Assembly (NCBI GenBank): GCA_965601925.1
Contig: OZ271854.1
Coordinates: 3,680,001-3,744,000, forward strand
Direction: 5' to 3'
Origin: Alkalispirochaeta sp.
GTDB taxonomy: Bacteria > Spirochaetota > Spirochaetia > DSM-27196 > Alkalispirochaetaceae
Length of the DNA stretch: 64,000 bases
Part shown: positions 1 to 64,000 of the stretch, in pieces
Layout of the letters: the number at the start of each line of letters is the position of its first letter
Numbering within the stretch: position 1 is the first letter of the stretch
The notes under the pieces: generated by a model
Databases searched by the model: none
What the model saw: the letters and a program-made list of their open reading frames with translations, nothing else
What the model was told of the DNA's origin: nothing
Made by a program: the position numbers and the translations under genes

Positions 1-1
1 C

Positions 2-46
2 TCGACACGTACGGGAAAGCGAGTCGTACTCGAAATTCTCGACTGA
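2..46 (+). CDS. khpA: 3' end of KH-domain RNA-binding protein (partial)
   Basis: Reads STRTGKRVVLEILD*, a typical KhpA C-terminus, directly upstream of rimM-trmD-rplS. Confidence 0.75.
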   Translation, partial: STRTGKRVVLEILD

Positions 47-62
47 CGACGAGTGTACGAGG

Positions 63-572
63 ATGGATACGCTGACGATCGGCGTCTTGGGGAAACCGCG
101 AGGCGTCCACGGGGATATGCGAGTCCGATCGTACTCCGGAGAGGTTGAGCACTTTCGTGCGCTTGAGGATGTCGTTCTGGTGCGGGGCGATACGAGTCGG
201 CGGGCGCGGGTGAAGGACGTTCGAGTCGTACAGGGACTACCCGTGATTCGCTTTGAGGGTGTGGAGACACCGGAGGCCGCGCGAAGCCTGGTGGGGTGGG
301 AGATTTCCGTCCCCCGGGAGTGTGCCGCGCCATTGGGTCCCGACGAGTACTACTGGAACGACCTTGTCGGGTGTCGTGTGACCGTCGACGGTATCGAGCG
401 CGGGCGAGTCATCGCCGTTGTGGAGGGAACGCAGGCGCCCCTTTTGGAGGTCGCCCCATCGAGCGAAACGCCGTCGTCGACGGTGCTCGTTCCGTTCATG
501 AGTCCCTTTGTCGGCGCGGTCGATATCGAGGGCGCCACCGTCGCCGTGGAACGATCGTGGATATTGGAGTGA
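63..572 (+). CDS. rimM: 16S rRNA processing protein RimM
   Basis: IGVLGKPRGVHG and DEYYWNDLVG motifs; operon context. Confidence 0.95.
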   Translation: MDTLTIGVLGKPRGVHGDMRVRSYSGEVEHFRALEDVVLVRGDTSRRARVKDVRVVQGLPVIRFEGVETPEAARSLVGWEISVPRECAAPLGPDEYYWNDLVGCRVTVDGIERGRVIAVVEGTQAPLLEVAPSSETPSSTVLVPFMSPFVGAVDIEGATVAVERSWILE

Positions 573-1291
573 GGATCAGCGTTCTTACGCTCTTCCCGGA
601 GATCGTAGAGCGCTACTTTGCGACGTCGATCCTCGGCAAGGCGGTACAGCGTGGGGCAATCGTCCCGAACGTCGTCGACGTGCGTGACTTTGCAGCCGAT
701 CGTCATCGTACGTGCGACGACGCGCCGTACGGCGGCGGTGCAGGGATGGTGTTGTTGCCCGAGCCGCTGTCCCGCGCGTTGGATTCTGTTGACGCACGGC
801 GCCGCCACGTGATATTTCCAAGTCCTTCCGGGAGACGGTTTGACCAGGCGGAGGCCGAACGGTTGTCTCGGATCGACGATTTCGTGTTGATATGCGGTCG
901 ATACGAAGGAATCGATCAACGTATCATCGACGAGTACGTCGATGAAGAGCTGTCGATCGGCGACTACGTGTTATCGTCCGGAGAGCTGGCTTCAATGGTC
1001 GTCGTGGATGCGGTGTATCGCCTTCGAGACGGGATTATTCGTGCCGAGAGCGTGAAAGAGGAGAGCTTTCAAGACGGCCTTCTCGAGTACCCGCACTACA
1101 CACGACCTGAAGAGTTTAGAGGGCGCAGAGTTCCCGATGTGCTGTTGTCGGGACATCACGAACGGATCGCTCGGTGGCGTCGCGAGAAGCAGCTGGTAAA
1201 GACGGCTCGCAATCGCCCCGATCTGCTCGAGAAGATCGAGCTCACATCGCAAGAGAAACAGACGATCGAGGAATTGTCAAAAGAGGAGTAG
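569..1291 (+). CDS. trmD: tRNA (guanine-N1)-methyltransferase
   Basis: [46 protein letters not shown] start overlaps the rimM stop. Confidence 0.97.
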
Positions 1292-1295
1292 AGAT

Positions 1296-1652
1296 ATGGA
1301 TGCAATTAAGGCGCTTGAAGCTCGCCAGATGAAAGAAAACGCCGAAGAGTTCCGCATCGGCGACACCGTAAAGGTGCATTTTCGTATCGTCGAGGGGCGT
1401 ACCGAGCGCACTCAGATATACGAAGGGTTGGTTATCGCAAAGAAAAACTCCGGTTTGCGCCGAACGGTCACGGTGCGAAAGATGAGCTACGGAGTTGGCG
1501 TGGAGCGCGTATTTCCGGTCCACAGCCCGCGCGTACAAAAGATCGAGGTCACTCGACGGGGGCGCGTCCGCCGCGCGAAACTCTACTATATTCGCAATCG
1601 GGTCGGTAAGGCCGCCAAGGTCGCCGAGCTGATCCGCAAAAAGGGCTCGTAA
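1296..1652 (+). CDS. rplS: 50S ribosomal protein L19
   Basis: [26 protein letters not shown]. Confidence 0.98.
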
Positions 1653-1665
1653 ACCCGCGTTCACC

Positions 1666-2787
1666 GTGCACGCACCCGGGGCGTCCGATTCTGGGATTCT
1701 CGCTCGTTTCGTCGGTGGAAGCGGTGGAAAACACCTCCTACGCCCCGGTGCTTCACTCGCATTTCGCGTGGAGTCTCTCGGTGACGAAACGGCGGTGCTG
1801 GTCCATCGGAGCGGCCTCCGTATCGCCGTGTCGTCGGTTTCCGGCGTTACGGTCGGAAAGACAGTTCACGGCACCGTTCTCGCGACTACGCCGTCACTGC
1901 GATTCAAGCTGGGTTTCCCGAATACGGCGGATGCAGGCTCCTCACGCTCAGCGGCGGCCGTCCCCGAGGACGCTGTAGCGCCCGACGGTAGAACGTTGAT
2001 CGATCGCTTTCTCGACGCACACCGGCTCTCCGGCGTTCCGGGAGTGCGCGAGCTCGCCCGCGCTATCATCGCCTCCCATCGCCATCTCGCCCCCGGATCG
2101 ATGCATCACTTGACCGCCCTGTTCGCGTTGCTGACGAGTCGGACCCACGGCGAACCGCAACGTCCCGAGCGCCGCGCGAGATTGGCCCGCGCGGCGGTTG
2201 AGCTTCACGATCGGTCCATCGAGGTATCCGATCCGGCGACGCCGTCGGAAATCGATCTCATAGGGTGGCTTGTCGACGGATCGGGGCGGGGTCGCGGCCG
2301 GAGCCGGGGAGATGGGCAACGTCGCGAGTCTCGGTCTCCCGGCGCTGTGCACGACCTATCGGCATACCTGAGTCGCGCCACCGATACGCCCGACCATCCG
2401 CTGCAGCTGTTTAACGCCTTAGCGACCACCGGCGATCACCACTGGGTCGTTATTCCCATCGGGGCGACATCGGGGAGTGAAACCTCCGAGGCGCGCGTCG
2501 AGGGAACGCTCAAGCTCGCCGTCTCCCGGACCAGCGGTGCGGTCGAAGGGGCGCTGTTGACGGTAGCGCGAGGGGGCGGACAGTGGCGTTTCTCCTGGCG
2601 TCCGGATCGCGGACAGTTTACGCTCAGCCGGGCGACCGGCGACGACGGAGCCCCGCCGATCCCCGAGGCGCTACTTGCCCGACTCGGCGTTACACGCCAT
2701 ACTGATCGCGTCGCGCAAGATGGCGACGACGGATTCACCATCGGTACGATCGAGGACGGCCACGTGGGAGTCGATCAATATGGATAG
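1666..2787 (+). CDS. Hypothetical protein (possibly FliK-like)
   Basis: Long ORF in the operon, overlapping the downstream FlhB-like gene. Confidence 0.6.
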   Translation: MHAPGASDSGILARFVGGSGGKHLLRPGASLAFRVESLGDETAVLVHRSGLRIAVSSVSGVTVGKTVHGTVLATTPSLRFKLGFPNTADAGSSRSAAAVPEDAVAPDGRTLIDRFLDAHRLSGVPGVRELARAIIASHRHLAPGSMHHLTALFALLTSRTHGEPQRPERRARLARAAVELHDRSIEVSDPATPSEIDLIGWLVDGSGRGRGRSRGDGQRRESRSPGAVHDLSAYLSRATDTPDHPLQLFNALATTGDHHWVVIPIGATSGSETSEARVEGTLKLAVSRTSGAVEGALLTVARGGGQWRFSWRPDRGQFTLSRATGDDGAPPIPEALLARLGVTRHTDRVAQDGDDGFTIGTIEDGHVGVDQYG

Positions 2788-3046
2788 GGATGCAGCGGCG
2801 GCTGTCCGCTACGACGCAACGCTTCCCGCACCATTTGTCGTAGCCACCGGTCGTGGGGAGGCGGCCCGTAGACTGGTTCGATTGGCACAGGAATACGGTG
2901 TCCCCGTGCAAAACGCTCCTGAACTGGCAGACCGGCTCGTCGAGTTGGAGTACGGTTCGCTGATCCCCGAGGAGCTTTTTGTCCCGGTAGCGCACGTGTT
3001 GGCGTTCGTGCTCGGGCTCGATGAGGATTCGGGACGCAAAAAGTAG
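2780..3046 (+). CDS. FlhB/EscU-like cytoplasmic-domain protein
   Basis: AAAVRYD..APFVVATGRG..A...IPEELF motif pattern. Confidence 0.85.
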   Translation: MDRDAAAAVRYDATLPAPFVVATGRGEAARRLVRLAQEYGVPVQNAPELADRLVELEYGSLIPEELFVPVAHVLAFVLGLDEDSGRKK

Positions 3047-3047
3047 T

Positions 3048-4193
3048 ATGAAAAAGATCTTGGTCAATCAGCTGGTAGCGGGGCAGCGTTACTCTCAGCC
3101 TGTCTACGTCGACGGGGACAATCTCTTCGTTCCCGAGGGCCTTGCCGTCAAAGAACGCGATATCGAGCGCCTCCGGAAGTGGGGAATCGAGGTGGTCTAT
3201 ACCGAGGGCGATCCGATTTCCGACGATCCTCAAGAGGCTTTTAACGCCTTTTTTTTGAAGGCCTTCAGTAGCCCGGCCCAGAAGGTGATCACGCGCGAGT
3301 ACGGCGCCCTCAAGAAGGAACTTCTGGCACTGTTCGGCCTGATTCGTACCAAGAAGCACCTTGACCAAGAGACGATTAATGCGCTCATAGATCGCCTGCT
3401 CAAGATGTTGGATTCGAACGCCAACGACGTCATTCAGTACATGCTCTACGGAATGCAGGGTGAGACGGGCGACGCGGAGAACGCGCTCAACGCAGCGATC
3501 CTGGCGGCGTTGGTCGGCCAAAAGATGCAGATTGCACGCCACAAAATCCTGGCGTTGGTAACCGCCGCCCTACTACACGACGTCGGTATGCTCAGAATCA
3601 GCCCCGAAATCGTGAACAAAAAGGGTAAACTCACCCCCGAGGAGCTGAGGCAAATAAAAACGCACCCGATCCACTCCTATCGCATTCTTACACGCGAGCT
3701 TTCCTACGGCGAGGATGTCGGCGTGGCGGCGCTGCAACACCAGGAACGGTGGGACGGACAGGGATACCCACGGCGTCTGGCAAAGGAGGCGATCGGGCTG
3801 GATGCCCGCGTCATCGCCGTTGCCGATTCGTTCATCGCGATGGTATCCAACAAGCCGTATCGCAGCTCGATGATCGGCTACACGGCGATGAGAAATCTCC
3901 TGAGCGATAACGGGACTCGATTCGACCCCGAAGTACTCAAAATCTTTATTCAAGTTATCGGAATCTATCCAATCGGCAGTATCGTTCTATTGAGTGACAG
4001 TAGTGTATGCCGGGTACTGGAAAATCGAAGCGTTGCGCCGCTCAAACCGCGCGTCAAGGTGATAATCGATAGTGACGGGCACGAGTTTATCGACGATAAC
4101 GGGCCCGAAATCGATCTCGCGGAGACCAAACAGTTGTTTATCGCCAAAGCGGTCGACGCGAACTCGCTCGCCGAGCAGCATCGCAGCGTCTAA
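3048..4193 (+). CDS. HD-GYP cyclic-di-GMP phosphodiesterase family protein
   Basis: LLHDVG, QHQERWDGQGYP, AVADSF. Confidence 0.92.
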   Translation: MKKILVNQLVAGQRYSQPVYVDGDNLFVPEGLAVKERDIERLRKWGIEVVYTEGDPISDDPQEAFNAFFLKAFSSPAQKVITREYGALKKELLALFGLIRTKKHLDQETINALIDRLLKMLDSNANDVIQYMLYGMQGETGDAENALNAAILAALVGQKMQIARHKILALVTAALLHDVGMLRISPEIVNKKGKLTPEELRQIKTHPIHSYRILTRELSYGEDVGVAALQHQERWDGQGYPRRLAKEAIGLDARVIAVADSFIAMVSNKPYRSSMIGYTAMRNLLSDNGTRFDPEVLKIFIQVIGIYPIGSIVLLSDSSVCRVLENRSVAPLKPRVKVIIDSDGHEFIDDNGPEIDLAETKQLFIAKAVDANSLAEQHRSV

Positions 4194-4259
4194 CGATCCG
4201 CGCGCGGCATCGCCGACTTTATCGCAGACGTCTCACGCCATATTTACCGCACAGTCTCC

Positions 4260-4625
4260 ATGAGCTCTTACACCGCCGGGCGTCTGGGAGAGGAACGCGC
4301 ACGCGCCTTTCTCGAGGAAAAAGGCTGGATCATCGCCGCCCAAAACTTTAGAACCCGGTGGGGAGAGGTCGATATTGTATGTGAGGCCGGCCGTCACTTG
4401 CTCTTCGTCGAGGTAAAGAGCTGGCGACGTTTCGACGCCGACAGCCTCATCCGAGCGCTGGGAACGCCCAAACAGCGGCGAATCATCGCGGCGGCTCGAA
4501 CATTCTTGATGGAGCATCCGGACCTCTCGGACCGGGTGGTGCGGTTTGATGTCGTGCTCGTCGATCCGCGCGGGGGCCCCATACGCCACATCGAGGGAGC
4601 ATTTGATTCGGAATGGCCAGGGTAG
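4260..4625 (+). CDS. YraN family endonuclease-like protein
   Basis: GRLGEE, NFRTRWGEVDIV, LFVEVK, RFDV. Confidence 0.92.
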   Translation: MSSYTAGRLGEERARAFLEEKGWIIAAQNFRTRWGEVDIVCEAGRHLLFVEVKSWRRFDADSLIRALGTPKQRRIIAAARTFLMEHPDLSDRVVRFDVVLVDPRGGPIRHIEGAFDSEWPG

Positions 4626-4831
4626 GAAGAGCGATCGATACAGGTAAAATTCTCCGTCTCAAACAGCAGATCGAGGACCCCACGTATGTTGAGGGCGCCG
4701 TGGATCGTCTTGCGGGGCGAATTACCGAGCGCCTTTTGGGGCTCGACGGCGTGCAGCCTTCGATATTCGGTCAACGGTCGGCAAGCTCTTCCAGGAGAGA
4801 CATCGCCTCGCTCCTCGACGATGAGGAGTAG
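4613..4831 (+). CDS. Small protein resembling the FlgM C-terminus
   Basis: KILRLKQQIEDPTYVEGAVDRLA resembles the FlgM sigma28-binding segment. Confidence 0.45.
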   Translation: MARVGRAIDTGKILRLKQQIEDPTYVEGAVDRLAGRITERLLGLDGVQPSIFGQRSASSSRRDIASLLDDEE

Positions 4832-5541
4832 GGGCCCGAGGCGATCGTGATGAGCGCATCGAGGAGGGGCGGATACTCGGGGCTCCACGCGTTGCGACTG
4901 ATCACGCGCGCCGCCGCGACCAGACGCCTGATTTCCCCGTCGTTTTGCCCGCGCCTCGCCGCCGACCCCAACGCCTCGGCTACGGCCTGTAGATCACCGT
5001 CCGGATCTTCCCCCGGCACCGCTGCCAGAAGCTGCGCCGCCGAGACCCGCACCGCCGAGTCGATATCGGTCCGAAGGGTGGCACGCAATTGGCCCCGCGC
5101 CTCATTGCCGCCGATGTCCGCGAGAAGTATCAGGGCGTCGATCCGAGTCGCCGAGTCGACGCGATAATCCACCGGCGTCTCAAGAATGCGGTACTCCATA
5201 TCCAGAAGTTCGATGACAAGCGGTACGGTGGCTATTCGCATCTGGGCACGGCCGTAGCGCTCGATGTCGCCTCTGATCGACCGTAACGCATCGCGCTGAA
5301 TCTCGGGGAAGCGACTCTGAAGGCGCACCCGCGTCTCTACCGCCCGACGTTCTACTTCCGACGAGACCGATCCGACGGGTATCCAATCGGGCCGATCCGC
5401 CGATGGTATGCGGTCGTCGGACGCCGCCTCTCCGTTCGGAACTTGCGGGTGGATCGAAGTCGGAGTATAGAACACTATCGCAATGAAGAGCGACGCGGCG
5501 ATTCGCACGAGCGGCCGAGCGACCGAAAAGGAACGGGTCAC
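4771..5541 (-). CDS. Exported HEAT-repeat-like protein
   Basis: Hydrophobic N-terminus after a GTG at 5541, then helical repeats (VRVSAAQLL); the longer ORF upstream is antisense to coaD. Confidence 0.65.
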   Translation of the reverse strand: MTRSFSVARPLVRIAASLFIAIVFYTPTSIHPQVPNGEAASDDRIPSADRPDWIPVGSVSSEVERRAVETRVRLQSRFPEIQRDALRSIRGDIERYGRAQMRIATVPLVIELLDMEYRILETPVDYRVDSATRIDALILLADIGGNEARGQLRATLRTDIDSAVRVSAAQLLAAVPGEDPDGDLQAVAEALGSAARRGQNDGEIRRLVAAARVISRNAWSPEYPPLLDALITIASGPYSSSSRSEAMSLLEELADR

Positions 5542-5604
5542 ACAGAGAGAGTGATCGCTTGGGTATCCCTTGTCAACGACCGTGAGCGCCGATACTATGT
5601 GCCC

Positions 5605-6105
5605 ATGCTGCGCGTCCTTATGCCCGGCTCCTTCGATCCGCCGACCAACGGACACTTGAACTTGATAGAACGAGCGGTCCGTATTTACGATGAAATAGAG
5701 GTCGTCGTCGCCCAGAATAGCCAGAAACGATATACTTTCTCCGCCGATGAACGGGTGGAGATGATGGAATCCCTTACCGCCCAATGGGAGTCGGTGCACG
5801 TCCACGTCTGGGATCGCATGATCGTAGAGTTTGCCCGGAAGATCGGAGCGCGCGTCATGATTCGAGGTGTGCGCGCGCTTTCGGATTTCTCCTATGAGTT
5901 TGAACTCTCGATGCTTAACAAAGGACTCGATCCGGAAATCGAGACGATCTTCGTACCGACCGACGCGCAGTACTTCGTGCTGCGCTCCTCGGCGATTAAG
6001 GAACTCGTACGTCTCGGCGGCGACGTGAGCGCGATGGTGCCGCCCTTGGTAGAGGAACGTTTGCGCGACCGTATAACTCGTTCGTCGGTCGTCGACCGAG
6101 GTTGA
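5605..6105 (+). CDS. coaD: Pantetheine-phosphate adenylyltransferase
   Basis: PGSFDPPTNGHL, IRGVRALSDFSYE, SSAIKE. Confidence 0.97.
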   Translation: MLRVLMPGSFDPPTNGHLNLIERAVRIYDEIEVVVAQNSQKRYTFSADERVEMMESLTAQWESVHVHVWDRMIVEFARKIGARVMIRGVRALSDFSYEFELSMLNKGLDPEIETIFVPTDAQYFVLRSSAIKELVRLGGDVSAMVPPLVEERLRDRITRSSVVDRG

Positions 6106-6130
6106 CAAAGGCGATACGCGTCGCTATTAT
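6102..6130 (+). promoter_or_regulatory. Sigma70-type promoter for rpmF-acpP-rnc
   Basis: TTGACA-17bp-TATTAT. Confidence 0.7.
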
Positions 6131-6163
6131 CGCATGATTCGTAGGAATAATTGGAAGGAAGCA

Positions 6164-6352
6164 ATGGCAGTACCAAAGGGAAAACATTCGAAATCACGAA
6201 CGCGGCGTCGCCGCAAGATAAATGCAAAACTTGGGGTGCCGACGCTGGTAACCTCGCCGGAGTCCGGCGAACTGGTGCGGCGCCATCGTGTGGATCTCTC
6301 TTCCGGCTTCTATCGCGGCAAACGCGTGATCGATACGGAAGACTTGAGTTAG
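6164..6352 (+). CDS. rpmF: 50S ribosomal protein L32 (Cys-free form)
   Basis: MAVPKGKHSKSR...HRV...GFYRG. Confidence 0.95.
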   Translation: MAVPKGKHSKSRTRRRRKINAKLGVPTLVTSPESGELVRRHRVDLSSGFYRGKRVIDTEDLS

Positions 6353-6370
6353 CACAGGAGGAAGACTGTT

Positions 6371-6607
6371 ATGGACGAGCTGTTCGAGAAGATGAAGAAA
6401 CTGATCGCGGAGAAGTTGGAGATCGACGAGGAAAAGATCACCGCGGAATCCTCCTTTCGCCAGGATTTGGGCGCGGATAGCCTCGATACGTACGAACTGG
6501 TCTACGCCATCGAAGAAGAGATGGGTATCGCGATTCCCGACGAGAAGGCCAACGAATTCGAAACAGTAGGGGACGCCCTCGACTTCCTCAAAAGCCAGCA
6601 GAAATAA
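6371..6607 (+). CDS. acpP: Acyl carrier protein
   Basis: DLGADSLD phosphopantetheine motif. Confidence 0.97.
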   Translation: MDELFEKMKKLIAEKLEIDEEKITAESSFRQDLGADSLDTYELVYAIEEEMGIAIPDEKANEFETVGDALDFLKSQQK

Positions 6608-6661
6608 TGCAGCGCGGTGCTCGGAGACCCGAAGCGAGTTCCGAGCACCCGCACGCCTTTC

Positions 6662-7465
6662 ATGTCTTTTTTGCGCACCCCACCACGCGGCAACATCGTA
6701 ACGAACGAACGAAAAAAAGAGCTACACCTGTTTGAGGGGTATACGGGCCTCCGATTTCGCAAGCTCGAGCTCTTGAATCAAGCGTTTTCTCACCGTTCAT
6801 ACGCCAACGAGGTCGGAGCCGACGTACACAACAACGAGCGGCTCGAGTTCTTGGGAGACTCGGTACTGGGATTGGTCGTCGCCGAACACCTGTACCGCGA
6901 ACTGTCCGACCGCCCAGAGGGGGATCTGGCGCGCATCAAGAGCTTCGTTGTAAGTGAGGATAGTTTGGCCGAGATTGCACGTCACATCCGCGTCGATAAC
7001 TTCATCCTCATCGGAAAGGGCGAAGAGCATTCAGGAGGACGCAGTAAGAAAGCGATCTTGGCAGACGCTATGGAGGCGATTATCGGCGCTTACTTCCTCG
7101 ATTCCGGTTTCAAGGCGGCACGAAAGTTCGTGCTCAAGCTCCTCGTCCCGGAAATTCGCAAAGTACTTGAAGATCGCCACCGCAAGGACTACAAGACGCT
7201 TCTGCAGGAGTTGGTACAGAAGCGTTTTAAGAGCTACCCTCGTTACACTCTAAAAAGCAAAACCGGCCCCGACCACGACAAAACCTTTTGGATGGAGGTC
7301 GACGTAGCCGGAACGCTCTACGGGCCCGGAAAGGGCAAAAACAAAAAAGAGGCCGAGCAGGCCGCCGCCCGTCTCGCCTGGCAGAAGATCTCCGGAGAAC
7401 CCACCGATACCGCGCCGTCTGCAGACCCCGAGCCGGCCTCCTCGAAGAGGAGAAAGAGGCGGTAA
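6662..7465 (+). CDS. rnc: Ribonuclease III
   Basis: NERLEFLGDSVL, ADAMEAIIGA, dsRBD (KTLLQE...KKEAEQAAA); start uncertain. Confidence 0.96.
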   Translation: MSFLRTPPRGNIVTNERKKELHLFEGYTGLRFRKLELLNQAFSHRSYANEVGADVHNNERLEFLGDSVLGLVVAEHLYRELSDRPEGDLARIKSFVVSEDSLAEIARHIRVDNFILIGKGEEHSGGRSKKAILADAMEAIIGAYFLDSGFKAARKFVLKLLVPEIRKVLEDRHRKDYKTLLQELVQKRFKSYPRYTLKSKTGPDHDKTFWMEVDVAGTLYGPGKGKNKKEAEQAAARLAWQKISGEPTDTAPSADPEPASSKRRKRR

Positions 7466-7479
7466 CCCGTCTCCTCAAA

Positions 7480-8838
7480 TCACTCCCCGTTTTTGAGCCG
7501 TTGCCGATAGAACCGAGTCGCGATCTCAAGGAGGGTAGGGCGTGTATTGAGGCTCGGGTCGTCGATGACGGTCTGAAGAAGCTCTCTCAGTATCACGCCG
7601 ATGGACGGCCCCGCGCGAAGCGACAACTCCGACATGAGATCACGCCCGTTTATCGCCAAATCCTTCGTCGTGACCGCCGGGCGCGCTTCTAAAAGTCCTT
7701 CGAGACGACGCTCGAGGCGTGAGAGGTCCTCATACGATACCGGAGAGTCTACAACCTTTCCGCAGCGGTCCGCGCGACGAAGCGCGACAAGCGGTAAGGC
7801 GTACTCGGTGCCGACGCGAGCGAGAAAGCGACGTAGCGCCGCCTCGGAGGACTCGTGGTCGACGCCGAACATGTGATGGGCGATGAGGTGCGTCACTCGC
7901 TTGATGAGGTCGTTGGATGAACGCAGGCGCGTGAGTATATCGCGCGCCATCTCGGCCGACATGGTGTCATGTCCGTGAAAGTGGATGCCGCGCTCATCCC
8001 GGTCGAGACAGCGCGGCTTTGCCACATCGTGTAACAGCGCCGCCCAGCGAAGCACCGCATTTGATGCCGGAACGCAGTCACAGCTGGCGAGAAGATGGTC
8101 GAATACGGGGACGATCTCTCCGGTGTGAGGCGAGGGAGCCCGGTCTTCCAGAAGCTCCGGTATGAGGTGCTCCAAAAGACCGGTATCGCGCATAAGGCGC
8201 CAACCGACCGACGGGAGGCGCGATTCCATTATCTTCGAGAGCTCCTGAAGCACCCGTTCCATCGAGACGGCACCGATATCGCCCGCGCGACCGACGATGG
8301 CGTCGCGGGTCTCGTCGTCCATCTCGAACTCGAGAGACGCAGTCAGACGAACTGCGCGTAACATCCGTAACGCGTCCTCGGTAAATCGAGCTTCGGCGAC
8401 TCCCACGGTTCGAATGATGCGGCGGCGGAGATCGCCCCGCCCGTCGTGCGGATCGGTGATGACGCCGGTCATCGGATCCAGCGCGATCGCATTGATGGTA
8501 AGGTCGCGGCGCTTCAGGTCTTCGGCGAGTGTCCGGGTGAAGGTAACGCTGTCGGGTCGGCGGTGGTCTTCGTACGTTCCGTCGACCCGATATGTCGTGA
8601 CCTCGAGCTGTTTCCCCTCGAATATGACCGTGACGGTACCGTGGCGAATACCGGTGGGGATGGAGCGGCGAAACAGCGTCATCACCTCCTCCGGCGTGGC
8701 CGAGGTCGCAAAATCGTAGTCGGTAACGCGTCGTCCGAGCAATGCGTCGCGCACCGCGCCGCCGACGATGTACAGCTCGAATCCGTGCTCGGTGAACACA
8801 CGCGCAAAGCGGCGAATCGTGTGGGGAACGAAAACCAT
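7480..8838 (-). CDS. cca: CCA tRNA nucleotidyltransferase (HD domain)
   Basis: VGGAVRD, DYDFAT, DLKRRDLTINA, EDALRMLRA, LLHDVAKP. Confidence 0.9.
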   Translation of the reverse strand: MVFVPHTIRRFARVFTEHGFELYIVGGAVRDALLGRRVTDYDFATSATPEEVMTLFRRSIPTGIRHGTVTVIFEGKQLEVTTYRVDGTYEDHRRPDSVTFTRTLAEDLKRRDLTINAIALDPMTGVITDPHDGRGDLRRRIIRTVGVAEARFTEDALRMLRAVRLTASLEFEMDDETRDAIVGRAGDIGAVSMERVLQELSKIMESRLPSVGWRLMRDTGLLEHLIPELLEDRAPSPHTGEIVPVFDHLLASCDCVPASNAVLRWAALLHDVAKPRCLDRDERGIHFHGHDTMSAEMARDILTRLRSSNDLIKRVTHLIAHHMFGVDHESSEAALRRFLARVGTEYALPLVALRRADRCGKVVDSPVSYEDLSRLERRLEGLLEARPAVTTKDLAINGRDLMSELSLRAGPSIGVILRELLQTVIDDPSLNTRPTLLEIATRFYRQRLKNGE

Positions 8839-8945
8839 GTAGTGCGACGGTAGCCTCAGCGGTCGGACGCTGTCAATGTTTCCTCATACGCGAAGCACTT
8901 TCGGGCGCTCCGTTGTTCTTGTGGTGCGGTGTGGGTAATGCGAAA

Positions 8946-8984
8946 TAAAAAAAGGGGCGCCCAATCTGGACGACCCCTCTTTTT
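8946..8984 (-). terminator. Rho-independent terminator after flaB (likely bidirectional)
   Basis: AAAAAAGGGG...CCCCTCTTTTT inverted repeat with A/T tails. Confidence 0.65.
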
Positions 8985-9000
8985 GTTTTGATCGGTACTG

Positions 9001-9873
9001 TTACTGCAACAGCTGCAATACCGACTGTGTGGTCTGGTTGGCCTGAGCGAGCATCGCGGTAGAGGACTGAACCAAGATCTGATTCTTGGTGTAGTCGACC
9101 ACCTCTTGGGCCATATCCACGTCGCGGATGCGCGACTCGGCGGCCTGGAGATTCTCGGCTCCGACGCTGAGACCGATACGCGCCATGTCCAGACGGTTCT
9201 GGTAGGCGCCGAGGTCCGCACGCTGCTTGCTTACGGTACGCAAGGCTGCGTCGACCACTGCAATCGACGAGTTCGCCGAGTCCGGAGTGGACAGGCTGAT
9301 GAAGCTCGCCGTGTGGGGAAGTCCGGAGGTGCTTTGGAGACCAAGACCCTGGGCGGTCATCGTACCGATGAAGATACGTTCGCGCTGGTCCATGTTGGCA
9401 CCGATGTGGAACCACATACTCGCGGTCACCACGTTGGTACCGGTTTCTCGGGCAAACCGTCCGGTCAGGAGATTCATACCGTTGAACTGAGCGTGCGAGG
9501 CGATACGGTTGATCTCGTCGACCAACTGCGATACCTCGACCTGAATCTGCATCCGATCTTCATCGGTGTAGATTCCGTTCGACGACTGAACCGCCAGCTC
9601 GCGCAGGCGTTGCAGGATATCCTGCGTCTCCTGGAGATACCCCTCCGTAGTCTGAATGAGCGAAATACCGTCGGCCGCGTTCCGCTCGGCCTGATTCAGA
9701 CCGCGGATCTGGGACCGCATTTTCTCACTCACCGCAAGACCACTTGCATCATCACCGGCACGATTGATTCGCACGCCGCTTGACAACTTCTCGATGTTCT
9801 TTTGGACATCGATGTTGTTGAACTTCTGCTCGCGTTGGGCGAACATCGCGCTCATGTTGTGATTGATGATCAT
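9001..9873 (-). CDS. flaB: Periplasmic flagellar filament core protein FlaB
   Basis: [51 protein letters not shown]. Confidence 0.97.
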
Positions 9874-9896
9874 CTCATCCTCCTTGATGGTTTTTT

Positions 9897-9949
9897 GAGG
9901 ACGTCCCTGTCCTCGGTTTGAGCATCGGCGCGTTTCGCGGCCGACTTGA
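9897..9949 (-). promoter_or_regulatory. Sigma28-type promoter plus GGA-loop leader hairpin (putative CsrA site) of flaB
   Basis: Minus strand TCAA-16bp-GCCGATGC, then hairpin GAGGAC-AGGGAC-GTCCTC. Confidence 0.7.
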
Positions 9950-9996
9950 GCGCTTCGTACTTTGACGCATGGCCTCGACAGACGTAGGATAGGGCG

Positions 9997-10641
9997 ATGC
10001 AATACGACGTGGGTTTGGTCATCACCGGTGGGAACGCGCCGTCGGTACCGATACGTATCATCGGGGAACGGCGTTGCCTCGTCGTCGCCGCCGACTCCGG
10101 TTTGGAACACGCCGCTCGGTGGAACATCACGCCCCACGCAATCGTCGGCGATATGGATTCGCTGACCGACCTTTCCCTTATCCAGAACTATACCGATAGT
10201 GTGGTAGAGCGGTACGATACGGCGAAGGATAAGACCGACACCGAGATCGCCCTCGATTTCGTCTGGAAACGGGGTGTGAATCGCGTTACGATCGTCGGTG
10301 GCGGGGGAGGCCGGCTGGATCATCTCATCGGAATTCTGTCTTTGTTCGAACGGGATCGATATCCGACGCGATGGGTCACCGACCGGGATGAGGTAATCGT
10401 TCTCGATTCGACACATACATTTCCGTGTACACTCGGAGAGGTCGTTTCGTTTTTCCCCGTTGGTCGACGGCGATGCACCATGAGAACCGAGGGCCTGCGA
10501 TGGCCGCTCGACGAACTTGCGTGGGAGCGAGGCGATGTGGGAGTCAGCAATGAATGCGTGGCAGAGTCATGTCGGGTAGAGATGTCGAGCGGTCGGCTCC
10601 TTATGGTGCGTCCTCTCCGGCCTCCGGTATCGGTCCCGTAG
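9997..10641 (+). CDS. thiN: Thiamine diphosphokinase
   Basis: [33 protein letters not shown]. Confidence 0.93.
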
Positions 10642-10649
10642 GTCCCGGT

Positions 10650-12410
10650 GTGGACGAGCTTGCCCGCGCGCTCACCGAACGCGAACGACGCGCATTGTTG
10701 GAACGGATCGCGAAGAGTCTCAGTGTACAGGACGACGACAGACGACGGATCATCCACGGCGAGCTGCGTCGCGAGCGCCGTACGGATCTAATCGCCACCG
10801 ATATGGGTCGCCTCACGTTCTGGGAAAAGGCACGGTTATGGTTTCGGCGCTGGATGTCCGGGCAGAGCGATGAGGAGGTTTTCGTTCGGTTTCGACTTCG
10901 CCAGGCGCGTGATCGAGTACGGGCCGCCCAGGAGGTGTTCGTCGATTTCGACAACAGAGCGATTCTCGAGGGCTTACCGGAAGCAACGCGTACTCTTTGT
11001 CGTCGCGCCGTCGCGGTTCGTAACTTCTTCACTTTCATATGGCACGACACGGAAACGCTGCGGGGCGTGCTGGACCATCTCCTTGCCAAGCGCGTTCCCG
11101 ATGCAAAGCGGTCTCTGAACCAGTTTTGCGCTACCCACGAGCTCCAGGAGGTCTTTCGTAAGACGGAGTCGCGCAGCCAACTCAAGCAATTGGTACTGGA
11201 ACGCGTCAGCGACTATATCAATCGAATCCCGCCGTCGGTTATCGAGGAGCTCGAAGCGGGACTCAAGCCGCTTTACATGTTGAAAGATCTCGTGCTCTTC
11301 GATTTTGACGGATTCTATGTGCAGTTTCAGGCTACCGAGGAGGATGCGCGCTCGTCGGACGAGAGTATTTTCCACAGCGCCGCGGCGCACCGCGTGCTCG
11401 ATCATCTCGAACGCCTCTATCTGGCCCTCTACAATACGAGTCAGATCGCCGAAGAGGGCGTCATGTACCCCGAAGTGCTGAACTACTACTTTGCAGCGCG
11501 CAGCGGTACGCTTCCGGACGAGGACGTGCTCGCCGTTCCCGACGCACCGCGTGCTCCGGAGTTGCGCGCGGCGATCGATCGTCTGGTCGAAGAGGCGCAT
11601 CGGCTTCGGCAGGCTATACCGCTAACCGATATCATTCGGTTCTTTCGCGACGATCCGTACTATCGGTTTCTCGCCTACATACCGACGCTGAAGCTTCGCG
11701 ATTTTTACTACTCCAACCTCAAGATCGAGGTTCTGCAAGAGTTGGATCGGCGATTTAAGGATGTTCGGCTGGGAGCCGTCGGGCAGATAATCCAGGAGGT
11801 ATTCCCCGACGGTCTCCTGCATCTCGAGTACTTTCACCCCGAAATACAAGCCGGAATCAAGCGCGCGGGGATCGGACAGCTGCAAGTTTATCGATCGCTC
11901 CAGGTCATACATACCTTCATTCGGTCGGTGTACCGTAAGGGATTACTGGATTTCATAAGAGTGCTCGGACGTCTCCTCCCGGCGCGCACCACGCGCTCCG
12001 GCGTCGATCTCTCTTTGCATATCGCCGGCCTCGACGATATCGCTGAGCGGTTGCGCGATTTTGATCTTTCTTTTTCTCCCGAGTCCGAGGAGGGCAAAAG
12101 ATTTTATCGGTATGCGACCTCAGAGCGCGATGTCGTGGAGCTAAACACCTTCAGAGCGTTGGTGACCCAAAAGGAACGCGACGCCCAGGGGATTATCGAG
12201 AAGTTTCACGACCAGATACACGGCGTGAGACAGATACTCGATCTGGTCAAGAAGACCCCGCACCAACAGGCGAGCGAACGATACGGCGCGATTGAGTCTC
12301 CATCAGGCGTCGATAATGGTTTTGATGAGCGTCTCGATGCATCGGTACGCGCCATCGAGAGCACCGAGAAAATTCTTAGCCAAATGATCAACGTCGAGGG
12401 TGAGACGTAA
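10650..12410 (+). CDS. Conserved spirochaete hypothetical protein (DUF5312-like)
   Basis: Long helical ORF; family name is from recollection only. Confidence 0.6.
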   Translation: MDELARALTERERRALLERIAKSLSVQDDDRRRIIHGELRRERRTDLIATDMGRLTFWEKARLWFRRWMSGQSDEEVFVRFRLRQARDRVRAAQEVFVDFDNRAILEGLPEATRTLCRRAVAVRNFFTFIWHDTETLRGVLDHLLAKRVPDAKRSLNQFCATHELQEVFRKTESRSQLKQLVLERVSDYINRIPPSVIEELEAGLKPLYMLKDLVLFDFDGFYVQFQATEEDARSSDESIFHSAAAHRVLDHLERLYLALYNTSQIAEEGVMYPEVLNYYFAARSGTLPDEDVLAVPDAPRAPELRAAIDRLVEEAHRLRQAIPLTDIIRFFRDDPYYRFLAYIPTLKLRDFYYSNLKIEVLQELDRRFKDVRLGAVGQIIQEVFPDGLLHLEYFHPEIQAGIKRAGIGQLQVYRSLQVIHTFIRSVYRKGLLDFIRVLGRLLPARTTRSGVDLSLHIAGLDDIAERLRDFDLSFSPESEEGKRFYRYATSERDVVELNTFRALVTQKERDAQGIIEKFHDQIHGVRQILDLVKKTPHQQASERYGAIESPSGVDNGFDERLDASVRAIESTEKILSQMINVEGET

Positions 12411-12433
12411 ACGCTCCTCGCGGCGCGCGATCA

Positions 12434-13300
12434 TCAGGGAGCTGCGTCCTCCGGTTCCGTCTGCGACAGCCCCAGCGCGTCAAGAGCGAGAACATCCCGG
12501 CCGTTTCGAGCGGCAATCTCCAGATAATCGAGGAGAATCGGATACTCGGTGAGGATGCGACCGTACCGTTGCAGATCCTCCATCATCTGGTCGGTGCCGG
12601 CACGCTGTACCGCGAGCTCGGCCACCGCCTGTAGCAGCGCCTCGTCGCGTGCCGCCTGCACTTCCAGATAGGTCTCACGGCCCAACCGGTATAGTTCGAG
12701 GTCCGGTACGATCAATTCTTCGATGACGACCGCTTGGATTTCGTATTCCGCCATGCGCCGCTGCAACTGATCGGCGATCGCCTGAGCCACCTCATCCGAC
12801 AGGGCGGCGCCGGCTCCCGAGCGGGATGCGGTAGCGAGGAGCGCTCGTTCCGTAATCCGTACGACGAGGGAGCGTATTTCGTCGTCGGCCTGTTCGTACC
12901 AATCGGGAAAACCGGCGGGGGTGAGGCCCATGGGAGCCAGTTCGGCGACCGCCGTCGCAGCTACCCTATACCGCACGAGGGCCGCTATCTCCTGTTCAAG
13001 AGCCGGTTCACCCTCCAGATACTGCCGGTATAGCTCCGCGGAGGGCAGGCTTCTCGTTGCGCGCACCCTCACCGTTCTGCTCTCCGTCGAGAATCGGTGG
13101 AGCGTCGCGTTTGTCGGAATAAGGAGCTCCCATCGCCACGCAAACTCGCCCGGGATTATGGGTGTGCGATCCCAGCCCGACGTCTTGCTGAACATGATCG
13201 CCGTCGTCCCCGCTTGTAGGCGCAGCGGCACATACCCGACGCCGAAGCCGGCCCCGGCGAGAAGAATAAGAATTACGAGAATGATAAAGAATTTCTTCAC
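12434..13300 (-). CDS. Membrane-anchored SPFH-like hypothetical protein
   Basis: N-terminal TM segment (KKFFIILVILILL), then coiled-coil. Confidence 0.7.
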   Translation of the reverse strand: MKKFFIILVILILLAGAGFGVGYVPLRLQAGTTAIMFSKTSGWDRTPIIPGEFAWRWELLIPTNATLHRFSTESRTVRVRATRSLPSAELYRQYLEGEPALEQEIAALVRYRVAATAVAELAPMGLTPAGFPDWYEQADDEIRSLVVRITERALLATASRSGAGAALSDEVAQAIADQLQRRMAEYEIQAVVIEELIVPDLELYRLGRETYLEVQAARDEALLQAVAELAVQRAGTDQMMEDLQRYGRILTEYPILLDYLEIAARNGRDVLALDALGLSQTEPEDAAP

Positions 13301-14193
13301 GACTCCGGTTCCTCTTTGATCAATCCGACGAGCTCCGAAAGCTCGGTGATTACCGCGTCCGGCCGGATCTCCGTGACGTCGGGATGGTCGCGACGCAGTC
13401 GCAGTGAACGTTCGTCGCCGGCAAAGAGCGCGGTCCTAATACCCGCCGCCGCCGCTCCGGCGATATCATTGAGCATATCGTTCCCGACATACAGAATCCG
13501 GTTTGCGTCGATTCCTTCGTTGCGCATTTCGACTACGAGCCGGTCGAACAGTTCGCGCGAGGGCTTTGCCGAGCGATACTCGTACGACCAAATCGCCGGT
13601 GCGATGCCGAGATCCTCTATCGAGCGCTCAAAGAGCGCCTCCACAATGAGTGGAGTGTAGAACTGGGCGTTGGAGACGATCGCCAGGCGGACTCCGGCGG
13701 CGCGAAGGGAGCGTACGGTTTCGGCGGCACCGGGCATGGGCCAGACGGGATTGACCGTTAACTCGAAGCGGAGCGCTGCAAGCGAGACGGCGTACGGATC
13801 TTCCGTGTAGTTCGGGACGAACTCGCGTGCGACGGTCGACCAAATCTCGCGAATGTCGACCTCGGGACGACGGATACCGCTCCGTGCACCGCGCTCGTGC
13901 TCTTGGGCAATTGCGGCGTCGAACGCCTTGGGCAGATCCGTAACCCGATCCGCGGGTATTGCCAACACTTCGGCCGCTGCGGCGAATCCCAACCCGCGGT
14001 GCTCATCGGCTGCGGTGAGCCCGATATCCCCGGCCGATGAAGTCACGAGTGTACCGTACACATCGAGAGCGACACACCGAATATCGGCAAGCCCCGCACC
14101 GCGAGGAGAGATCTCCGTTGGAATGGGATGGATCGGCGCGGACTTTTCGACGATTTCTCGTAGCAACCGCTGTTTTTGCCGGGGATCAAGCAT
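13297..14193 (-). CDS. HAD-family hydrolase
   Basis: LDVYGTLV, IVSNAQ, AKPS, YVGNDMLNDI. Confidence 0.9.
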   Translation of the reverse strand: MLDPRQKQRLLREIVEKSAPIHPIPTEISPRGAGLADIRCVALDVYGTLVTSSAGDIGLTAADEHRGLGFAAAAEVLAIPADRVTDLPKAFDAAIAQEHERGARSGIRRPEVDIREIWSTVAREFVPNYTEDPYAVSLAALRFELTVNPVWPMPGAAETVRSLRAAGVRLAIVSNAQFYTPLIVEALFERSIEDLGIAPAIWSYEYRSAKPSRELFDRLVVEMRNEGIDANRILYVGNDMLNDIAGAAAAGIRTALFAGDERSLRLRRDHPDVTEIRPDAVITELSELVGLIKEEPES

Positions 14194-14220
14194 GTATACT
14201 CGGATACTACGATAAGGCCT

Positions 14221-14565
14221 ATGCAAGATCAAGCAAGTGTGATTCGTCGGTCGGTCGATCTGTTGGAGCGCGCCGTCATCTTAGTGTTCGGGACGGTGCT
14301 GCTGCTCGCCGTCCTTTTTGTGGCCGGCAACTATCAGAACTTCACCGACGTGACGCAGCTTCAGCTTCTCGGTGCGTTGCAGGCCTTGTCGGGAGTGAGT
14401 ACCGTTCTTACCGCTCTCACGGGTGTGCTGGAACTCGTTGTGACCGTCCGTTTGCGTGAGTGGCGGGGCCTTTGGCGGCTCGGTGTGCTTCTCGTCGCGA
14501 CCGTTGTATCCTTTGGTCTCACCGTCGGGAGTAGCGGCATTCTCGTTTTTTTGAGACCTCTCTAA
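14221..14565 (+). CDS. Small 3-TM membrane protein
   Basis: Three hydrophobic segments. Confidence 0.7.
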   Translation: MQDQASVIRRSVDLLERAVILVFGTVLLLAVLFVAGNYQNFTDVTQLQLLGALQALSGVSTVLTALTGVLELVVTVRLREWRGLWRLGVLLVATVVSFGLTVGSSGILVFLRPL

Positions 14566-14590
14566 GCGGTGAAGTACGACAGCCGATGTA

Positions 14591-15445
14591 TTGGAGATTC
14601 GCGATACGATGATATTCGTCGCTCGTCATAGCAGCCTGGAGATAGCTCGGATGCGACAGGTGTCTGGGCGCCTCTTCGGGCTATTTCGCGAGCTTGACCG
14701 CGAGACGGTGCTCGGCAAGAGCGGAGCTCACATAGATCGATACGTCCGGCGGTACCTTCAACGGCACGGCCTCCAGAGCGCCCTGGTCGGATATCGAGGC
14801 TATCCGGCTCATTGCAGCGTGAGTCCCAACGCGGTCGCCGTACACGGGGTGCCCGATGCGCGGGTGCTCGCCCGCGGCGACGTGTTTACCTTGGATGTTG
14901 CCGCCTTTGGGGGAGGGTGGGTTTCGGATGCCGCATGGACGTATCTCACACCGGGGTGCTCTCATCTCGTCGTTCGCAGACACGCAGCGGCGTGGAGCGC
15001 CTTTCGCGAGCTTATCCTATCGCTCAAACCGGGTATTACGCTTACCGAAATCGCACGCCGCGCCGCCGACGGAGCCGCACGCCGCGGACTGTCGATCATT
15101 CCCGATTTCGTCGGCCACGGCATCGGGAGAGAACTTCACGAGCCTCCGGTAGTGAGCTTCTCTCCCGCCACCCTTACCGACGCAGCCGACGGTGTAGTGC
15201 TCCACCCGGGAACGGTCGTGAATATCGAGCCCGTCTACAGTGCCGGGGGTACCGCTGTGGAGCTCCAGTCGGACGGGTGGTCGTACCGTACCGCCGACGG
15301 CGAGGCGACGTTTCATTTCGAGCTGACCGTCGCCTTGCGACCGGAGGGGCCGCTTGTGCTCCAGCTCGACGGTGACGCGGAACGCGTCTTGCCGGAGGTG
15401 GTGCCGTTCGGCAACTTCGGCATGCGGTCCGTTGCGCCGGATTGA
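14591..15445 (+). CDS. map: Methionine aminopeptidase (M24)
   Basis: SPNAVAVHGVP, LDVA...SDAA, GHGIGRELHEPP, NIEP, HFE. Confidence 0.88.
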   Translation: MEIRDTMIFVARHSSLEIARMRQVSGRLFGLFRELDRETVLGKSGAHIDRYVRRYLQRHGLQSALVGYRGYPAHCSVSPNAVAVHGVPDARVLARGDVFTLDVAAFGGGWVSDAAWTYLTPGCSHLVVRRHAAAWSAFRELILSLKPGITLTEIARRAADGAARRGLSIIPDFVGHGIGRELHEPPVVSFSPATLTDAADGVVLHPGTVVNIEPVYSAGGTAVELQSDGWSYRTADGEATFHFELTVALRPEGPLVLQLDGDAERVLPEVVPFGNFGMRSVAPD

Positions 15446-15485
15446 CACGGCAGCCGCGCTTTGTGCACAGTAGTGCCATCCATCC

Positions 15486-15559
15486 GCCACCTTAGCTCAG
15501 CTGGCCAGAGCACGTGACTTGTAATCTCGGGGTCGTCGGTTCGAATCCGACAGGTGGCT
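15486..15559 (+). tRNA. tRNA-Thr(TGT); prophage integration target
   Basis: GCCACCT/AGGTGGC acceptor stem, GCTC/GAGC D arm, CT-TGT-AA anticodon loop, GTTCGAATC T loop. Confidence 0.96.
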
Positions 15560-15561
15560 TT
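15546..15561 (+). repeat. attL core TCCGACAGGTGGCTTT
   Basis: Identical to 52499-52514; corresponds to the tRNA-Thr 3' end. Confidence 0.93.
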
Positions 15562-15655
15562 TTGCTGGATTTTAATTCCATACTGCACTATGATTTAAAG
15601 TAATGATCAGAAAAACGGTACCAAAACGGCACCAGAATGCCGGATCGGTCACCCG

Positions 15656-16828
15656 ATGAAACGCGCTCATCCCTTCCGGTTTAAACGCGTTGCTCGCAAA
15701 GACACACGGGTCTATCGCGTCGTCTATGATCACGACCCGTCGCGACCCCGCTCCACCGGAATCGCGGTGCACCCGCGAGATACAAAGAACGGCGGCCCGG
15801 GCTACGAGGAAGCCGTGGCATGGGCGTACGCGCATCTTGATGACGAGCCAGCGTCAGCGCTCACGTTCAAAGAGGCGACGGTCGATATGTTCACCGAAGC
15901 GTGCGCGTGGCGTCGGAAGTTGATGAAGAAGGGGCGCACGTTCTCCTCGGGCTACTTCGAACAGCACCGCGGGCGCTTGGTGAACTATATTTGGCCGCGG
16001 TGGGGCTCACATTCGCCCAACAAGATCTACGCGTCCAACGTGGACGACTGGCTACTCGACCTTGATGTGATCGGCTCTGCACGGCCGGCCAGTCCGGGGC
16101 AGTGCGACAAGATCATTCAGACCTTCCGTCACGCCATGGATCATCTGGTGTATCGTCGTCTGATCCCTCAAGGTCAAAACACACTCAGGCTCGTAACGTA
16201 CTTCAAGGACGATGGCACGAAGCGCCTGCCGATCACCATGGACGAGTTTCACGTGCTTTTCCCTGAGAATATAGACGAACTCGTAAGGATTTGGCTGAGT
16301 CTCGATTGGGCCGTTTTCTTCTATATTATGGCGACGTGTGGCCTGAGACCAGGGGAAGTCGCCGCTATTGATCTTTCGTACTGGCAGCCTGGTGTCGGGA
16401 TGGCAGTCGCTCAGTCGGTCGACACAAACACTCTCGAGGTCAAGGGTCTGAAAACTGAAGATAAAGGGGTCGTCGTGAAGCCGGCATACTTCAACGACCG
16501 CACCGAGAGCATGCTGACCTTGATGGTCTACCAAGGAGCTTCGCAGTCGGGCCTGCTGTTTACCGTGAACGGTCGCCCGATTATACGAGAAACCTCAAAC
16601 AAGCATTTCAAGGCGTCGTGCCGACGCGCTGGTATCGACCCAGGCAAACGGACGCAATACAGCCTCAGGCACTTCTACGCGACGGAGATCGCCAAACACC
16701 TCGACGAGAAGGAGGCGGCTGAGTACCTCGGTCAGCGGGTGTTGCGTTCGGAGTACGACCACCGCAAGGTAGTTGAACGACTGAAAAAGAATGATCGAAT
16801 GCGACAGGTGTCGAATCGGATCTTTTAG
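15656..16828 (+). CDS. Tyrosine recombinase (phage integrase)
   Basis: TCGLRPGE, YSLRHFYAT and a C-terminal Tyr; adjacent to attL. Confidence 0.92.
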   Translation: MKRAHPFRFKRVARKDTRVYRVVYDHDPSRPRSTGIAVHPRDTKNGGPGYEEAVAWAYAHLDDEPASALTFKEATVDMFTEACAWRRKLMKKGRTFSSGYFEQHRGRLVNYIWPRWGSHSPNKIYASNVDDWLLDLDVIGSARPASPGQCDKIIQTFRHAMDHLVYRRLIPQGQNTLRLVTYFKDDGTKRLPITMDEFHVLFPENIDELVRIWLSLDWAVFFYIMATCGLRPGEVAAIDLSYWQPGVGMAVAQSVDTNTLEVKGLKTEDKGVVVKPAYFNDRTESMLTLMVYQGASQSGLLFTVNGRPIIRETSNKHFKASCRRAGIDPGKRTQYSLRHFYATEIAKHLDEKEAAEYLGQRVLRSEYDHRKVVERLKKNDRMRQVSNRIF

Positions 16829-16921
16829 CTGCGAATCCGATACTTGTTCGCTATCTGATCGGCGTGCAGAAGTACTAAAACTTGAGTATATGTTCCAAAC
16901 CGTGTAGTATGAACTTACATC

Positions 16922-17335
16922 ATGGCAAGGAGTAGCCGGCAAACAGAAAAGCAAGGTCAGAGGCGCGGCGGACGCCGCGCTGACTGGATCTTCCCTGTTA
17001 CTGAGTTGGTTGGTACGGCATTCAAGACCATGATGTGGGTGGGCTGTATACTTCTCTTAGGACGATGGGGCTTCGCGACGGTCATTCAAATCGTGCCGGA
17101 GCTTGCGGGACGAAACACGGTGGCGAACTTCGAGTTTGTGATGAACTGGGGATTTGTCGGGAGCCTTACGTGGGGTGGTGTGATGACTGGCGCCTGGCAT
17201 GTTCAGCGACGCCGAAACGGCACGCTCACAAGGGATTTACATGCACACATCCGTGCTCTTGAGTTACAATTGAATCCTGATCGCCAAAGTAGTAAATTGA
17301 CTAAAGAAGGCGAGACAAACAGGAGGGATAGATGA
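16922..17335 (+). CDS. Prophage 2-TM membrane protein
   Basis: Two hydrophobic segments; ATGA overlap with the next gene. Confidence 0.65.
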   Translation: MARSSRQTEKQGQRRGGRRADWIFPVTELVGTAFKTMMWVGCILLLGRWGFATVIQIVPELAGRNTVANFEFVMNWGFVGSLTWGGVMTGAWHVQRRRNGTLTRDLHAHIRALELQLNPDRQSSKLTKEGETNRRDR

Positions 17336-17901
17336 TGGCCTCCCTAAGTTTTTTCGTTGCCGTCGTTCTGTTGTTGGTCTGGTATGTTACCGTCCATCGC
17401 TACAACGCAATATCTACATACCGCGACCGTCTTTTTGCGATTCGACGTGAGTTGTTCCTGCTCGCTGCGGAGTCGAAGAATCTACCATTTGACGGTGACG
17501 TCTATCGCGGTCTTGAGATCTTGATTAACGTGAATATTCGTTTCGCGCATCAGGTCAGCTTCATTAAGATGAAGCTCTTTGGAATAGTGTGGCGTCGCTT
17601 CGGTGCCCGTCCGCGAAAAAACGATCTCATCAGCAATCTCCCTCGGGGAATACATGGACTTCCCAAGCCCGAGAGAGCTAAGGTTCAAGAACTCTGTGAC
17701 CGAATGGACGTAGAGACTGCAAGGCTCCTTGCGCGAATTTCGCCCGGCTTTTTTCTCTACACGGTCTTGCCGTTTCCGATCGTATTGATAAAGGTCCGGC
17801 GCCGCGAGCAGAACCGACATTACCTTGATGTGTGGGAGTGGCGGTCGAAGAGAGTCGGCAAGGGCATCGAAACGCACGCCGCGAGAATGTGCCCGGCCTG
17901 A
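17332..17901 (+). CDS. Prophage membrane protein
   Basis: N-terminal TM segment; translationally coupled to the upstream gene. Confidence 0.65.
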   Translation: MMASLSFFVAVVLLLVWYVTVHRYNAISTYRDRLFAIRRELFLLAAESKNLPFDGDVYRGLEILINVNIRFAHQVSFIKMKLFGIVWRRFGARPRKNDLISNLPRGIHGLPKPERAKVQELCDRMDVETARLLARISPGFFLYTVLPFPIVLIKVRRREQNRHYLDVWEWRSKRVGKGIETHAARMCPA

Positions 17902-17904
17902 CCA

Positions 17905-18087
17905 TCAGTCGGCCAGGCTGCGCCGTCCCAGTTCCCACCATCCCAACGCCAACCGTACCGCTTCACTCATCTTGTCCAGCGCCTCTCCCCATGTCTCACA
18001 CTCATCACAGAGCTCCGTAAGCCCCGCAGCTACCAGTAGGATGTCGGGTTTGGGCTCAAGCTCTCCGTCGTTCCAGGTCCATTCCAT
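17905..18087 (-). CDS. Small protein, weakly HicB-like
   Basis: AGGAGG RBS; ETWGEALDKMSEAVRLAL resembles the HicB helix. Confidence 0.45.
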   Translation of the reverse strand: MEWTWNDGELEPKPDILLVAAGLTELCDECETWGEALDKMSEAVRLALGWWELGRRSLAD

Positions 18088-18149
18088 TGTGGCCTCCTGG
18101 CTAATGATACAAAGAGGAGCGGTACGGCGCCCCTCAAAGCGGGCTCGGT

Positions 18150-18557
18150 TCAGCGGTGTTTAAACGTGGCGCGAAGAACTGTGGTAGCGTGTGGTATTTC
18201 CTCACCCTTGATTCTCTTCGCGAGAGATCGAAACGACCGACTACGTGGCGGGGCCTTCATCACTTCGGCGACACACCCGGTCAAGCGTAGATGGAGCGGG
18301 CGCAAGTCATCATTCACCTTGCGCGTGATGTCGCGCCAATCTCTGTTCATCTCCTTGAGATCACTAATGACGCGCTCAAGATGATTAATCTCCACTGCCG
18401 TGGCGGTATGTAGCTGCACCAACGTAGTGACGAGTGCCGATCGCTGCACCTCGGCTCGTTGGAGCGCCAACTGCCAGATCGCCACCGCTGCGGCTACGGT
18501 TCCGATGGAGAGGGTAGTGAGGTCGAACCATGATGGTGCGCTCGCAACTGTTAGCAT
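18150..18557 (-). CDS. Single-TM hypothetical protein
   Basis: N-terminal TM segment plus helical domain. Confidence 0.6.
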   Translation of the reverse strand: MLTVASAPSWFDLTTLSIGTVAAAVAIWQLALQRAEVQRSALVTTLVQLHTATAVEINHLERVISDLKEMNRDWRDITRKVNDDLRPLHLRLTGCVAEVMKAPPRSRSFRSLAKRIKGEEIPHATTVLRATFKHR

Positions 18558-18566
18558 GGCTGAGAC

Positions 18567-19103
18567 CTACCAGGTTTCAGTTGCGCGGGTGTCGATGTAA
18601 GCCGCGAGATCATCCACCAAGGCTTCCATGAGAGCTTCGAGCGCTTCACGCTCTGCGCGATCCGGAAAAGAGAACGCCTGGTTTGGTCCGTACACATCTC
18701 CAAGAACGCGGGCGTGTACGTCTCCGATTATCACCCCATCCGCTATCGTGACTCGTAACCGCCCATTGCGAAGTTCAATGATCATGGAGTAGCGCGCCTG
18801 AAACGATCGATTGACCGGCTGCGAATAGTCCGTTTCTCCCGGCGTCTCATACGTAACACGAGAGTTCGCCGTGCCCGCAATTACACCGCTGTCCTTGTCT
18901 GAAAACTCAATGACGGCCTCGGCCGACATGAACCGCTCGGCAAGCCAGAGATTCGCCGACACCCACGCATCGTCCGAGTCGGTGTTGGTATCTCGGATCG
19001 TCTGATACCGTGCAGGTGCGTACTCGCCGGGCTCGGGCGTAGTGCACCCGATAAGGAGCAAGGTGGTAGCAACCGACATCAGTAAGGTGGGTACAGGCTT
19101 CAT
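18567..19103 (-). CDS. Prophage lipoprotein (DUF4468-like)
   Basis: Lipobox LLLIGC; AVIEFSDKDSGVIAG; AAGGAG RBS. Confidence 0.7.
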   Translation of the reverse strand: MKPVPTLLMSVATTLLLIGCTTPEPGEYAPARYQTIRDTNTDSDDAWVSANLWLAERFMSAEAVIEFSDKDSGVIAGTANSRVTYETPGETDYSQPVNRSFQARYSMIIELRNGRLRVTIADGVIIGDVHARVLGDVYGPNQAFSFPDRAEREALEALMEALVDDLAAYIDTRATETW

Positions 19104-19168
19104 GCATCGCTCCTTTGACTGGCGACATCGACGCCTACACTTTTTGCAACATTTCGTCGATTTCGCTA

Positions 19169-19197
19169 TTGATTTACGATTAGGCGCCTACTAAGCT
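19169..19197 (+). promoter_or_regulatory. Sigma70-type promoter with palindrome TAGGCGCCTA in the spacer
   Basis: TTGATT-17bp-TAAGCT. Confidence 0.5.
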
Positions 19198-19203
19198 TGA
19201 GTC

Positions 19204-19347
19204 ATGAGAGTGTGTGTTGTCAATATCTCTAACATTGTAGTGCAAAGCACTCAGGTATTGCCAGCACAAACCGAGGAAAAAGCGCCCACGTGGGTTGAAC
19301 GCTGGCATACCCGATTGTACCCTGGGTGCGGAGGTAAAGACGTATGA
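19204..19347 (+). CDS. Putative 47-aa leaderless peptide
   Basis: ATG sits at the predicted TSS; stop overlaps the next start (ATGA). Confidence 0.4.
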   Translation: MRVCVVNISNIVVQSTQVLPAQTEEKAPTWVERWHTRLYPGCGGKDV

Positions 19348-19850
19348 ACAACACCCTCGCTAAGCCTCGTCTATCGGTCACAGCTCGATATGAGCAGTTC
19401 GTTGACCAGAATCAGACAGCATACTCTGGATTCGGCATTGACCGGGTGAAGCGTCACCCTGTCTCACGGATCGTCTACGCAAAGAACACCGACGTATACG
19501 ACGATCAGATCGTCGCCGAGCTCCTTTCTATAGGACAGGTATCGCTAACACAGCAAGAGATCGTGCGCAGCCTCAGCCCGAGCGCGTTGTACCTTGAGTG
19601 CCCGCTGAAGCAGTTGGCGCCACTCCGAGCTCCGTATCCGGACCGCAGCGACGACCGCTGGATGGAGAGTCTGGGTATCTGGCAGCTTCGCGGCTGGGTG
19701 GCGAAGGGTTACGGCGACTATGCGGCTCACATTGCCTATTTAGAGCGTTCAGTGATTGAGCGGTTCGATGAAGATTTGATTCAGGAGCTCAACCTGCTGG
19801 CTGAGTACGACGGCGCTGGCACTTTATCCGGGTGGGATTGGGTTACCTGA
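19344..19850 (+). CDS. Prophage hypothetical protein
   Basis: GGAGG RBS; 168-aa ORF. Confidence 0.7.
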   Translation: MNNTLAKPRLSVTARYEQFVDQNQTAYSGFGIDRVKRHPVSRIVYAKNTDVYDDQIVAELLSIGQVSLTQQEIVRSLSPSALYLECPLKQLAPLRAPYPDRSDDRWMESLGIWQLRGWVAKGYGDYAAHIAYLERSVIERFDEDLIQELNLLAEYDGAGTLSGWDWVT

Positions 19851-19854
19851 AGTC

Positions 19855-20625
19855 ATGCGCGTACCTGAGAGTCTTGTAAGTAGGCGCAATACAACCTTCG
19901 TCAGGTCACAGGTTCTCTTCGCTGCTTTCTTTGTCGCCACCGGATTCGTGAACATGTTTAAGCAGACCCCGCAGGCAACGGCGGGGGGCTTCGTCAATCT
20001 CGCGATCGCCGGTATCCTTGGATGTGCCTTCTTCCTTCCGAAGCGGCATCGTCCCGCCGTACAATTAGTTGTATTCCTGTCACTTGCGTCGTTCTTCGGT
20101 GTTGTCGGAGCAGTTAATGAACCCGAGGCGTGGGTCCTTTTCATCATGACTGCGTTTTACGCAAAGCGCTACAAAATGCTAAGATGGGTTGGCCCAGTCC
20201 TGGCAGCCTCCTGGATCGCTTGCATGATCATATCGAGTCGGCAGTATCTCTACATTCCCCCATCGAGCGCTCGGTCGGTGTTCAGCGCTGTGAACTACAA
20301 CCTCTTTTGGATCACCGCCATTGGCATGGTCCTGGTTGGCGGCGGGGCAGAGATGGTCCTTAAGGAGTCAAGATACGACAACTTGACAAAGAAACGGTTC
20401 GTCGAGCCAGATGAACCGGCACAACAACGCCCTGCTGCCGCAGACATGAACCAGATTCGTAATCTCGCGAGAGTCCACGAGTCAAGCATGCTCGTGGCGG
20501 GTAGCGTTCTGAAGGAGATCGCCGATCTTTCGGAGTCCGGTATTCGCAAGCTTGATCAGATCGCAGACTTGGCGCTCACTGAGCCGAATCCAGATCCTGA
20601 TCAGGATCAAGCACAAGCTCTTTGA
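19855..20625 (+). CDS. Polytopic (about 5-6 TM) membrane protein with cytoplasmic tail
   Basis: Multiple hydrophobic segments; 3' end overlaps the repressor 3' end. Confidence 0.7.
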   Translation: MRVPESLVSRRNTTFVRSQVLFAAFFVATGFVNMFKQTPQATAGGFVNLAIAGILGCAFFLPKRHRPAVQLVVFLSLASFFGVVGAVNEPEAWVLFIMTAFYAKRYKMLRWVGPVLAASWIACMIISSRQYLYIPPSSARSVFSAVNYNLFWITAIGMVLVGGGAEMVLKESRYDNLTKKRFVEPDEPAQQRPAAADMNQIRNLARVHESSMLVAGSVLKEIADLSESGIRKLDQIADLALTEPNPDPDQDQAQAL

Positions 20626-20974
20626 ACGCGGCCCGCACAGCCTTGTTGTGCTGACGGTACTCTTCGTTTTCTCGTCTAAGCCTACCAAGCTCCGACTGAC
20701 AATCGACCGCTTCCGCGTCAACAAGATAGTCAAAAGGGTGGGCCGATGGTACGGCGAAGAAGTCCAGGCGAATACCTAAGCGCCGCATACAGTCCTGCAT
20801 GACCTGGAACGTAGGACTCTGGCCGCGCTTGATCTTCGAATAGTGGTTCGGCTTGAGTCCCATAGACTCCGCAAAACGACTGTCGTTCTTGAAATCAAAG
20901 TACACGCGCAGCTGCTCGAGTTTTTCTATGAGTGTCTCGTTACGGGCGTTGGAGTTTTCCACGTCGCTCTCCAC
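20576..20974 (-). CDS. CI-like XRE HTH repressor
   Basis: NDSRFAESMGLKPNHYSKIKRGQSP HTH; divergent from the early operon. Confidence 0.8.
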   Translation of the reverse strand: MESDVENSNARNETLIEKLEQLRVYFDFKNDSRFAESMGLKPNHYSKIKRGQSPTFQVMQDCMRRLGIRLDFFAVPSAHPFDYLVDAEAVDCQSELGRLRRENEEYRQHNKAVRAAFKELVLDPDQDLDSAQ

Positions 20975-21051
20975 TTTCGTAAATCACAATCGACCCTCAC
21001 AAAGCATACCTTAACCGCGTAAAAAAAATCCACAAAAAAAAGAATCATGTG

Positions 21052-21099
21052 TTGACTTGGGCCAAACGGCCCGTTAGTATTCATTACGTGCCGTTTGGC
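21052..21099 (+). promoter_or_regulatory. PR-like early promoter with overlapping inverted-repeat operator
   Basis: TTGACT-17bp-TAGTAT; perfect 10-bp IR GCCAAACGGC-N19-GCCGTTTGGC. Confidence 0.7.
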
Positions 21100-21117
21100 A
21101 TTGCAATGGAGGTCGCC

Positions 21118-21336
21118 TTGTCTACGGAAATTGTATTTGATCCAACCGCAGTATCCAAGACCAGCACCATAAGCGAGTCTGATATCTCGACAACTCTCCC
21201 ACGCGGCTGGTGGGAGCGCTGTCAGAAGCAGGGGTACAACGGAGTCAATCAGCACGTCGTCGGCGACTTGGTCGTTCTTCGCCCTGCGGTCGTTGATGTG
21301 GGCCAGAAGCGCCGACGCGGCCGGAAGCCGGAATAG
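21118..21336 (+). CDS. Small protein at the cro position (AbrB/MazE-like)
   Basis: GGAGG RBS with TTG start; TTLPRGWW...GDLVVLRP pattern. Confidence 0.5.
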   Translation: MSTEIVFDPTAVSKTSTISESDISTTLPRGWWERCQKQGYNGVNQHVVGDLVVLRPAVVDVGQKRRRGRKPE

Positions 21337-21347
21337 GCGAGGCGTAC

Positions 21348-21656
21348 ATGGACCTTGCGGCATTAGGCGCCTGTATCGAGGCAATCGACCAACGAACCCG
21401 CGAGATGGACGAGCGTCAACAGCGCATCGAGGACGCGGTACGCACGCCGTCCCTCACGATCAAAGACATCTGCACGGAGTACCTCCACCGGAGCGAAACA
21501 TGGCTCCGCACGCGCCCCTGGGCACTCCCGGAACCGGACATCAAAGGTCGCCCCAACGTCTGGTGGCGCACGACCTGCGACGAGTTCTACTCGGTGCCGA
21601 TCGAGACTCGGCGCCATGAGTATCTCCGAAACCACCGGACCCGGAGGGCCTCATGA
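21348..21656 (+). CDS. Excisionase/AlpA-like DNA-binding protein
   Basis: LTIKDICTEYLHRSETWL...LPEPD..GRPNVWW. Confidence 0.55.
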   Translation: MDLAALGACIEAIDQRTREMDERQQRIEDAVRTPSLTIKDICTEYLHRSETWLRTRPWALPEPDIKGRPNVWWRTTCDEFYSVPIETRRHEYLRNHRTRRAS

Positions 21657-21949
21657 GCCTTGCCGACAACCTCTCCGTACGGGTAGAGGCCGGGGCGCGT
21701 GCCTGGGCCGAGCAGGGCAACCCGATGCAACCACCCCCGAAGTCCCGCTACGACGAAGCGGCCGCCGAACTCCGTGAGGCACTCTCCGATGGTCGATGGC
21801 ACAGCCTTGAAGTCGCCAAGCGCATCGCCCGCAAACACCGACACTACCCCAATCCGCTCATGGACTACGCCGGCGTCGCGGTCTCGGAGAACGGAAAGCG
21901 CATCATCTGGGCGTTCGGCGCCAAAGAGATCGACGAGGAGCGAGCATGA
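21653..21949 (+). CDS. Phage hypothetical protein
   Basis: ATGA-coupled gene in the early operon. Confidence 0.65.
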   Translation: MSLADNLSVRVEAGARAWAEQGNPMQPPPKSRYDEAAAELREALSDGRWHSLEVAKRIARKHRHYPNPLMDYAGVAVSENGKRIIWAFGAKEIDEERA

Positions 21950-22251
21950 CCGAGCGCGAGAGGATCGCTATTGCGGAGAAGAAAATCCGCTTGCTTGAGG
22001 CCCGCGGCCACGAGTGTGAGGTATGCGGAAAGCAGATCAACGCATGTACGACCCAGCTCGCACACCGCGTCATCAAGTCCGGCGACAACCTCAAGAAGTA
22101 CGGTAAGGCCATCATCCACCACGACCTCAACCTCGCGCTCACCTGCAGCCTCTACTGTAACGGCAAGGTCATCGTGAACGGACTCCCCAAAGAGCACCTA
22201 CTCATCGAAATCAAAGAGGCCATCGAGGCCGAACAAGGAGGACGCGTATGA
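21946..22251 (+). CDS. HNH-like zinc-binding protein
   Basis: CEVC...QLAH...NLALTCSLYCN. Confidence 0.6.
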   Translation: MTERERIAIAEKKIRLLEARGHECEVCGKQINACTTQLAHRVIKSGDNLKKYGKAIIHHDLNLALTCSLYCNGKVIVNGLPKEHLLIEIKEAIEAEQGGRV

Positions 22252-22682
22252 ACCCAACACGCCGCCTCGCCGAAGCACGTGCCGAATACCATGAAGCCAT
22301 CCACCGGCGACTCGAGGGGGAACCGAACCCCGAACGCGAAGAAGCGCTCAAGGCGGAAATCGACCGTCTTGAGACAGCGCACAAAAGCGAGAAGTCGAAG
22401 GACGCCAAGGCGTTCGAGGCCGAGATGGCATTCCGCCGCCGCCGCGTCGAGCTCTTGGAGAACCTGAAGGCTCACCACACAACCGGCCGCCTCGACAAGA
22501 ACCAGTACATCCAAGCTCAGAAGTTCCTGCTCACACCGAAGCGCCTCGACACCCTGGAGAAGGCGTGGGAGATGATTAAGCGGCGCCTGAACGAGACGTT
22601 CGACGAGCTCCCGCCTGAGGCGCACCTCCATGCCGATGAGCCGACCCTCGCACCCGACGACTTTCCTATAGAGGCGTATTGA
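22248..22682 (+). CDS. Phage hypothetical protein
   Basis: AGGAGG RBS; coupled ORF. Confidence 0.65.
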   Translation: MNPTRRLAEARAEYHEAIHRRLEGEPNPEREEALKAEIDRLETAHKSEKSKDAKAFEAEMAFRRRRVELLENLKAHHTTGRLDKNQYIQAQKFLLTPKRLDTLEKAWEMIKRRLNETFDELPPEAHLHADEPTLAPDDFPIEAY

Positions 22683-22683
22683 G

Positions 22684-23067
22684 ATGGCCACCGACAAGAT
22701 GCCAACCACTGAAGAGATCAAATGGGCCAAGGACTGGGCGCGCGGCGGCGGATATCACGAAGGTCACGCGGTCCGAATCCTGCTCGACGCACTCGAGGCC
22801 ATCGATAGCGCCGGCATCTGCGGAGAGGTACTCGCGGAACGCGCTCGTCAGGACAAGAAGTGGGGCCAACAGAATCACCACCCCATGGAATGGCTCGCGA
22901 TCCTCGGTGAGGAGGTAGGGGAGGTCAACAAGGCCGCACTCGAGACCTACTGGAACTACCGCGGACGGATTGGCGACTACTCCGAATACCGCCGAGAACT
23001 GATCCAGACCGCCGCCGCGTGCTTCGCGATGATCGAATGCCTCGATCGGAACGAGGTAAAGCGATGA
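22684..23067 (+). CDS. MazG-like nucleotide pyrophosphohydrolase
   Basis: ERARQDKKWGQQNH, ILGEEVGEV, RELIQTAA. Confidence 0.75.
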   Translation: MATDKMPTTEEIKWAKDWARGGGYHEGHAVRILLDALEAIDSAGICGEVLAERARQDKKWGQQNHHPMEWLAILGEEVGEVNKAALETYWNYRGRIGDYSEYRRELIQTAAACFAMIECLDRNEVKR

Positions 23068-23387
23068 CCGACACCCAACTCCTACTCCTACCCATCCAGC
23101 CGGTACCGAAGCGCCCCACGATCGCCGAGAGCTTCCAGGAGTTCCACACGCTGAACCCGCATGTCTACGACATCCTCCGCCGCGAAGCGCTCCTCGTTAA
23201 GGGTGCTGGGAAGCGAGTCAGCATGAAAGGGTTGTTCGAGCACTTGAGGTGGGAATACATGGTCCACACCAACCACCAGGACTACAAACTCAACAACAAC
23301 TACACGGCCCACTACGCCCGGATGCTCATGGAGCGCGAGCCAGAGCTTGCCGGATTCTTCGAGACGCGGAGGCGACACGATGGATAA
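23064..23387 (+). CDS. Phage hypothetical protein
   Basis: Coupled ORF (FHTLNPHVY...LRWE...KLNNNY..HYAR). Confidence 0.7.
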   Translation: MTDTQLLLLPIQPVPKRPTIAESFQEFHTLNPHVYDILRREALLVKGAGKRVSMKGLFEHLRWEYMVHTNHQDYKLNNNYTAHYARMLMEREPELAGFFETRRRHDG

Positions 23388-23700
23388 GAAACCCTTCTTC
23401 TCCGAGCCCGGCGCGGATCTACAGTTCCTGAAACTGATGGCCGCCGCCGAGAGACTATCGAAGCTACACGTCCAAACCGAGCTCCTCGAACGGATCGCCG
23501 GCGCACTCGACAACGCGATCATGCGCGCAGAGTCGGATGACCCCACGGTCCGCCAAACCGCCCAGGGGGCCGAGCTTGTCGCGAACGTACTCGACGCAAT
23601 CCATTCCCTGCTCACGGCCCTCTCCGCGTACTCGGATCACTTCGACCGTCACCAAGACGTAGCGCGCATCATGCGAGACATAGGGTGGGGCGATGGGTGA
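23380..23700 (+). CDS. Phage hypothetical protein
   Basis: GGAGG RBS; coupled ORF. Confidence 0.6.
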   Translation: MDKKPFFSEPGADLQFLKLMAAAERLSKLHVQTELLERIAGALDNAIMRAESDDPTVRQTAQGAELVANVLDAIHSLLTALSAYSDHFDRHQDVARIMRDIGWGDG

Positions 23701-25441
23701 TCTAACGCACGTCAGCCTCTTCTCAGGAATCGGCGGCTTCGACCTGGCGGCGGACCGCGCCGGCTTTGAGACGGTCCTCCAGGTCGAACGCGATCCCGAC
23801 ATGCTCAAGGTTCTCGCGTACTACTGGCCGAACGTTCCTCGTATCACCGATATCAGAGAGGTAACCCGTGACTCAGTCGACCGACCAGTTACCGTTGTTT
23901 CCGGCGGATTCCCCTGCCAACCATTCAGTACCGCCGGGAAGCGAAGCGGCACGAGCGATGACCGTTACCTCTGGCCGGAGATGCGTCGCTGCATTGAAGA
24001 ACTCCGGCCCACTTGGGTTCTTGCTGAAAACGTTGCTGGTCTCCTCTCGATGGGCGAGTTGGGCGGGCTCCCTGACCTGGGAGACGAAGGCCGTAGCTCG
24101 TACGGTGACGGAGACGTATACCGCCTATCTGGACGTGGATTACTCGACGTTATCCTGGAAGAGATCGAGTCGCTCGACTACACCGTCACACCGGTGGTTA
24201 TTCCAGCTGCGGCTGTCGGTGCCCACCATCGACGAAACCGAGTCTTCATTGTTGCCTACTCCGAGCGCAACAGAGTACGGAACCAATCAGAGTCCCTCGC
24301 CCGGGGCCTCGGTACGCCCGAGCCTCTCGACGATGGCGCGTCACGATCTACTCCCGACCCCGACCTCCGGGGACGCGAACCGGGGGGAGTACCAGTACGA
24401 CCAACACGACAAGACGAAGCCGAGGCCGTCATTGCTGGGGCGTGCACGGCTGTTGCCGACGATTCGAGCTTCGGACGGCGAACGGGGAGGCCGGGGCGAT
24501 CTCATACAGGCGGTCAGGGGCAACCCGAACCGTCATTACCGATTGCTACCAACGCCGAGGGTGACCACGAACGGAGGGAGTGGCCGTCACCGGGGCGACA
24601 ATCGCGGCCGTCTCGAGGACGAGGTTCACAACCCGGAGCGCCTGCTACCGACGCCGACGGCTCGCGACTGGAGGACGGGGGATCGTCCAGAGAACCGGCG
24701 AGCCCGCATGAAGCAAGGCGGGGAGTGGCACTCGCCGAACCTGAACGATGTCGCCGCACCGGGCGGACGCCTCAACCCGGAATGGGTCGAGTGGCTCATG
24801 GGCTTCCCGATCGGCTGGACGGAACCGATATCCCTCCCACCGCCCACGGAGTCCCCGATCAACGAGCCCGCCTCCGAGGATTAGGAAACGCCGTACACCC
24901 CGACCAAGCCTATCCGTTCTTCGAAGCGATCGCCGCGATCGAGCGCGGATTAGAAACGGCTGCGGCATTAGAAAGGAGCTACACCTATGAGCGAGATAAA
25001 ACGACTCGGCCTCCGAATGATCCTATGGGTTGCTCAAGCAATCCTCCGCAACCAGCTCGACGACGAAGAGCGCGAAGAGCTTGGGTACATCGCGACGAGC
25101 CTGCACGTCGTGAAGGAAGAGCCGGAGTTGTGGGCGCTCGAACCGGAGCCGCCTACGGTCGAGGTAAAGGGGTCTTTCGCGCGTTTGCGATCGCACCCGA
25201 CACCCAAACCCGAAGACAAGGAGGGCGAAGGATGACCGTCTTGCAGATGCGTTTCGTTCAACAAGCCGACGGCATGATGATTCACGTCGAAAACTTGGCC
25301 CGAGAAGACGCTAAGCGCGCGGAGGTTGAGTACGCAAACAGATTCGAGGACATGGTCAAGATCACCGCCAGAGAAATGCACGGCGGCGTTGATCAGGAGT
25401 CGATCCCACAGCGAGACCCCGAGGAGCATGACGATGCTTGA
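23693..25441 (+). CDS. C5-cytosine DNA methyltransferase, large (alpha) chain; ORF reads through into a downstream small gene
   Basis: SLFSGIGG (I), GGFPCQPFS (IV), ENV (VI), HRRNRVF (VIII), RLRGLGNAV (X); no motif IX. Confidence 0.85.
   Translation: MGDLTHVSLFSGIGGFDLAADRAGFETVLQVERDPDMLKVLAYYWPNVPRITDIREVTRDSVDRPVTVVSGGFPCQPFSTAGKRSGTSDDRYLWPEMRRCIEELRPTWVLAENVAGLLSMGELGGLPDLGDEGRSSYGDGDVYRLSGRGLLDVILEEIESLDYTVTPVVIPAAAVGAHHRRNRVFIVAYSERNRVRNQSESLARGLGTPEPLDDGASRSTPDPDLRGREPGGVPVRPTRQDEAEAVIAGACTAVADDSSFGRRTGRPGRSHTGGQGQPEPSLPIATNAEGDHERREWPSPGRQSRPSRGRGSQPGAPATDADGSRLEDGGSSREPASPHEARRGVALAEPERCRRTGRTPQPGMGRVAHGLPDRLDGTDIPPTAHGVPDQRARLRGLGNAVHPDQAYPFFEAIAAIERGLETAAALERSYTYERDKTTRPPNDPMGCSSNPPQPARRRRARRAWVHRDEPARREGRAGVVGARTGAAYGRGKGVFRAFAIAPDTQTRRQGGRRMTVLQMRFVQQADGMMIHVENLAREDAKRAEVEYANRFEDMVKITAREMHGGVDQESIPQRDPEEHDDA
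23868..24884 (+). CDS. Nested +1-frame MTase small (beta) chain with motif IX and five LLPT repeats
   Basis: GAGG RBS with GTG start; C-terminal RLNPEWVEWLMGFPIGWT. Confidence 0.75.
   Translation: MTQSTDQLPLFPADSPANHSVPPGSEAARAMTVTSGRRCVAALKNSGPLGFLLKTLLVSSRWASWAGSLTWETKAVARTVTETYTAYLDVDYSTLSWKRSSRSTTPSHRWLFQLRLSVPTIDETESSLLPTPSATEYGTNQSPSPGASVRPSLSTMARHDLLPTPTSGDANRGEYQYDQHDKTKPRPSLLGRARLLPTIRASDGERGGRGDLIQAVRGNPNRHYRLLPTPRVTTNGGSGRHRGDNRGRLEDEVHNPERLLPTPTARDWRTGDRPENRRARMKQGGEWHSPNLNDVAAPGGRLNPEWVEWLMGFPIGWTEPISLPPPTESPINEPASED
24987..25235 (+). CDS. Phage hypothetical protein
   Basis: AAAGGAG RBS. Confidence 0.6.
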   Translation: MSEIKRLGLRMILWVAQAILRNQLDDEEREELGYIATSLHVVKEEPELWALEPEPPTVEVKGSFARLRSHPTPKPEDKEGEG

Positions 25442-25820
25442 GAAACTCCCATACCCCCTTAGTGAGGGCGTAACCGCCACGCGCGAAGGGCTGGTCGTAG
25501 ATGACGAGCATACGCACTGGTTCGTCGAGCTCTTCTGGTTACTTCCGGACTACGCAACCTTCGGGGCTCCGCTCTACGAGTGGCAGCTCATGGCAGAGCG
25601 TCTACGATGTCCGCTCGACGCTCCTGGCGTGGTTCTTATCGACAACGGCGCGGATCCGCCGCAATGGCATCTCCTTATCGCCAACGAGCGCTTCTTTTCC
25701 TCACATGAGGTCGGCCGCCTCTCGCGTCCCGCTTGCCTGCTGTTCAACGGCCCCGACGGCTTTCGCGTCATCCACTGGTGTATCACGGAGTTAGGAGGTG
25801 GGGATGCCAGTCAAACGTAA
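25428..25820 (+). CDS. Phage hypothetical protein
   Basis: GAGGAG RBS. Confidence 0.55.
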   Translation: MTMLEKLPYPLSEGVTATREGLVVDDEHTHWFVELFWLLPDYATFGAPLYEWQLMAERLRCPLDAPGVVLIDNGADPPQWHLLIANERFFSSHEVGRLSRPACLLFNGPDGFRVIHWCITELGGGDASQT

Positions 25821-26022
25821 CGACCGTCCATGGTTCGAGATCAAATCATCGGTCTCGAACCCATCGGTCCCCGGCGGATTCTGCCGGGCCGAGGTCAAGA
25901 TTAACGTCGGACTGCTGCCCGAGGACGTCTACCAACTCGTGGAACTGCTTCATCGGACAACCACCGAGTTCTCCGAACGTATCGCAAAGCGCTCGATCGA
26001 GAGTAAGGAGGCCGACTCATGA
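25804..26022 (+). CDS. Phage hypothetical protein
   Basis: AGGAGGT RBS. Confidence 0.55.
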   Translation: MPVKRNDRPWFEIKSSVSNPSVPGGFCRAEVKINVGLLPEDVYQLVELLHRTTTEFSERIAKRSIESKEADS

Positions 26023-26285
26023 CCCCCGCCACCACCATCCAGTCCGGTGCGATCGTTCACGCCCGCACCGGCCCGCGCACGTGTCCATTCTGCGGCAACA
26101 ACCAAACGAGCGGCTTCACGATCGAGCCATCCGAACACCGCCTCACCGCTGAGTACGTCATGTACGCCTACCAGGTCGCCCATTCCTGCGGCGCTCGCGG
26201 TCCGATAGCAGGCAGTCCCCGAGAGGCTCGCCGTCTCTGGGACGCACACACCACCAACCACGGAGGAGAGCATGGAACGAGTTAA
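26019..26285 (+). CDS. Lar-family restriction-alleviation-like protein
   Basis: CPFCG...SCGARGP....EARRLW; AAGGAGG RBS. Confidence 0.6.
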   Translation: MTPATTIQSGAIVHARTGPRTCPFCGNNQTSGFTIEPSEHRLTAEYVMYAYQVAHSCGARGPIAGSPREARRLWDAHTTNHGGEHGTS

Positions 26286-26520
26286 CGCATACATGTCACT
26301 AAACGGACGGAGATACGACACGGTAACTGATGCGCTCGCCGCTGATCGCTCTCACATAGCCGATGAGTTGACGGAAAACCTACGGAAGGTGTTTGGCTCA
26401 CAGGAGACCATCGACGTTCACGATATCGTCCGGGAGCGCGAGGAAGTCGCGCGCCTTATCGCGGAAGCGAGCGAAGCGTTTGCCGAGCTCAGGGATCAAG
26501 CGGTGGCGCTCTGTGGCTGA
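26272..26520 (+). CDS. Phage hypothetical protein
   Basis: GGAGGAG RBS. Confidence 0.55.
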   Translation: MERVNAYMSLNGRRYDTVTDALAADRSHIADELTENLRKVFGSQETIDVHDIVREREEVARLIAEASEAFAELRDQAVALCG

Positions 26521-26878
26521 CCAACGACAGAAACGGCGCGGCCCGAATCTCCCGACGATGGACGACATCGAACGCCGGATTCTCGAAGAGTACGCACACG
26601 CCAAGGGGTTCCGATCCCTCGGCGCCTTCGCGCTCTGGGCAATGACCCAAGCAATGCAACGCTCAAAAGTCGGCGATCTCCACAACGAGCTCGAAGCCCA
26701 CCGACGAGCGGAGAACGCCCAGAAGCCGCCCGCCGGTACGCAGGGTTCCAAGGACCACAAGACGGCGTCGAAGGCCATGAGAGGGCTACGCATTAATGCG
26801 CGGGCATACTGCGGGCACCTTCGAGGTCGTTGTGAAGAGCGACCGAACGATTCACGGCTTTTCACGGTTTCTCATTAA
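26513..26878 (+). CDS. Phage hypothetical protein
   Basis: Coupled GTG start. Confidence 0.45.
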   Translation: MADQRQKRRGPNLPTMDDIERRILEEYAHAKGFRSLGAFALWAMTQAMQRSKVGDLHNELEAHRRAENAQKPPAGTQGSKDHKTASKAMRGLRINARAYCGHLRGRCEERPNDSRLFTVSH

Positions 26879-27070
26879 GGAATCACACCCACGCCTCGCC
26901 AACGGGAGGCACGCATCCCACTACTACTACCGGATCCCTCGGGATCACGTAGAGCGGGCGCGACAGGCCGGGGCGCGGGTTGTCGGTGACGGAGCGAATG
27001 AGATCGGCACCGCCGACGCAGCCGGAACCGGGGGCAGATCCCGGACACCGACCGACGAGAGGAGGCGAGT

Positions 27071-27319
27071 ATGAAACTCGACGCGGCAAACGCCCAAACC
27101 ATCCTACGGAGCGCCGTCGACTGGCGCCGGCGCCAACACATCGGCTCCGCCCGCCAATCGGCGGACCAGAAACGCACCGAGGCCGAGCTCGGCAACCTAC
27201 TCTGGATCATCCGACAACTCGGCGTCGACGTCCCCACCCACGAGCAGATCAAGCCCTTGCTCATAACCCGCGAGGGGGGGGTAATCGACCTCCCTCAACC
27301 GGCCCCATGTCCATCATGA
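27071..27319 (+). CDS. Phage hypothetical protein
   Basis: GAGGAGG RBS. Confidence 0.55.
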   Translation: MKLDAANAQTILRSAVDWRRRQHIGSARQSADQKRTEAELGNLLWIIRQLGVDVPTHEQIKPLLITREGGVIDLPQPAPCPS

Positions 27320-27475
27320 AGCAACGCCGACCCCGGGCGGCAGTATCCCGGGAGATCACCGCGGCGGACGCCGGACAGGAGGCAGCGTAGGGCTACAGAC
27401 ATAGCGCTTGAAGGCGCGCACATAAGTTCGTGACCGCCGGGGATACCACCCGGCGGGGTTTTGTAAGGAGAGGCT

Positions 27476-27739
27476 ATGAAAGAGTTCGATTTCGAATGTG
27501 GCGCAACGGTCCGAGACAAGATCACTGGGTTTTCAGGCGTCATCCGCGCCCGCACTCAGTACCTGACGGGGTGTAACAAGTACGCCGTCCAGGCAACCGA
27601 CATTCGCGAAGGCAAACCCGAGGAGTGGGTGTGGTTCGACGAGGGTGAGCTCGAGGTGTTCGGCAAGCCCGTGACGCTCGAGGTGAGCCGCGAGCGACGG
27701 GGCGGGCCGGTGGAAGCAGGGAAGCTGCCGCCGAGGTAG
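27476..27739 (+). CDS. Conserved phage hypothetical protein (SH3-like)
   Basis: GATVRDKITGFSGVI...YLTGC..Y...WFDE; AAGGAG RBS. Confidence 0.7.
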   Translation: MKEFDFECGATVRDKITGFSGVIRARTQYLTGCNKYAVQATDIREGKPEEWVWFDEGELEVFGKPVTLEVSRERRGGPVEAGKLPPR

Positions 27740-27747
27740 CGGCACGC

Positions 27748-27886
27748 GGCATCGTAGCTCAGTTGGTAGAGCGGCGTTGTATCCGGCGCGGCGAGGTGCT
27801 GCGGACTCACACAGTCCGTGAAAAGTGCATCCAACCGAGTTCACTGGCGAGTGTTCCGGGCGCGGGTTCGAGTCCCGCCGATGCCA
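27748..27886 (+). ncRNA. 139-nt tRNA-like RNA with canonical acceptor, D and T arms and an oversized central domain
   Basis: GGCATCG/CGATGCC+A; TA-GCTC-AGTTGGTA-GAGC; GCGGG-TTCGAGT-CCCGC; about 89 nt between the D and T arms. Confidence 0.75.
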
Positions 27887-27925
27887 TCGCGTGTAACGCG
27901 ACGTCCGCCGGGGCGTGAGAATACG

Positions 27926-27998
27926 GGTGAGTGGTGTAGGTAACGAGTAGGTTTTGGCATTTTCCCTACAGATGGCCGTTCGATTCGGTCAGCCACCA
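27926..27998 (+). ncRNA. Second, degenerate tRNA-like element
   Basis: GGCCG-TTCGATT-CGGTC T arm, GTAGG/CCTAC stem with a 13-nt loop, GGTG/CACCA ends. Confidence 0.45.
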
Positions 27999-28051
27999 GA
28001 AGTCAAGAAGCCGCCCACAGGGCGAAATCACGACTGAGAGGGGAGTCGTCT

Positions 28052-29071
28052 ATGGCGGGTACACACACGGTCCGTATGGACCACGACCAAGACATCATCT
28101 TCAAGAGCGTTGGGCTCTACAAAATGTTCATGGCGGCCGGGGCCGCTGGGCAGGAGGCGAACCTCCTCTACGACCATCTCATCTTCACCGCGCGTCTCCA
28201 AACGACCAACCAGGTTCGGGCGACCGACGAGTACCTCCGAAACGGGCTCGGGTGGGGGCTCGCGAAGGTGAAGCGGGCGAAGGCGTTTCTCTCCTCCCGC
28301 GGCCTCATCGAGTACGTGAAGGATCGCCGCGACGACGGCCGAATCCTCAAGAGCTTCATTCGCATTACCGCCGGTCTCCGCCTCCCAGAAACCGCCGTAC
28401 AACCCACAGGGTCAGAAATTGACCCTGTTGCATCCGGCGACGGGATGGAGATCGATCCACCCGCATCAACAGGGTCAAAAACTGACCCTGTTGCACCCAC
28501 AGGGTCAGATATCAACCGGGTTGCTGACCATACGTATGGTCCCAGTAGACAAATGCTTAAAGAGAGAAAGGAAATGCTTGAAGAGAGAAAGAGAAATGGC
28601 CCTGACGGGCATCTCTCCGAGCCTCCGGTCGATGAAACGGCGAACAAGACCGCCGACTCGAATCAGATACAACCCACAGGGTCAGAAATTGACCCTGTTG
28701 TACCCGATACTCGCCGCGACCTTGAGCGTGAGGTCCGGGAGTGGTACGAGAGCCGCCAACCGGGCAAGCGGTTCGAGGATTACCCTGTCGAAATACACCA
28801 CGTCAAACTCATCGTTGACCGCGCCCTCAAGTACGAGCCTGAAAACGCCCGGGCCTGGCTGGATGAGTTCATGGCGACCCACGAGCGTCTGAAGAACAAC
28901 CCCCGCCACCTGCTGCACGACCACCCACTGCTCCCGAGCATGGCCAACTCAGGGCGACTGGTCTTGCGGATTCTCGACGCCATGACTCTCGCGCTGCCCG
29001 CGCCCGACCATACCGGGATTGAGCCTGACATCGCCGATCTCCTCGACCGGACCTACGGCCCCGCCCAATGA
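28052..29071 (+). CDS. Phage replication initiator (lambda O-like)
   Basis: wHTH-like N-terminus (LRNGLGWGLAKVKRAKAFL..GLI); internal iterons; directly upstream of the helicase. Confidence 0.75.
   Translation: MAGTHTVRMDHDQDIIFKSVGLYKMFMAAGAAGQEANLLYDHLIFTARLQTTNQVRATDEYLRNGLGWGLAKVKRAKAFLSSRGLIEYVKDRRDDGRILKSFIRITAGLRLPETAVQPTGSEIDPVASGDGMEIDPPASTGSKTDPVAPTGSDINRVADHTYGPSRQMLKERKEMLEERKRNGPDGHLSEPPVDETANKTADSNQIQPTGSEIDPVVPDTRRDLEREVREWYESRQPGKRFEDYPVEIHHVKLIVDRALKYEPENARAWLDEFMATHERLKNNPRHLLHDHPLLPSMANSGRLVLRILDAMTLALPAPDHTGIEPDIADLLDRTYGPAQ
28400..28700 (+). repeat. Iteron array / phage replication origin
   Basis: Four copies of ACAGGGTCA-N5-TGACCCTGT (one degenerate) plus a purine-rich repeated tract. 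Confidence 0.75.
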
Positions 29072-30375
29072 GCGTGCAGCACGAACGGGCATTTGTCGGC
29101 CGCCTCCTGACGTCCGCGAAAACGATGCTCGAAACCTCCCTGGACGATCGGCACTTCGCGGATCCGCTGTGCCGCCTCGTGTTCCAGACCGCCGGCCAGT
29201 GTCTCCAAGACGGCATCGAACCGACGATCGTCACCGTCTGCGACCCGTCCCGGCGGGTTCTCAACAATCGTGAGGGCGAGGTAGCGGAGCTCACCACCGA
29301 GGCACATGTCGGCCGTATCGACTGGATCGAGGCGCAACTCGTCACCGCGTACGAATCGCGAGTACTCCAGCAGCTTGGTCGCACACTCCTTGATCTCGCC
29401 GACGACCCCGCAGCCGCGATCGCCGCAGTGGACGAGAGCATGGAAGCTCTCGCGACGGCCGACACGACGAATCGCGTATGGAGCGCGCGAGAACTGGTCC
29501 GGCCCACCATCGAGACGATCGAAGAGCGCTACCACGCAAAGGGCGAGCTTCCGGGCGTTCCGAGCGGTATTCGCGAGTTGGACGCGATGTCGAACGGTTT
29601 CCAGGACGGCATGTTCTACGTCATCGCCGCACGCCCGTCGGTCGGAAAGTCGGCGCTCCTTAAGCACCTCGCCACGTTCGTTTCGACCAACGGCTCCAAC
29701 TCACCGTATGTCCCCGCCGGGGTGTTCTCGGCGGAGTCCAGCCGACACGAGTTCATGGTGCGCGCATTCGCCGATTTCGCGAGCATCGACAGCATGCGGC
29801 TCTCCAACGGAATGATCGGGCCGAGCGACTTCGGTCGGCTCACGCAGGCCGGAGAGAAGCTGTACGAATCCAAGCTCTACATCTACGACGAGCCGAATAT
29901 GGGCATCGCTCGCCTCACATCGCTCGCCCGCCTTATGAAGCGCAAGCACGGCATTCGCATCCTGTTCGTGGACTACGTGCAGATCATCGACGCGGCGGCG
30001 AACGACCGAACGCGCACCGAGCAGGTGTCGCTGGTAAGCCGCGCGCTCAAGAAGCTGGCGCGATCGCTGGAGATACCGGTGGTCGCGGTGGCACAGGCGG
30101 GCCGCGAGTCGGAGAAGGAACACCGGTGGCCACGACAGAGCGACGTACAACACGCGTCGCAGATCGAGCAGGATGTCGACGGGCTGATGTTCATACACCC
30201 GGAGAACGAGCGGGACGGGCGGCTGAAGCAGCTGTGGCTCGTGGTGTTGAAGATGCGCGATGGAAAGACCGGGAGCATACCGATTCACTTTGAGAAACGA
30301 TTCCTGCGGTTTACCGATCGTGCGCCGGAACGGTGGGATGACAACGTCCGGGGCCAAGGAGTGAACGCGTCATGA
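29068..30375 (+). CDS. DnaB-like replicative helicase
   Basis: IAARPSVGKS, FVDYVQI, VSRALKKLAR, QIEQDVD, KMRDG. Confidence 0.93.
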   Translation: MSVQHERAFVGRLLTSAKTMLETSLDDRHFADPLCRLVFQTAGQCLQDGIEPTIVTVCDPSRRVLNNREGEVAELTTEAHVGRIDWIEAQLVTAYESRVLQQLGRTLLDLADDPAAAIAAVDESMEALATADTTNRVWSARELVRPTIETIEERYHAKGELPGVPSGIRELDAMSNGFQDGMFYVIAARPSVGKSALLKHLATFVSTNGSNSPYVPAGVFSAESSRHEFMVRAFADFASIDSMRLSNGMIGPSDFGRLTQAGEKLYESKLYIYDEPNMGIARLTSLARLMKRKHGIRILFVDYVQIIDAAANDRTRTEQVSLVSRALKKLARSLEIPVVAVAQAGRESEKEHRWPRQSDVQHASQIEQDVDGLMFIHPENERDGRLKQLWLVVLKMRDGKTGSIPIHFEKRFLRFTDRAPERWDDNVRGQGVNAS

Positions 30376-31205
30376 CCACGCGTATCCGGCGGCCCGTCCT
30401 TCGTTACCACGGTGGCAAGTGGCGACTCGCACCGTGGATCATCTCGCACTTCCCGCCACACCGCGTGTATGTCGAGCCGTATGGCGGGGCGGCGAGTGTG
30501 TTGATGCGGAAGCCGCGGGCGAGCACCGAAGTCTACAACGACCTCGACGGCGAGATTGTGAACGCGCTCCGTGTCATCCGCGAGTACGGACACAGGCTCG
30601 CGGAGCTCTTGCGGCACACGCCATACGCGCGCGATGAGTTCGCGCAGAGCTACGAGCCGAGCGAGGACCCAGTCGAGCAGGCACGACGGACGATTGTGCG
30701 GTCGTTCTTCGGGCACGGGAGCGCGGGGACCGCCGGACACTCAACGGGGTTCCGAGCGAAGGCGCACGCAACCCACCCTGGCGGCGCGAAGGAGTGGGCG
30801 AACTATTGGGCGCAGATCGAGGAGTTCTCGGACAGGCTGGCGGGCGTGACCATCGAGAGCCGGCCCGCGATCGACGTGATAGCGGAGTACGACCAGGACG
30901 GCGCGCTGTTCTACGTAGATCCGCCGTATATGCCAGGGACTCGGCGTCGGGGCAATCAGTACTGCCGGAAAGGCGAGTACCGGCATGAGATGACCGAGGA
31001 AGATCACGCAGAGTTACTCGGCGCCCTCGGGAATGTCCGGGGCTCTGTGGTGATAAGCGGATATCCGTCGGAGCTCTACAACGAACGGCTTGGAGACTGG
31101 CGCCGCATCACACGGACGGCGTACGCGGATCGTGCAGCCAGGAGGTCGGAGGTTTTGTGGTTATCACCAAACATCAAGCCGGTGCAGGGGGAGTTGTTCG
31201 GATGA
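30372..31205 (+). CDS. N6-adenine DNA methyltransferase (Dam/D12 class)
   Basis: RYHGGKW, YVEPYGG, YNDLD, YVDPPY. Confidence 0.92.
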   Translation: MTTRIRRPVLRYHGGKWRLAPWIISHFPPHRVYVEPYGGAASVLMRKPRASTEVYNDLDGEIVNALRVIREYGHRLAELLRHTPYARDEFAQSYEPSEDPVEQARRTIVRSFFGHGSAGTAGHSTGFRAKAHATHPGGAKEWANYWAQIEEFSDRLAGVTIESRPAIDVIAEYDQDGALFYVDPPYMPGTRRRGNQYCRKGEYRHEMTEEDHAELLGALGNVRGSVVISGYPSELYNERLGDWRRITRTAYADRAARRSEVLWLSPNIKPVQGELFG

Positions 31206-31338
31206 GACGGAAAAGGTCGCGGGTCCTTCTGGAGATTTTGACATTTATGACGGGTGATGTTCCGCACCGTCGCTCCCTCCACCACATCGCTCTTTTTTCT
31301 GAGGTGGTTTAGTTGATCGTGACAGGCAAGGAGCTGAC

Positions 31339-31632
31339 GTGACGTGTCCGAAGTGCGGAGGCAAGACCAAAGTCCTTGAGCGACGGAAGATCACGCCCTC
31401 GCTGTTTCTACGCCGCCGTCGCTGCGTGCGGTGTGACTATCGATTCAATACATACGAGGCGCGGGAGAAAGACGAACATATACCACTACCGGTAGTGGTA
31501 CTCGATGGAAAGACCGGTTTAAATGCCGGTTCGGCGCCTGTAGCCTTGAGTCAGTGGCAAGCGGAAGCAGGGCGAAATACAACCGACCGTCTCGAATCCG
31601 TCGCGGATACGACAGCGAATGGTACAACGTAA
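31339..31632 (+). CDS. NrdR-like zinc-ribbon protein
   Basis: CPKCG..T.V.....RRRRCVRCDYRFNTYE. Confidence 0.7.
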   Translation: MTCPKCGGKTKVLERRKITPSLFLRRRRCVRCDYRFNTYEAREKDEHIPLPVVVLDGKTGLNAGSAPVALSQWQAEAGRNTTDRLESVADTTANGTT

Positions 31633-31898
31633 TCCGTCCTGCGGTCCTGCGAGCGCACGGGATCCCCGAGGATCAATGGCGGCTCTACGACGTAGACCAT
31701 CGTCCCGCCTACAACCCCGACGTGGAACCCGATCATCGCAAGTACACGCTTGTCCCGATGCTGCGTGGCGAACACAGCCGCAAGACCGCGACGGTTGACG
31801 GCGGGTTCGGGAACCGAACGAACGACCGGCCACATATCAAGCCTGTCCGGCCGGTGAGCAGAACGGTGCAGCAATCGCCGAACGTGAGGATCACATGA
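31554..31898 (+). CDS. Packaging-associated HNH endonuclease (HK97 gp74-like)
   Basis: RRGYDSEW...DVDH...EHSRKTA..DGGFGN, upstream of terS. Confidence 0.7.
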   Translation: MASGSRAKYNRPSRIRRGYDSEWYNVIRPAVLRAHGIPEDQWRLYDVDHRPAYNPDVEPDHRKYTLVPMLRGEHSRKTATVDGGFGNRTNDRPHIKPVRPVSRTVQQSPNVRIT

Positions 31899-32161
31899 CG
31901 GACACGCTCAACGCCCAAGGATCGCGCATGACGCTAAGCATCGGCGACACCACCGACTTTGATGTCTCTCATGTTCGCGTGAACAAGCTCGATCCGTCCG
32001 ATGTAATCGTACTGCGGACCGCGGATCGACTCAGCCTCTCGAACATCGACCGGATACGCGAGCTCGTCGAACCACTCTTTCCCTCGAACAAGGTCTTGGT
32101 GCTCGAAGCGGGTGCGGATATCGAACTCTACCAGGGGGAGGGGGGCGTCAAATCGCTATGA
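31895..32161 (+). CDS. Phage hypothetical protein
   Basis: Coupled ORF with GAGGA RBS. Confidence 0.5.
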   Translation: MTDTLNAQGSRMTLSIGDTTDFDVSHVRVNKLDPSDVIVLRTADRLSLSNIDRIRELVEPLFPSNKVLVLEAGADIELYQGEGGVKSL

Positions 32162-32225
32162 GCTCCAGCCCTTTAACCGCGCGTGGTACCTTCGCACACT
32201 TTTTTGTCAAAATGAAAACTTTGAC
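32134..32225 (+). other. Probable cos packaging-site region
   Basis: GGGGGAGGGGGGCGTCAAATC...CCGCGCG...TTTTTTGTCAAAAT between the HNH gene and terS, as in many cos phages. Confidence 0.45.
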
Positions 32226-32243
32226 TTTCGGGGGCAATCCGTA

Positions 32244-32708
32244 GTGGCCGGCCGCCCTCGCACGCCCACAGCGCTGAAGATTCTCAAGGGCACGCATCGG
32301 CCCGATCGGGCCGTCAACGAGCCGAATCCCGACGTCCCCCACGAGATTGTCGCGCCAGCGCTACTCCGCACCAAGCGCGCAAAAGAGCTGTATGTACGGA
32401 TCGCCACGGAGTTGGCGCCGTCGGGTTTGTTCACCGTTGCCGACGAGCTTTCTCTTGTCGCACTGGTTCGCGTCGAGATCGTGCTTGATCGCCTGGAGCG
32501 GAAGCTTAAACTCGACCTTATGGGCGGCGCGATGGGCGGGCCTGTCGCCGACCCGCGTCTCCCGGCGTACCGCGACCTCTTGAAGATCGCCGCGAATCTG
32601 CGGCGAGGCTTTGGTATGGATCCGGCAAGCCGTTCTCGGATTGATTTGCCCGCCGCCAGCGAGGACGAGGGTGACGGCATGGGTGACATTTTGGCGGGGA
32701 ACGGCTGA
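32244..32708 (+). CDS. Terminase small subunit (P27 family)
   Basis: GRPRTPTALKILKGT.RPDR; FGMDPASRSRI. Confidence 0.88.
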   Translation: MAGRPRTPTALKILKGTHRPDRAVNEPNPDVPHEIVAPALLRTKRAKELYVRIATELAPSGLFTVADELSLVALVRVEIVLDRLERKLKLDLMGGAMGGPVADPRLPAYRDLLKIAANLRRGFGMDPASRSRIDLPAASEDEGDGMGDILAGNG

Positions 32709-34465
32709 TGTGGCGGCGACTGCTTTGCGTGGCTGTCGGGGCGCTCGCGTTGGTTGAGCCGGCGTTTACCTACCACCAGTACGCCGCGGACGTCCGGAGC
32801 GGCGAACAGGTAGCGTGTAAATGGGTTCGGCTCGCCGTCGACCGTTGGTACTCCGATCTCGATCGCCAGGGTTCAGACGCCCTTCCTTGGGTGTTCGATG
32901 AAGCCCGAGCCAATCGCTATATCTCCTTCACTCGCCGATTGGAGCATACACAGGCGTTCACCGGCACCTTCGAGCCGCAGCCGTGGCAGCAATTTGCCAT
33001 GGCGAACATATTCGGATGGGTCCACCCAGACACAGGATATCGCCGGTTCCGAAAGACGTATCGCGAGGTAGCACGGAAGCAGGGTAAGACGTTCGGAGCC
33101 GCGGCAGAGGGGAACGCGGCGCTTCACCTGGATGGCGAGCGCGGCGCCGAGTTCTTCTGTTTGGCTCGAGACCGCGACCAGGCAATGAAGGCGTACACTT
33201 ATGTACGCGAGCAGAACCAGAACCACCCACTCCTCGCGCGACGCCTGAAGTTCTACAAGGGGCAGGCTCCGAAGATGATGGGGCGGGGCAACACCGGAAG
33301 CGGCGAGCTCGATGCATCCGTTCTCATCCGGCCTGTTACGAAGGATCCGAGGAAACAGGATTCATGGAATCCCCATATCATCCTCGTCGACGAGTATCAC
33401 GCGCACGACACCAACGACCTTATCAACGCCTACGAGTCAGGCACGGGGTCCCGCCCGCAGCCATTGACGCTCATTATCACGACCGCGGGAACGAACTATG
33501 ACGGGCCGGCGTACCAGGAGGAGCGCGCGACGCTGACGCGTATGCTCACCGGCAAGATCCCAATGTTGGAGCGCTTCTGGGGGACCATTTACACGCTGGA
33601 CGACGGCGACGACTACACCGATGAGCGCGTGTGGATAAAGGCCAATCCGAATCTCGGTGTTTCGGTCTACGTCGACTATCTTCGCGATCGCGTGGCTGAG
33701 GCCGCGGTCAGTCCCCGGAAAGCGACCGATGTGCTGACCAAGAACTTTAACGTGTGGCAATCCTCGGAAACGCGGTGGATGACGCCCGAGGTATGGCAGC
33801 GCAACGGGCATGCTGTCGATGAAGAGAGCCTGAAAGGCGCCGGTGCAGCGGGCGGCTTGGACCTGAGTTTGACCACCGATATCACCGCGCTCTGTTGGGC
33901 GTTTCCACTCGTCGATGGCCGCCATCCGATGATTTGGCGGTTCTTCATTCCGACGGATCGCCTTGTAGAGCGGATTCGTCGTGATCGCGTGCCGTACGAC
34001 GCGTGGATCAAACAGGGATGGATCATCCCGTGCGCTGGCGAGACGATCGACTACAGCCTCGTCACGCAGACGATTCTGGACGACGCCGCGACCTTTGGCG
34101 CGTCGCGGCTCGGGTACGATCCGTGGCATGCGGGAGAGGTCGAAGAGGCGGTTGTAGATACTCTCGAACTGGTGAAGTACCGGCAGAGATACGAGGACAT
34201 GGGGCAGCCGTCGTTGATGTTCGAGCATCTTGCAATAAACGGCGCCATTGCTCACGGAGACAACCCGGTCATGGCGTGGATGATGCGTAACACCGAGATC
34301 AAGGAGGATCGCCAAGGGAACATCATGCCCATGAAGCCACGGCGCGACGGGTATGGGAAGCGCATCGACGGGGTTCCGGCTGGCATCATAGCACTCGATC
34401 TCGTTCGAGGCGGAATGCCCGACACCTCCAGTGTCTACGACACAAAGGAGGTGCTGCTCCTATGA
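32708..34465 (+). CDS. Terminase large subunit
   Basis: PWQQF, VARKQGKT (Walker A), LVDEYH, ITTAG, KANPNLG, GLDLS, RIDG. Confidence 0.95.
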   Translation: MWRRLLCVAVGALALVEPAFTYHQYAADVRSGEQVACKWVRLAVDRWYSDLDRQGSDALPWVFDEARANRYISFTRRLEHTQAFTGTFEPQPWQQFAMANIFGWVHPDTGYRRFRKTYREVARKQGKTFGAAAEGNAALHLDGERGAEFFCLARDRDQAMKAYTYVREQNQNHPLLARRLKFYKGQAPKMMGRGNTGSGELDASVLIRPVTKDPRKQDSWNPHIILVDEYHAHDTNDLINAYESGTGSRPQPLTLIITTAGTNYDGPAYQEERATLTRMLTGKIPMLERFWGTIYTLDDGDDYTDERVWIKANPNLGVSVYVDYLRDRVAEAAVSPRKATDVLTKNFNVWQSSETRWMTPEVWQRNGHAVDEESLKGAGAAGGLDLSLTTDITALCWAFPLVDGRHPMIWRFFIPTDRLVERIRRDRVPYDAWIKQGWIIPCAGETIDYSLVTQTILDDAATFGASRLGYDPWHAGEVEEAVVDTLELVKYRQRYEDMGQPSLMFEHLAINGAIAHGDNPVMAWMMRNTEIKEDRQGNIMPMKPRRDGYGKRIDGVPAGIIALDLVRGGMPDTSSVYDTKEVLLL

Positions 34466-36072
34466 GCTGGCTCAAGGACATCCGACAAGCGGTGCGTGGG
34501 TTCGCCGCCCTCGCCGAGTCGCGCAGTAGCCTCGAAAACCCCAAGATCCCAATCTCCTCGAAGGAGATCATGGCCTACTTCGAAGGAATGCCGACGTCGA
34601 CCGGCTTGACCGTCAACGAGGACAAGGTCATGGGCGTCGCGGCGATACTCTCGGTCATTCGAGTGCTCGCCGAAGGTATCGCGGCCCTCCCGTTGGAAAC
34701 CTATCGCCGCACCGAGAACGGCGGGCGGGAACGAGCGACGGACCACCCCGCGTATCGCATGCTCAAGCTGAGACCAAACCCGTTCATGAGCGCGATGCGG
34801 TACTACGAGCTTGCTATGAAGCATGTCGTTCTCCGTGGACGGCATTACGCAGAGATACAATTCGATTCTTCCGGTTATCCCGTGGCGTTTTGGCCGCTGA
34901 GCCCGACCGACACCGAGCCGGTCTATACGGAGCGAGAGAGCCTCGTCTATGTGACGACAATCGGTAACGAGCGGGTCGGGCTTCCGGACTATCGTGTACT
35001 GCATATCTCTGCACTCGGCGACGGGATCAAGGGCGGCGGCCTTCTCGACTACAGCCGGGAGACGGCGGGCTACGCGGCGGCACTTGATCAATATCAAGGA
35101 AAGTTCTTTGCGAACGGCGCGCACACAAATGGTTTTCTGAAACATCCGGCAACCCTCACAGACTCCGCTCGCGAACGTCTGAAGAGTGCGTGGAAAATGG
35201 CTCACGGCGGCTTGTCCAACGCTCATCGCACGGCAGTACTCGAGGAGGGTGTCGAGTGGGTGAAGACCGCCGTATCTCCAGAGGAAGCACAGGCGATCGA
35301 AGCACGCAAGCTCACCCGGAGCGAGATAGCTGGCCTCTATCGGGTATCCGCTCATTTCATCAACGATCTTGAGCACGCGACGTTTTCGAACGTCGAAGAG
35401 CTCAACATATCCCACGTCGTACACGCGATACGGCCGTGGGCGGTACGCTTCGAGCAGGAGATGGACTACAAACTCTTCGCGGGAGAGCCGCAGATGTACG
35501 TCAAGTTCAATCTCGACGCTTTGCTCCGAGGAGACAGGAAGAGCCGATCGGAGGCGTTAGAGATTGAGCGGCGGAACGGTGTGCTCACCGCGAACGAGTG
35601 GCGAGAACTCGAAAACCGCAATCCCGTCGCTTCACCGTACGGCGACAGTTTCATGCTCCAGGTAAACAACGCACTCGTCGGAGCAGATGGACGGATAACA
35701 CCGCTATCTACGAGCAATCTGCCCCGCGATCGAAGTGTCGCAAGGAAGATTGCCATGGCGTTTCTCCGGGACTCCCTTCGTCGAGTGGCGTCGCGGGAGA
35801 AACGCGCAATCGAGAAACATCTGAAATCGAGTGAGGCCCAAGCAATGGGGGAGGAGGCGGCCGTTCGTTCGTACTGCATGAGCGCGGACTGGATCGAGGA
35901 AGTCCTGTATCCCGCCATCCGGGCCGCGAACAGTGCAGGGTTATCTCTTGACGCCCGGGGTTACCCGGACCGGTCCATCGAACAGTATCGCAACACAAAG
36001 CTCGACCGCTGGGAGGAACGGCGGATCAACGCAGAGCTGGCCACGGTAGGAGGATTCAATGCCGAGACATGA
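34462..36072 (+). CDS. HK97-family portal protein
   Basis: RPNPFMS, FFANGA, VLEEG, ATFSNVE, TANEWR. Confidence 0.93.
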   Translation: MSWLKDIRQAVRGFAALAESRSSLENPKIPISSKEIMAYFEGMPTSTGLTVNEDKVMGVAAILSVIRVLAEGIAALPLETYRRTENGGRERATDHPAYRMLKLRPNPFMSAMRYYELAMKHVVLRGRHYAEIQFDSSGYPVAFWPLSPTDTEPVYTERESLVYVTTIGNERVGLPDYRVLHISALGDGIKGGGLLDYSRETAGYAAALDQYQGKFFANGAHTNGFLKHPATLTDSARERLKSAWKMAHGGLSNAHRTAVLEEGVEWVKTAVSPEEAQAIEARKLTRSEIAGLYRVSAHFINDLEHATFSNVEELNISHVVHAIRPWAVRFEQEMDYKLFAGEPQMYVKFNLDALLRGDRKSRSEALEIERRNGVLTANEWRELENRNPVASPYGDSFMLQVNNALVGADGRITPLSTSNLPRDRSVARKIAMAFLRDSLRRVASREKRAIEKHLKSSEAQAMGEEAAVRSYCMSADWIEEVLYPAIRAANSAGLSLDARGYPDRSIEQYRNTKLDRWEERRINAELATVGGFNAET

Positions 36073-36766
36073 CATTTTGACATTTCCCGTTGAAGTCCGA
36101 AGCGAGCAAGTCGGCAACACGGAACAACGGAAGATCGTCGGTCGACCCGCGGTGTACAACCAGCTGTCTGACGACCTCGGCGGGTTTCGAGAGCGCATCC
36201 TTCCAGGAGCGTTCACGAAGACACTCCAGGAGAGCAACGTCAAAGCGCTGTGGAACCACGACGACAACTATGTGCTCGGGTCACGCAAGGCGGGCACGCT
36301 CACAATCATCGAAGACGGCGAGGGGCTTTCGTTTGAGGCCGCGCCCCCAGACACGCAATGGGCTCGTGACTTCATGCAGTCCGTCGAGCGCGGCGATGTC
36401 GATCAGATGTCGTTCCGGTTTCGGACCATCCGAGACCGCTGGGTCAAGGATGAGAACGATCAGCTTCTCCGCGAGCTCGTCGAGGTTCAGCTGGTTGAAG
36501 TCTCCCCTGTAACGTTCCCGGCGTACCCGCAAACATCGGTCGATCTCCGAACCATGGGTGTCGAGATCGATCCCGAAGAAATCCAAGAAATTGCGCTCCG
36601 GTCTGCCACCGGTCATCTGACCGATGCTGATCGTGCGCGACTCACCGAAATCCGCACCGCGATCGCACAACTATCCGCGCCGGCCGAGAGCCACCCGGAG
36701 GAGGAGGCGATTGAGGAGGCGGACGACTACCACGATCGCGAACGAGCGATCGAGTTACTCATGTAG
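36059..36766 (+). CDS. HK97-family prohead protease
   Basis: GAF...ALWNHD, MSFRF, EVSPVTFPAY. Confidence 0.93.
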   Translation: MPRHDILTFPVEVRSEQVGNTEQRKIVGRPAVYNQLSDDLGGFRERILPGAFTKTLQESNVKALWNHDDNYVLGSRKAGTLTIIEDGEGLSFEAAPPDTQWARDFMQSVERGDVDQMSFRFRTIRDRWVKDENDQLLRELVEVQLVEVSPVTFPAYPQTSVDLRTMGVEIDPEEIQEIALRSATGHLTDADRARLTEIRTAIAQLSAPAESHPEEEAIEEADDYHDRERAIELLM

Positions 36767-36774
36767 GAGGCACA

Positions 36775-38028
36775 ATGGCCCTGCGATTCGAGAAGATTAT
36801 AGAAATGCGCAAGGAGCGCAAGAAGCTGTGGGAAGAGGCTCGGACGTACCGCGACGAGAAGGAGAAATCGCACGACGATGGCAAGCTCACCGCCGAAGAG
36901 CGCTCGGCATATGACCAGCGCCTCTCCGATGTCGAGGCACTCACACAGAAGATCGAGGACGCGGAGCGCGAGCTGGCGATCGAAGAGCGAATGCTCGAGG
37001 ACGACGCCAAGAGGAAAGACGTCGAACGCACAAAAGGCGACAAAGACGAGCGATCGGTACAATACCGCGCCGCCTTCGACGCTTATCTCCGCCATGGTTT
37101 CTCTGGCCTCGACGCGGAGCAGCGTTCTCTCATGCAGGAGGCGCGCACCGAAGCGCGCGCCATGGGTGTCGCTCCTGACTCGGCGGGCGGGTACACCGTA
37201 CCGAACGAGATGATGTCCGTCATCATCGACGGTCAGAAGGCGTTTAACGGTGTGCGTCGATCTCGGGCTGAGATTATGCCGTCGTCCGATGGCCGCCCGT
37301 GGGACATGCCAACGGGCGACGATACGGGAGTTGAAGGTGAACAGATCGGCGAGAACCAGCCGGCGACCGAGGGTGACATAACACTCGGAACGAAGCCGTT
37401 CCCGGTCTACAAGTACTCGACTCGCATTATCCGCGTATCGATGGAGCTCCTGCAGGATTCGAACACCAACATCGAGAACTACATCTCGCGGAAGATGATG
37501 GAACGGATCGGCCGCGTTACCGAGCGGAAGTTTACGGTGGGGACCGGGACGGCTGAGCCCGAAGGTATCGTAACGGCTTCCGCGCTTGGACACACCGCTG
37601 CCGCGGCAACCGCCATAACTTACGACGACATCATCGATCTGACGGACTCGGTGGATGAAGCTTATTCGGTCAACGCTGAACTGATGTTCAGTAAGCGCGT
37701 CCTCACCGCTCTCAAGAAGCTCAAAGATGCCGACGGTCGACCGCTGTGGGTACCCGGGGTTGCCATGCGAGAACCCGATCGACTCGCTGGCTATCCGTAC
37801 GTCGTCAATATGCACATGGCCGACATCGCGGCGAGCGCGGTCACGATGCTGTTCGGGGATATGAGCTACTTCAAGGTTCGGGATGTGGCTGGCGGCGTCA
37901 TGCTTCGGCTCACCGAACGGTATGCGGAGTTCAACCAAGTCGCGTTTCTCGGATTCTTCCGACACGGATCCGCGTTGCCGGATCCGGGAACGAACCCGAT
38001 TAAGCATATGGTTCAGGCGGCGGTATAG
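36775..38028 (+). CDS. HK97-family major capsid protein
   Basis: Coiled-coil delta domain, GGYTVP, VSMELLQDS, LKDADGRPLW, FGDMSY. Confidence 0.95.
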   Translation: MALRFEKIIEMRKERKKLWEEARTYRDEKEKSHDDGKLTAEERSAYDQRLSDVEALTQKIEDAERELAIEERMLEDDAKRKDVERTKGDKDERSVQYRAAFDAYLRHGFSGLDAEQRSLMQEARTEARAMGVAPDSAGGYTVPNEMMSVIIDGQKAFNGVRRSRAEIMPSSDGRPWDMPTGDDTGVEGEQIGENQPATEGDITLGTKPFPVYKYSTRIIRVSMELLQDSNTNIENYISRKMMERIGRVTERKFTVGTGTAEPEGIVTASALGHTAAAATAITYDDIIDLTDSVDEAYSVNAELMFSKRVLTALKKLKDADGRPLWVPGVAMREPDRLAGYPYVVNMHMADIAASAVTMLFGDMSYFKVRDVAGGVMLRLTERYAEFNQVAFLGFFRHGSALPDPGTNPIKHMVQAAV

Positions 38029-38070
38029 ACCGCACAGTCCCGGCTCCGGCCGGGACCATTGGGAGGGATC

Positions 38071-38265
38071 GTGAAGAGAATACATGTCAACAAGCCGGTA
38101 GCCGGCGCCTCGTACTCCTACGCGCCGGGTTTCGTTGAGTGCGAAGATGCGGTTGCCGACGATCTCGTTCGCGCGGGACACGCGGAGTACGTAGATGAGA
38201 ACCCACGGAAAGCCAAGTCGGAACGAGCTACGGCCGCCAAAGTCGAGACCGTCGATAGGAGTTGA
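38071..38265 (+). CDS. Small head-associated protein
   Basis: Position after the major capsid gene; ADDLVRAGHAE. Confidence 0.55.
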   Translation: MKRIHVNKPVAGASYSYAPGFVECEDAVADDLVRAGHAEYVDENPRKAKSERATAAKVETVDRS

Positions 38266-38267
38266 CC

Positions 38268-38885
38268 ATGGCGTTGTCCGCGAATGCCCTTGTCGATCTG
38301 AACACCGCGAAAGCGTGGCTCCCTCACTTGGTTCAGACGGCAGGGCCAGCGTCTAACTCGCTAACAGACGAGGAGATGGAGCGCTATATCGAAGCTGCAT
38401 CACAAGCCGCCGAGAGAGTATCTCGTCGCAACCTTGCGGCGCGGAACTATATCGATGTCTACAGCGGTCGTGGCCACAACGAGCTCCTACTGATGTATTG
38501 GCCCGTGATCGCCGTGACTGGTGTACGCATCGCTGCCGACGGAATGTTCGACGACGCAGTGGACGAACCATCCGACTCGTATGAGCTCGCCGACCAGTGC
38601 GGTGGTCTCATTCGACGAAGATCGTGGCCGACGGGATACCGGTCGATCAGAGTGAGCTACCGAGCGGGATACGAACTGCCAAGCGTCGGCGGGGTCCACG
38701 TGGTTCCCAGCGACCTTGAACGCGCGGTGTGCGAGGTAATCGATTGGATGAGGCAGCGAGATCTCAATCAAACCATCGGAATCCGCACAACCATCGGCGC
38801 GGATGGTCTCCAGACGAGCTATAGCCTCGATGTGCCGTTGTCGGCGCGCAGGGTGTTCGAGAGCTATCAAGAGGTGCGTATCTAA
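38268..38885 (+). CDS. Head-tail connector (adaptor) protein
   Basis: LVDL..AK, IEAAS...E, VSYRAGY, VPSDL. Confidence 0.75.
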   Translation: MALSANALVDLNTAKAWLPHLVQTAGPASNSLTDEEMERYIEAASQAAERVSRRNLAARNYIDVYSGRGHNELLLMYWPVIAVTGVRIAADGMFDDAVDEPSDSYELADQCGGLIRRRSWPTGYRSIRVSYRAGYELPSVGGVHVVPSDLERAVCEVIDWMRQRDLNQTIGIRTTIGADGLQTSYSLDVPLSARRVFESYQEVRI

Positions 38886-39271
38886 TGGCGACGCGACGGC
38901 GGAAAAACATCGTCGTAGAAGACCGGTCTCGAGAGGTGTTGAACGAGATTCGCGATACCGAACGACAGGTCATGAACAAACTGCGTCTGGAGGCTCTGGA
39001 GGAGCTTCAGACGCGGGGCCGGAGACACCAAGGGCCAACCGGAAACTATAACGCGGAGTTTTTCGCAGAAGTGGAAGACTCACATATCGGCTTGAGAATG
39101 GGGAACGCCGCCTCGCACGCCCATCTTGTCGAGCTCGGAACTGGGGTTCGTTCGACGGCTACCGGCGCGAATCGCGGCGTGATGCCGGCGTTCGGTGTCA
39201 TTAGAAAATCGGCGCTGGCATTCCGGCGCACGGTTTTCGACGCCGTGGAAAAGGCGCTAAAGCGTGATTAG
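38885..39271 (+). CDS. HK97 gp10-like neck protein
   Basis: PTG, HAHLVELGT, G.MPA. Confidence 0.7.
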   Translation: MATRRRKNIVVEDRSREVLNEIRDTERQVMNKLRLEALEELQTRGRRHQGPTGNYNAEFFAEVEDSHIGLRMGNAASHAHLVELGTGVRSTATGANRGVMPAFGVIRKSALAFRRTVFDAVEKALKRD

Positions 39272-39656
39272 CGACTCTGCTCTCTTGGTCCGCGATCACC
39301 TCGTTACGCTCCCAAAGGTCACCGCTTTGGTTGGCGACCAGGTCTTTGAAGTCGGCGACGCGCCCGACGGTCCGGGATCATGGGGGATTCTGGCTGCGGA
39401 GATCGATGGAGGGTATTCCGAGTCGCTGGTGCTGCGCACGCCGCTGGTACAGGTGACGGCGTTTTCAGCGGATCGATCATGGAGTCGGCGCGTTACCGGG
39501 GCTGTAATCGATACCCTCGGTGCGTTTTGCGGATGGATGGGCTCGGTCTGGGTCGTGTCGACCTATCAGGCCGAAGCGGAAACGAGAGAGGCGATAGGGG
39601 GCGTGTACCGGTGGGCATACTCTGCCGATTTCGCCCTCAAGTACCAAGGAGTATAG
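39264..39656 (+). CDS. Tail terminator/completion protein
   Basis: VTALVGDQVF; position before the major tail gene. Confidence 0.65.
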   Translation: MISDSALLVRDHLVTLPKVTALVGDQVFEVGDAPDGPGSWGILAAEIDGGYSESLVLRTPLVQVTAFSADRSWSRRVTGAVIDTLGAFCGWMGSVWVVSTYQAEAETREAIGGVYRWAYSADFALKYQGV

Positions 39657-39657
39657 C

Positions 39658-40455
39658 ATGTCTACAGCAAGGTATGAGGCGATCCATATTCCGAGCGGCT
39701 CGGTTGTGCGCATTGGCGACGACGTCGCCGCGATGATCGAACTCGGGGTTTTGTCCGGCGACTCGAGCGCGAACATCTCCTACGACTCGGTCAGCGTGGT
39801 CGGAAGTCAAGACGAAGACGTCATGGTCTACGTGAAGAACATGCGGGTTGAGGTGAGCTTTACCCTCATGCAGCTAATGACCGCGAACATCCAGCGGCTG
39901 CTCGATGGTGTCGCGACGATGGTAACCACAAGCGGAAATCCTGTGATCGGTGCCCAGCAGACCATTCCGGCGGGCTGGGTTGAGAACCGAATGATCCGCA
40001 TCGCGCGCCAGAATGCTGACGGCTCGAAACCGACAATCAGTAGTGTTGTCGCGGGCGGCCCTGGCACCGAAAACGACGACTATTTCGTCGTCCAAGCTGC
40101 GGACGGAACGTGGTACATCATGCTTCGCACAGACGGCACCGGTCTGTTCTTGACGAGCCAGGAAGTGACCGTCACATACGACTACACCCCGGCAGCATCG
40201 AACACGCTACGGATGGGCAGTCGATCGGCGGAGCTTAAACCCAAGATCGTCGAGGTAGAGAAGATAGTGCAAGGAAAAAAGTTCCGCGTGCGTCTGTGGT
40301 CCGCTCGGAACGAAGGGGGGCTTGAGCTAAGCTTCCCGGCCGCGAACAGTGACGACCCGGCTACGCTCCCGGTGACCGTCACCGGCAAGCTTGATACCAA
40401 TCGAGTTGATGGCGAGCAGCTGATAGACATCTACGACGAAATCGGAGTGGCGTGA
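39658..40455 (+). CDS. Major tail tube protein
   Basis: Beta-rich 265-aa protein; synteny. Confidence 0.7.
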   Translation: MSTARYEAIHIPSGSVVRIGDDVAAMIELGVLSGDSSANISYDSVSVVGSQDEDVMVYVKNMRVEVSFTLMQLMTANIQRLLDGVATMVTTSGNPVIGAQQTIPAGWVENRMIRIARQNADGSKPTISSVVAGGPGTENDDYFVVQAADGTWYIMLRTDGTGLFLTSQEVTVTYDYTPAASNTLRMGSRSAELKPKIVEVEKIVQGKKFRVRLWSARNEGGLELSFPAANSDDPATLPVTVTGKLDTNRVDGEQLIDIYDEIGVA

Positions 40456-40456
40456 C

Positions 40457-41070
40457 GTGCGGACGATAGACCTGAATCAGCGCGACCGGCCCGAGATAGA
40501 GATCTCGCTTTCAGGTCAAACGTGGCGACTTCGGCGCGTAGTGATGGCGACGTACCAGCTCTATCAGCAACTGGTTGCTGGAGCGGACGAGGCGCAGATT
40601 CGGGCCGCGCAGTTACATGATTATCTCGCCGCCGGACTCGCTGATGACGACGATGCGGCCGCGCTCTATCGTGAAATCAACGACGAGATAGAACTGCGTC
40701 AAGAACTCACCTACGACACGATAGAGTCCATTCTTGTCGCAAACGGATACGAGTTCGACCGTCGGTGGTGGGAAGAGAACAGCGATCGGCATGAGCAACA
40801 TGCGTTTATCGCTGCAGCCATGAACAAAGACCTGCAGAACGTGCCAGCCGGTAAAAAAAAAGCGGATGGTTGAGCTGGGAGCGAGTAGCGCTCGTCGTGC
40901 GCAAGCACTTCGGCGCGCGGTTTGACGAGTTCTGGTGGGAATGGGATTTCCCACAGATGCGTAGCGCGATGGAGTTGACGAGCAAATCCGAAATCGAGTG
41001 GTGCTACGTCGAGAAATGGCGGAGTCAAGACCTTATGAAGATACCGCAGGTGAAGGTGACACGTGCCTGA
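40457..41070 (+). CDS. Tail assembly chaperone G (40457-40873) with -1 frameshift extension GT (to 41070)
   Basis: A9 run at 40853-40861 just before the stop; the -1 frame is open to 41070; directly upstream of the tape measure gene. Confidence 0.75.
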
Positions 41071-43384
41071 TCGAATCATCGGCCGCCTCGCCTACAAGAT
41101 CGTCGGCGACGATAGAGAGCTCAGCAGAGCGCTCCGGCGATCGGTGCGAGAGCTCGATAAGACCGCTGATCGATTTCAACAGATCGGTGGTCGCCTGTCG
41201 ACGTTTGTCACCGCCCCAATCGTCGCCGCAGGCGGAGCCGCCGCCAAGGCCGCAAGCGACCTAAATGAATCGCTGAACGCTGTCAATGTGGTGTTCGATG
41301 AGTCTGCTGAACAGATTACTGCATGGGGACAAAACGCCGCAACGCAGGCGGGGCTTGCGCAGTCTGAGTTCAACCAAGCAGCGGTCCGGCTTGGAGCCTC
41401 TCTGAAGAACGCCGGCATCCCTGTTGACGACCTCGCAGATTCAACGATTGAGCTCACGCAGCGCGCCGCCGATCTTGCCTCGGTGTTCAATACCGATGTC
41501 AACGATGCTTTGTCGGCCATCGCGTCGGCGTTACGCGGCGAAGCCGACCCTATCGAGCGTTTCGGCGCCACGGTTAATGCCGCGGCGGTGGAGGCTAAAG
41601 CGCTCGAGCTTGGCCTTGCCGCCACCCGGTCTGAAATCACGGAGCAGATCAAGGTGCAAGCGCGCCTTGCGGTGATCATGGAGCAAACCGCCGAGGTACA
41701 AGGTGACTTCGCGCGTACGGCTGGCGAGGCGGCCAACCAAACGCGGATCGCACGGGCCCAGGTACAAGACCAGGCGGCCGCGCTTGGGCAACAGCTCCTA
41801 CCCATTTGGCAGGCGATCATCTCGGAGGCGCTGGAGCTAATCTCTGCCTTTAACGAGCTGGATGAGTCACAGAAGCGGCTCATTATCCAGATTGCGGCCT
41901 CCGCTGCCGCGATGGGCCCGCTCAGCGTCGCGATTGGTACCACGATCAAAGCGGTAAACACACTTCGTTTAGCCCTTGTTGCTCTCGGCGGTACATCCGG
42001 CTTCGGGTTACTTCTGGTAGCGGCGGCGGCAGTAGCGACCGCAATTCACGCGATCAGCGAGCCATCGCGCGAAGCGCGCGAGTCTCTCGCCGATTTGGCC
42101 GAGCAATCCGGTATAACGGCCCGCGAGTTGGACGGCGTTGCTCGCGCGTTGAGTGAGGCGGAACACTTCGCGCAATCCATCGATGACGCAGAGGAGGCGG
42201 TCCGTCAGATCGCGGACGCATCGGGTCGTACGGTCGCCGAGGTTCTTGAAATTGGCATCGCCTCCTCGCGGATTGGCGACGAGTTTCGCGCGCACCTCGA
42301 GCTTATTCAGGAGCAGAATGCGCTGCATGAGGATCAAGTCGAAGACATGCGGCAGCTTCGCGACCTGCAGCGTCATCGGGCGTTAGCCGCGCGTGACGAG
42401 CGGGTGGAGCAGGAGGCTATCACCGCCGAGCTGGAACGGCAACAGCTCCACCAACAGACATGGGAGGAATACTGGGAAGGCATTAACCAGCAGTGGCGCG
42501 ACTTGGGCGCAAATACCGAGGTGTATCGCCGTAACTTGGAAGCGATCGCCGAGGTGGAAGATCCTGACCAACGTCGCCGACTTCTGCAAGAGATGGAGCG
42601 GATGTTGGACTTGAATGCGGGCATGCTAACCCAAGAGCAGGCGTTCCCGGTCACGGCAGCCGCGCGCCTTGGCTTACTAAAAGAAATCCGCGTACTTCTG
42701 GCGGGCATTACGCAGGAAGGAGAGGCGCAGAAAAAGGTTGCTGACGATCTCAAAGACTCGACCGAGGCGCAACGCAACCTTGTGGCAGACTACAATAAGC
42801 GCTACGGCGAGCTCGCTGAGGTTGTTGTTTCGATTGCTCACGACTCCCAAGACTGGACGGCAGAGTTCGAGAGCCTTGCGTCACAGGCCGGACGGGCGTG
42901 GGGCGGCATCTTTTCCGGTGTTGGTCAGGCAATTATCGACACGGAAGCTGGGCTCGAATCAATCGGCCGCGCAATGGCAAACCTGTTCACTGGCATCCTC
43001 GAAACACTCGGGCAGCAGTTTGCGGCGATGGCCGCCGCCGCGCTGTTCGGCATGCCTCCTACCTTCATCCCGAACCCAGGTCAGGCCGCCGCTTACGGCG
43101 CTGCGTCGGCTGGGTTTTTCGCGGCGAGCGGACTGGCTGGTGCTATATCAGCGTTCGGCGAGGGTGGGTCATTCCTTGCAAACCAACCAACCCTTGCGCT
43201 CTTCGGCGAGAATGGGCCTGAAACGGTCGACATCCAGCCGGTTAAACATCCGGGCGTGCCAGGGGCATACGCGGGTGGGCAGTCGATCCATATCCACGGG
43301 GATGTGTATGGATACGATGATTTCGCCCGAAAGGTCGAACAGGCAGGGCGCCGCTCAAATCGTCTCGGGAGGACCGGTCGATGA
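41063..43384 (+). CDS. Tape measure protein
   Basis: Ala-rich helical protein; TQRAADLASVFNTDV, ALRGEADPIERFG, C-terminal GENGPE. Confidence 0.88.
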   Translation: MPDRIIGRLAYKIVGDDRELSRALRRSVRELDKTADRFQQIGGRLSTFVTAPIVAAGGAAAKAASDLNESLNAVNVVFDESAEQITAWGQNAATQAGLAQSEFNQAAVRLGASLKNAGIPVDDLADSTIELTQRAADLASVFNTDVNDALSAIASALRGEADPIERFGATVNAAAVEAKALELGLAATRSEITEQIKVQARLAVIMEQTAEVQGDFARTAGEAANQTRIARAQVQDQAAALGQQLLPIWQAIISEALELISAFNELDESQKRLIIQIAASAAAMGPLSVAIGTTIKAVNTLRLALVALGGTSGFGLLLVAAAAVATAIHAISEPSREARESLADLAEQSGITARELDGVARALSEAEHFAQSIDDAEEAVRQIADASGRTVAEVLEIGIASSRIGDEFRAHLELIQEQNALHEDQVEDMRQLRDLQRHRALAARDERVEQEAITAELERQQLHQQTWEEYWEGINQQWRDLGANTEVYRRNLEAIAEVEDPDQRRRLLQEMERMLDLNAGMLTQEQAFPVTAAARLGLLKEIRVLLAGITQEGEAQKKVADDLKDSTEAQRNLVADYNKRYGELAEVVVSIAHDSQDWTAEFESLASQAGRAWGGIFSGVGQAIIDTEAGLESIGRAMANLFTGILETLGQQFAAMAAAALFGMPPTFIPNPGQAAAYGAASAGFFAASGLAGAISAFGEGGSFLANQPTLALFGENGPETVDIQPVKHPGVPGAYAGGQSIHIHGDVYGYDDFARKVEQAGRRSNRLGRTGR

Positions 43385-46300
43385 GTTGGCGCTTTCAGAT
43401 CAACCCCGGAACCGGTTGGGTCGATCTCACGAACTATAACGGCCGCTCGCTGGTCCCGCGCGAATCGATCGAGCTGAAGCGGGATTACCACAACAAGGGC
43501 AGGAGCACGATCGATACGCTATCGTTCGAGCTCATCGGAGTCGACGGACCGCTGGTTCAAGCGCTGTACAATCAAAAGACGTATGAGCCCATTGACATTA
43601 TCGTGGATCGTGACGGCGGTCGCTACTTCACTGGGTATGTGCGTCCTGTAGACGACTACACCGCCCAGGCCGAGGGTGTTGTTGAGACGACAATTGCGCT
43701 TGAGGCGGTCGATAGGTTGTGGGTCCTCCAGCACGCCTTGACCGCCCCGTATCGTCGTACGGATGTCACTGTAGAAACCATGACGCGCGAGCTCCTGGTG
43801 CTTGGCGGGATATCGGCAGGCGACATCCTGTTTTCAAGTCCGCTTCCGCAGAACATCGTGACCGTTGATCTTAAGGCTGGCGACCAAGAGTATCTCGAAA
43901 TCCTTGATGAACTCCTCTACGAGTTTCACCACTGCCTGCGCGCGAGTCAAGACGGCGTGGTAGAAATCGTCAACTGGAAGGACGATCCCGCAATCAACCC
44001 AGTGGGTCAGTTTTCGGAATCCATCGAGGCGATATCATCCGCGAAGACCGATGACGACTACGGGTATGTCAGGGTGAACCACTACCAAGCTACGCAGATC
44101 GGCAGTGATGATAGCACCGGCACGGTGTTGCTGCATGAGTCAAAAGTGTGGGGGCCGTCGGCCAATGGACATTTTGACGATGACGACTCAGCAACCTACG
44201 TAGCACGTCTCAACTTTAACATCGCTGACGACGCTGAAATACTTAACGTCTCGAATCTGCGCGCGACGTTTCGGCACAATAGGCTTGTGAACGGTGGGGC
44301 TGATGACACGGGCGTAGGGACATGGACGCCATTCCAAATACGGAGCTTTGACGGCAGGCTGATTCTCATCGAGTATATCTGGACCAGGAGTCATATCCGC
44401 TTTAGGCTTCGAGCCAGCGTGCGCCTGACGTACAACGATGCTGACAGAACCGTTACGGTTCAGGTCGATTTCGAGCGTAGGATTCGCTGGCAGCCGCGAA
44501 ACACTGGACGTAGAGACGAGTGGGATGAATGGGATTACGGGTTCAAGGTCATTGATTTTTCTGTAGAAATCACGGGATCGGCTACGTATCGCCAATTCTC
44601 TGAGTCCGTCACAAAGAGAACGTCGGGAGCCGGCGCGGCGAACGCGCGCACCGAGATTTATGACGCGGAGTACATCTACGACAGCTCCGACGGTTCATCG
44701 CTTGCGACGGCAATTTTACAACTGCGGCAGTACGGAAGCAAAGAGTGGGCAATTCGCTCCGCTGCCTACGTCCCGGTCGGAGCCGTCGTAACTATCGTAT
44801 CCCTGTGGGGTCTCAGCGTTCGTGCCCGCGTGCGTTCGCTCCGAGATAGTCAATCCAACGCCGGCGATGATGGCTATCAGGAGTACGAATATGTATGCGA
44901 AAGTCTGGAATCCGCTGGCGTTGTCGATGTTCCCGGGGTTTCCAGCTCACCATCAATCCCCGCGTTTCCGGTGCCCCGTGGTAAAGGAGACCAGACTCCT
45001 ACTTACGATGAAATAGTTGGTGGAGTTGACGGCTCGGGAGCCCTTACGAGCTTGCCCACGCCTGTGGTCGCCGCAAGTGCGACGACGAGGGCTGTATCGC
45101 TTGCCATAGCCTACGCCGCCGACATTACAGCCGGTAGTCTTCGAGCGGAACTACAGATAAGCAAAGACCAAGCCAGTTGGTTTGCGCCCGGCCCAGGGGG
45201 AGACGGGATTGATAGCTGGCGCGCCGGAGTCGCCGGCGATTGGCTTGAGATACCGACGCTCTCGTATAACCATGACCGTTTACCGCTTGCCGGCGACGCC
45301 GCGAACCCGCTTCAGACCACCTACTACTATCGAGCGCGGATTCGCACTGCGCCACTTGTGTCTGAGTGGTCGGCGCCGGTCCATGTCGTCGTGTCGCCGT
45401 CTCTGGAAGGCGATATTGGTGCCAAGACAGTAACGGCCGAGAAGATCTCGGTGGAAGATCTCGAGGCATTGGGCGCGGACATCGCGGGCTGGAAGATTCT
45501 CGAACACATGATCGCCTCACCTGACGATACCATGCGGTTCCGCGAAGACAGAAAGCGTGTTGAGATACTCGACGATCTCGGCAACCTGAAGGCGGCGTTG
45601 GGGTATCTTTCGGGTGTCGCAACCTTCGATGCGAATCAGTACGGTCTTTATATCGCCCCTGGCAATGCGGTCCGGCTCGATGGCGGCATTGCCTTGGGCC
45701 AAGGCGATTCAGCCGTCCAAAGCGACGCGTCCATTACAATCCTCGACAGTTTGCAAAACACTGTTGGTCGATTCGGCTCTCTCGGAGAGGGTGAGGTAGG
45801 GCTGTTGTTCGCAAACCGAAATCGGTTATGGCGAATGGTTCTTACTGGCTCGTCGCTCCGTTTTGACTCATTAGGGGGAACGGAATGGCTCACCCAAGGG
45901 AGAATCGGCGGCGACGACGGCGGAATATCCTCAACGGTCGCGTGGCTTAGGGGATTGATATCGCCTGCTGCGGATCTTTCGCAATACGATATCGGTCTTC
46001 CGCCACCCGCCGGCGCTCGCGTGTTTAGCTTCGACAACACGTATACGGATCTCGGCGGCGCCGATCCGTTTACGGTGAAGACGAACCTCATCTTTACCCC
46101 GTCGGAGCGGCGTTTCGGGACACATTCGCTTCGCCACAACGGCTCCGATGGCACGCTTACGGCGCCGGCCCTGGTGCGGAACGATCAGAATTGGAGTCTC
46201 AACGCGTGGGTGCGCCGCGGGCTGTTTGATCTCGAGGCGCAAGCGCGAGCAGAGTTCAGTGTCCAAGCGGTAGGGGATGTGGCGGGCAGCTTACACGAGA

Positions 46301-48363
46301 CAGTGTTTCAATATGAGCGGTTAGCTGGGTTGCCGACACCGGTAGTGGAGTCCGTTGCGGTACAGATGCTGGTGACCGGTTCGTTTATCGTTTCCGATAC
46401 CCCGACGCTGGGAGGGTCCGCGCCGGGCGTCGCGTATTCTCCGGATGGACAGCTCCTGGCGGTCGCCCATTTAGGAGTTCCTTATCTAACCGTTATTGAC
46501 ACCACGACCTGGACCGTCGTTGCTGGTACGCCGACGCTGCCGGGGGCCGGTTACGCCGTTGCGTTTTCCCCGGACGGTCAGTCCCTGGCGGCTGCTCATT
46601 CGGGCCCGCCGGGTCTGACCGTAATCGACACCACGACCTGGACCGTCGTCGCAGGCACACCGGCGGTTGACTTTATAGCGTTCGCTGTCGCGTATTCTCC
46701 CGACGGTCAGTCCCTGGGGGTAGGCCATTTCGCTGCTCCTCGTCTCACAGTAATCAACACCACGACCTGGACCGTTGTAGCTGGTACGCCCTCGCTTCCA
46801 GGGACCGCATCGGGCGTCGCGTATTCTCCTGACGGTCAGTCCCTTGCGATCGCCCACTCAGAGATCCCCTATCTGACCGTAGTTGACACCACGACCTGGA
46901 CCGTTGTATCTGGTACGCCCTCGCTTCCAGGGACCGCATCGGGCGTCGCGTATTCTCCTGACGGTCAGTCCCTTGCGATCGCCCACTCAGAGATCCCCTA
47001 TCTGACCGTAGTTGACACCACGACCTGGACCGTTGTATCTGGTACGCCCTCGCTTCCAGGGACCGCATCGGGCGTCGCGTATTCTCCTGACGGTCAGTCC
47101 CTTGCGATCGCCCACTCAGAGATCCCCTATCTGACCGTAGTTGACACCACGACCTGGACCGTTGTATCTGGTACGCCCTCGCTTCCAGGGACCGGTCGCG
47201 CCGTTGCGTTTTCCCCAGACGGTCAGTCCCTGGCGGCTGCTCATTCGGGTTCGCCGGGTCTGACCGTAATCGATATACGGCGGCCTCCACTGACACCTCC
47301 GGTCGGGTATGACGCAACGATACCCGCGGAAGTCGCTGCGGGCGCCGCGGCAGGCGATGTAGCGATGGCCATTGCGGGCGCATTATCGAGCGATCTCGCC
47401 ATCAACGTGGGTGTCCTCGCTGACACTGTCACGATCACTCAGACCAACGTGGGCGGGCCGTTGTCCGCCGCTGATGTGGATAGTGGGTTTGCGATCAGTA
47501 CCACCCGGCCGGGTTTCTACATGGAAACCGACCCGCCGGTGTTGATGGAAATCGGTTCCGACATCGCGATATCGCACTATGCGGCGGATGGCGAAAGCGG
47601 TCTGTCGCTGTTCGTTTCGGGCCAGTATAGAGGCTTCGTGCCGGTGTTCGCAGATGGGTGGTCGCTGGTGCACGTCGAGCATATTGCCTACGGAGACACC
47701 GTTCTTTGGGTTAACGGCCAAGAGGTTAACGCAGGCAACTCCCTGAGCGGAGGCCCGCAAGACGTGAAATGGCTTCTCGCGTCGGCGCTCGACACTCACA
47801 TCGGTATGATGCTGGTTCTCCCGGAGTCGCTACTCGACCGCATGCTCCTATCGCTCTTTTACAGTTCAGGGGTGCCGTGGGGCGGCGGCATCGACTACCT
47901 GCGTGATCTCCTGTTCGCGCCCGCAGTGGGTGGCAGCGTACATATGGGAGGTGCTCTTAGCGTTGACGGTGCCCTTAGCGCTGATGACGTTGCCACGGAC
48001 ACTGCAACGATAAACGCAGGTCTCGTTGTTGGCGGGACTACGACAGTCGGCCACGTTAGTGGCAGTGGGACGTTTACCGGAAACAGAACGTTCTCGGGCA
48101 TCGTGAACTTCAGGAACAACCCAATTCGCGGATCACATTCCGTGCCTGCGGGTGTTGGATCTGGGGCGTGGACCCCTCCACGCGGCCTGTATAACTTCAC
48201 GACTCGTCTCAGTACGACCTTCAAGTGTGATTTTATCGGTGCGCGCGGCGATGGCGGCGTCATGACCAAAGCCTCGGATCTCGGGACCATGATAGCGACC
48301 GGATCAAACCAGTTGGAAAATACAAGAGGGGCCGCTGTGACTGCGTACTACGAGAGGTACTAA
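43381..48363 (+). CDS. Giant tail tip / receptor-binding protein (hub, FN3-like, LamG-like with an inserted 7-repeat beta-propeller)
   Basis: 1660 aa after the tape measure gene; TTYYYRARI..SEWS; seven VAYSPDGQ repeats. Confidence 0.8.
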   Translation: MSWRFQINPGTGWVDLTNYNGRSLVPRESIELKRDYHNKGRSTIDTLSFELIGVDGPLVQALYNQKTYEPIDIIVDRDGGRYFTGYVRPVDDYTAQAEGVVETTIALEAVDRLWVLQHALTAPYRRTDVTVETMTRELLVLGGISAGDILFSSPLPQNIVTVDLKAGDQEYLEILDELLYEFHHCLRASQDGVVEIVNWKDDPAINPVGQFSESIEAISSAKTDDDYGYVRVNHYQATQIGSDDSTGTVLLHESKVWGPSANGHFDDDDSATYVARLNFNIADDAEILNVSNLRATFRHNRLVNGGADDTGVGTWTPFQIRSFDGRLILIEYIWTRSHIRFRLRASVRLTYNDADRTVTVQVDFERRIRWQPRNTGRRDEWDEWDYGFKVIDFSVEITGSATYRQFSESVTKRTSGAGAANARTEIYDAEYIYDSSDGSSLATAILQLRQYGSKEWAIRSAAYVPVGAVVTIVSLWGLSVRARVRSLRDSQSNAGDDGYQEYEYVCESLESAGVVDVPGVSSSPSIPAFPVPRGKGDQTPTYDEIVGGVDGSGALTSLPTPVVAASATTRAVSLAIAYAADITAGSLRAELQISKDQASWFAPGPGGDGIDSWRAGVAGDWLEIPTLSYNHDRLPLAGDAANPLQTTYYYRARIRTAPLVSEWSAPVHVVVSPSLEGDIGAKTVTAEKISVEDLEALGADIAGWKILEHMIASPDDTMRFREDRKRVEILDDLGNLKAALGYLSGVATFDANQYGLYIAPGNAVRLDGGIALGQGDSAVQSDASITILDSLQNTVGRFGSLGEGEVGLLFANRNRLWRMVLTGSSLRFDSLGGTEWLTQGRIGGDDGGISSTVAWLRGLISPAADLSQYDIGLPPPAGARVFSFDNTYTDLGGADPFTVKTNLIFTPSERRFGTHSLRHNGSDGTLTAPALVRNDQNWSLNAWVRRGLFDLEAQARAEFSVQAVGDVAGSLHETVFQYERLAGLPTPVVESVAVQMLVTGSFIVSDTPTLGGSAPGVAYSPDGQLLAVAHLGVPYLTVIDTTTWTVVAGTPTLPGAGYAVAFSPDGQSLAAAHSGPPGLTVIDTTTWTVVAGTPAVDFIAFAVAYSPDGQSLGVGHFAAPRLTVINTTTWTVVAGTPSLPGTASGVAYSPDGQSLAIAHSEIPYLTVVDTTTWTVVSGTPSLPGTASGVAYSPDGQSLAIAHSEIPYLTVVDTTTWTVVSGTPSLPGTASGVAYSPDGQSLAIAHSEIPYLTVVDTTTWTVVSGTPSLPGTGRAVAFSPDGQSLAAAHSGSPGLTVIDIRRPPLTPPVGYDATIPAEVAAGAAAGDVAMAIAGALSSDLAINVGVLADTVTITQTNVGGPLSAADVDSGFAISTTRPGFYMETDPPVLMEIGSDIAISHYAADGESGLSLFVSGQYRGFVPVFADGWSLVHVEHIAYGDTVLWVNGQEVNAGNSLSGGPQDVKWLLASALDTHIGMMLVLPESLLDRMLLSLFYSSGVPWGGGIDYLRDLLFAPAVGGSVHMGGALSVDGALSADDVATDTATINAGLVVGGTTTVGHVSGSGTFTGNRTFSGIVNFRNNPIRGSHSVPAGVGSGAWTPPRGLYNFTTRLSTTFKCDFIGARGDGGVMTKASDLGTMIATGSNQLENTRGAAVTAYYERY
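46426..47275 (+). repeat. Seven 129-bp (43-aa) tandem repeats; 46781-47194 is a perfect tandem
   Basis: GGGACCGCATCGGGCG recurs at 46801, 46930 and 47059. Confidence 0.92.
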
Positions 48364-48373
48364 AGGAGGGTAC

Positions 48374-48832
48374 ATGGCACTAACGCTCACCGAGGGCACA
48401 CGACCATCGACGCTGGATTTGATGTCCCGCGTCATCGGCGCCCCGATCGGGTATGCACGAATCGTGAGTTGGCACGTCAGCAGGAGTGACCCATCATTTG
48501 TCGCGACCTTCGATCTTTTCCTGTCGGCCGCGCATGCCGCGCAGTGCGATGAGAGTAGCCAGCAGACACCTATGAACTATGAATGGGGATGTACCCTCCG
48601 CGCGCCCGAGGATCTTGCGACCCTCGCTCAGACTGACGATCGAGAGGTGCTTTATAGGCACGTAGAGTATCTCCTCCACTATCAGGACGCCGAACGTCGC
48701 TATCGCGAGAGCCCTGCCGACTTCGACACGGAGGTTGAAGAGGCTGTGTTGGTGGACCTTGAGACGGCTTTAGGCATTCAGTCCTTGTTTCACACCGCGT
48801 CTTTCGTCCGGGCTCATGGAGTCGTCCAGTAG
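48374..48832 (+). CDS. Phage hypothetical protein (possible tail fibre chaperone)
   Basis: AAGGAGG RBS; position. Confidence 0.6.
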   Translation: MALTLTEGTRPSTLDLMSRVIGAPIGYARIVSWHVSRSDPSFVATFDLFLSAAHAAQCDESSQQTPMNYEWGCTLRAPEDLATLAQTDDREVLYRHVEYLLHYQDAERRYRESPADFDTEVEEAVLVDLETALGIQSLFHTASFVRAHGVVQ

Positions 48833-49257
48833 TGGCAATCCAGCCTCGCCGTTGCGCGACGCGCCATGCGGCCATGTGGATCTGGCAGCTGCCGCAGCAC
48901 ATCCTTGGCTTGATCGTTTTGACCGTGGTCCGGCGACACTATCAGGCTCTCGTCCGCAGAGCGTTACCGTACGACGCGCGTCTATATCGATTCGACCCCC
49001 GCAGTCATGAATGGGGCGTTTCGCTCGGGAACTACGTGTTTCTTTCGACCGGATATGACCACGTAACGATTCGACACGAATATGGTCATTGTCGGCAATC
49101 GAGATTGCTGGGCCCGCTTTATCTCATCGTTGTCGGTGTTCCCTCGATTATCCGGGCGACGTATTGGTGGATCCGGCGACTTCCAGCGCGCGACTACTAT
49201 CGAGGATACCCGGAAGCGTGGGCCGATCGCTTGGCAGGGGTGCGTCGTGACGATTGA
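48832..49257 (+). CDS. HExxH-motif phage protein
   Basis: WQLPQ..LG, GVSLG, HEYGHCRQS..LGPLY, EAWAD. Confidence 0.7.
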   Translation: MAIQPRRCATRHAAMWIWQLPQHILGLIVLTVVRRHYQALVRRALPYDARLYRFDPRSHEWGVSLGNYVFLSTGYDHVTIRHEYGHCRQSRLLGPLYLIVVGVPSIIRATYWWIRRLPARDYYRGYPEAWADRLAGVRRDD

Positions 49258-49258
49258 G

Positions 49259-49561
49259 ATGGACGTGCTAAACACACTCCTCCGAGCGGCCCTCGCTGTC
49301 ATCGGCACCGCGCTCGGCGGCCTACTCATCGCCCATATCAGGCGTGTAGCTGCGCTCTTCCGCGCGATCCAGCAGTTGAGCGCACAAAGCCGTGTGCAGT
49401 TCGATGTAACGTTGCATCTAGTTCGAGCGCAGCGCGACCACCTCCGAGTCTCATCACGGACTGCCACCAACGGCGAGTTGCAGCATGCGGACGGCGAGCT
49501 CGACGCGGCGGAGCGGAAACTGAACGAGCACGCCGGTAGAGCGGCGTGGGGATGCGAATGA
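49259..49561 (+). CDS. Holin-like single-TM protein
   Basis: N-terminal TM segment, directly upstream of the endolysin. Confidence 0.55.
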   Translation: MDVLNTLLRAALAVIGTALGGLLIAHIRRVAALFRAIQQLSAQSRVQFDVTLHLVRAQRDHLRVSSRTATNGELQHADGELDAAERKLNEHAGRAAWGCE

Positions 49562-50094
49562 CGATCGACGCGCGCGTCATCGCGGTAGACTCTCATACCC
49601 GTTCAGGACAACCGCTCCGACGCGTAGAAGGCGTCGTGATTCACTACGTACAGTGGCCCGGGGCAACGGCACAACGCATTCGGGACTACTTCCATGCATT
49701 ACCGAGAACCGAGCCGGGGCGCTATGCGTCGGCACACTACGCCGTCGGCCTTGAGGGAGAAGTCATTCAAATGGTCCCCGAGGACGAGGTCGCGTGGCAC
49801 GCCGGACCTTCGAGCAAAACACGACGAGAGGTTGAGACGCGGCTGGGCGGTAAGCCCAATTGGCGCACGATCGGTATCGAGTTATGCCACCCCGATACGT
49901 CGGGCGCCTTCCTCCGTGCCACCTGGCGATCGGCGATCGAACTCGCCGTCGATATCATGCACCGGCACGGTATTTCGAAGGAGGCGCATATTCTCCGTCA
50001 CTACGACTGTACCGGAAAACTATGTCCACTATGGATGGTCAACAATAGCACGGATTGGACGGAGTTCGTACGCGAGGTAGGAGCGGGCTTATGA
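49552..50094 (+). CDS. Endolysin, N-acetylmuramoyl-L-alanine amidase (Amidase_2)
   Basis: VVIHY, ASAHY, VAWHAG, IGIELC, RHYD.TGKLCP. Confidence 0.92.
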   Translation: MRMTIDARVIAVDSHTRSGQPLRRVEGVVIHYVQWPGATAQRIRDYFHALPRTEPGRYASAHYAVGLEGEVIQMVPEDEVAWHAGPSSKTRREVETRLGGKPNWRTIGIELCHPDTSGAFLRATWRSAIELAVDIMHRHGISKEAHILRHYDCTGKLCPLWMVNNSTDWTEFVREVGAGL

Positions 50095-50651
50095 GGAGGC
50101 GAGGATGCAGACGAAGTGGATGGTCGCGGCCCTGGTACTGGCTTGTGGTGTCGGTATTGGTATTGGGTGGGCCGTCTGGGGCCGTCCCGCTGAGCGCGCA
50201 GTCTACGACGACACCGCCGCCGATCGAGCCGCCGCCGGGCTACGTGCTGATACCCACCGATCAGTGGGAGAGACTGACGACGCTCTCGATCGCGTTGGAG
50301 ATGCGGTTGACCGGGCGGGTCGAGCAGGTGACGACGTTGCAGACGCAGCTCGACGAGTCGACCAGGCACAACGCCGAGCTGCAGCGCTCGCAGGCGCGGT
50401 TGCGGACGGAGTTAGCGGCGATCTCGACCTCGCTCGTGAGCTCCGAGGACTCGTTGAGGAAGGAGAGGTCGGCTCGTCAGTTAGAGCGGGAGGGTCTGAC
50501 GATGCAGATCGTGACGGCTCGTGACCAGCGGGACGTCGAGGCCGAGCGGGCCAACGCGGCCGAGCGACGCGCCGATCGGAATAGGCTCGTGTGGCAAATC
50601 GGAATACCGGTTATAGGCATTCTTGGTGTGATCGCAGGGAGTCAGTTATGA
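50091..50651 (+). CDS. Spanin-like coiled-coil protein (N-terminal signal/TM plus C-terminal TM)
   Basis: AGGAG RBS; ATGA overlap with the endolysin; long coiled coil. Confidence 0.6.
   Translation: MRRRGCRRSGWSRPWYWLVVSVLVLGGPSGAVPLSAQSTTTPPPIEPPPGYVLIPTDQWERLTTLSIALEMRLTGRVEQVTTLQTQLDESTRHNAELQRSQARLRTELAAISTSLVSSEDSLRKERSARQLEREGLTMQIVTARDQRDVEAERANAAERRADRNRLVWQIGIPVIGILGVIAGSQL
50105..50524 (+). CDS. Nested alternate-frame TM plus coiled-coil protein
   Basis: GAGGAGG RBS; N-terminal hydrophobic helix; heptad pattern. Confidence 0.55.
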   Translation: MQTKWMVAALVLACGVGIGIGWAVWGRPAERAVYDDTAADRAAAGLRADTHRSVGETDDALDRVGDAVDRAGRAGDDVADAARRVDQAQRRAAALAGAVADGVSGDLDLARELRGLVEEGEVGSSVRAGGSDDADRDGS

Positions 50652-50959
50652 GCGGCCGGGCGCTCCTCGAATCGCGGGTGATCCGTGTGTACCTGATAGC
50701 CGTCGCGGCGATTCTGGCCGCGTCATTTCTGAGTCATGGGGTAGCTATCTGGATTACGCAGCGAGCGGTAGAGCTCGCGCGGTCCGACATTGAGGTACCG
50801 GAAGTGCTCAACACGCTCGCGGCGGGGATCGGCGTCGGCGCCGCTGCTGGTGTCTCGCTCGCTACCATCACGACCGCGCTCATTGCCCGGTATGGCGCAC
50901 GAGAGGCGATGCGAAACCTGGGCTCCAACTCACGTGTGGACGGGGCAGACACACACTGA
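50648..50959 (+). CDS. 2-TM holin-like protein
   Basis: Two hydrophobic segments; ATGA-coupled. Confidence 0.55.
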   Translation: MSGRALLESRVIRVYLIAVAAILAASFLSHGVAIWITQRAVELARSDIEVPEVLNTLAAGIGVGAAAGVSLATITTALIARYGAREAMRNLGSNSRVDGADTH

Positions 50960-51027
50960 GGTGGTCAATTAGGCCAAATGGTGGGAATAATGGACCCCCA
51001 TACCGCTACCTATGGAGACGATTGACT

Positions 51028-51801
51028 ATGGATCGGCAGCTTAGACGAAACGTAGTATTGATTCTGACAGTGTTTTTAGCGCTCTCCTCATGCGTGTCCG
51101 TTGATACCGGCCGTCAGCAGCGTTTACGGTCGATCACAATCACGTTTGAGAACGGTGACGTTAGCGTACGTGAGTTCCATTATACGAACGGCCGATTGCA
51201 CAAGATACAGTGGGACCAGGATATGTCTGGATATCCGTTGAGTAGTGATCTCATTACGGTCGGCTACGACCAACAAGGGCGTGTGTCAGTCTGGGATTAC
51301 TCCGGCCTCATCTCCGACCCGGAGACATCGGAGCCCGTTCAGTCTGGGTATGTACTGGAGTACGACCGAGATGGAGACGATATCGCCATCACTATAACCA
51401 GCAACTCGGGAAGAGAAACTCTATCGAGCCCACGATCGAGTCGTTTTATCTTTATTCTGTATGAAAGGCCGTTTCCGGATGGAATCATGGTGCCCGCGGC
51501 GATTGAAAACAGGACAGCCCTGACAGAGCAGGGAATCTTTGACGACGACGGGCGTGTCATCGTTTATGAACATCGGCCGTTTGGAATCGCTCTTGCGGAG
51601 CCAACCGCGACTTCTGGCTCTGGAGTCATTGAGATTGAAAACGCAGACGGAGATCCCGTGGGTTCCCTGAGTTGGTACTTGCGGGGTCGTCGAACAAACG
51701 TCGAGGTGGCCGATCTATCCGGGCGCGTACTGTACACAGTGGTGCTCACTTACGAACGAGGGGCCACGAATCTCGCGTACACCTTCGGGTCAGTTGAATA
51801 G
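51028..51801 (+). CDS. Prophage moron lipoprotein
   Basis: Lipobox LALSSC; beta-rich mature part. Confidence 0.65.
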   Translation: MDRQLRRNVVLILTVFLALSSCVSVDTGRQQRLRSITITFENGDVSVREFHYTNGRLHKIQWDQDMSGYPLSSDLITVGYDQQGRVSVWDYSGLISDPETSEPVQSGYVLEYDRDGDDIAITITSNSGRETLSSPRSSRFIFILYERPFPDGIMVPAAIENRTALTEQGIFDDDGRVIVYEHRPFGIALAEPTATSGSGVIEIENADGDPVGSLSWYLRGRRTNVEVADLSGRVLYTVVLTYERGATNLAYTFGSVE

Positions 51802-51816
51802 AGTTCGTAGTCATGA

Positions 51817-52134
51817 CTAACGACGTTGGTTCTGAGCTGCGCCTTCTCGCCACACCTGCGAACGCTCCTCGGGATCCCAATAATGCCCGGGCATATGATA
51901 TCTATGCAGCACCGCTGCGGCTCGAGCGGCGTCGGTGATCAATTCCCATCGATGGTCCAACGTTCCGGATCGGGACATAGTGAGTGGTGACTCCAACGGC
52001 TTCCCGCGCCACTCCCTACGTGTGAACGATACGGTGATAGGGCACGCATGCGGTATGCGTTCGTCGCCTCTGGTCTCTTCAAATGTCCAGCCTCGCGACT
52101 CCATGATCCTGATAACTTCTTTAGATGATGTCAT
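51817..52134 (-). pseudogene. HicA-like N-terminal remnant or fusion
   Basis: MTSSKEVIRIMESRGWTFEETRG, without the catalytic GSH. Confidence 0.35.
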
Positions 52135-52498
52135 ACACTATAACTTATCATATGTATAGTAAAATCCATGACGCTCTGTCCAGGGATTCAGTACGACTCG
52201 TACCAAACATAGCCCAGCAGTATGGCGCGCTATCGGAATTGATGCCCTAAAATGTCAAATAAGCAGTAATAGAACGGGCAATCGTCGCGGAAAGTCGGGA
52301 ATGTGGTTCCCCTTGCCGCTATCGGGTGATAGGCTGGGTTAGCAAGGGCGGATCGGGCTGTGAATCCGCGGGGCGAAAATGGTACCGACGGTACCAAAAT
52401 TACCCCGAGCAATGACCGCGTCAGGCGATTTACTACCCCAAAATGTCAAATAAGCGTTTATAACACGGCGAAATATCGCTATCTCGGTACATTTTGTT

Positions 52499-52514
52499 TC
52501 CGACAGGTGGCTTT
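52499..52514 (+). repeat. attR core TCCGACAGGTGGCTTT
   Basis: Exact 16-bp copy of 15546-15561. Confidence 0.93.
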
Positions 52515-52664
52515 GTAAAGTTTATTCCTTTTGTCTGATGCCCCAAATCAGCAACACTATCCAGCTTCCGCTACCGAGTGTCGGCGATCGGTCCCGGTGC
52601 GGGATTATTTTCGTGCGATCTACTGTGGCGTTGTACCACATGTAGCGGAGATCGGAGGTGGTGC

Positions 52665-53183
52665 ATGGAACACGTGATGCGAGAAGCGAGCATTCGAGAT
52701 CTCGATACCGTCGTTGACCTGGGGAGAACGACATACTACGAGACGTTTGGTGATCTTGCCCCGCCTGAGATCATGACCCAGTACTTGGATGCTGCATTTG
52801 ATCCGAAAAAGATCAGGAGAGAGATGCTCTGTAAGCAGTCGCAGTTTTGGATATTGGAACTCGAGGAACAGTGTGCCGGCTACCTGAAACTTAACTGGGA
52901 CGGCGCACAAACGGATCTTCGGGAGTCGGACGGTCTCGAAATCGAACGGATCTATCTGCTTCGAGCGTTTCAGGGAATGGGTTTTGGTCGAATCTTGTTT
53001 GAAAGGGCAAGGGATGTCGCCTATGAGTTGGGAAAGCGATATTTATGGCTCGGAGTGTGGCGTAAAAATTGGAATGCGCTTCGCTTTTACGAGTCGCTCG
53101 GTTTCGTCACCATCGGGACGCACGAGTTCCATATGGGAGATGAACACCAGACCGACTACTTGATGAAAAAAGAACTGGCATAG
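52665..53183 (+). CDS. GNAT N-acetyltransferase (PaiA-like)
   Basis: LEIERIY...FQGMGFG...LWLGVW..N..ALRFY..GF. Confidence 0.9.
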   Translation: MEHVMREASIRDLDTVVDLGRTTYYETFGDLAPPEIMTQYLDAAFDPKKIRREMLCKQSQFWILELEEQCAGYLKLNWDGAQTDLRESDGLEIERIYLLRAFQGMGFGRILFERARDVAYELGKRYLWLGVWRKNWNALRFYESLGFVTIGTHEFHMGDEHQTDYLMKKELA

Positions 53184-53482
53184 GTGATGAACCTACGGCG
53201 TCGGATAGTCTCTCCGCCGCGTACCGGCGGTGCGGCGCCCGCGACGTGCCGCACACCCGGAAAGCGCTCCAAGACGGTTGGGAATAGAATCGGCTCGGAG
53301 CGTGACCGTCGGAACTCGAGGGCCTGATTCCTTCGCACTTTCCAAACTTTTCAGTAGAACAAGTATTCTTAGCGTTGTTTACGGGAAAACCGGTGAGGGG
53401 AATATGTTATCTGCCATCAAGCTTTTTTCGAGAAGAAAAGGGGCTTTGTTTGTAAGGGAACAGTCAGAGTATACTTGGAACC

Positions 53483-53779
53483 ATGAATATCGCCGGATTA
53501 TCTCCCGAAATCGAAAAGGATCTGGATATCGCAATCGACTATCTCAAGTCTGTCGGTTGCACCGAGATATTTATATTTGGATCCGTGGCAACGGGAGAAG
53601 CAACAAGCGAATCAGACCTGGATATCGCCGTCCGAGGAATCAAGCCGGCGGAATTCTTTTTCGTATATGGTGAATTACTTACACGACTCACGCGATCGGC
53701 TGACCTTATTGATCTCAATATCCAGAAGAAATTCGGACAACAATTGATGGATAGCGCAAGCCTCAAACGCGTTGCATGA
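53483..53779 (+). CDS. Minimal nucleotidyltransferase antitoxin (MntA-like)
   Basis: FGSVATG....SDLDIAV. Confidence 0.88.
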   Translation: MNIAGLSPEIEKDLDIAIDYLKSVGCTEIFIFGSVATGEATSESDLDIAVRGIKPAEFFFVYGELLTRLTRSADLIDLNIQKKFGQQLMDSASLKRVA

Positions 53780-54236
53780 CATGGATTATCGTACGTCCGT
53801 TCTTCATGAAATTGAGAACATCGAAACAGAATTGGATTTCATCAACACGTTACTGAAAAAGCGGCAGGCGATAGAACTCGATGACATCGAAATCCGGGCC
53901 GCGGCACTCTCTCTTTCAACTATCTACAACGGAATCGAAAAGGTTCTTCTCCACATTCTTCGGGAACGTGATAACGAAAAAATCGAAGGATCGAATTGGC
54001 ATGCTGCGTTGTTAGAGCGGTCCAATCGAGCACGCCTCATCTCGGAAGAAACAAGAGATGAACTCAAAGGATTTATGGCCTTTCGTCACTTCGTGCGACA
54101 CGCCTATAGCTTTGAGATTGACGCGACTGCGATTCACAAAATCATTGAGCAATGTCCAGCGCTTGTTATGCGACTCAAACGAGAAATAGTGAACGCCATC
54201 GAAGAAAGAGAACCGGAACCCAACGGCGAAGGTTGA
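53772..54236 (+). CDS. HEPN RNase toxin (HepT-like)
   Basis: FRHFVRHAY (RX4HXY); WHAALL. Confidence 0.88.
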   Translation: MHDMDYRTSVLHEIENIETELDFINTLLKKRQAIELDDIEIRAAALSLSTIYNGIEKVLLHILRERDNEKIEGSNWHAALLERSNRARLISEETRDELKGFMAFRHFVRHAYSFEIDATAIHKIIEQCPALVMRLKREIVNAIEEREPEPNGEG

Positions 54237-54240
54237 CAGC

Positions 54241-54361
54241 AGATAACATAACGCTGGACCAGTCAAGCTGCTTTGTCACGGCTTTTGCGTGCGCAAAACC
54301 CGCGCCAATCCCTCCGCCTGCGGCTCCGGGCCGCATCTTGCAGGTCAGCTCGGTGTTATGC
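54241..54361 (+). repeat. attC site 1
   Basis: AGATAAC-5-GCTGGACC ... GGTCAGC-5-GTTATGC with an extrahelical G. Confidence 0.88.
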
Positions 54362-54499
54362 GGCCATTCACATAATAGAAGCAAAAGATCGATAGATAAA
54401 TGAAATCAGCACTTTTTTGGGCATTTTTAAGCTACAATAGTTTCTGAAGGTCAAAACAAGAAATGGTCACCTCACTAGTAAGCATAGGGGACTAATAAA

Positions 54500-56893
54500 A
54501 TGATAACAAAAATAAAATCAATCGATAGAATGGCTGTGTTCCATAGATTTGTTTGGGATTCTTCAGTAAAAGCCCGTAATGGTAAGACTGTTCAATTTAA
54601 GAAGGTCAACATTTTGTATGGTCGCAACTATTCAGGAAAAACCACTTTGTCTAGGCTTGTGCGAGCATTTGAAACGGGATATATCTCGGAGAAATTCGAA
54701 TCTCCAAAATTCGATATTGAACTTTCAGACGGCTCAGTTGTAACCGAAACCAACTTGTCCTCTCATTCCCTCTGTGTCCGAGTCTTCAACGATGATTTTG
54801 TACGCGAACATCTACGATTTATTTTTAATCCAAGTGAAGATATTGAGTCGTTCGCTATTTTAGGTAGAGATAACAATGAAATAGAGAAAGAAATTGAACA
54901 ACTAATTAGTAAGTTGGGCTCTCGAGAAGAAGGGTTAGAAACCGGCTTATACAAGCGGCTAAAAGATTCGGAGGAGGAACTGAATTCTGAAAAGAATCGA
55001 TATACAGATATCCAAAATGCTTTGGAATCGAAAGTCAAAAACAAAGCCTTAGATAGAAACGCTGGGATAAAGTACAAGTCGGAAAGGTTTGGAGATCAAA
55101 ACTACACGTCAAGAAAGTTATTCATTGAATTGGAAGTTGTAGCTGAAGATAGTTACTCCGTGCCATCTATAGAGGAGCTCACTCAAACAGAAAGGGTTTT
55201 GTCGGAGACAACTAAAGAAAAGTTAGCCTCGTTTTCGTTTCCCACAATAAACTTCAAAAAAATTAGCGAATCGGCACGAGAACTTGTTGAGCGAAAAATA
55301 ACAGAATCGGAACGGATAGAAGAACTAATCCGAGAAGCTGTTTTAAACCGTTGGGTCAATGCGGGAAGAGCTCTTCACAAAGACAAGAGAGACAAATGTG
55401 CATTCTGCGGAAATCCAATAACAGCCGATAGATGGTCAAAGTTAGAGAAGCATTTTGACAAAGAGTCGGAAGAGCTAAAAGATGAAATTGAAGATCTGCT
55501 TATTCGTATAGACGAAGAAAAACAGTCAATCGCAACGGGTTTGTCTCTTGAAATCTCTGACTTTTATTCCGCTTTTCATCATCGGCTAAACACACTTAGC
55601 ACTCAATATGAGGAAGCTTGTGGAAAGTACATAGAAAACTTGGCAGGAATTGCAAGTCAGTTAAAGCAACGACTGGATCAAATCCTGAGTCCAGTTGTTT
55701 TCGAAGTGTATAACGATACATCGCATGAAATAGAAGTCGTATTCAACGAGCTGATCAGCATACGTGAGGAATCAAACGATTACTCTACGCAGTTGTCAAC
55801 CAAACAAGCAAACGCACAAGAAAAGCTACGCCTAAAAGAAGTTTTCGATTTTGGAGTAACGATTGGTTATTCGAGCGAGAAGGCAGGACTCGAGCAGATA
55901 AAGACATTGATATCTCAGAAAGAGCAAAAAAGAAATGAAGTAGCACTTGAAATACATGACTTGGAAATACAACTGGAAGACGCAAGTAGCCGCCTAAACG
56001 ATGAAGAAGAAGGTGCCAGAAAGGTCAACGAGTATCTGAACGATTACTTTGGACATCAATTCCTTTCATTGAAAGCCGTTGAAACACCCATATCTGAAGA
56101 GGGAGATATAAAAGCGATACGATTCGAAATAATGCGTGATGGTTCCAAAGCACATCACCTCAGTGAAGGTGAGTGTAGTTTGATCTCATTCTGTTACTTT
56201 GTGGCTAAGCTGGAAGACACAAAAACAAGAGGTCAGAAACCGATTATCTGGATTGACGATCCGATTTCTAGCTTGGACAACAACCACATATTCTTCTTAT
56301 TCAGCATTATCAAATCGAAAATTGTTGATACTAATTCGTTTGAGCAACTCTTTATTTCTACTCATAGTCTCGAGTTCTTGAAGTATCTAAAACGTTTGGG
56401 CGGAGGGACGGTTTCGTTAACTAATAAATTCAAATCATTCGAGAGATCATACTTCTTAATCGAACGTCAAGATCGAAGTACCAGCTTGCAGGTGATGCCG
56501 AAATATCTCAAGGAATATGTCACTGAGTTCAACTACTTATTCAAACAAATATACGATTGCGCGACAATTTCTCAAATTACGGACAAGAACTATATCACTT
56601 TCTATAATTTTGGAAATAACGCACGAAAGTTCTTGGAAATCTACTTGTATTACCGATATCCGGATGCAACGACTGAATCTCAGAAGCTCGAAAGGTTCTT
56701 CGAAGATAAACCGGTACCAGCAATCCTCACCGAAAGAATGAACAACGAATACTCTCACCTCGCCGCAAGTTTCGAGAGAGGCGCGACCCCGGTCGAAGCG
56801 CCAGAGATGCAATCCGCAGCGAGAATGATCATTGAGACAGTTAAATCTAACGACAAAGATCAGTACGATGCTTTGTTGAACAGCTTGGCGTGA
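54500..56893 (+). CDS. RloC-like ABC-ATPase/zinc-hook/HEPN anticodon nuclease
   Basis: GRNYSGKT, CAFC zinc hook, LSEGE, IDDPISSLD, STH, ARKFLE...RMNNEYSH; visibly AT-rich. Confidence 0.8.
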   Translation: MITKIKSIDRMAVFHRFVWDSSVKARNGKTVQFKKVNILYGRNYSGKTTLSRLVRAFETGYISEKFESPKFDIELSDGSVVTETNLSSHSLCVRVFNDDFVREHLRFIFNPSEDIESFAILGRDNNEIEKEIEQLISKLGSREEGLETGLYKRLKDSEEELNSEKNRYTDIQNALESKVKNKALDRNAGIKYKSERFGDQNYTSRKLFIELEVVAEDSYSVPSIEELTQTERVLSETTKEKLASFSFPTINFKKISESARELVERKITESERIEELIREAVLNRWVNAGRALHKDKRDKCAFCGNPITADRWSKLEKHFDKESEELKDEIEDLLIRIDEEKQSIATGLSLEISDFYSAFHHRLNTLSTQYEEACGKYIENLAGIASQLKQRLDQILSPVVFEVYNDTSHEIEVVFNELISIREESNDYSTQLSTKQANAQEKLRLKEVFDFGVTIGYSSEKAGLEQIKTLISQKEQKRNEVALEIHDLEIQLEDASSRLNDEEEGARKVNEYLNDYFGHQFLSLKAVETPISEEGDIKAIRFEIMRDGSKAHHLSEGECSLISFCYFVAKLEDTKTRGQKPIIWIDDPISSLDNNHIFFLFSIIKSKIVDTNSFEQLFISTHSLEFLKYLKRLGGGTVSLTNKFKSFERSYFLIERQDRSTSLQVMPKYLKEYVTEFNYLFKQIYDCATISQITDKNYITFYNFGNNARKFLEIYLYYRYPDATTESQKLERFFEDKPVPAILTERMNNEYSHLAASFERGATPVEAPEMQSAARMIIETVKSNDKDQYDALLNSLA

Positions 56894-56941
56894 AAACCGG
56901 GATAGAAGAAGTTCATCCTCGAACACGCGGGGACGCATAAC

Positions 56942-58603
56942 GAGGCTGTCGCACAACGCGTGGGAACCCACGCGGAGCGAGTAGTTCACGGCCAGTGATC
57001 GTGGCCAGGCATTCTTCAACCCGCCACCCACCCGGATCAAACTCCGACTAACCGATGAATCAGCCCGGTGGTGGCGATCTTTTCGATGTTGTGCACCAGC
57101 GTGTACAGGAGCCATTGAATGCGGACCTTCGCCCGGCCTCGGAGCGTGAATCGTCGCATGCCCTTGGTGGCGGTGATGTTCGCAAAGACCGGCTCCACGA
57201 TACCCATGCGTCTGGCGTACATCCGTCGACCCCGTTCGGTGTCGATCCGATCACGCATCTGTTGGGCATAGGTCCCGGCTGGACCGTCACCGCGGAAGAG
57301 TCTACGCCGGGTTGCAGTACGGATCAGACAGCGGGAGGTGAGATCGCATGCACTGCAGTCTGATTGCTTCGCTTCATAGCGCGTACCACGACGCCCGGCA
57401 ACCACCTCCCGGGTGCGCCGTCGCAACGTCTTGCCGGCCGGACAACGATAGCTGTCGGTGTCGCTCTGGTAGAGGAAATCGGCTTGGGTGAAGCGCCGGT
57501 GTGCCGCCCGGCGCGATCGACTCCGATCCGCGAATCGCATGTCCCGATTCCGGAACTGATGGTCGGGGATATAGCCGTCGAGATCAGAGTCGATCAGGAA
57601 CCGGGCGTTGGATTCGGTGAAATAGTTGGTATCAGCGAGGATGGTCGGTGTGCAGGCCTGGGGATGTGCGAACCTGCGCAGTGTATGCAGTGACCGGCGC
57701 ACCATCCGTGGCAGCAGCGGTGCCTCATGGATCTGACCGACCGGTTCAGCGTGTAGCACGATCTGGTGCTTCGCATCCACCATCGCCAGCGCGTTATAGC
57801 CCTGGATGTAGCCACTCCCGGTTTTCAGTGTGGCACTCTGATTGTCGGTGATGTTGGATTTCACCTCGCGTCCGCTGGTGCCGGTGCGGGGTGGATGGGC
57901 GTCGAGGAATCCTTTGATGCGGTCGATCTGCGCCCGGTAGCGATCAGCTGTCCCTGAACCGGGTCTGCCCTGTTGATCGTCGTTATCGGAGGTGCATGCC
58001 TCATCTGCGCCGCGATGAGTGAGCAGTATCGCCTCAAGACGTGCTTCAAGCTTCGCTCTCTTCTTCTCCAGTTCCCGTCGCGTCCCCGCGTGCTCTCGGG
58101 CGGCGTTCGAGCTGATCTTGCAGCCGTCCAGTGCAAACACGTCCCCACCGATCAGATCGCCCTGTGCCGCAATCATCAGCACATCCCGGAACACACGACG
58201 AACCGCCGCGGGATGGCCGGTAACGAACCGGGCGATCGTGGCGTGGTCGGGCCGGATATCACCACTGAGGGCCATGAACACGATGTTGGTCCGGCAGGCT
58301 TCCTCGATCTTCCGTGAGGAGAGGATGCCCCGGGAGTAGGCGAACAAGATGATCTTCACCAGCGCGGCCGGATCACAGGCCGGGCGACCGCCGTGGTCGT
58401 TGTGATAGGCTGCATCGAACACCGACGTATCGATCTCGTGGTCGACGATCCAGGTGATGGCGTGTTCGATGGTACCCGGCACCAGCTGATCATCCAGGCA
58501 CACCGGAATCATGAGATCCTGCCCCTCGTTTCCTCGGTAGTTCGGCATTGGCTCCTCCCAGGCACGATGCTAGCAGACCACGACTGCGTTGTGCGACAGT
58601 CTC
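56942..58603 (-). mobile_element. IS1182-family insertion sequence
   Basis: 18-bp terminal IRs (17/18 match) GAGGCTGTCGCACAACGC / GCGTTGTGCGACAGTCTC; AAC duplicated at the target. Confidence 0.9.
57037..58548 (-). CDS. IS1182-family DDE transposase
   Basis: GRPACDP, SSRKIE, PDHATIARF, ALDGCKI, QGYN, CPAG, VEPVFANI. Confidence 0.92.
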   Translation of the reverse strand: MPNYRGNEGQDLMIPVCLDDQLVPGTIEHAITWIVDHEIDTSVFDAAYHNDHGGRPACDPAALVKIILFAYSRGILSSRKIEEACRTNIVFMALSGDIRPDHATIARFVTGHPAAVRRVFRDVLMIAAQGDLIGGDVFALDGCKISSNAAREHAGTRRELEKKRAKLEARLEAILLTHRGADEACTSDNDDQQGRPGSGTADRYRAQIDRIKGFLDAHPPRTGTSGREVKSNITDNQSATLKTGSGYIQGYNALAMVDAKHQIVLHAEPVGQIHEAPLLPRMVRRSLHTLRRFAHPQACTPTILADTNYFTESNARFLIDSDLDGYIPDHQFRNRDMRFADRSRSRRAAHRRFTQADFLYQSDTDSYRCPAGKTLRRRTREVVAGRRGTRYEAKQSDCSACDLTSRCLIRTATRRRLFRGDGPAGTYAQQMRDRIDTERGRRMYARRMGIVEPVFANITATKGMRRFTLRGRAKVRIQWLLYTLVHNIEKIATTGLIHRLVGV

Positions 58604-58718
58604 AACATAACGCTGGACCAGTCAATCTGCTTTGTCACGACTTCTGCGTACGCAAAAGTCGCGCCAATCCCTCCGCTGCGCTCCGGGCCGCATCTTGCAG
58701 GTCAGCTCGGTGTTAGAC
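58604..58718 (+). repeat. attC site 2 (R'' box interrupted by IS1182; original GCATAAC at 56935-56941)
   Basis: Close paralogue of attC1, ending GGTCAGCTCGGT-GTTAGAC. Confidence 0.88.
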
Positions 58719-58776
58719 ATACATACCCAAAGCTAAGGCCTCAACACGAGGCTATGATGAATGGATCGGAGTGTAA

Positions 58777-59390
58777 TCATCCCACCTTTAGAGCAGGCGA
58801 TTTCTTAGCCCTTTGCCTGAGGTGAGCTGCACGGTAGTCCAGCGGAGTTTGCCTACCGAGCGCTCGATGGGGACGCTCCCCATTGTACTGAGAGATCCAC
58901 CGCTGAGTCAGGGTTCGGACCTCATCCAACGTTGCAAACAGGTATGCATCGAGAACTTCCTCCCGATAGGTGCGGTTGAACCGCTCTACGCAGGAGTTCT
59001 GGGTAGGTTTACCGGGTTTGATGAACTCCAAACGGATGCGGTGATGTTCTGACCAGTCGGCCATTGCCACGCTGACAAACTCAGGTCCGTTGTCGACACG
59101 GATCTGCCGCGGACAACCGTGTCGTGCTACCAAGCGGTCGAGAACACGAACCACGCGCGGCGCCGGGAGACCGAAATCGACCGCGATGGCCAGCGCTTCC
59201 CGATTGAAGTCGTCGATTACATTCAGCGTTCGGAATCGCCTGCCGTCGGACAGCACATCGCTCATGAAGTCCATTGACCATGACCGATTCGGTGCTGCGG
59301 GAGCCGCCAGAGGCTGTGGATACCGAGACGGCAGTCGCTTCTTACCCTTGCGGCGCAGGTTGAGGTTCAACTGCGTATAGATGCGATGAA
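58777..59390 (-). pseudogene. IS3 orfB C-terminal part (DDE domain)
   Basis: WSMDF, DNGPEF, PGKPTQN..VERFN, YNGERPH. Confidence 0.85.
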
Positions 59391-60402
59391 GGTACATTCC
59401 AGGGACATCGTTTACAAAACTCTAAGGACATCCTTTACACTCGCACCGGCCTACAGTGGACTCCGGAGGAGTCTATGCCATGGAGGCAGATGTCAGTAAT
59501 GGAACAAAAAGAGGAGTTTATCCTGCTGTTCAAGAGCGGGAAGTACACGGTGAGTACCCTGGCACAGATGTTCGAAATCTCACGTCCCACCGCCTATAAG
59601 TACATCCATCGGTATCAGGATTTCGGCGTACCGGGGCTGCTGGAGTTGGGACGAGCACCCCACCGGGTGCCGAATAAAACGCCTGATCGGATCGAACAGG
59701 AGATCATTAGACTGAGAACCCGTCACCCCCGCTGGGGCGCACCGAAACTCCGGGTCCTCCTGGAAGACCGCTTCCCCGGTATCGCGCTCCCAGGTGTCTC
59801 GACCATTAGTGCCATTCTGAAACGGAACGGTATGGTCGCGGAACGGAAGCGGCGCAAGCGAGTAGAACCACGGTGTCCTATCTTCGATCCTCTGGTGCCG
59901 AATGAAGTATGGAGCGCCGATTTCAAGGGGAAGTTCAGGATGGGCAACAAGATATACTGCTATCCGTTGACCATCGCAGACTCCTGTAGTCGCTATGTCT
60001 TTGCTGCCAAAGGCATGCATGCAGCCACGACCAAGAACACCAAGAGTGTATTCATCGATGTGTTCAGGAAATACGGGGTACCGCTTCAGATTCATACCGA
60101 TAACGGCGCCCCGTTTGCCCATATGAATGCCCTCGGTCGCCTGTCTAAGCTTGCAACATGGTTCATGGAACTCGGTATCAAACCGGTCTACTCCGATCCC
60201 TCCCACCCCGAACAGAATGGCCGGCATGAACGGATGCACCGGGAGTTGAAGGCCGAAGCGACGAAACCACCGGGGTATTCGCTCCAGCCCCAGCAGTGCA
60301 AACTCAATCGCTTCGTGAAGGAATACAATGAACTCAGGCCCCATGCCGCGTTGGATATGAGAACACCGACATCGGTCCACCAACGATCAGATCGACCGTA
60401 TC
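59391..60402 (+). mobile_element. Truncated IS481-family element (transposase from 59475)
   Basis: MPWRQMSVMEQKEEF, WSADFKG, TDNGAPF, HPEQNGRHERMH; repeated GGACATC.TTTACA at the left end; right end missing. Confidence 0.85.
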
Positions 60403-60717
60403 CCGAGACGGCAGTCGCTTCTTACCCTTGCGGCGCAGGTTGAGGTTCAACTGCGTATAGATGCGATGAACCCGCTTGTGATTCCACCGGTAGCCATCTC
60501 GACGCAGCGAATCAAACATCAGGCGAAATCCCCAGCGAGGATGCTCTTCGGCCAGCCTCTGTAGCGCTTCGATTACCGGACGGTCCTTCTGAGTGTCCGG
60601 CTGGTAGGCATAGCTGGTACGACTCACATCGACGATACGACATCCTCGAAGGATGCTCGCTTGGCATTCGTCTCTGAGGTAGTCCACCAACGTGCGCTTC
60701 TCGGCCGGCCTTAGAGC
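60403..60717 (-). pseudogene. IS3 orfB N-terminal part
   Basis: HPRWGFR...WNHKRVHRIY. Confidence 0.8.
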
Positions 60718-60977
60718 TTTTTTTCAACGATGTCCTTCAACAGCTCGTAATCCAGACTCAGCTCGGCATACATGTGCTTCAGGCGACGATTCTCGTCTTC
60801 GAGTTCTTTCAGGCGCTTTACCTGGCTAACTTCCATCCCACCGTATTTCGATCGCCAATTGTAGAACGTGGCATCACTCATACCGTGTTCGCGACAAGCG
60901 TCTTTGACCGACTTCCCGGCTTCGACTTCCCTCAGAATCCTGATGATCTGCGTTTCGCTAAACCGCGATTTCCGCAT
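60711..60977 (-). CDS. IS3 orfA with A-AAA-AAG -1 frameshift site
   Basis: MRKSRFSETQII...ATFYNWRSKYGG...LEDENRRLK; heptamer at 60717-60723. Confidence 0.9.
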   Translation of the reverse strand: MRKSRFSETQIIRILREVEAGKSVKDACREHGMSDATFYNWRSKYGGMEVSQVKRLKELEDENRRLKHMYAELSLDYELLKDIVEKKL

Positions 60978-61326
60978 GCTGCATACTCCTTGTCCGCCCG
61001 TATTGTATCGGCCTGGACTAAGTTATGCGCTGCACTGTTTACGGGGATGATTACAGTCCCTTCGTGCGAGAGGCATACAATCCGTATCGTCGGATAAGCT
61101 GAAGTCCCTAGGACCAGTTGTACACCACGAGACGAAACTGAGCGTTACTTCTTGGGGTCGAGAGCCCACGTATTACCGTGAGGCTTGCGGAATCTACCGC
61201 CGCCATACGGCGCAAGGGAGTTCCGAGAAACCGCCTGATGGCGGCGACGCGTCCGGGTCGGCCTATCTGTTCCATCGCACCGATGTTAACGGCTGAGACA
61301 GCGGCACCAAACTCACCGCGTCCTGG

Positions 61327-61857
61327 TCAAGGTCGCAAGAACGCCGCCATCGCATCCTTGAACTGAGTCGCCGCCTCATCCGAGGAAAACACGCTCGTTG
61401 GGATCACGATCGCCATGATCGAGCTGATGTAGTAGTAGAGGTAGCGATCGGTCTGCACCATCCGCGTCGTGAATCCCGGCGCGTACTCCGTCGTTCCGTG
61501 GTCGGTTGTGACAGTCACGGTGTTACCGGTGACGGTAACGACTTGGCGGCCGGTCATGCCCGCGTTCGAGTCTTCGCTCAGTAACTTTGTCACCTGTTTT
61601 CGGAGCGTTGCGTAGTAGACGCCGTTGTAGATCGCAGCGCATACGAAGCCGCCGGCGGTGAAGGCGATCCCAAGCGTGAGGTTCCAGCGTGCCGTCGCGA
61701 CCACAAACAGGACCGCTCCAATGGCAACAAATAACGCGAACACCGCCCACCTCGCGATCGTTCGCGTGCGTCTGGAGGCCTTCGAGTGGCGATGATGGTA
61801 GAGGTTGAAGTTTACGATGTCTTCGTCTTCAAGGACGTATTCAATCGTCGTGCTCAT
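61327..61857 (-). CDS. YcxB-family membrane protein
   Basis: Two TM segments, C-terminal YLYYY....AIVIP..VF. Confidence 0.75.
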   Translation of the reverse strand: MSTTIEYVLEDEDIVNFNLYHHRHSKASRRTRTIARWAVFALFVAIGAVLFVVATARWNLTLGIAFTAGGFVCAAIYNGVYYATLRKQVTKLLSEDSNAGMTGRQVVTVTGNTVTVTTDHGTTEYAPGFTTRMVQTDRYLYYYISSIMAIVIPTSVFSSDEAATQFKDAMAAFLRP

Positions 61858-61889
61858 CGTGGTTGCACTCGAAAAGGCTGGACAAACGA

Positions 61890-61938
61890 TGGGCGATACT
61901 GGATTTGAACCAGTGACTTCTACCGTGTGAAGGTAGCA
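61890..61938 (-). pseudogene. 3' portion of tRNA-Val(CAC); probable att site of an island extending rightwards
   Basis: Minus strand CTACC-TTCACAC-GGTAG, ACTGG-TTCAAAT-CCAGT, ATCGCCCA; D arm and 5' acceptor strand absent. Confidence 0.8.
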
Positions 61939-62310
61939 GTCAGGAAAACGCCTGCGTATCTCCAGCGATCAATAACGATCATAAGTATATACCATACAGT
62001 GAGTTGTAGCAATCATGAGCGATCAGTTTGTATCAGCATGTATCAGGCCATATTCAAAAAACAGGTCACAAATTGGGTCACAGTTTTTTGGGGGTGGGGA
62101 GGGACGTTGTCTGCCGATCCGATACAGCCTTTGCCCGGCGCCATGAACGCCGTTGTTCTGTTAGCTCGACTGTAGGTCCAACCAACATCAATGTCGCTTG
62201 CCTGCTCATTCGCGTCTGCCTCGAGGACATTGCCATAGACTCTCAGTAAAGAACATAACATAATTAGTAATGTTACAATCAGCTTTTTAACCAAAAACCC
62301 AAAAAAAAGA

Positions 62311-62339
62311 TTGCAAGATGGGTTAATAATGAATATGAT
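62311..62339 (+). promoter_or_regulatory. Sigma70-type promoter of the RiPP operon
   Basis: TTGCAA-17bp-TATGAT with an upstream A-tract. Confidence 0.65.
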
Positions 62340-62370
62340 GTAACTAAATCATATTGTGAGGAGGCTAGAG

Positions 62371-62583
62371 ATGAGTAAAGCTAATATCTCTATTCATACG
62401 ATCAAAAACCCCTTGATCGGATCGCAATCAGTGGCTTACGAGGCACCAAAGCTCGCGAGGCTCGACCTCGCCAAGTTTTGCACTGTACTCACGGCATGTG
62501 GTTCCGGACTTCTGACCAACAGGGAGGTCGGGGGTAACTCATGTGACCGCGGAGGGAGCTCCACGGATTCGATCCGTCCGTAG
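62371..62583 (+). CDS. RiPP precursor peptide (70 aa)
   Basis: GAGGAGG RBS; YEAPKL (YxxPxL) leader motif; three Cys and a Gly/Ser/Thr-rich core. Confidence 0.7.
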   Translation: MSKANISIHTIKNPLIGSQSVAYEAPKLARLDLAKFCTVLTACGSGLLTNREVGGNSCDRGGSSTDSIRP

Positions 62584-62590
62584 TCTGCTC

Positions 62591-62626
62591 AGATGGGTGG
62601 GCTTCAAACGCCTGCCCATCTTTGTT
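62591..62626 (+). terminator. Hairpin between the precursor and maturase genes
   Basis: AGATGGGTGGGC-ttcaaac-GCCTGCCCATCT followed by TTGTT. Confidence 0.65.
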
Positions 62627-62651
62627 CGTCTCTTTACCCCGAGGTAAAACA

Positions 62652-62945
62652 ATGCGATACGAGTTTAACTCCCGAGATTACATTGTTCGGCAACTGCTGA
62701 ACGAACAGGTGATCGTGCCTTTAAGTGGCGAGCTTTTAGAGATGGATCAGATGTTGGTCCTCAACGCGACTGCCGCTGCTGTTATCTCGGCTACACAGTC
62801 TGAAACGGAGATTTGCACCTTTGAGCGCATTGTCGAACTGCTGCGCAACGTGCACGAGAACGTCGACAAGAGGCAAGTGCAAAGTGATGCCAAAAAGTTC
62901 ATAGATGAGTGCGTAGCTAATGGAATCATCCTTGAACACACCTGA
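62652..62945 (+). CDS. PqqD-family RiPP recognition element
   Basis: YIVRQLLNEQVIVP...LNATA...DAKKFIDE...GII. Confidence 0.85.
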   Translation: MRYEFNSRDYIVRQLLNEQVIVPLSGELLEMDQMLVLNATAAAVISATQSETEICTFERIVELLRNVHENVDKRQVQSDAKKFIDECVANGIILEHT

Positions 62946-64000
62946 CGTCGCGGTAGAGACGGCTGGCGAAGTCGACTCCGACTTCATACGGTTTGTGATA
63001 CGTAACATTGAGGGACGGCAAAGTACGCTTCATTTGTTGGTAGAGATCACGCGCCGTTGCAACTTTCACTGTCTTCACTGCAACGTCGTTCAGCGCCCTG
63101 AAACCGTCACGCTCCCGGAGGCGTCAAAGGATAAGCTTCTATCTCAGATCAGCCGGTATGAGGATCAGGCAGTATTTTTGACTTTGACCGGCGGCGAACC
63201 GCTGATACGCGCGGATTTCAACGAGATCTGGGGCTCCTTGTGGGATCGCAAGCGTTTTGTGATGGGTTTGTCGACAAACTTGTCCGCTTTGGATACTTCC
63301 GCGTTGGAGTTGCTCGAGGCTAAGCCACCTCATACCATCGACGTGACATTGTACTCGTGGTCAAACAAGGTTTTTGAACAAATTTCGGGAAACGATCGGT
63401 ACGACTACCGCACAGTGTATCGAAACATCGACCGAGTCCGCGCGAGGGTCCGTACCAACGTTCGCGCTCGGATCCCAATCATGAAGCAGAACATTCACGA
63501 GGTCCGCACGATCAAGCAGTACTGCATGGAGCACAGGATCCCGTTCTCGTTTCTCTGGGTTTACTATCCGCCAAACTCAACCATGCCGCTTAAACACTTT
63601 CTACCGCCCAAACGACAGATGTTGCGAATGGTTAGTGAGTTAGTGTACGGCAAAATGAAAATTACCGACGCAGTCGATACGGAACTCAAGGCAATCGCAG
63701 CCACGGATCTGCGGCAACACTCGTGTGCCAAGAATCATCAAGTTTGCATCAACCCGGCTGCGGCCTCTTATCGATGTATGCTTTCGCCGGATGGACTAAC
63801 GCCTAGGACGGAAAGCCATCAATCGCGTCGGCGCGCCAAGGGCGGGACCGGAAGGCGGTGGGGCGACACAACGCGATGTCGAAGTTGCGCGGCCAGGGTC
63901 TTATGCTCGCTTTGCGACATCAAGTTTCGTGCGCTTCCCAGTAGCACGCTGCGTTACTATTGTTGGATATTTAAGCGTTTGTACAGCGCAAACCGGTCCC
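62920..64000 (+). CDS. Radical SAM protein with SPASM-like C-terminus (runs off the window)
   Basis: EITRRCNFHCLHC, LTGGEPL, STN, C-terminal CRSC.....CSLC...C; absent from the ORF track because it has no stop in the window. Confidence 0.88.
   Translation, partial: MESSLNTPDVAVETAGEVDSDFIRFVIRNIEGRQSTLHLLVEITRRCNFHCLHCNVVQRPETVTLPEASKDKLLSQISRYEDQAVFLTLTGGEPLIRADFNEIWGSLWDRKRFVMGLSTNLSALDTSALELLEAKPPHTIDVTLYSWSNKVFEQISGNDRYDYRTVYRNIDRVRARVRTNVRARIPIMKQNIHEVRTIKQYCMEHRIPFSFLWVYYPPNSTMPLKHFLPPKRQMLRMVSELVYGKMKITDAVDTELKAIAATDLRQHSCAKNHQVCINPAAASYRCMLSPDGLTPRTESHQSRRRAKGGTGRRWGDTTRCRSCAARVLCSLCDIKFRALPSSTLRYYCWIFKRLYSANRS

Follow-up and report, generated by a model that had tools for sequence, protein, structure and literature searches.

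A non-decoding tRNA-shaped RNA in the early region of an Alkalispirochaeta prophage

What might a temperate phage gain from an RNA that has the body of a tRNA and no means of decoding? The question is raised by a 64,000-nt stretch of an Alkalispirochaeta sp. genome (contig OZ271854.1; hereafter the window, to which all plain coordinates refer), in which positions 27748..27886 of the plus strand hold a gene for a tRNA-shaped RNA without a usable anticodon, 139 nt long to its discriminator and with its CCA not encoded. The original prediction for this RNA (the window RNA), drawn from the sequence, described a prophage transcript that keeps the acceptor and elbow of a tRNA without decoding and that carries a structured domain in place of the anticodon and variable region. 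Among its possible roles were a decoy for anticodon nucleases and a scaffold for a small RNA.

The tRNA body and its enlarged middle

The tRNA body of the window RNA is complete. Its acceptor stem (5' strand 27748..27754, pairing with 27879-27885; GGCATCG/CGATGCC) is Watson-Crick paired at 7 of 7 positions and leads to a discriminator A at 27886. The D arm (27757..27772) combines a 4-bp stem, GCTC/GAGC, with A14, G15, G18G19 and A21, the G15 being able to pair with C48 (27861), and the T arm (27862..27878) consists of a GCGGG/CCCGC stem and the canonical T loop TTCGAGT. Sequence, fold and Rfam agree on the elements originally described (a 7-bp acceptor with discriminator A, a D arm with GG and a T arm), and the spacing between the D and T stems, put at about 89 nt, measures 89 nt.

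Rfam and ARAGORN had been named as checks on this reading. Over the window RNA the former found the tRNA family alone (RF00005, 46.5 bits, E 5.9e-08, with an 83-nt local gap), in keeping with the view that the RNA is neither a tmRNA nor a group I/II intron, and the latter made no call under default settings. With introns allowed, ARAGORN read the RNA as Ala(GGC) with a 66-nt intron, a call that we rejected on a stricter test in which no single deletion yielded a canonical class I anticodon arm (class I being the geometry covered). Measured against a decoding tRNA, the window RNA has the 7-bp acceptor, the D arm, the T arm and the elbow nucleotides, and is without the 5-bp anticodon stem and 7-nt loop (U33, purine 37). 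A search for long tRNA shells, with code that recovered 30 normal tRNAs in the host genome as a positive control, found the window RNA alone in these 5.05 Mb and nothing in any of four block-shuffled strands. The window RNA is a genuine non-decoding tRNA shape and not a product of chance; the match to RF00005 and the missing anticodon bear out this part of the original prediction.

The middle is predicted to form, in order on the plus strand, an anticodon-like hairpin, an extra hairpin and a variable-arm-like hairpin. The first (H1, 27774..27789) has 6 bp with pair probabilities of 0.93-0.98, and a 4-nt loop that would widen to 6 nt if the last pair opened; it offers no anticodon loop. The claim that no canonical anticodon arm can be drawn is correct in that a 7-nt loop is missing, with the qualification that a 6-bp hairpin occupies the anticodon-arm position. 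The second (H2, 27796..27828) has a firm inner helix, a 5-nt loop, an A-rich 3' bulge and an uncertain outer stem; of the extendable hairpin first described here the inner helix stands, whereas the outer GGTGC/GCATC extension reaches a pair probability of only 0.57. The third (H3, 27835..27859) takes the variable-arm position in the predicted fold.

This arrangement is no more stable than expected. Shuffled inserts folded at least as well in 200 of 500 cases inside the shell and in 247 of 500 alone, an 8-bp helix was present in 145 of 200, and the internal repeat of the insert was matched by 60 of 500 shuffles. With stability at chance level, the 89-nt insert is not supported as a special or conserved functional domain, and the structured domain of the original prediction is not borne out, since the insert folds no better than shuffles and the middles of related RNAs (described below) are dissimilar to it.

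Searches at the sequence level gave a similar picture. Exact searches of IMG/VR with the 5' and 3' ends of the window RNA returned 0 matches each, BLASTN against GenBank phages and plasmids gave nothing beyond short D-arm or T-arm matches, and a DNA search of 101 relatives gave nothing longer than 31 nt beyond the RNA's own genome; the best insert match among these relatives was dismissed, as it sits in an ABC-transporter-like gene. The long-shell pattern matched the window only among 99 genomes of the order and had three matches among 401 genomes of the class, namely the window, one Y-like unit and one stretch with an ordinary-tRNA reading. No diverged homologue of the insert was found in IMG/VR, GenBank phages, plasmids or relatives.

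The early region of this and related prophages

The window RNA lies in a prophage (15546..52514, plus strand) with integrase, terminase, portal, capsid and amidase genes, flanked by a 16-nt att core that occurs at the 3' end of a tRNA-Thr and again at 52499-52514. A terminator-like hairpin with a GATACC loop (27434..27456, plus) stands 290 nt upstream of the RNA and is followed by an 87-aa ORF (27476..27739, plus) of the common phage family PHROG 16275, whose stop codon is 8 nt from the start of the RNA. The product of this upstream ORF is a predicted five-stranded beta barrel; its fold had no PDB match at E<=0.001 and hypothetical clusters only in the atlas, and a search of 401 genomes of the phylum did not find the protein outside the host genome. 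A GC-rich hairpin (27726..27744, plus) overlaps the stop codon and ends 3 nt before the window RNA. On the other side, a 3' trailer (27887..27927, plus) with two short hairpins, as read from the sequence, runs into a second, decayed tRNA-like stretch (27925..27998, plus) that has a T-loop hairpin, a broken acceptor and a terminal CCA, and on which neither Rfam nor ARAGORN made a call. A replication initiator (a weak O-like match, E 7e-4) and a DnaB-like helicase follow (28052..30375, plus), the initiator 165 nt from the 3' end of the window RNA, so that upstream ORF, RNA, initiator and DnaB all lie on the plus strand. No promoter consensus was found in 26800-28300. Two further repeats were observed in the prophage: four imperfect 39-nt repeats in the replication gene (28398-28706), where an iteron origin is likely, and 129-nt tandem repeats (46356-47258) in a gene for a 1660-aa beta-propeller tail protein.

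Beyond the right att site (52578-58548) are genes for a GNAT acetyltransferase, a HepT-like RNase, an RloC-like PDC-S06 protein and a transposase. The HepT-like RNase and the RloC-like AAA_13 gene (53772..56893, plus; PADLOC PDC-S06, 976 bits, with a weak PrrC match) are the nuclease genes that the original prediction had placed nearby; both are there, though outside the prophage, within 5 kb of its right att site and in an island of 45% GC (measured over 52000-57000). The host genome also has an RNase P RNA and a CCA-adding enzyme, and only 1 of its 47 scored tRNA genes encodes CCA, which makes the proposed RNase P and CCA processing of the window RNA plausible. Flagellin and DUF5312 are encoded as well, and point to a spirochaete.

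Related prophages were sought with one early protein as bait (21946-22251), which matched 5 of 99 genomes of the order, its own included; the other four are here called G007, G011, G028 and G060. We applied to the sense strand of the five prophage stretches (2.5-16.5 kb) a descriptor of seven acceptor pairs plus a T arm, designed after the window, G007 and G011 had been viewed, so that G028 and G060 alone are blind tests. The descriptor had exactly one match in each of the five stretches. Its background was 47 sites outside ARAGORN calls in the host genome (0.0047 per kb) and one site (L268) in 120 kb of control phage loci, and the joint chance of the two blind matches was about 0.0015 (0.063 x 0.023). 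In all five RNAs the acceptor pairs at 7 of 7 positions, a T-loop hairpin is present, the anticodon loop is absent and the location is the early region, and a replication-initiator homologue lies downstream in four of the five prophages. A hairpin stands 2-5 nt upstream of the RNA in all five (noted by eye, with no statistics), and the GATACC hairpin of the window recurs directly 5' of the RNA in G007 and G011. ARAGORN called none of the five, and Rfam at E<=5 did not find the RNAs of G011 and G060.

Beyond these common points the five RNAs, which come from kin prophages and are not independent, are dissimilar. They measure 139 nt (window), 80-81 nt (G007), 70 nt (G011), 100 nt (G028) and 95 nt (G060), have the discriminators A, A, T, A and C in the same order, and differ from one another in acceptor sequence, D arm and middle; G3:U70 occurs in G007 only. 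The G007 RNA (L123:3218-3298 on G007:C29, minus strand) resembles the tRNA-like domain of a tmRNA without its message (Rfam tmRNA, 51.9 bits against a cut-off of 47): it keeps G3:U70 and the tmRNA identity features, has no tag frame, and lies just 5' of the replication gene in a prophage with three orthologues in the same order. It could be alanylated and bind SmpB; a pattern for such mini-tmRNAs had 0 matches in IMG/VR. The G011 RNA (L301:1824-1893) is an acceptor-helix-T structure of 70 nt that follows the GATACC hairpin and precedes the replication gene by about 85 nt. In G028 the RNA (L304:13702-13801, minus; Rfam 52.7 bits) is a shell with an enlarged anticodon arm, followed on its 3' side by an ORF that we take to be SSB-like and then by a weak replication-gene homologue (24%, E 5e-4). 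The G060 RNA (L305:466-560, minus) is 465 nt from the end of its contig, and no replication gene was seen in that remainder. The folds of the G007 and G011 RNAs beat their shuffles, being equalled by 1 of 300 and 0 of 300 respectively, and the middle of the G028 RNA, although the most similar to the window insert among the related RNAs, was equalled by 17 of 300 shuffles and is not significantly similar. What the five prophages share is an acceptor-T stack, its place in the early region and, by eye, a hairpin just upstream. The comparison suggests that it is the shape, rather than the inserted piece, that seems to matter.

Close copies of the window RNA were present in four metagenomic runs, three from marine samples of one study (X5-X7) and one from a sample of another study (X8). 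The contigs with the RNA are 151 nt long at a depth of 2-5, which makes linkage to one phage impossible and means that single differences may be errors. The X6 contig covers 27755-27886 with 1 difference in 132 positions, X7 covers 27761-27886 with 3 differences and X5 covers 27804-27927 with 1; A27811G, in the H2 loop, is the sole variant listed that is common to the three marine contigs. X8 is identical over 27862-27927 (T arm, acceptor strand and trailer) and unrelated upstream of the T stem. X6 and X7 diverge right after the discriminator into one common new trailer, which replaces the trailer 27887..27927 present in X5 and X8, and the latter two stop or diverge at 27927, where the decayed tRNA-like stretch begins (27925). 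These breakpoints suggest a module whose edges are the edges of the tRNA and whose middle can be exchanged. A replication-gene piece in X6, which may come from another phage than the RNA contig, shows 48 differences over 277 positions. No RNA dataset was among the runs listed with matches, a result without bearing on expression. The X6 run also yielded a 335-nt contig with a D arm and a T arm 76 nt apart, which is either another long shell or a Y-RNA junction.

Known tRNA look-alikes and a wider class of long shells

The closest outline among known RNAs is that of T5 RNA1 (AY543070 30501-30644), a 144-nt species annotated as a 'tRNA-like stable RNA with unknown functions', which shares with the window RNA an acceptor, a D arm, an enlarged non-decoding middle and an extra hairpin before the T arm. 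It is weakly matched by the Rfam tRNA model (24 bits) and differs from the window RNA in belonging to a lytic phage, in lying within a tRNA cluster and in having a D arm that by eye is Leu-like; the two inserts are not similar (243 of 300 shuffles score as well). T4 RNA C (species 1; RNA D is species 2) is, like the window RNA, 139 nt long and combines a T arm with a large insert. The cited accounts present it as an expressed stable RNA without an assigned function (PMC9697503, PMC3014915). It departs from the window RNA in having no canonical D arm in its predicted fold, in its place in a tRNA cluster and in its late expression, and has no Rfam match at E<=1 and no insert similarity (290 of 300 shuffles). 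The window RNA shows the outline of these RNAs, a tRNA with an enlarged non-decoding middle, which has no formal family, and with T5 RNA1 sharing it this outline is not unprecedented.

Two further groups bear on processing. Plant mitochondrial t-elements are, in the cited account, non-decoding tRNA shapes beside genes, with a conserved T-arm motif, that direct cuts by RNase P and RNase Z and so form mRNA ends (PMC1920247). The window RNA has the acceptor-like stem and T-arm motif of such elements inside a transcription unit; t-elements are organellar and, in that account, have mapped cleavage (PMC1920247). The CI RNA of P4 and the C4 RNAs of P1/P7 are RNase P substrates of temperate phages and, in the cited description, have no T loop (PMC5499578); the window RNA has one, and no antisense target was found for it.

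Other classes fit less well. YrlA Y RNAs (RF02553) have D and T arms and no anticodon, are phage-borne, and in tandem arrays mimic a tRNA with a long insert (PMC4201824). They are recognised, according to the cited account, by a T-acceptor-D order, a GNCGAAN0-1G motif and a neighbouring Ro60 gene, here taken as one within 4 kb (PMC4201824), none of which applies to the window RNA: it has tRNA order with no T arm upstream, contains only GGCGAG (twice), shows no significant similarity to Y-array inserts, and has no Ro60 gene in its host genome, where TROVE (PF05731) was the family searched. Rfam YrlA had 6 matches in the host genome at E<=10, the window RNA not among them. A tmRNA origin is not indicated either, as the window RNA has C3-G70 and a 4-bp D stem, not G3:U70 and a stemless D loop, ARAGORN made no tmRNA call in the window, and the host tmRNA is sited elsewhere. 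The theta ribozyme has, as the cited account describes it, an HDV-like fold that begins at a tRNA 3' end (PMC10879173); the general Rfam families gave no ribozyme at E<=10 in 26000-30000. In the titles and abstract openings searched, from which subscription journals and the older T4/T5 literature were mostly outside scope, we found no description of anticodon-less tRNA shapes before prophage replication genes.

Patterns for long shells show how widely such outlines occur. Acceptor-specific gap patterns gave 32 genome matches and 15 and 19 viral matches, most of which were dismissed as tandem tRNAs, Y-RNA arrays or chance; a Y-RNA array mimics a long-insert tRNA wherever the D arm of a unit is followed by the T arm of its neighbour. 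A general pattern matched at least 122 stretches in IMG/VR, and among the matches listed 61 of 124 qualified as shells, with an acceptor paired at 6 or 7 of its 7 positions, a T stem and no inner T loop. Pooling loci, there were 71 distinct shells among the matches listed, the window RNA included; one artefact from tandem tRNAs and some Y-array junctions are part of this set. The search patterns did not require the 15-48 pair, which 69 of the 71 retain. None of the 70 other shells listed has an insert like that of the window, the best similarity being equalled by 13 of 200 shuffles.

Among these shells several observations stand in their own right. One deletion at 27/28-29/30 turns 21 of the 70 other shells listed into canonical tRNAs (shuffles at most 2% each): L129, L134, L136, L142, L157, L160, L164, L187, L190, L196, L203, L205, L210 (two), L211, L217, L221 and L127:1036-1150, and also L063, L085 and L088. 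Most of their inserts carry a GTTACTT or ACAGCAA motif, motifs that occur also in Y-RNA-like units beside Ro60-like genes (L001, L063, L291); the literature search found no description of tRNA shells spliceable at this position. Other phage shells have anticodon-less, multi-hairpin middles (L140, L145, L168, L172, L173, L174, L181, L182, L216, L219, L229, L043 and L065), and several of these stand alone before an ORF. The shell of L043 has the acceptor sequence of the window RNA and not its insert, and was rejected as a relative. That of L145 shares the outline of the window RNA and follows a homologue of the upstream ORF (38% over 52 aa); kinship through the insert was rejected here too, as the similarity is equalled by 161 of 300 shuffles. 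Xanthomonas phage 10KY502B (L001:1016-1576) has a YrlA-like array before a TROVE gene, in a record that annotates a partial tRNA-Thr only. An anticodon arm survives in some units (Thr, Glu), which can therefore be read as circularly permuted tRNAs, a reading that we set aside in favour of YrlA-like RNAs beside a TROVE gene.

Across 40 IMG/VR loci of the upstream-ORF family, a long shell follows the gene in one (L268, the contig of L145), a permuted tmRNA in another (L261), ordinary tRNAs lie nearby in two, and 36 have none of these, so that the RNA and the upstream gene are only weakly associated. The L261 RNA (L261:1760-1999, 109.7 bits) is a phage permuted (two-piece) tmRNA about 10 nt after the stop of the upstream-ORF homologue.

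A processing signal weighed against other roles

The window RNA is real and probably functional as a shape; it may act in the manner of a t-element or of a stable RNA such as T5 RNA1, and it belongs to no curated family. RNase P, the nucleases that mature tRNA 3' ends and the CCA enzyme all recognise the acceptor-T stack of their substrates. We favour, at a probability of roughly one half, a prophage 't-element': a signal by shape only for RNase P and 3' trimming, which would cut the early transcript and release a stable RNA. Fold, place and recurrence in related prophages are observed, and from them we infer the following course. Once the early operon is transcribed, host RNase P would recognise the stack of acceptor stem and T arm and cut at 27748, and 3' tRNA-maturation nucleases would cut after 27886. 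The upstream early genes would thereby be separated from the replication genes, the initiator-helicase message would gain a defined 5' end, and an RNA of about 142 nt would be released that is stable, carries a CCA tail and is probably uncharged. Its middle would be free to vary because the processing enzymes do not read it.

A cis cutting signal is the simplest reading because the five RNAs do not preserve a common charging identity and decoding is impossible. It is consistent with the single acceptor-T shape without an anticodon loop in the early region of 5 of 5 related prophages, with the replication-initiator homologue that follows in 4 of 5, with the divergence of X6 and X7 at the discriminator and the swap of sequence upstream of the T stem in X8, with the 15-48 pair kept in 69 of the 71 listed shells, and with the presence of the host RNase P RNA and CCA enzyme; mitochondrial t-elements, P4 CI and P1/P7 C4 are precedents. 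Against it, RNase P requires an acceptor and a T arm only, yet the window RNA has a full D arm; the near-identical copies keep the insert, so the product itself may matter, or the copies may merely be recent; and T5 RNA1 and T4 RNA C lie in tRNA clusters and not before replication genes. The comparative support is also bounded, with two RNAs (G011 and G060) below Rfam detection, five prophages that are kin and two blind tests only, and it also fits a decoy that acts in trans by its shape.

Such a decoy, a released RNA that titrates host proteins binding tRNA bodies (acceptor-end or anticodon nucleases, tRNA-damage sensors or, for the G007 RNA, SmpB), is in our estimate unlikely. RloC reportedly cleaves tRNA at the wobble base, and HepT-type RNases trim tRNA 3' ends; genes like both are found less than 5 kb from the right att site, and a decoy without an anticodon loop would compete for anticodon nucleases and not be cleavable by them. 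The elbow of the window RNA is intact, the G007 RNA has tmRNA identity features without a tag frame, long shells occur in many phages (the 61 of 124 among the IMG/VR matches listed), and T4 RNA C, as the cited account has it, is expressed and stable (PMC9697503). A decoy nonetheless fits the same data less well than a cis signal, because the nuclease genes are not phage-linked, belonging to a low-GC island beyond the prophage, and because the five RNAs differ in acceptor identity and discriminator, unlike what a decoy for one specific enzyme would show; each prophage, moreover, has one copy in the stretches examined. We think it distinctly improbable that the window RNA is a neutral relic, the remains of a captured tRNA whose anticodon arm was lost to an insertion and which is decaying like its neighbour at 27925-27998. 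The decayed neighbour, the shuffle-level stability of the insert and the want of a diverged insert homologue in IMG/VR, GenBank phages, plasmids and relatives would all suit a relic. Flawless acceptor, D and T arms would not, nor would the dissimilar tRNA shapes in the early region of five related prophages, the folding of the G011 and G007 RNAs far beyond their shuffles, or the contrast in X6 between 1 difference in 132 positions of the RNA and 48 in 277 of the replication-gene piece, two pieces that may come from different phages.

Readings that give the middle or the flanks a role of their own fare worse. C4 and CI RNAs are sited in early operons and act by antisense pairing, and the window RNA, in a comparable place before replication genes and likely to meet the same processing enzyme, could after their fashion regulate the early operon by antisense pairing, with the tRNA shape as a scaffold; the conserved upstream hairpin in three prophages would agree. 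In exact Watson-Crick searches, however, the longest matches were of 11-12 nt in the prophage (equalled by 52 and 15 of 100 shuffles) and 10 nt near the RNA (50 of 200), the Rfam match is to tRNA only, and the middles are not conserved among the five RNAs. With no complementary target above chance, the small-RNA scaffold of the original prediction finds no backing, and this reading is very unlikely. A co-transcriptional antiterminator or pause site made of the tRNA shape and its flanking hairpins, for which HK022 put RNA is a model, would account for the hairpin 2-5 nt upstream of all five RNAs (by eye) and the terminator-like hairpin 290 nt upstream in the window; we regard it as very doubtful indeed, a canonical T loop and acceptor end being unnecessary for such a role. 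An interrupted tRNA, in which a maturable tRNA would contain a small intron or a Ro60-binding Y-RNA module, is largely refuted and highly improbable. The 21 spliceable shells among the 70 others listed offer an example, and GGCGAG, twice in the insert, is one base off the YrlA motif GNCGAA; no single deletion gives the window RNA a class I anticodon arm, however, neither a TROVE gene nor a YrlA match above cut-off occurs in the host genome, which is 96.7% complete, and both the closest Y-array insert similarity (equalled by 15 of 200 shuffles) and the internal repeat (60 of 500) are within reach of shuffling.

The dissimilar shapes in the same region narrow what selection keeps to an acceptor stem and a T arm, and make the choice between cis signal and trans decoy directly testable by swapping the five RNAs. 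They also show that standard annotation misses oversized, non-decoding tRNA look-alikes. More tentatively, the early operon of temperate phages may contain a 'tRNA-shape slot' that any captured tRNA-like RNA could fill, be it an expanded tRNA, a message-less tmRNA or an acceptor-T mini-helix, and that would tie maturation of the replication message to host tRNA processing, with the released RNA perhaps soaking up tRNA-targeting defence proteins. If this is true, commitment to replication would be tied to the tRNA-processing capacity of the host, and phage tRNA look-alikes such as T5 RNA1 and T4 RNA C would gain a first function. A role in cis would be the bacterial-phage counterpart of mitochondrial tRNA punctuation, and a role in trans would be an RNA-based counter-defence.
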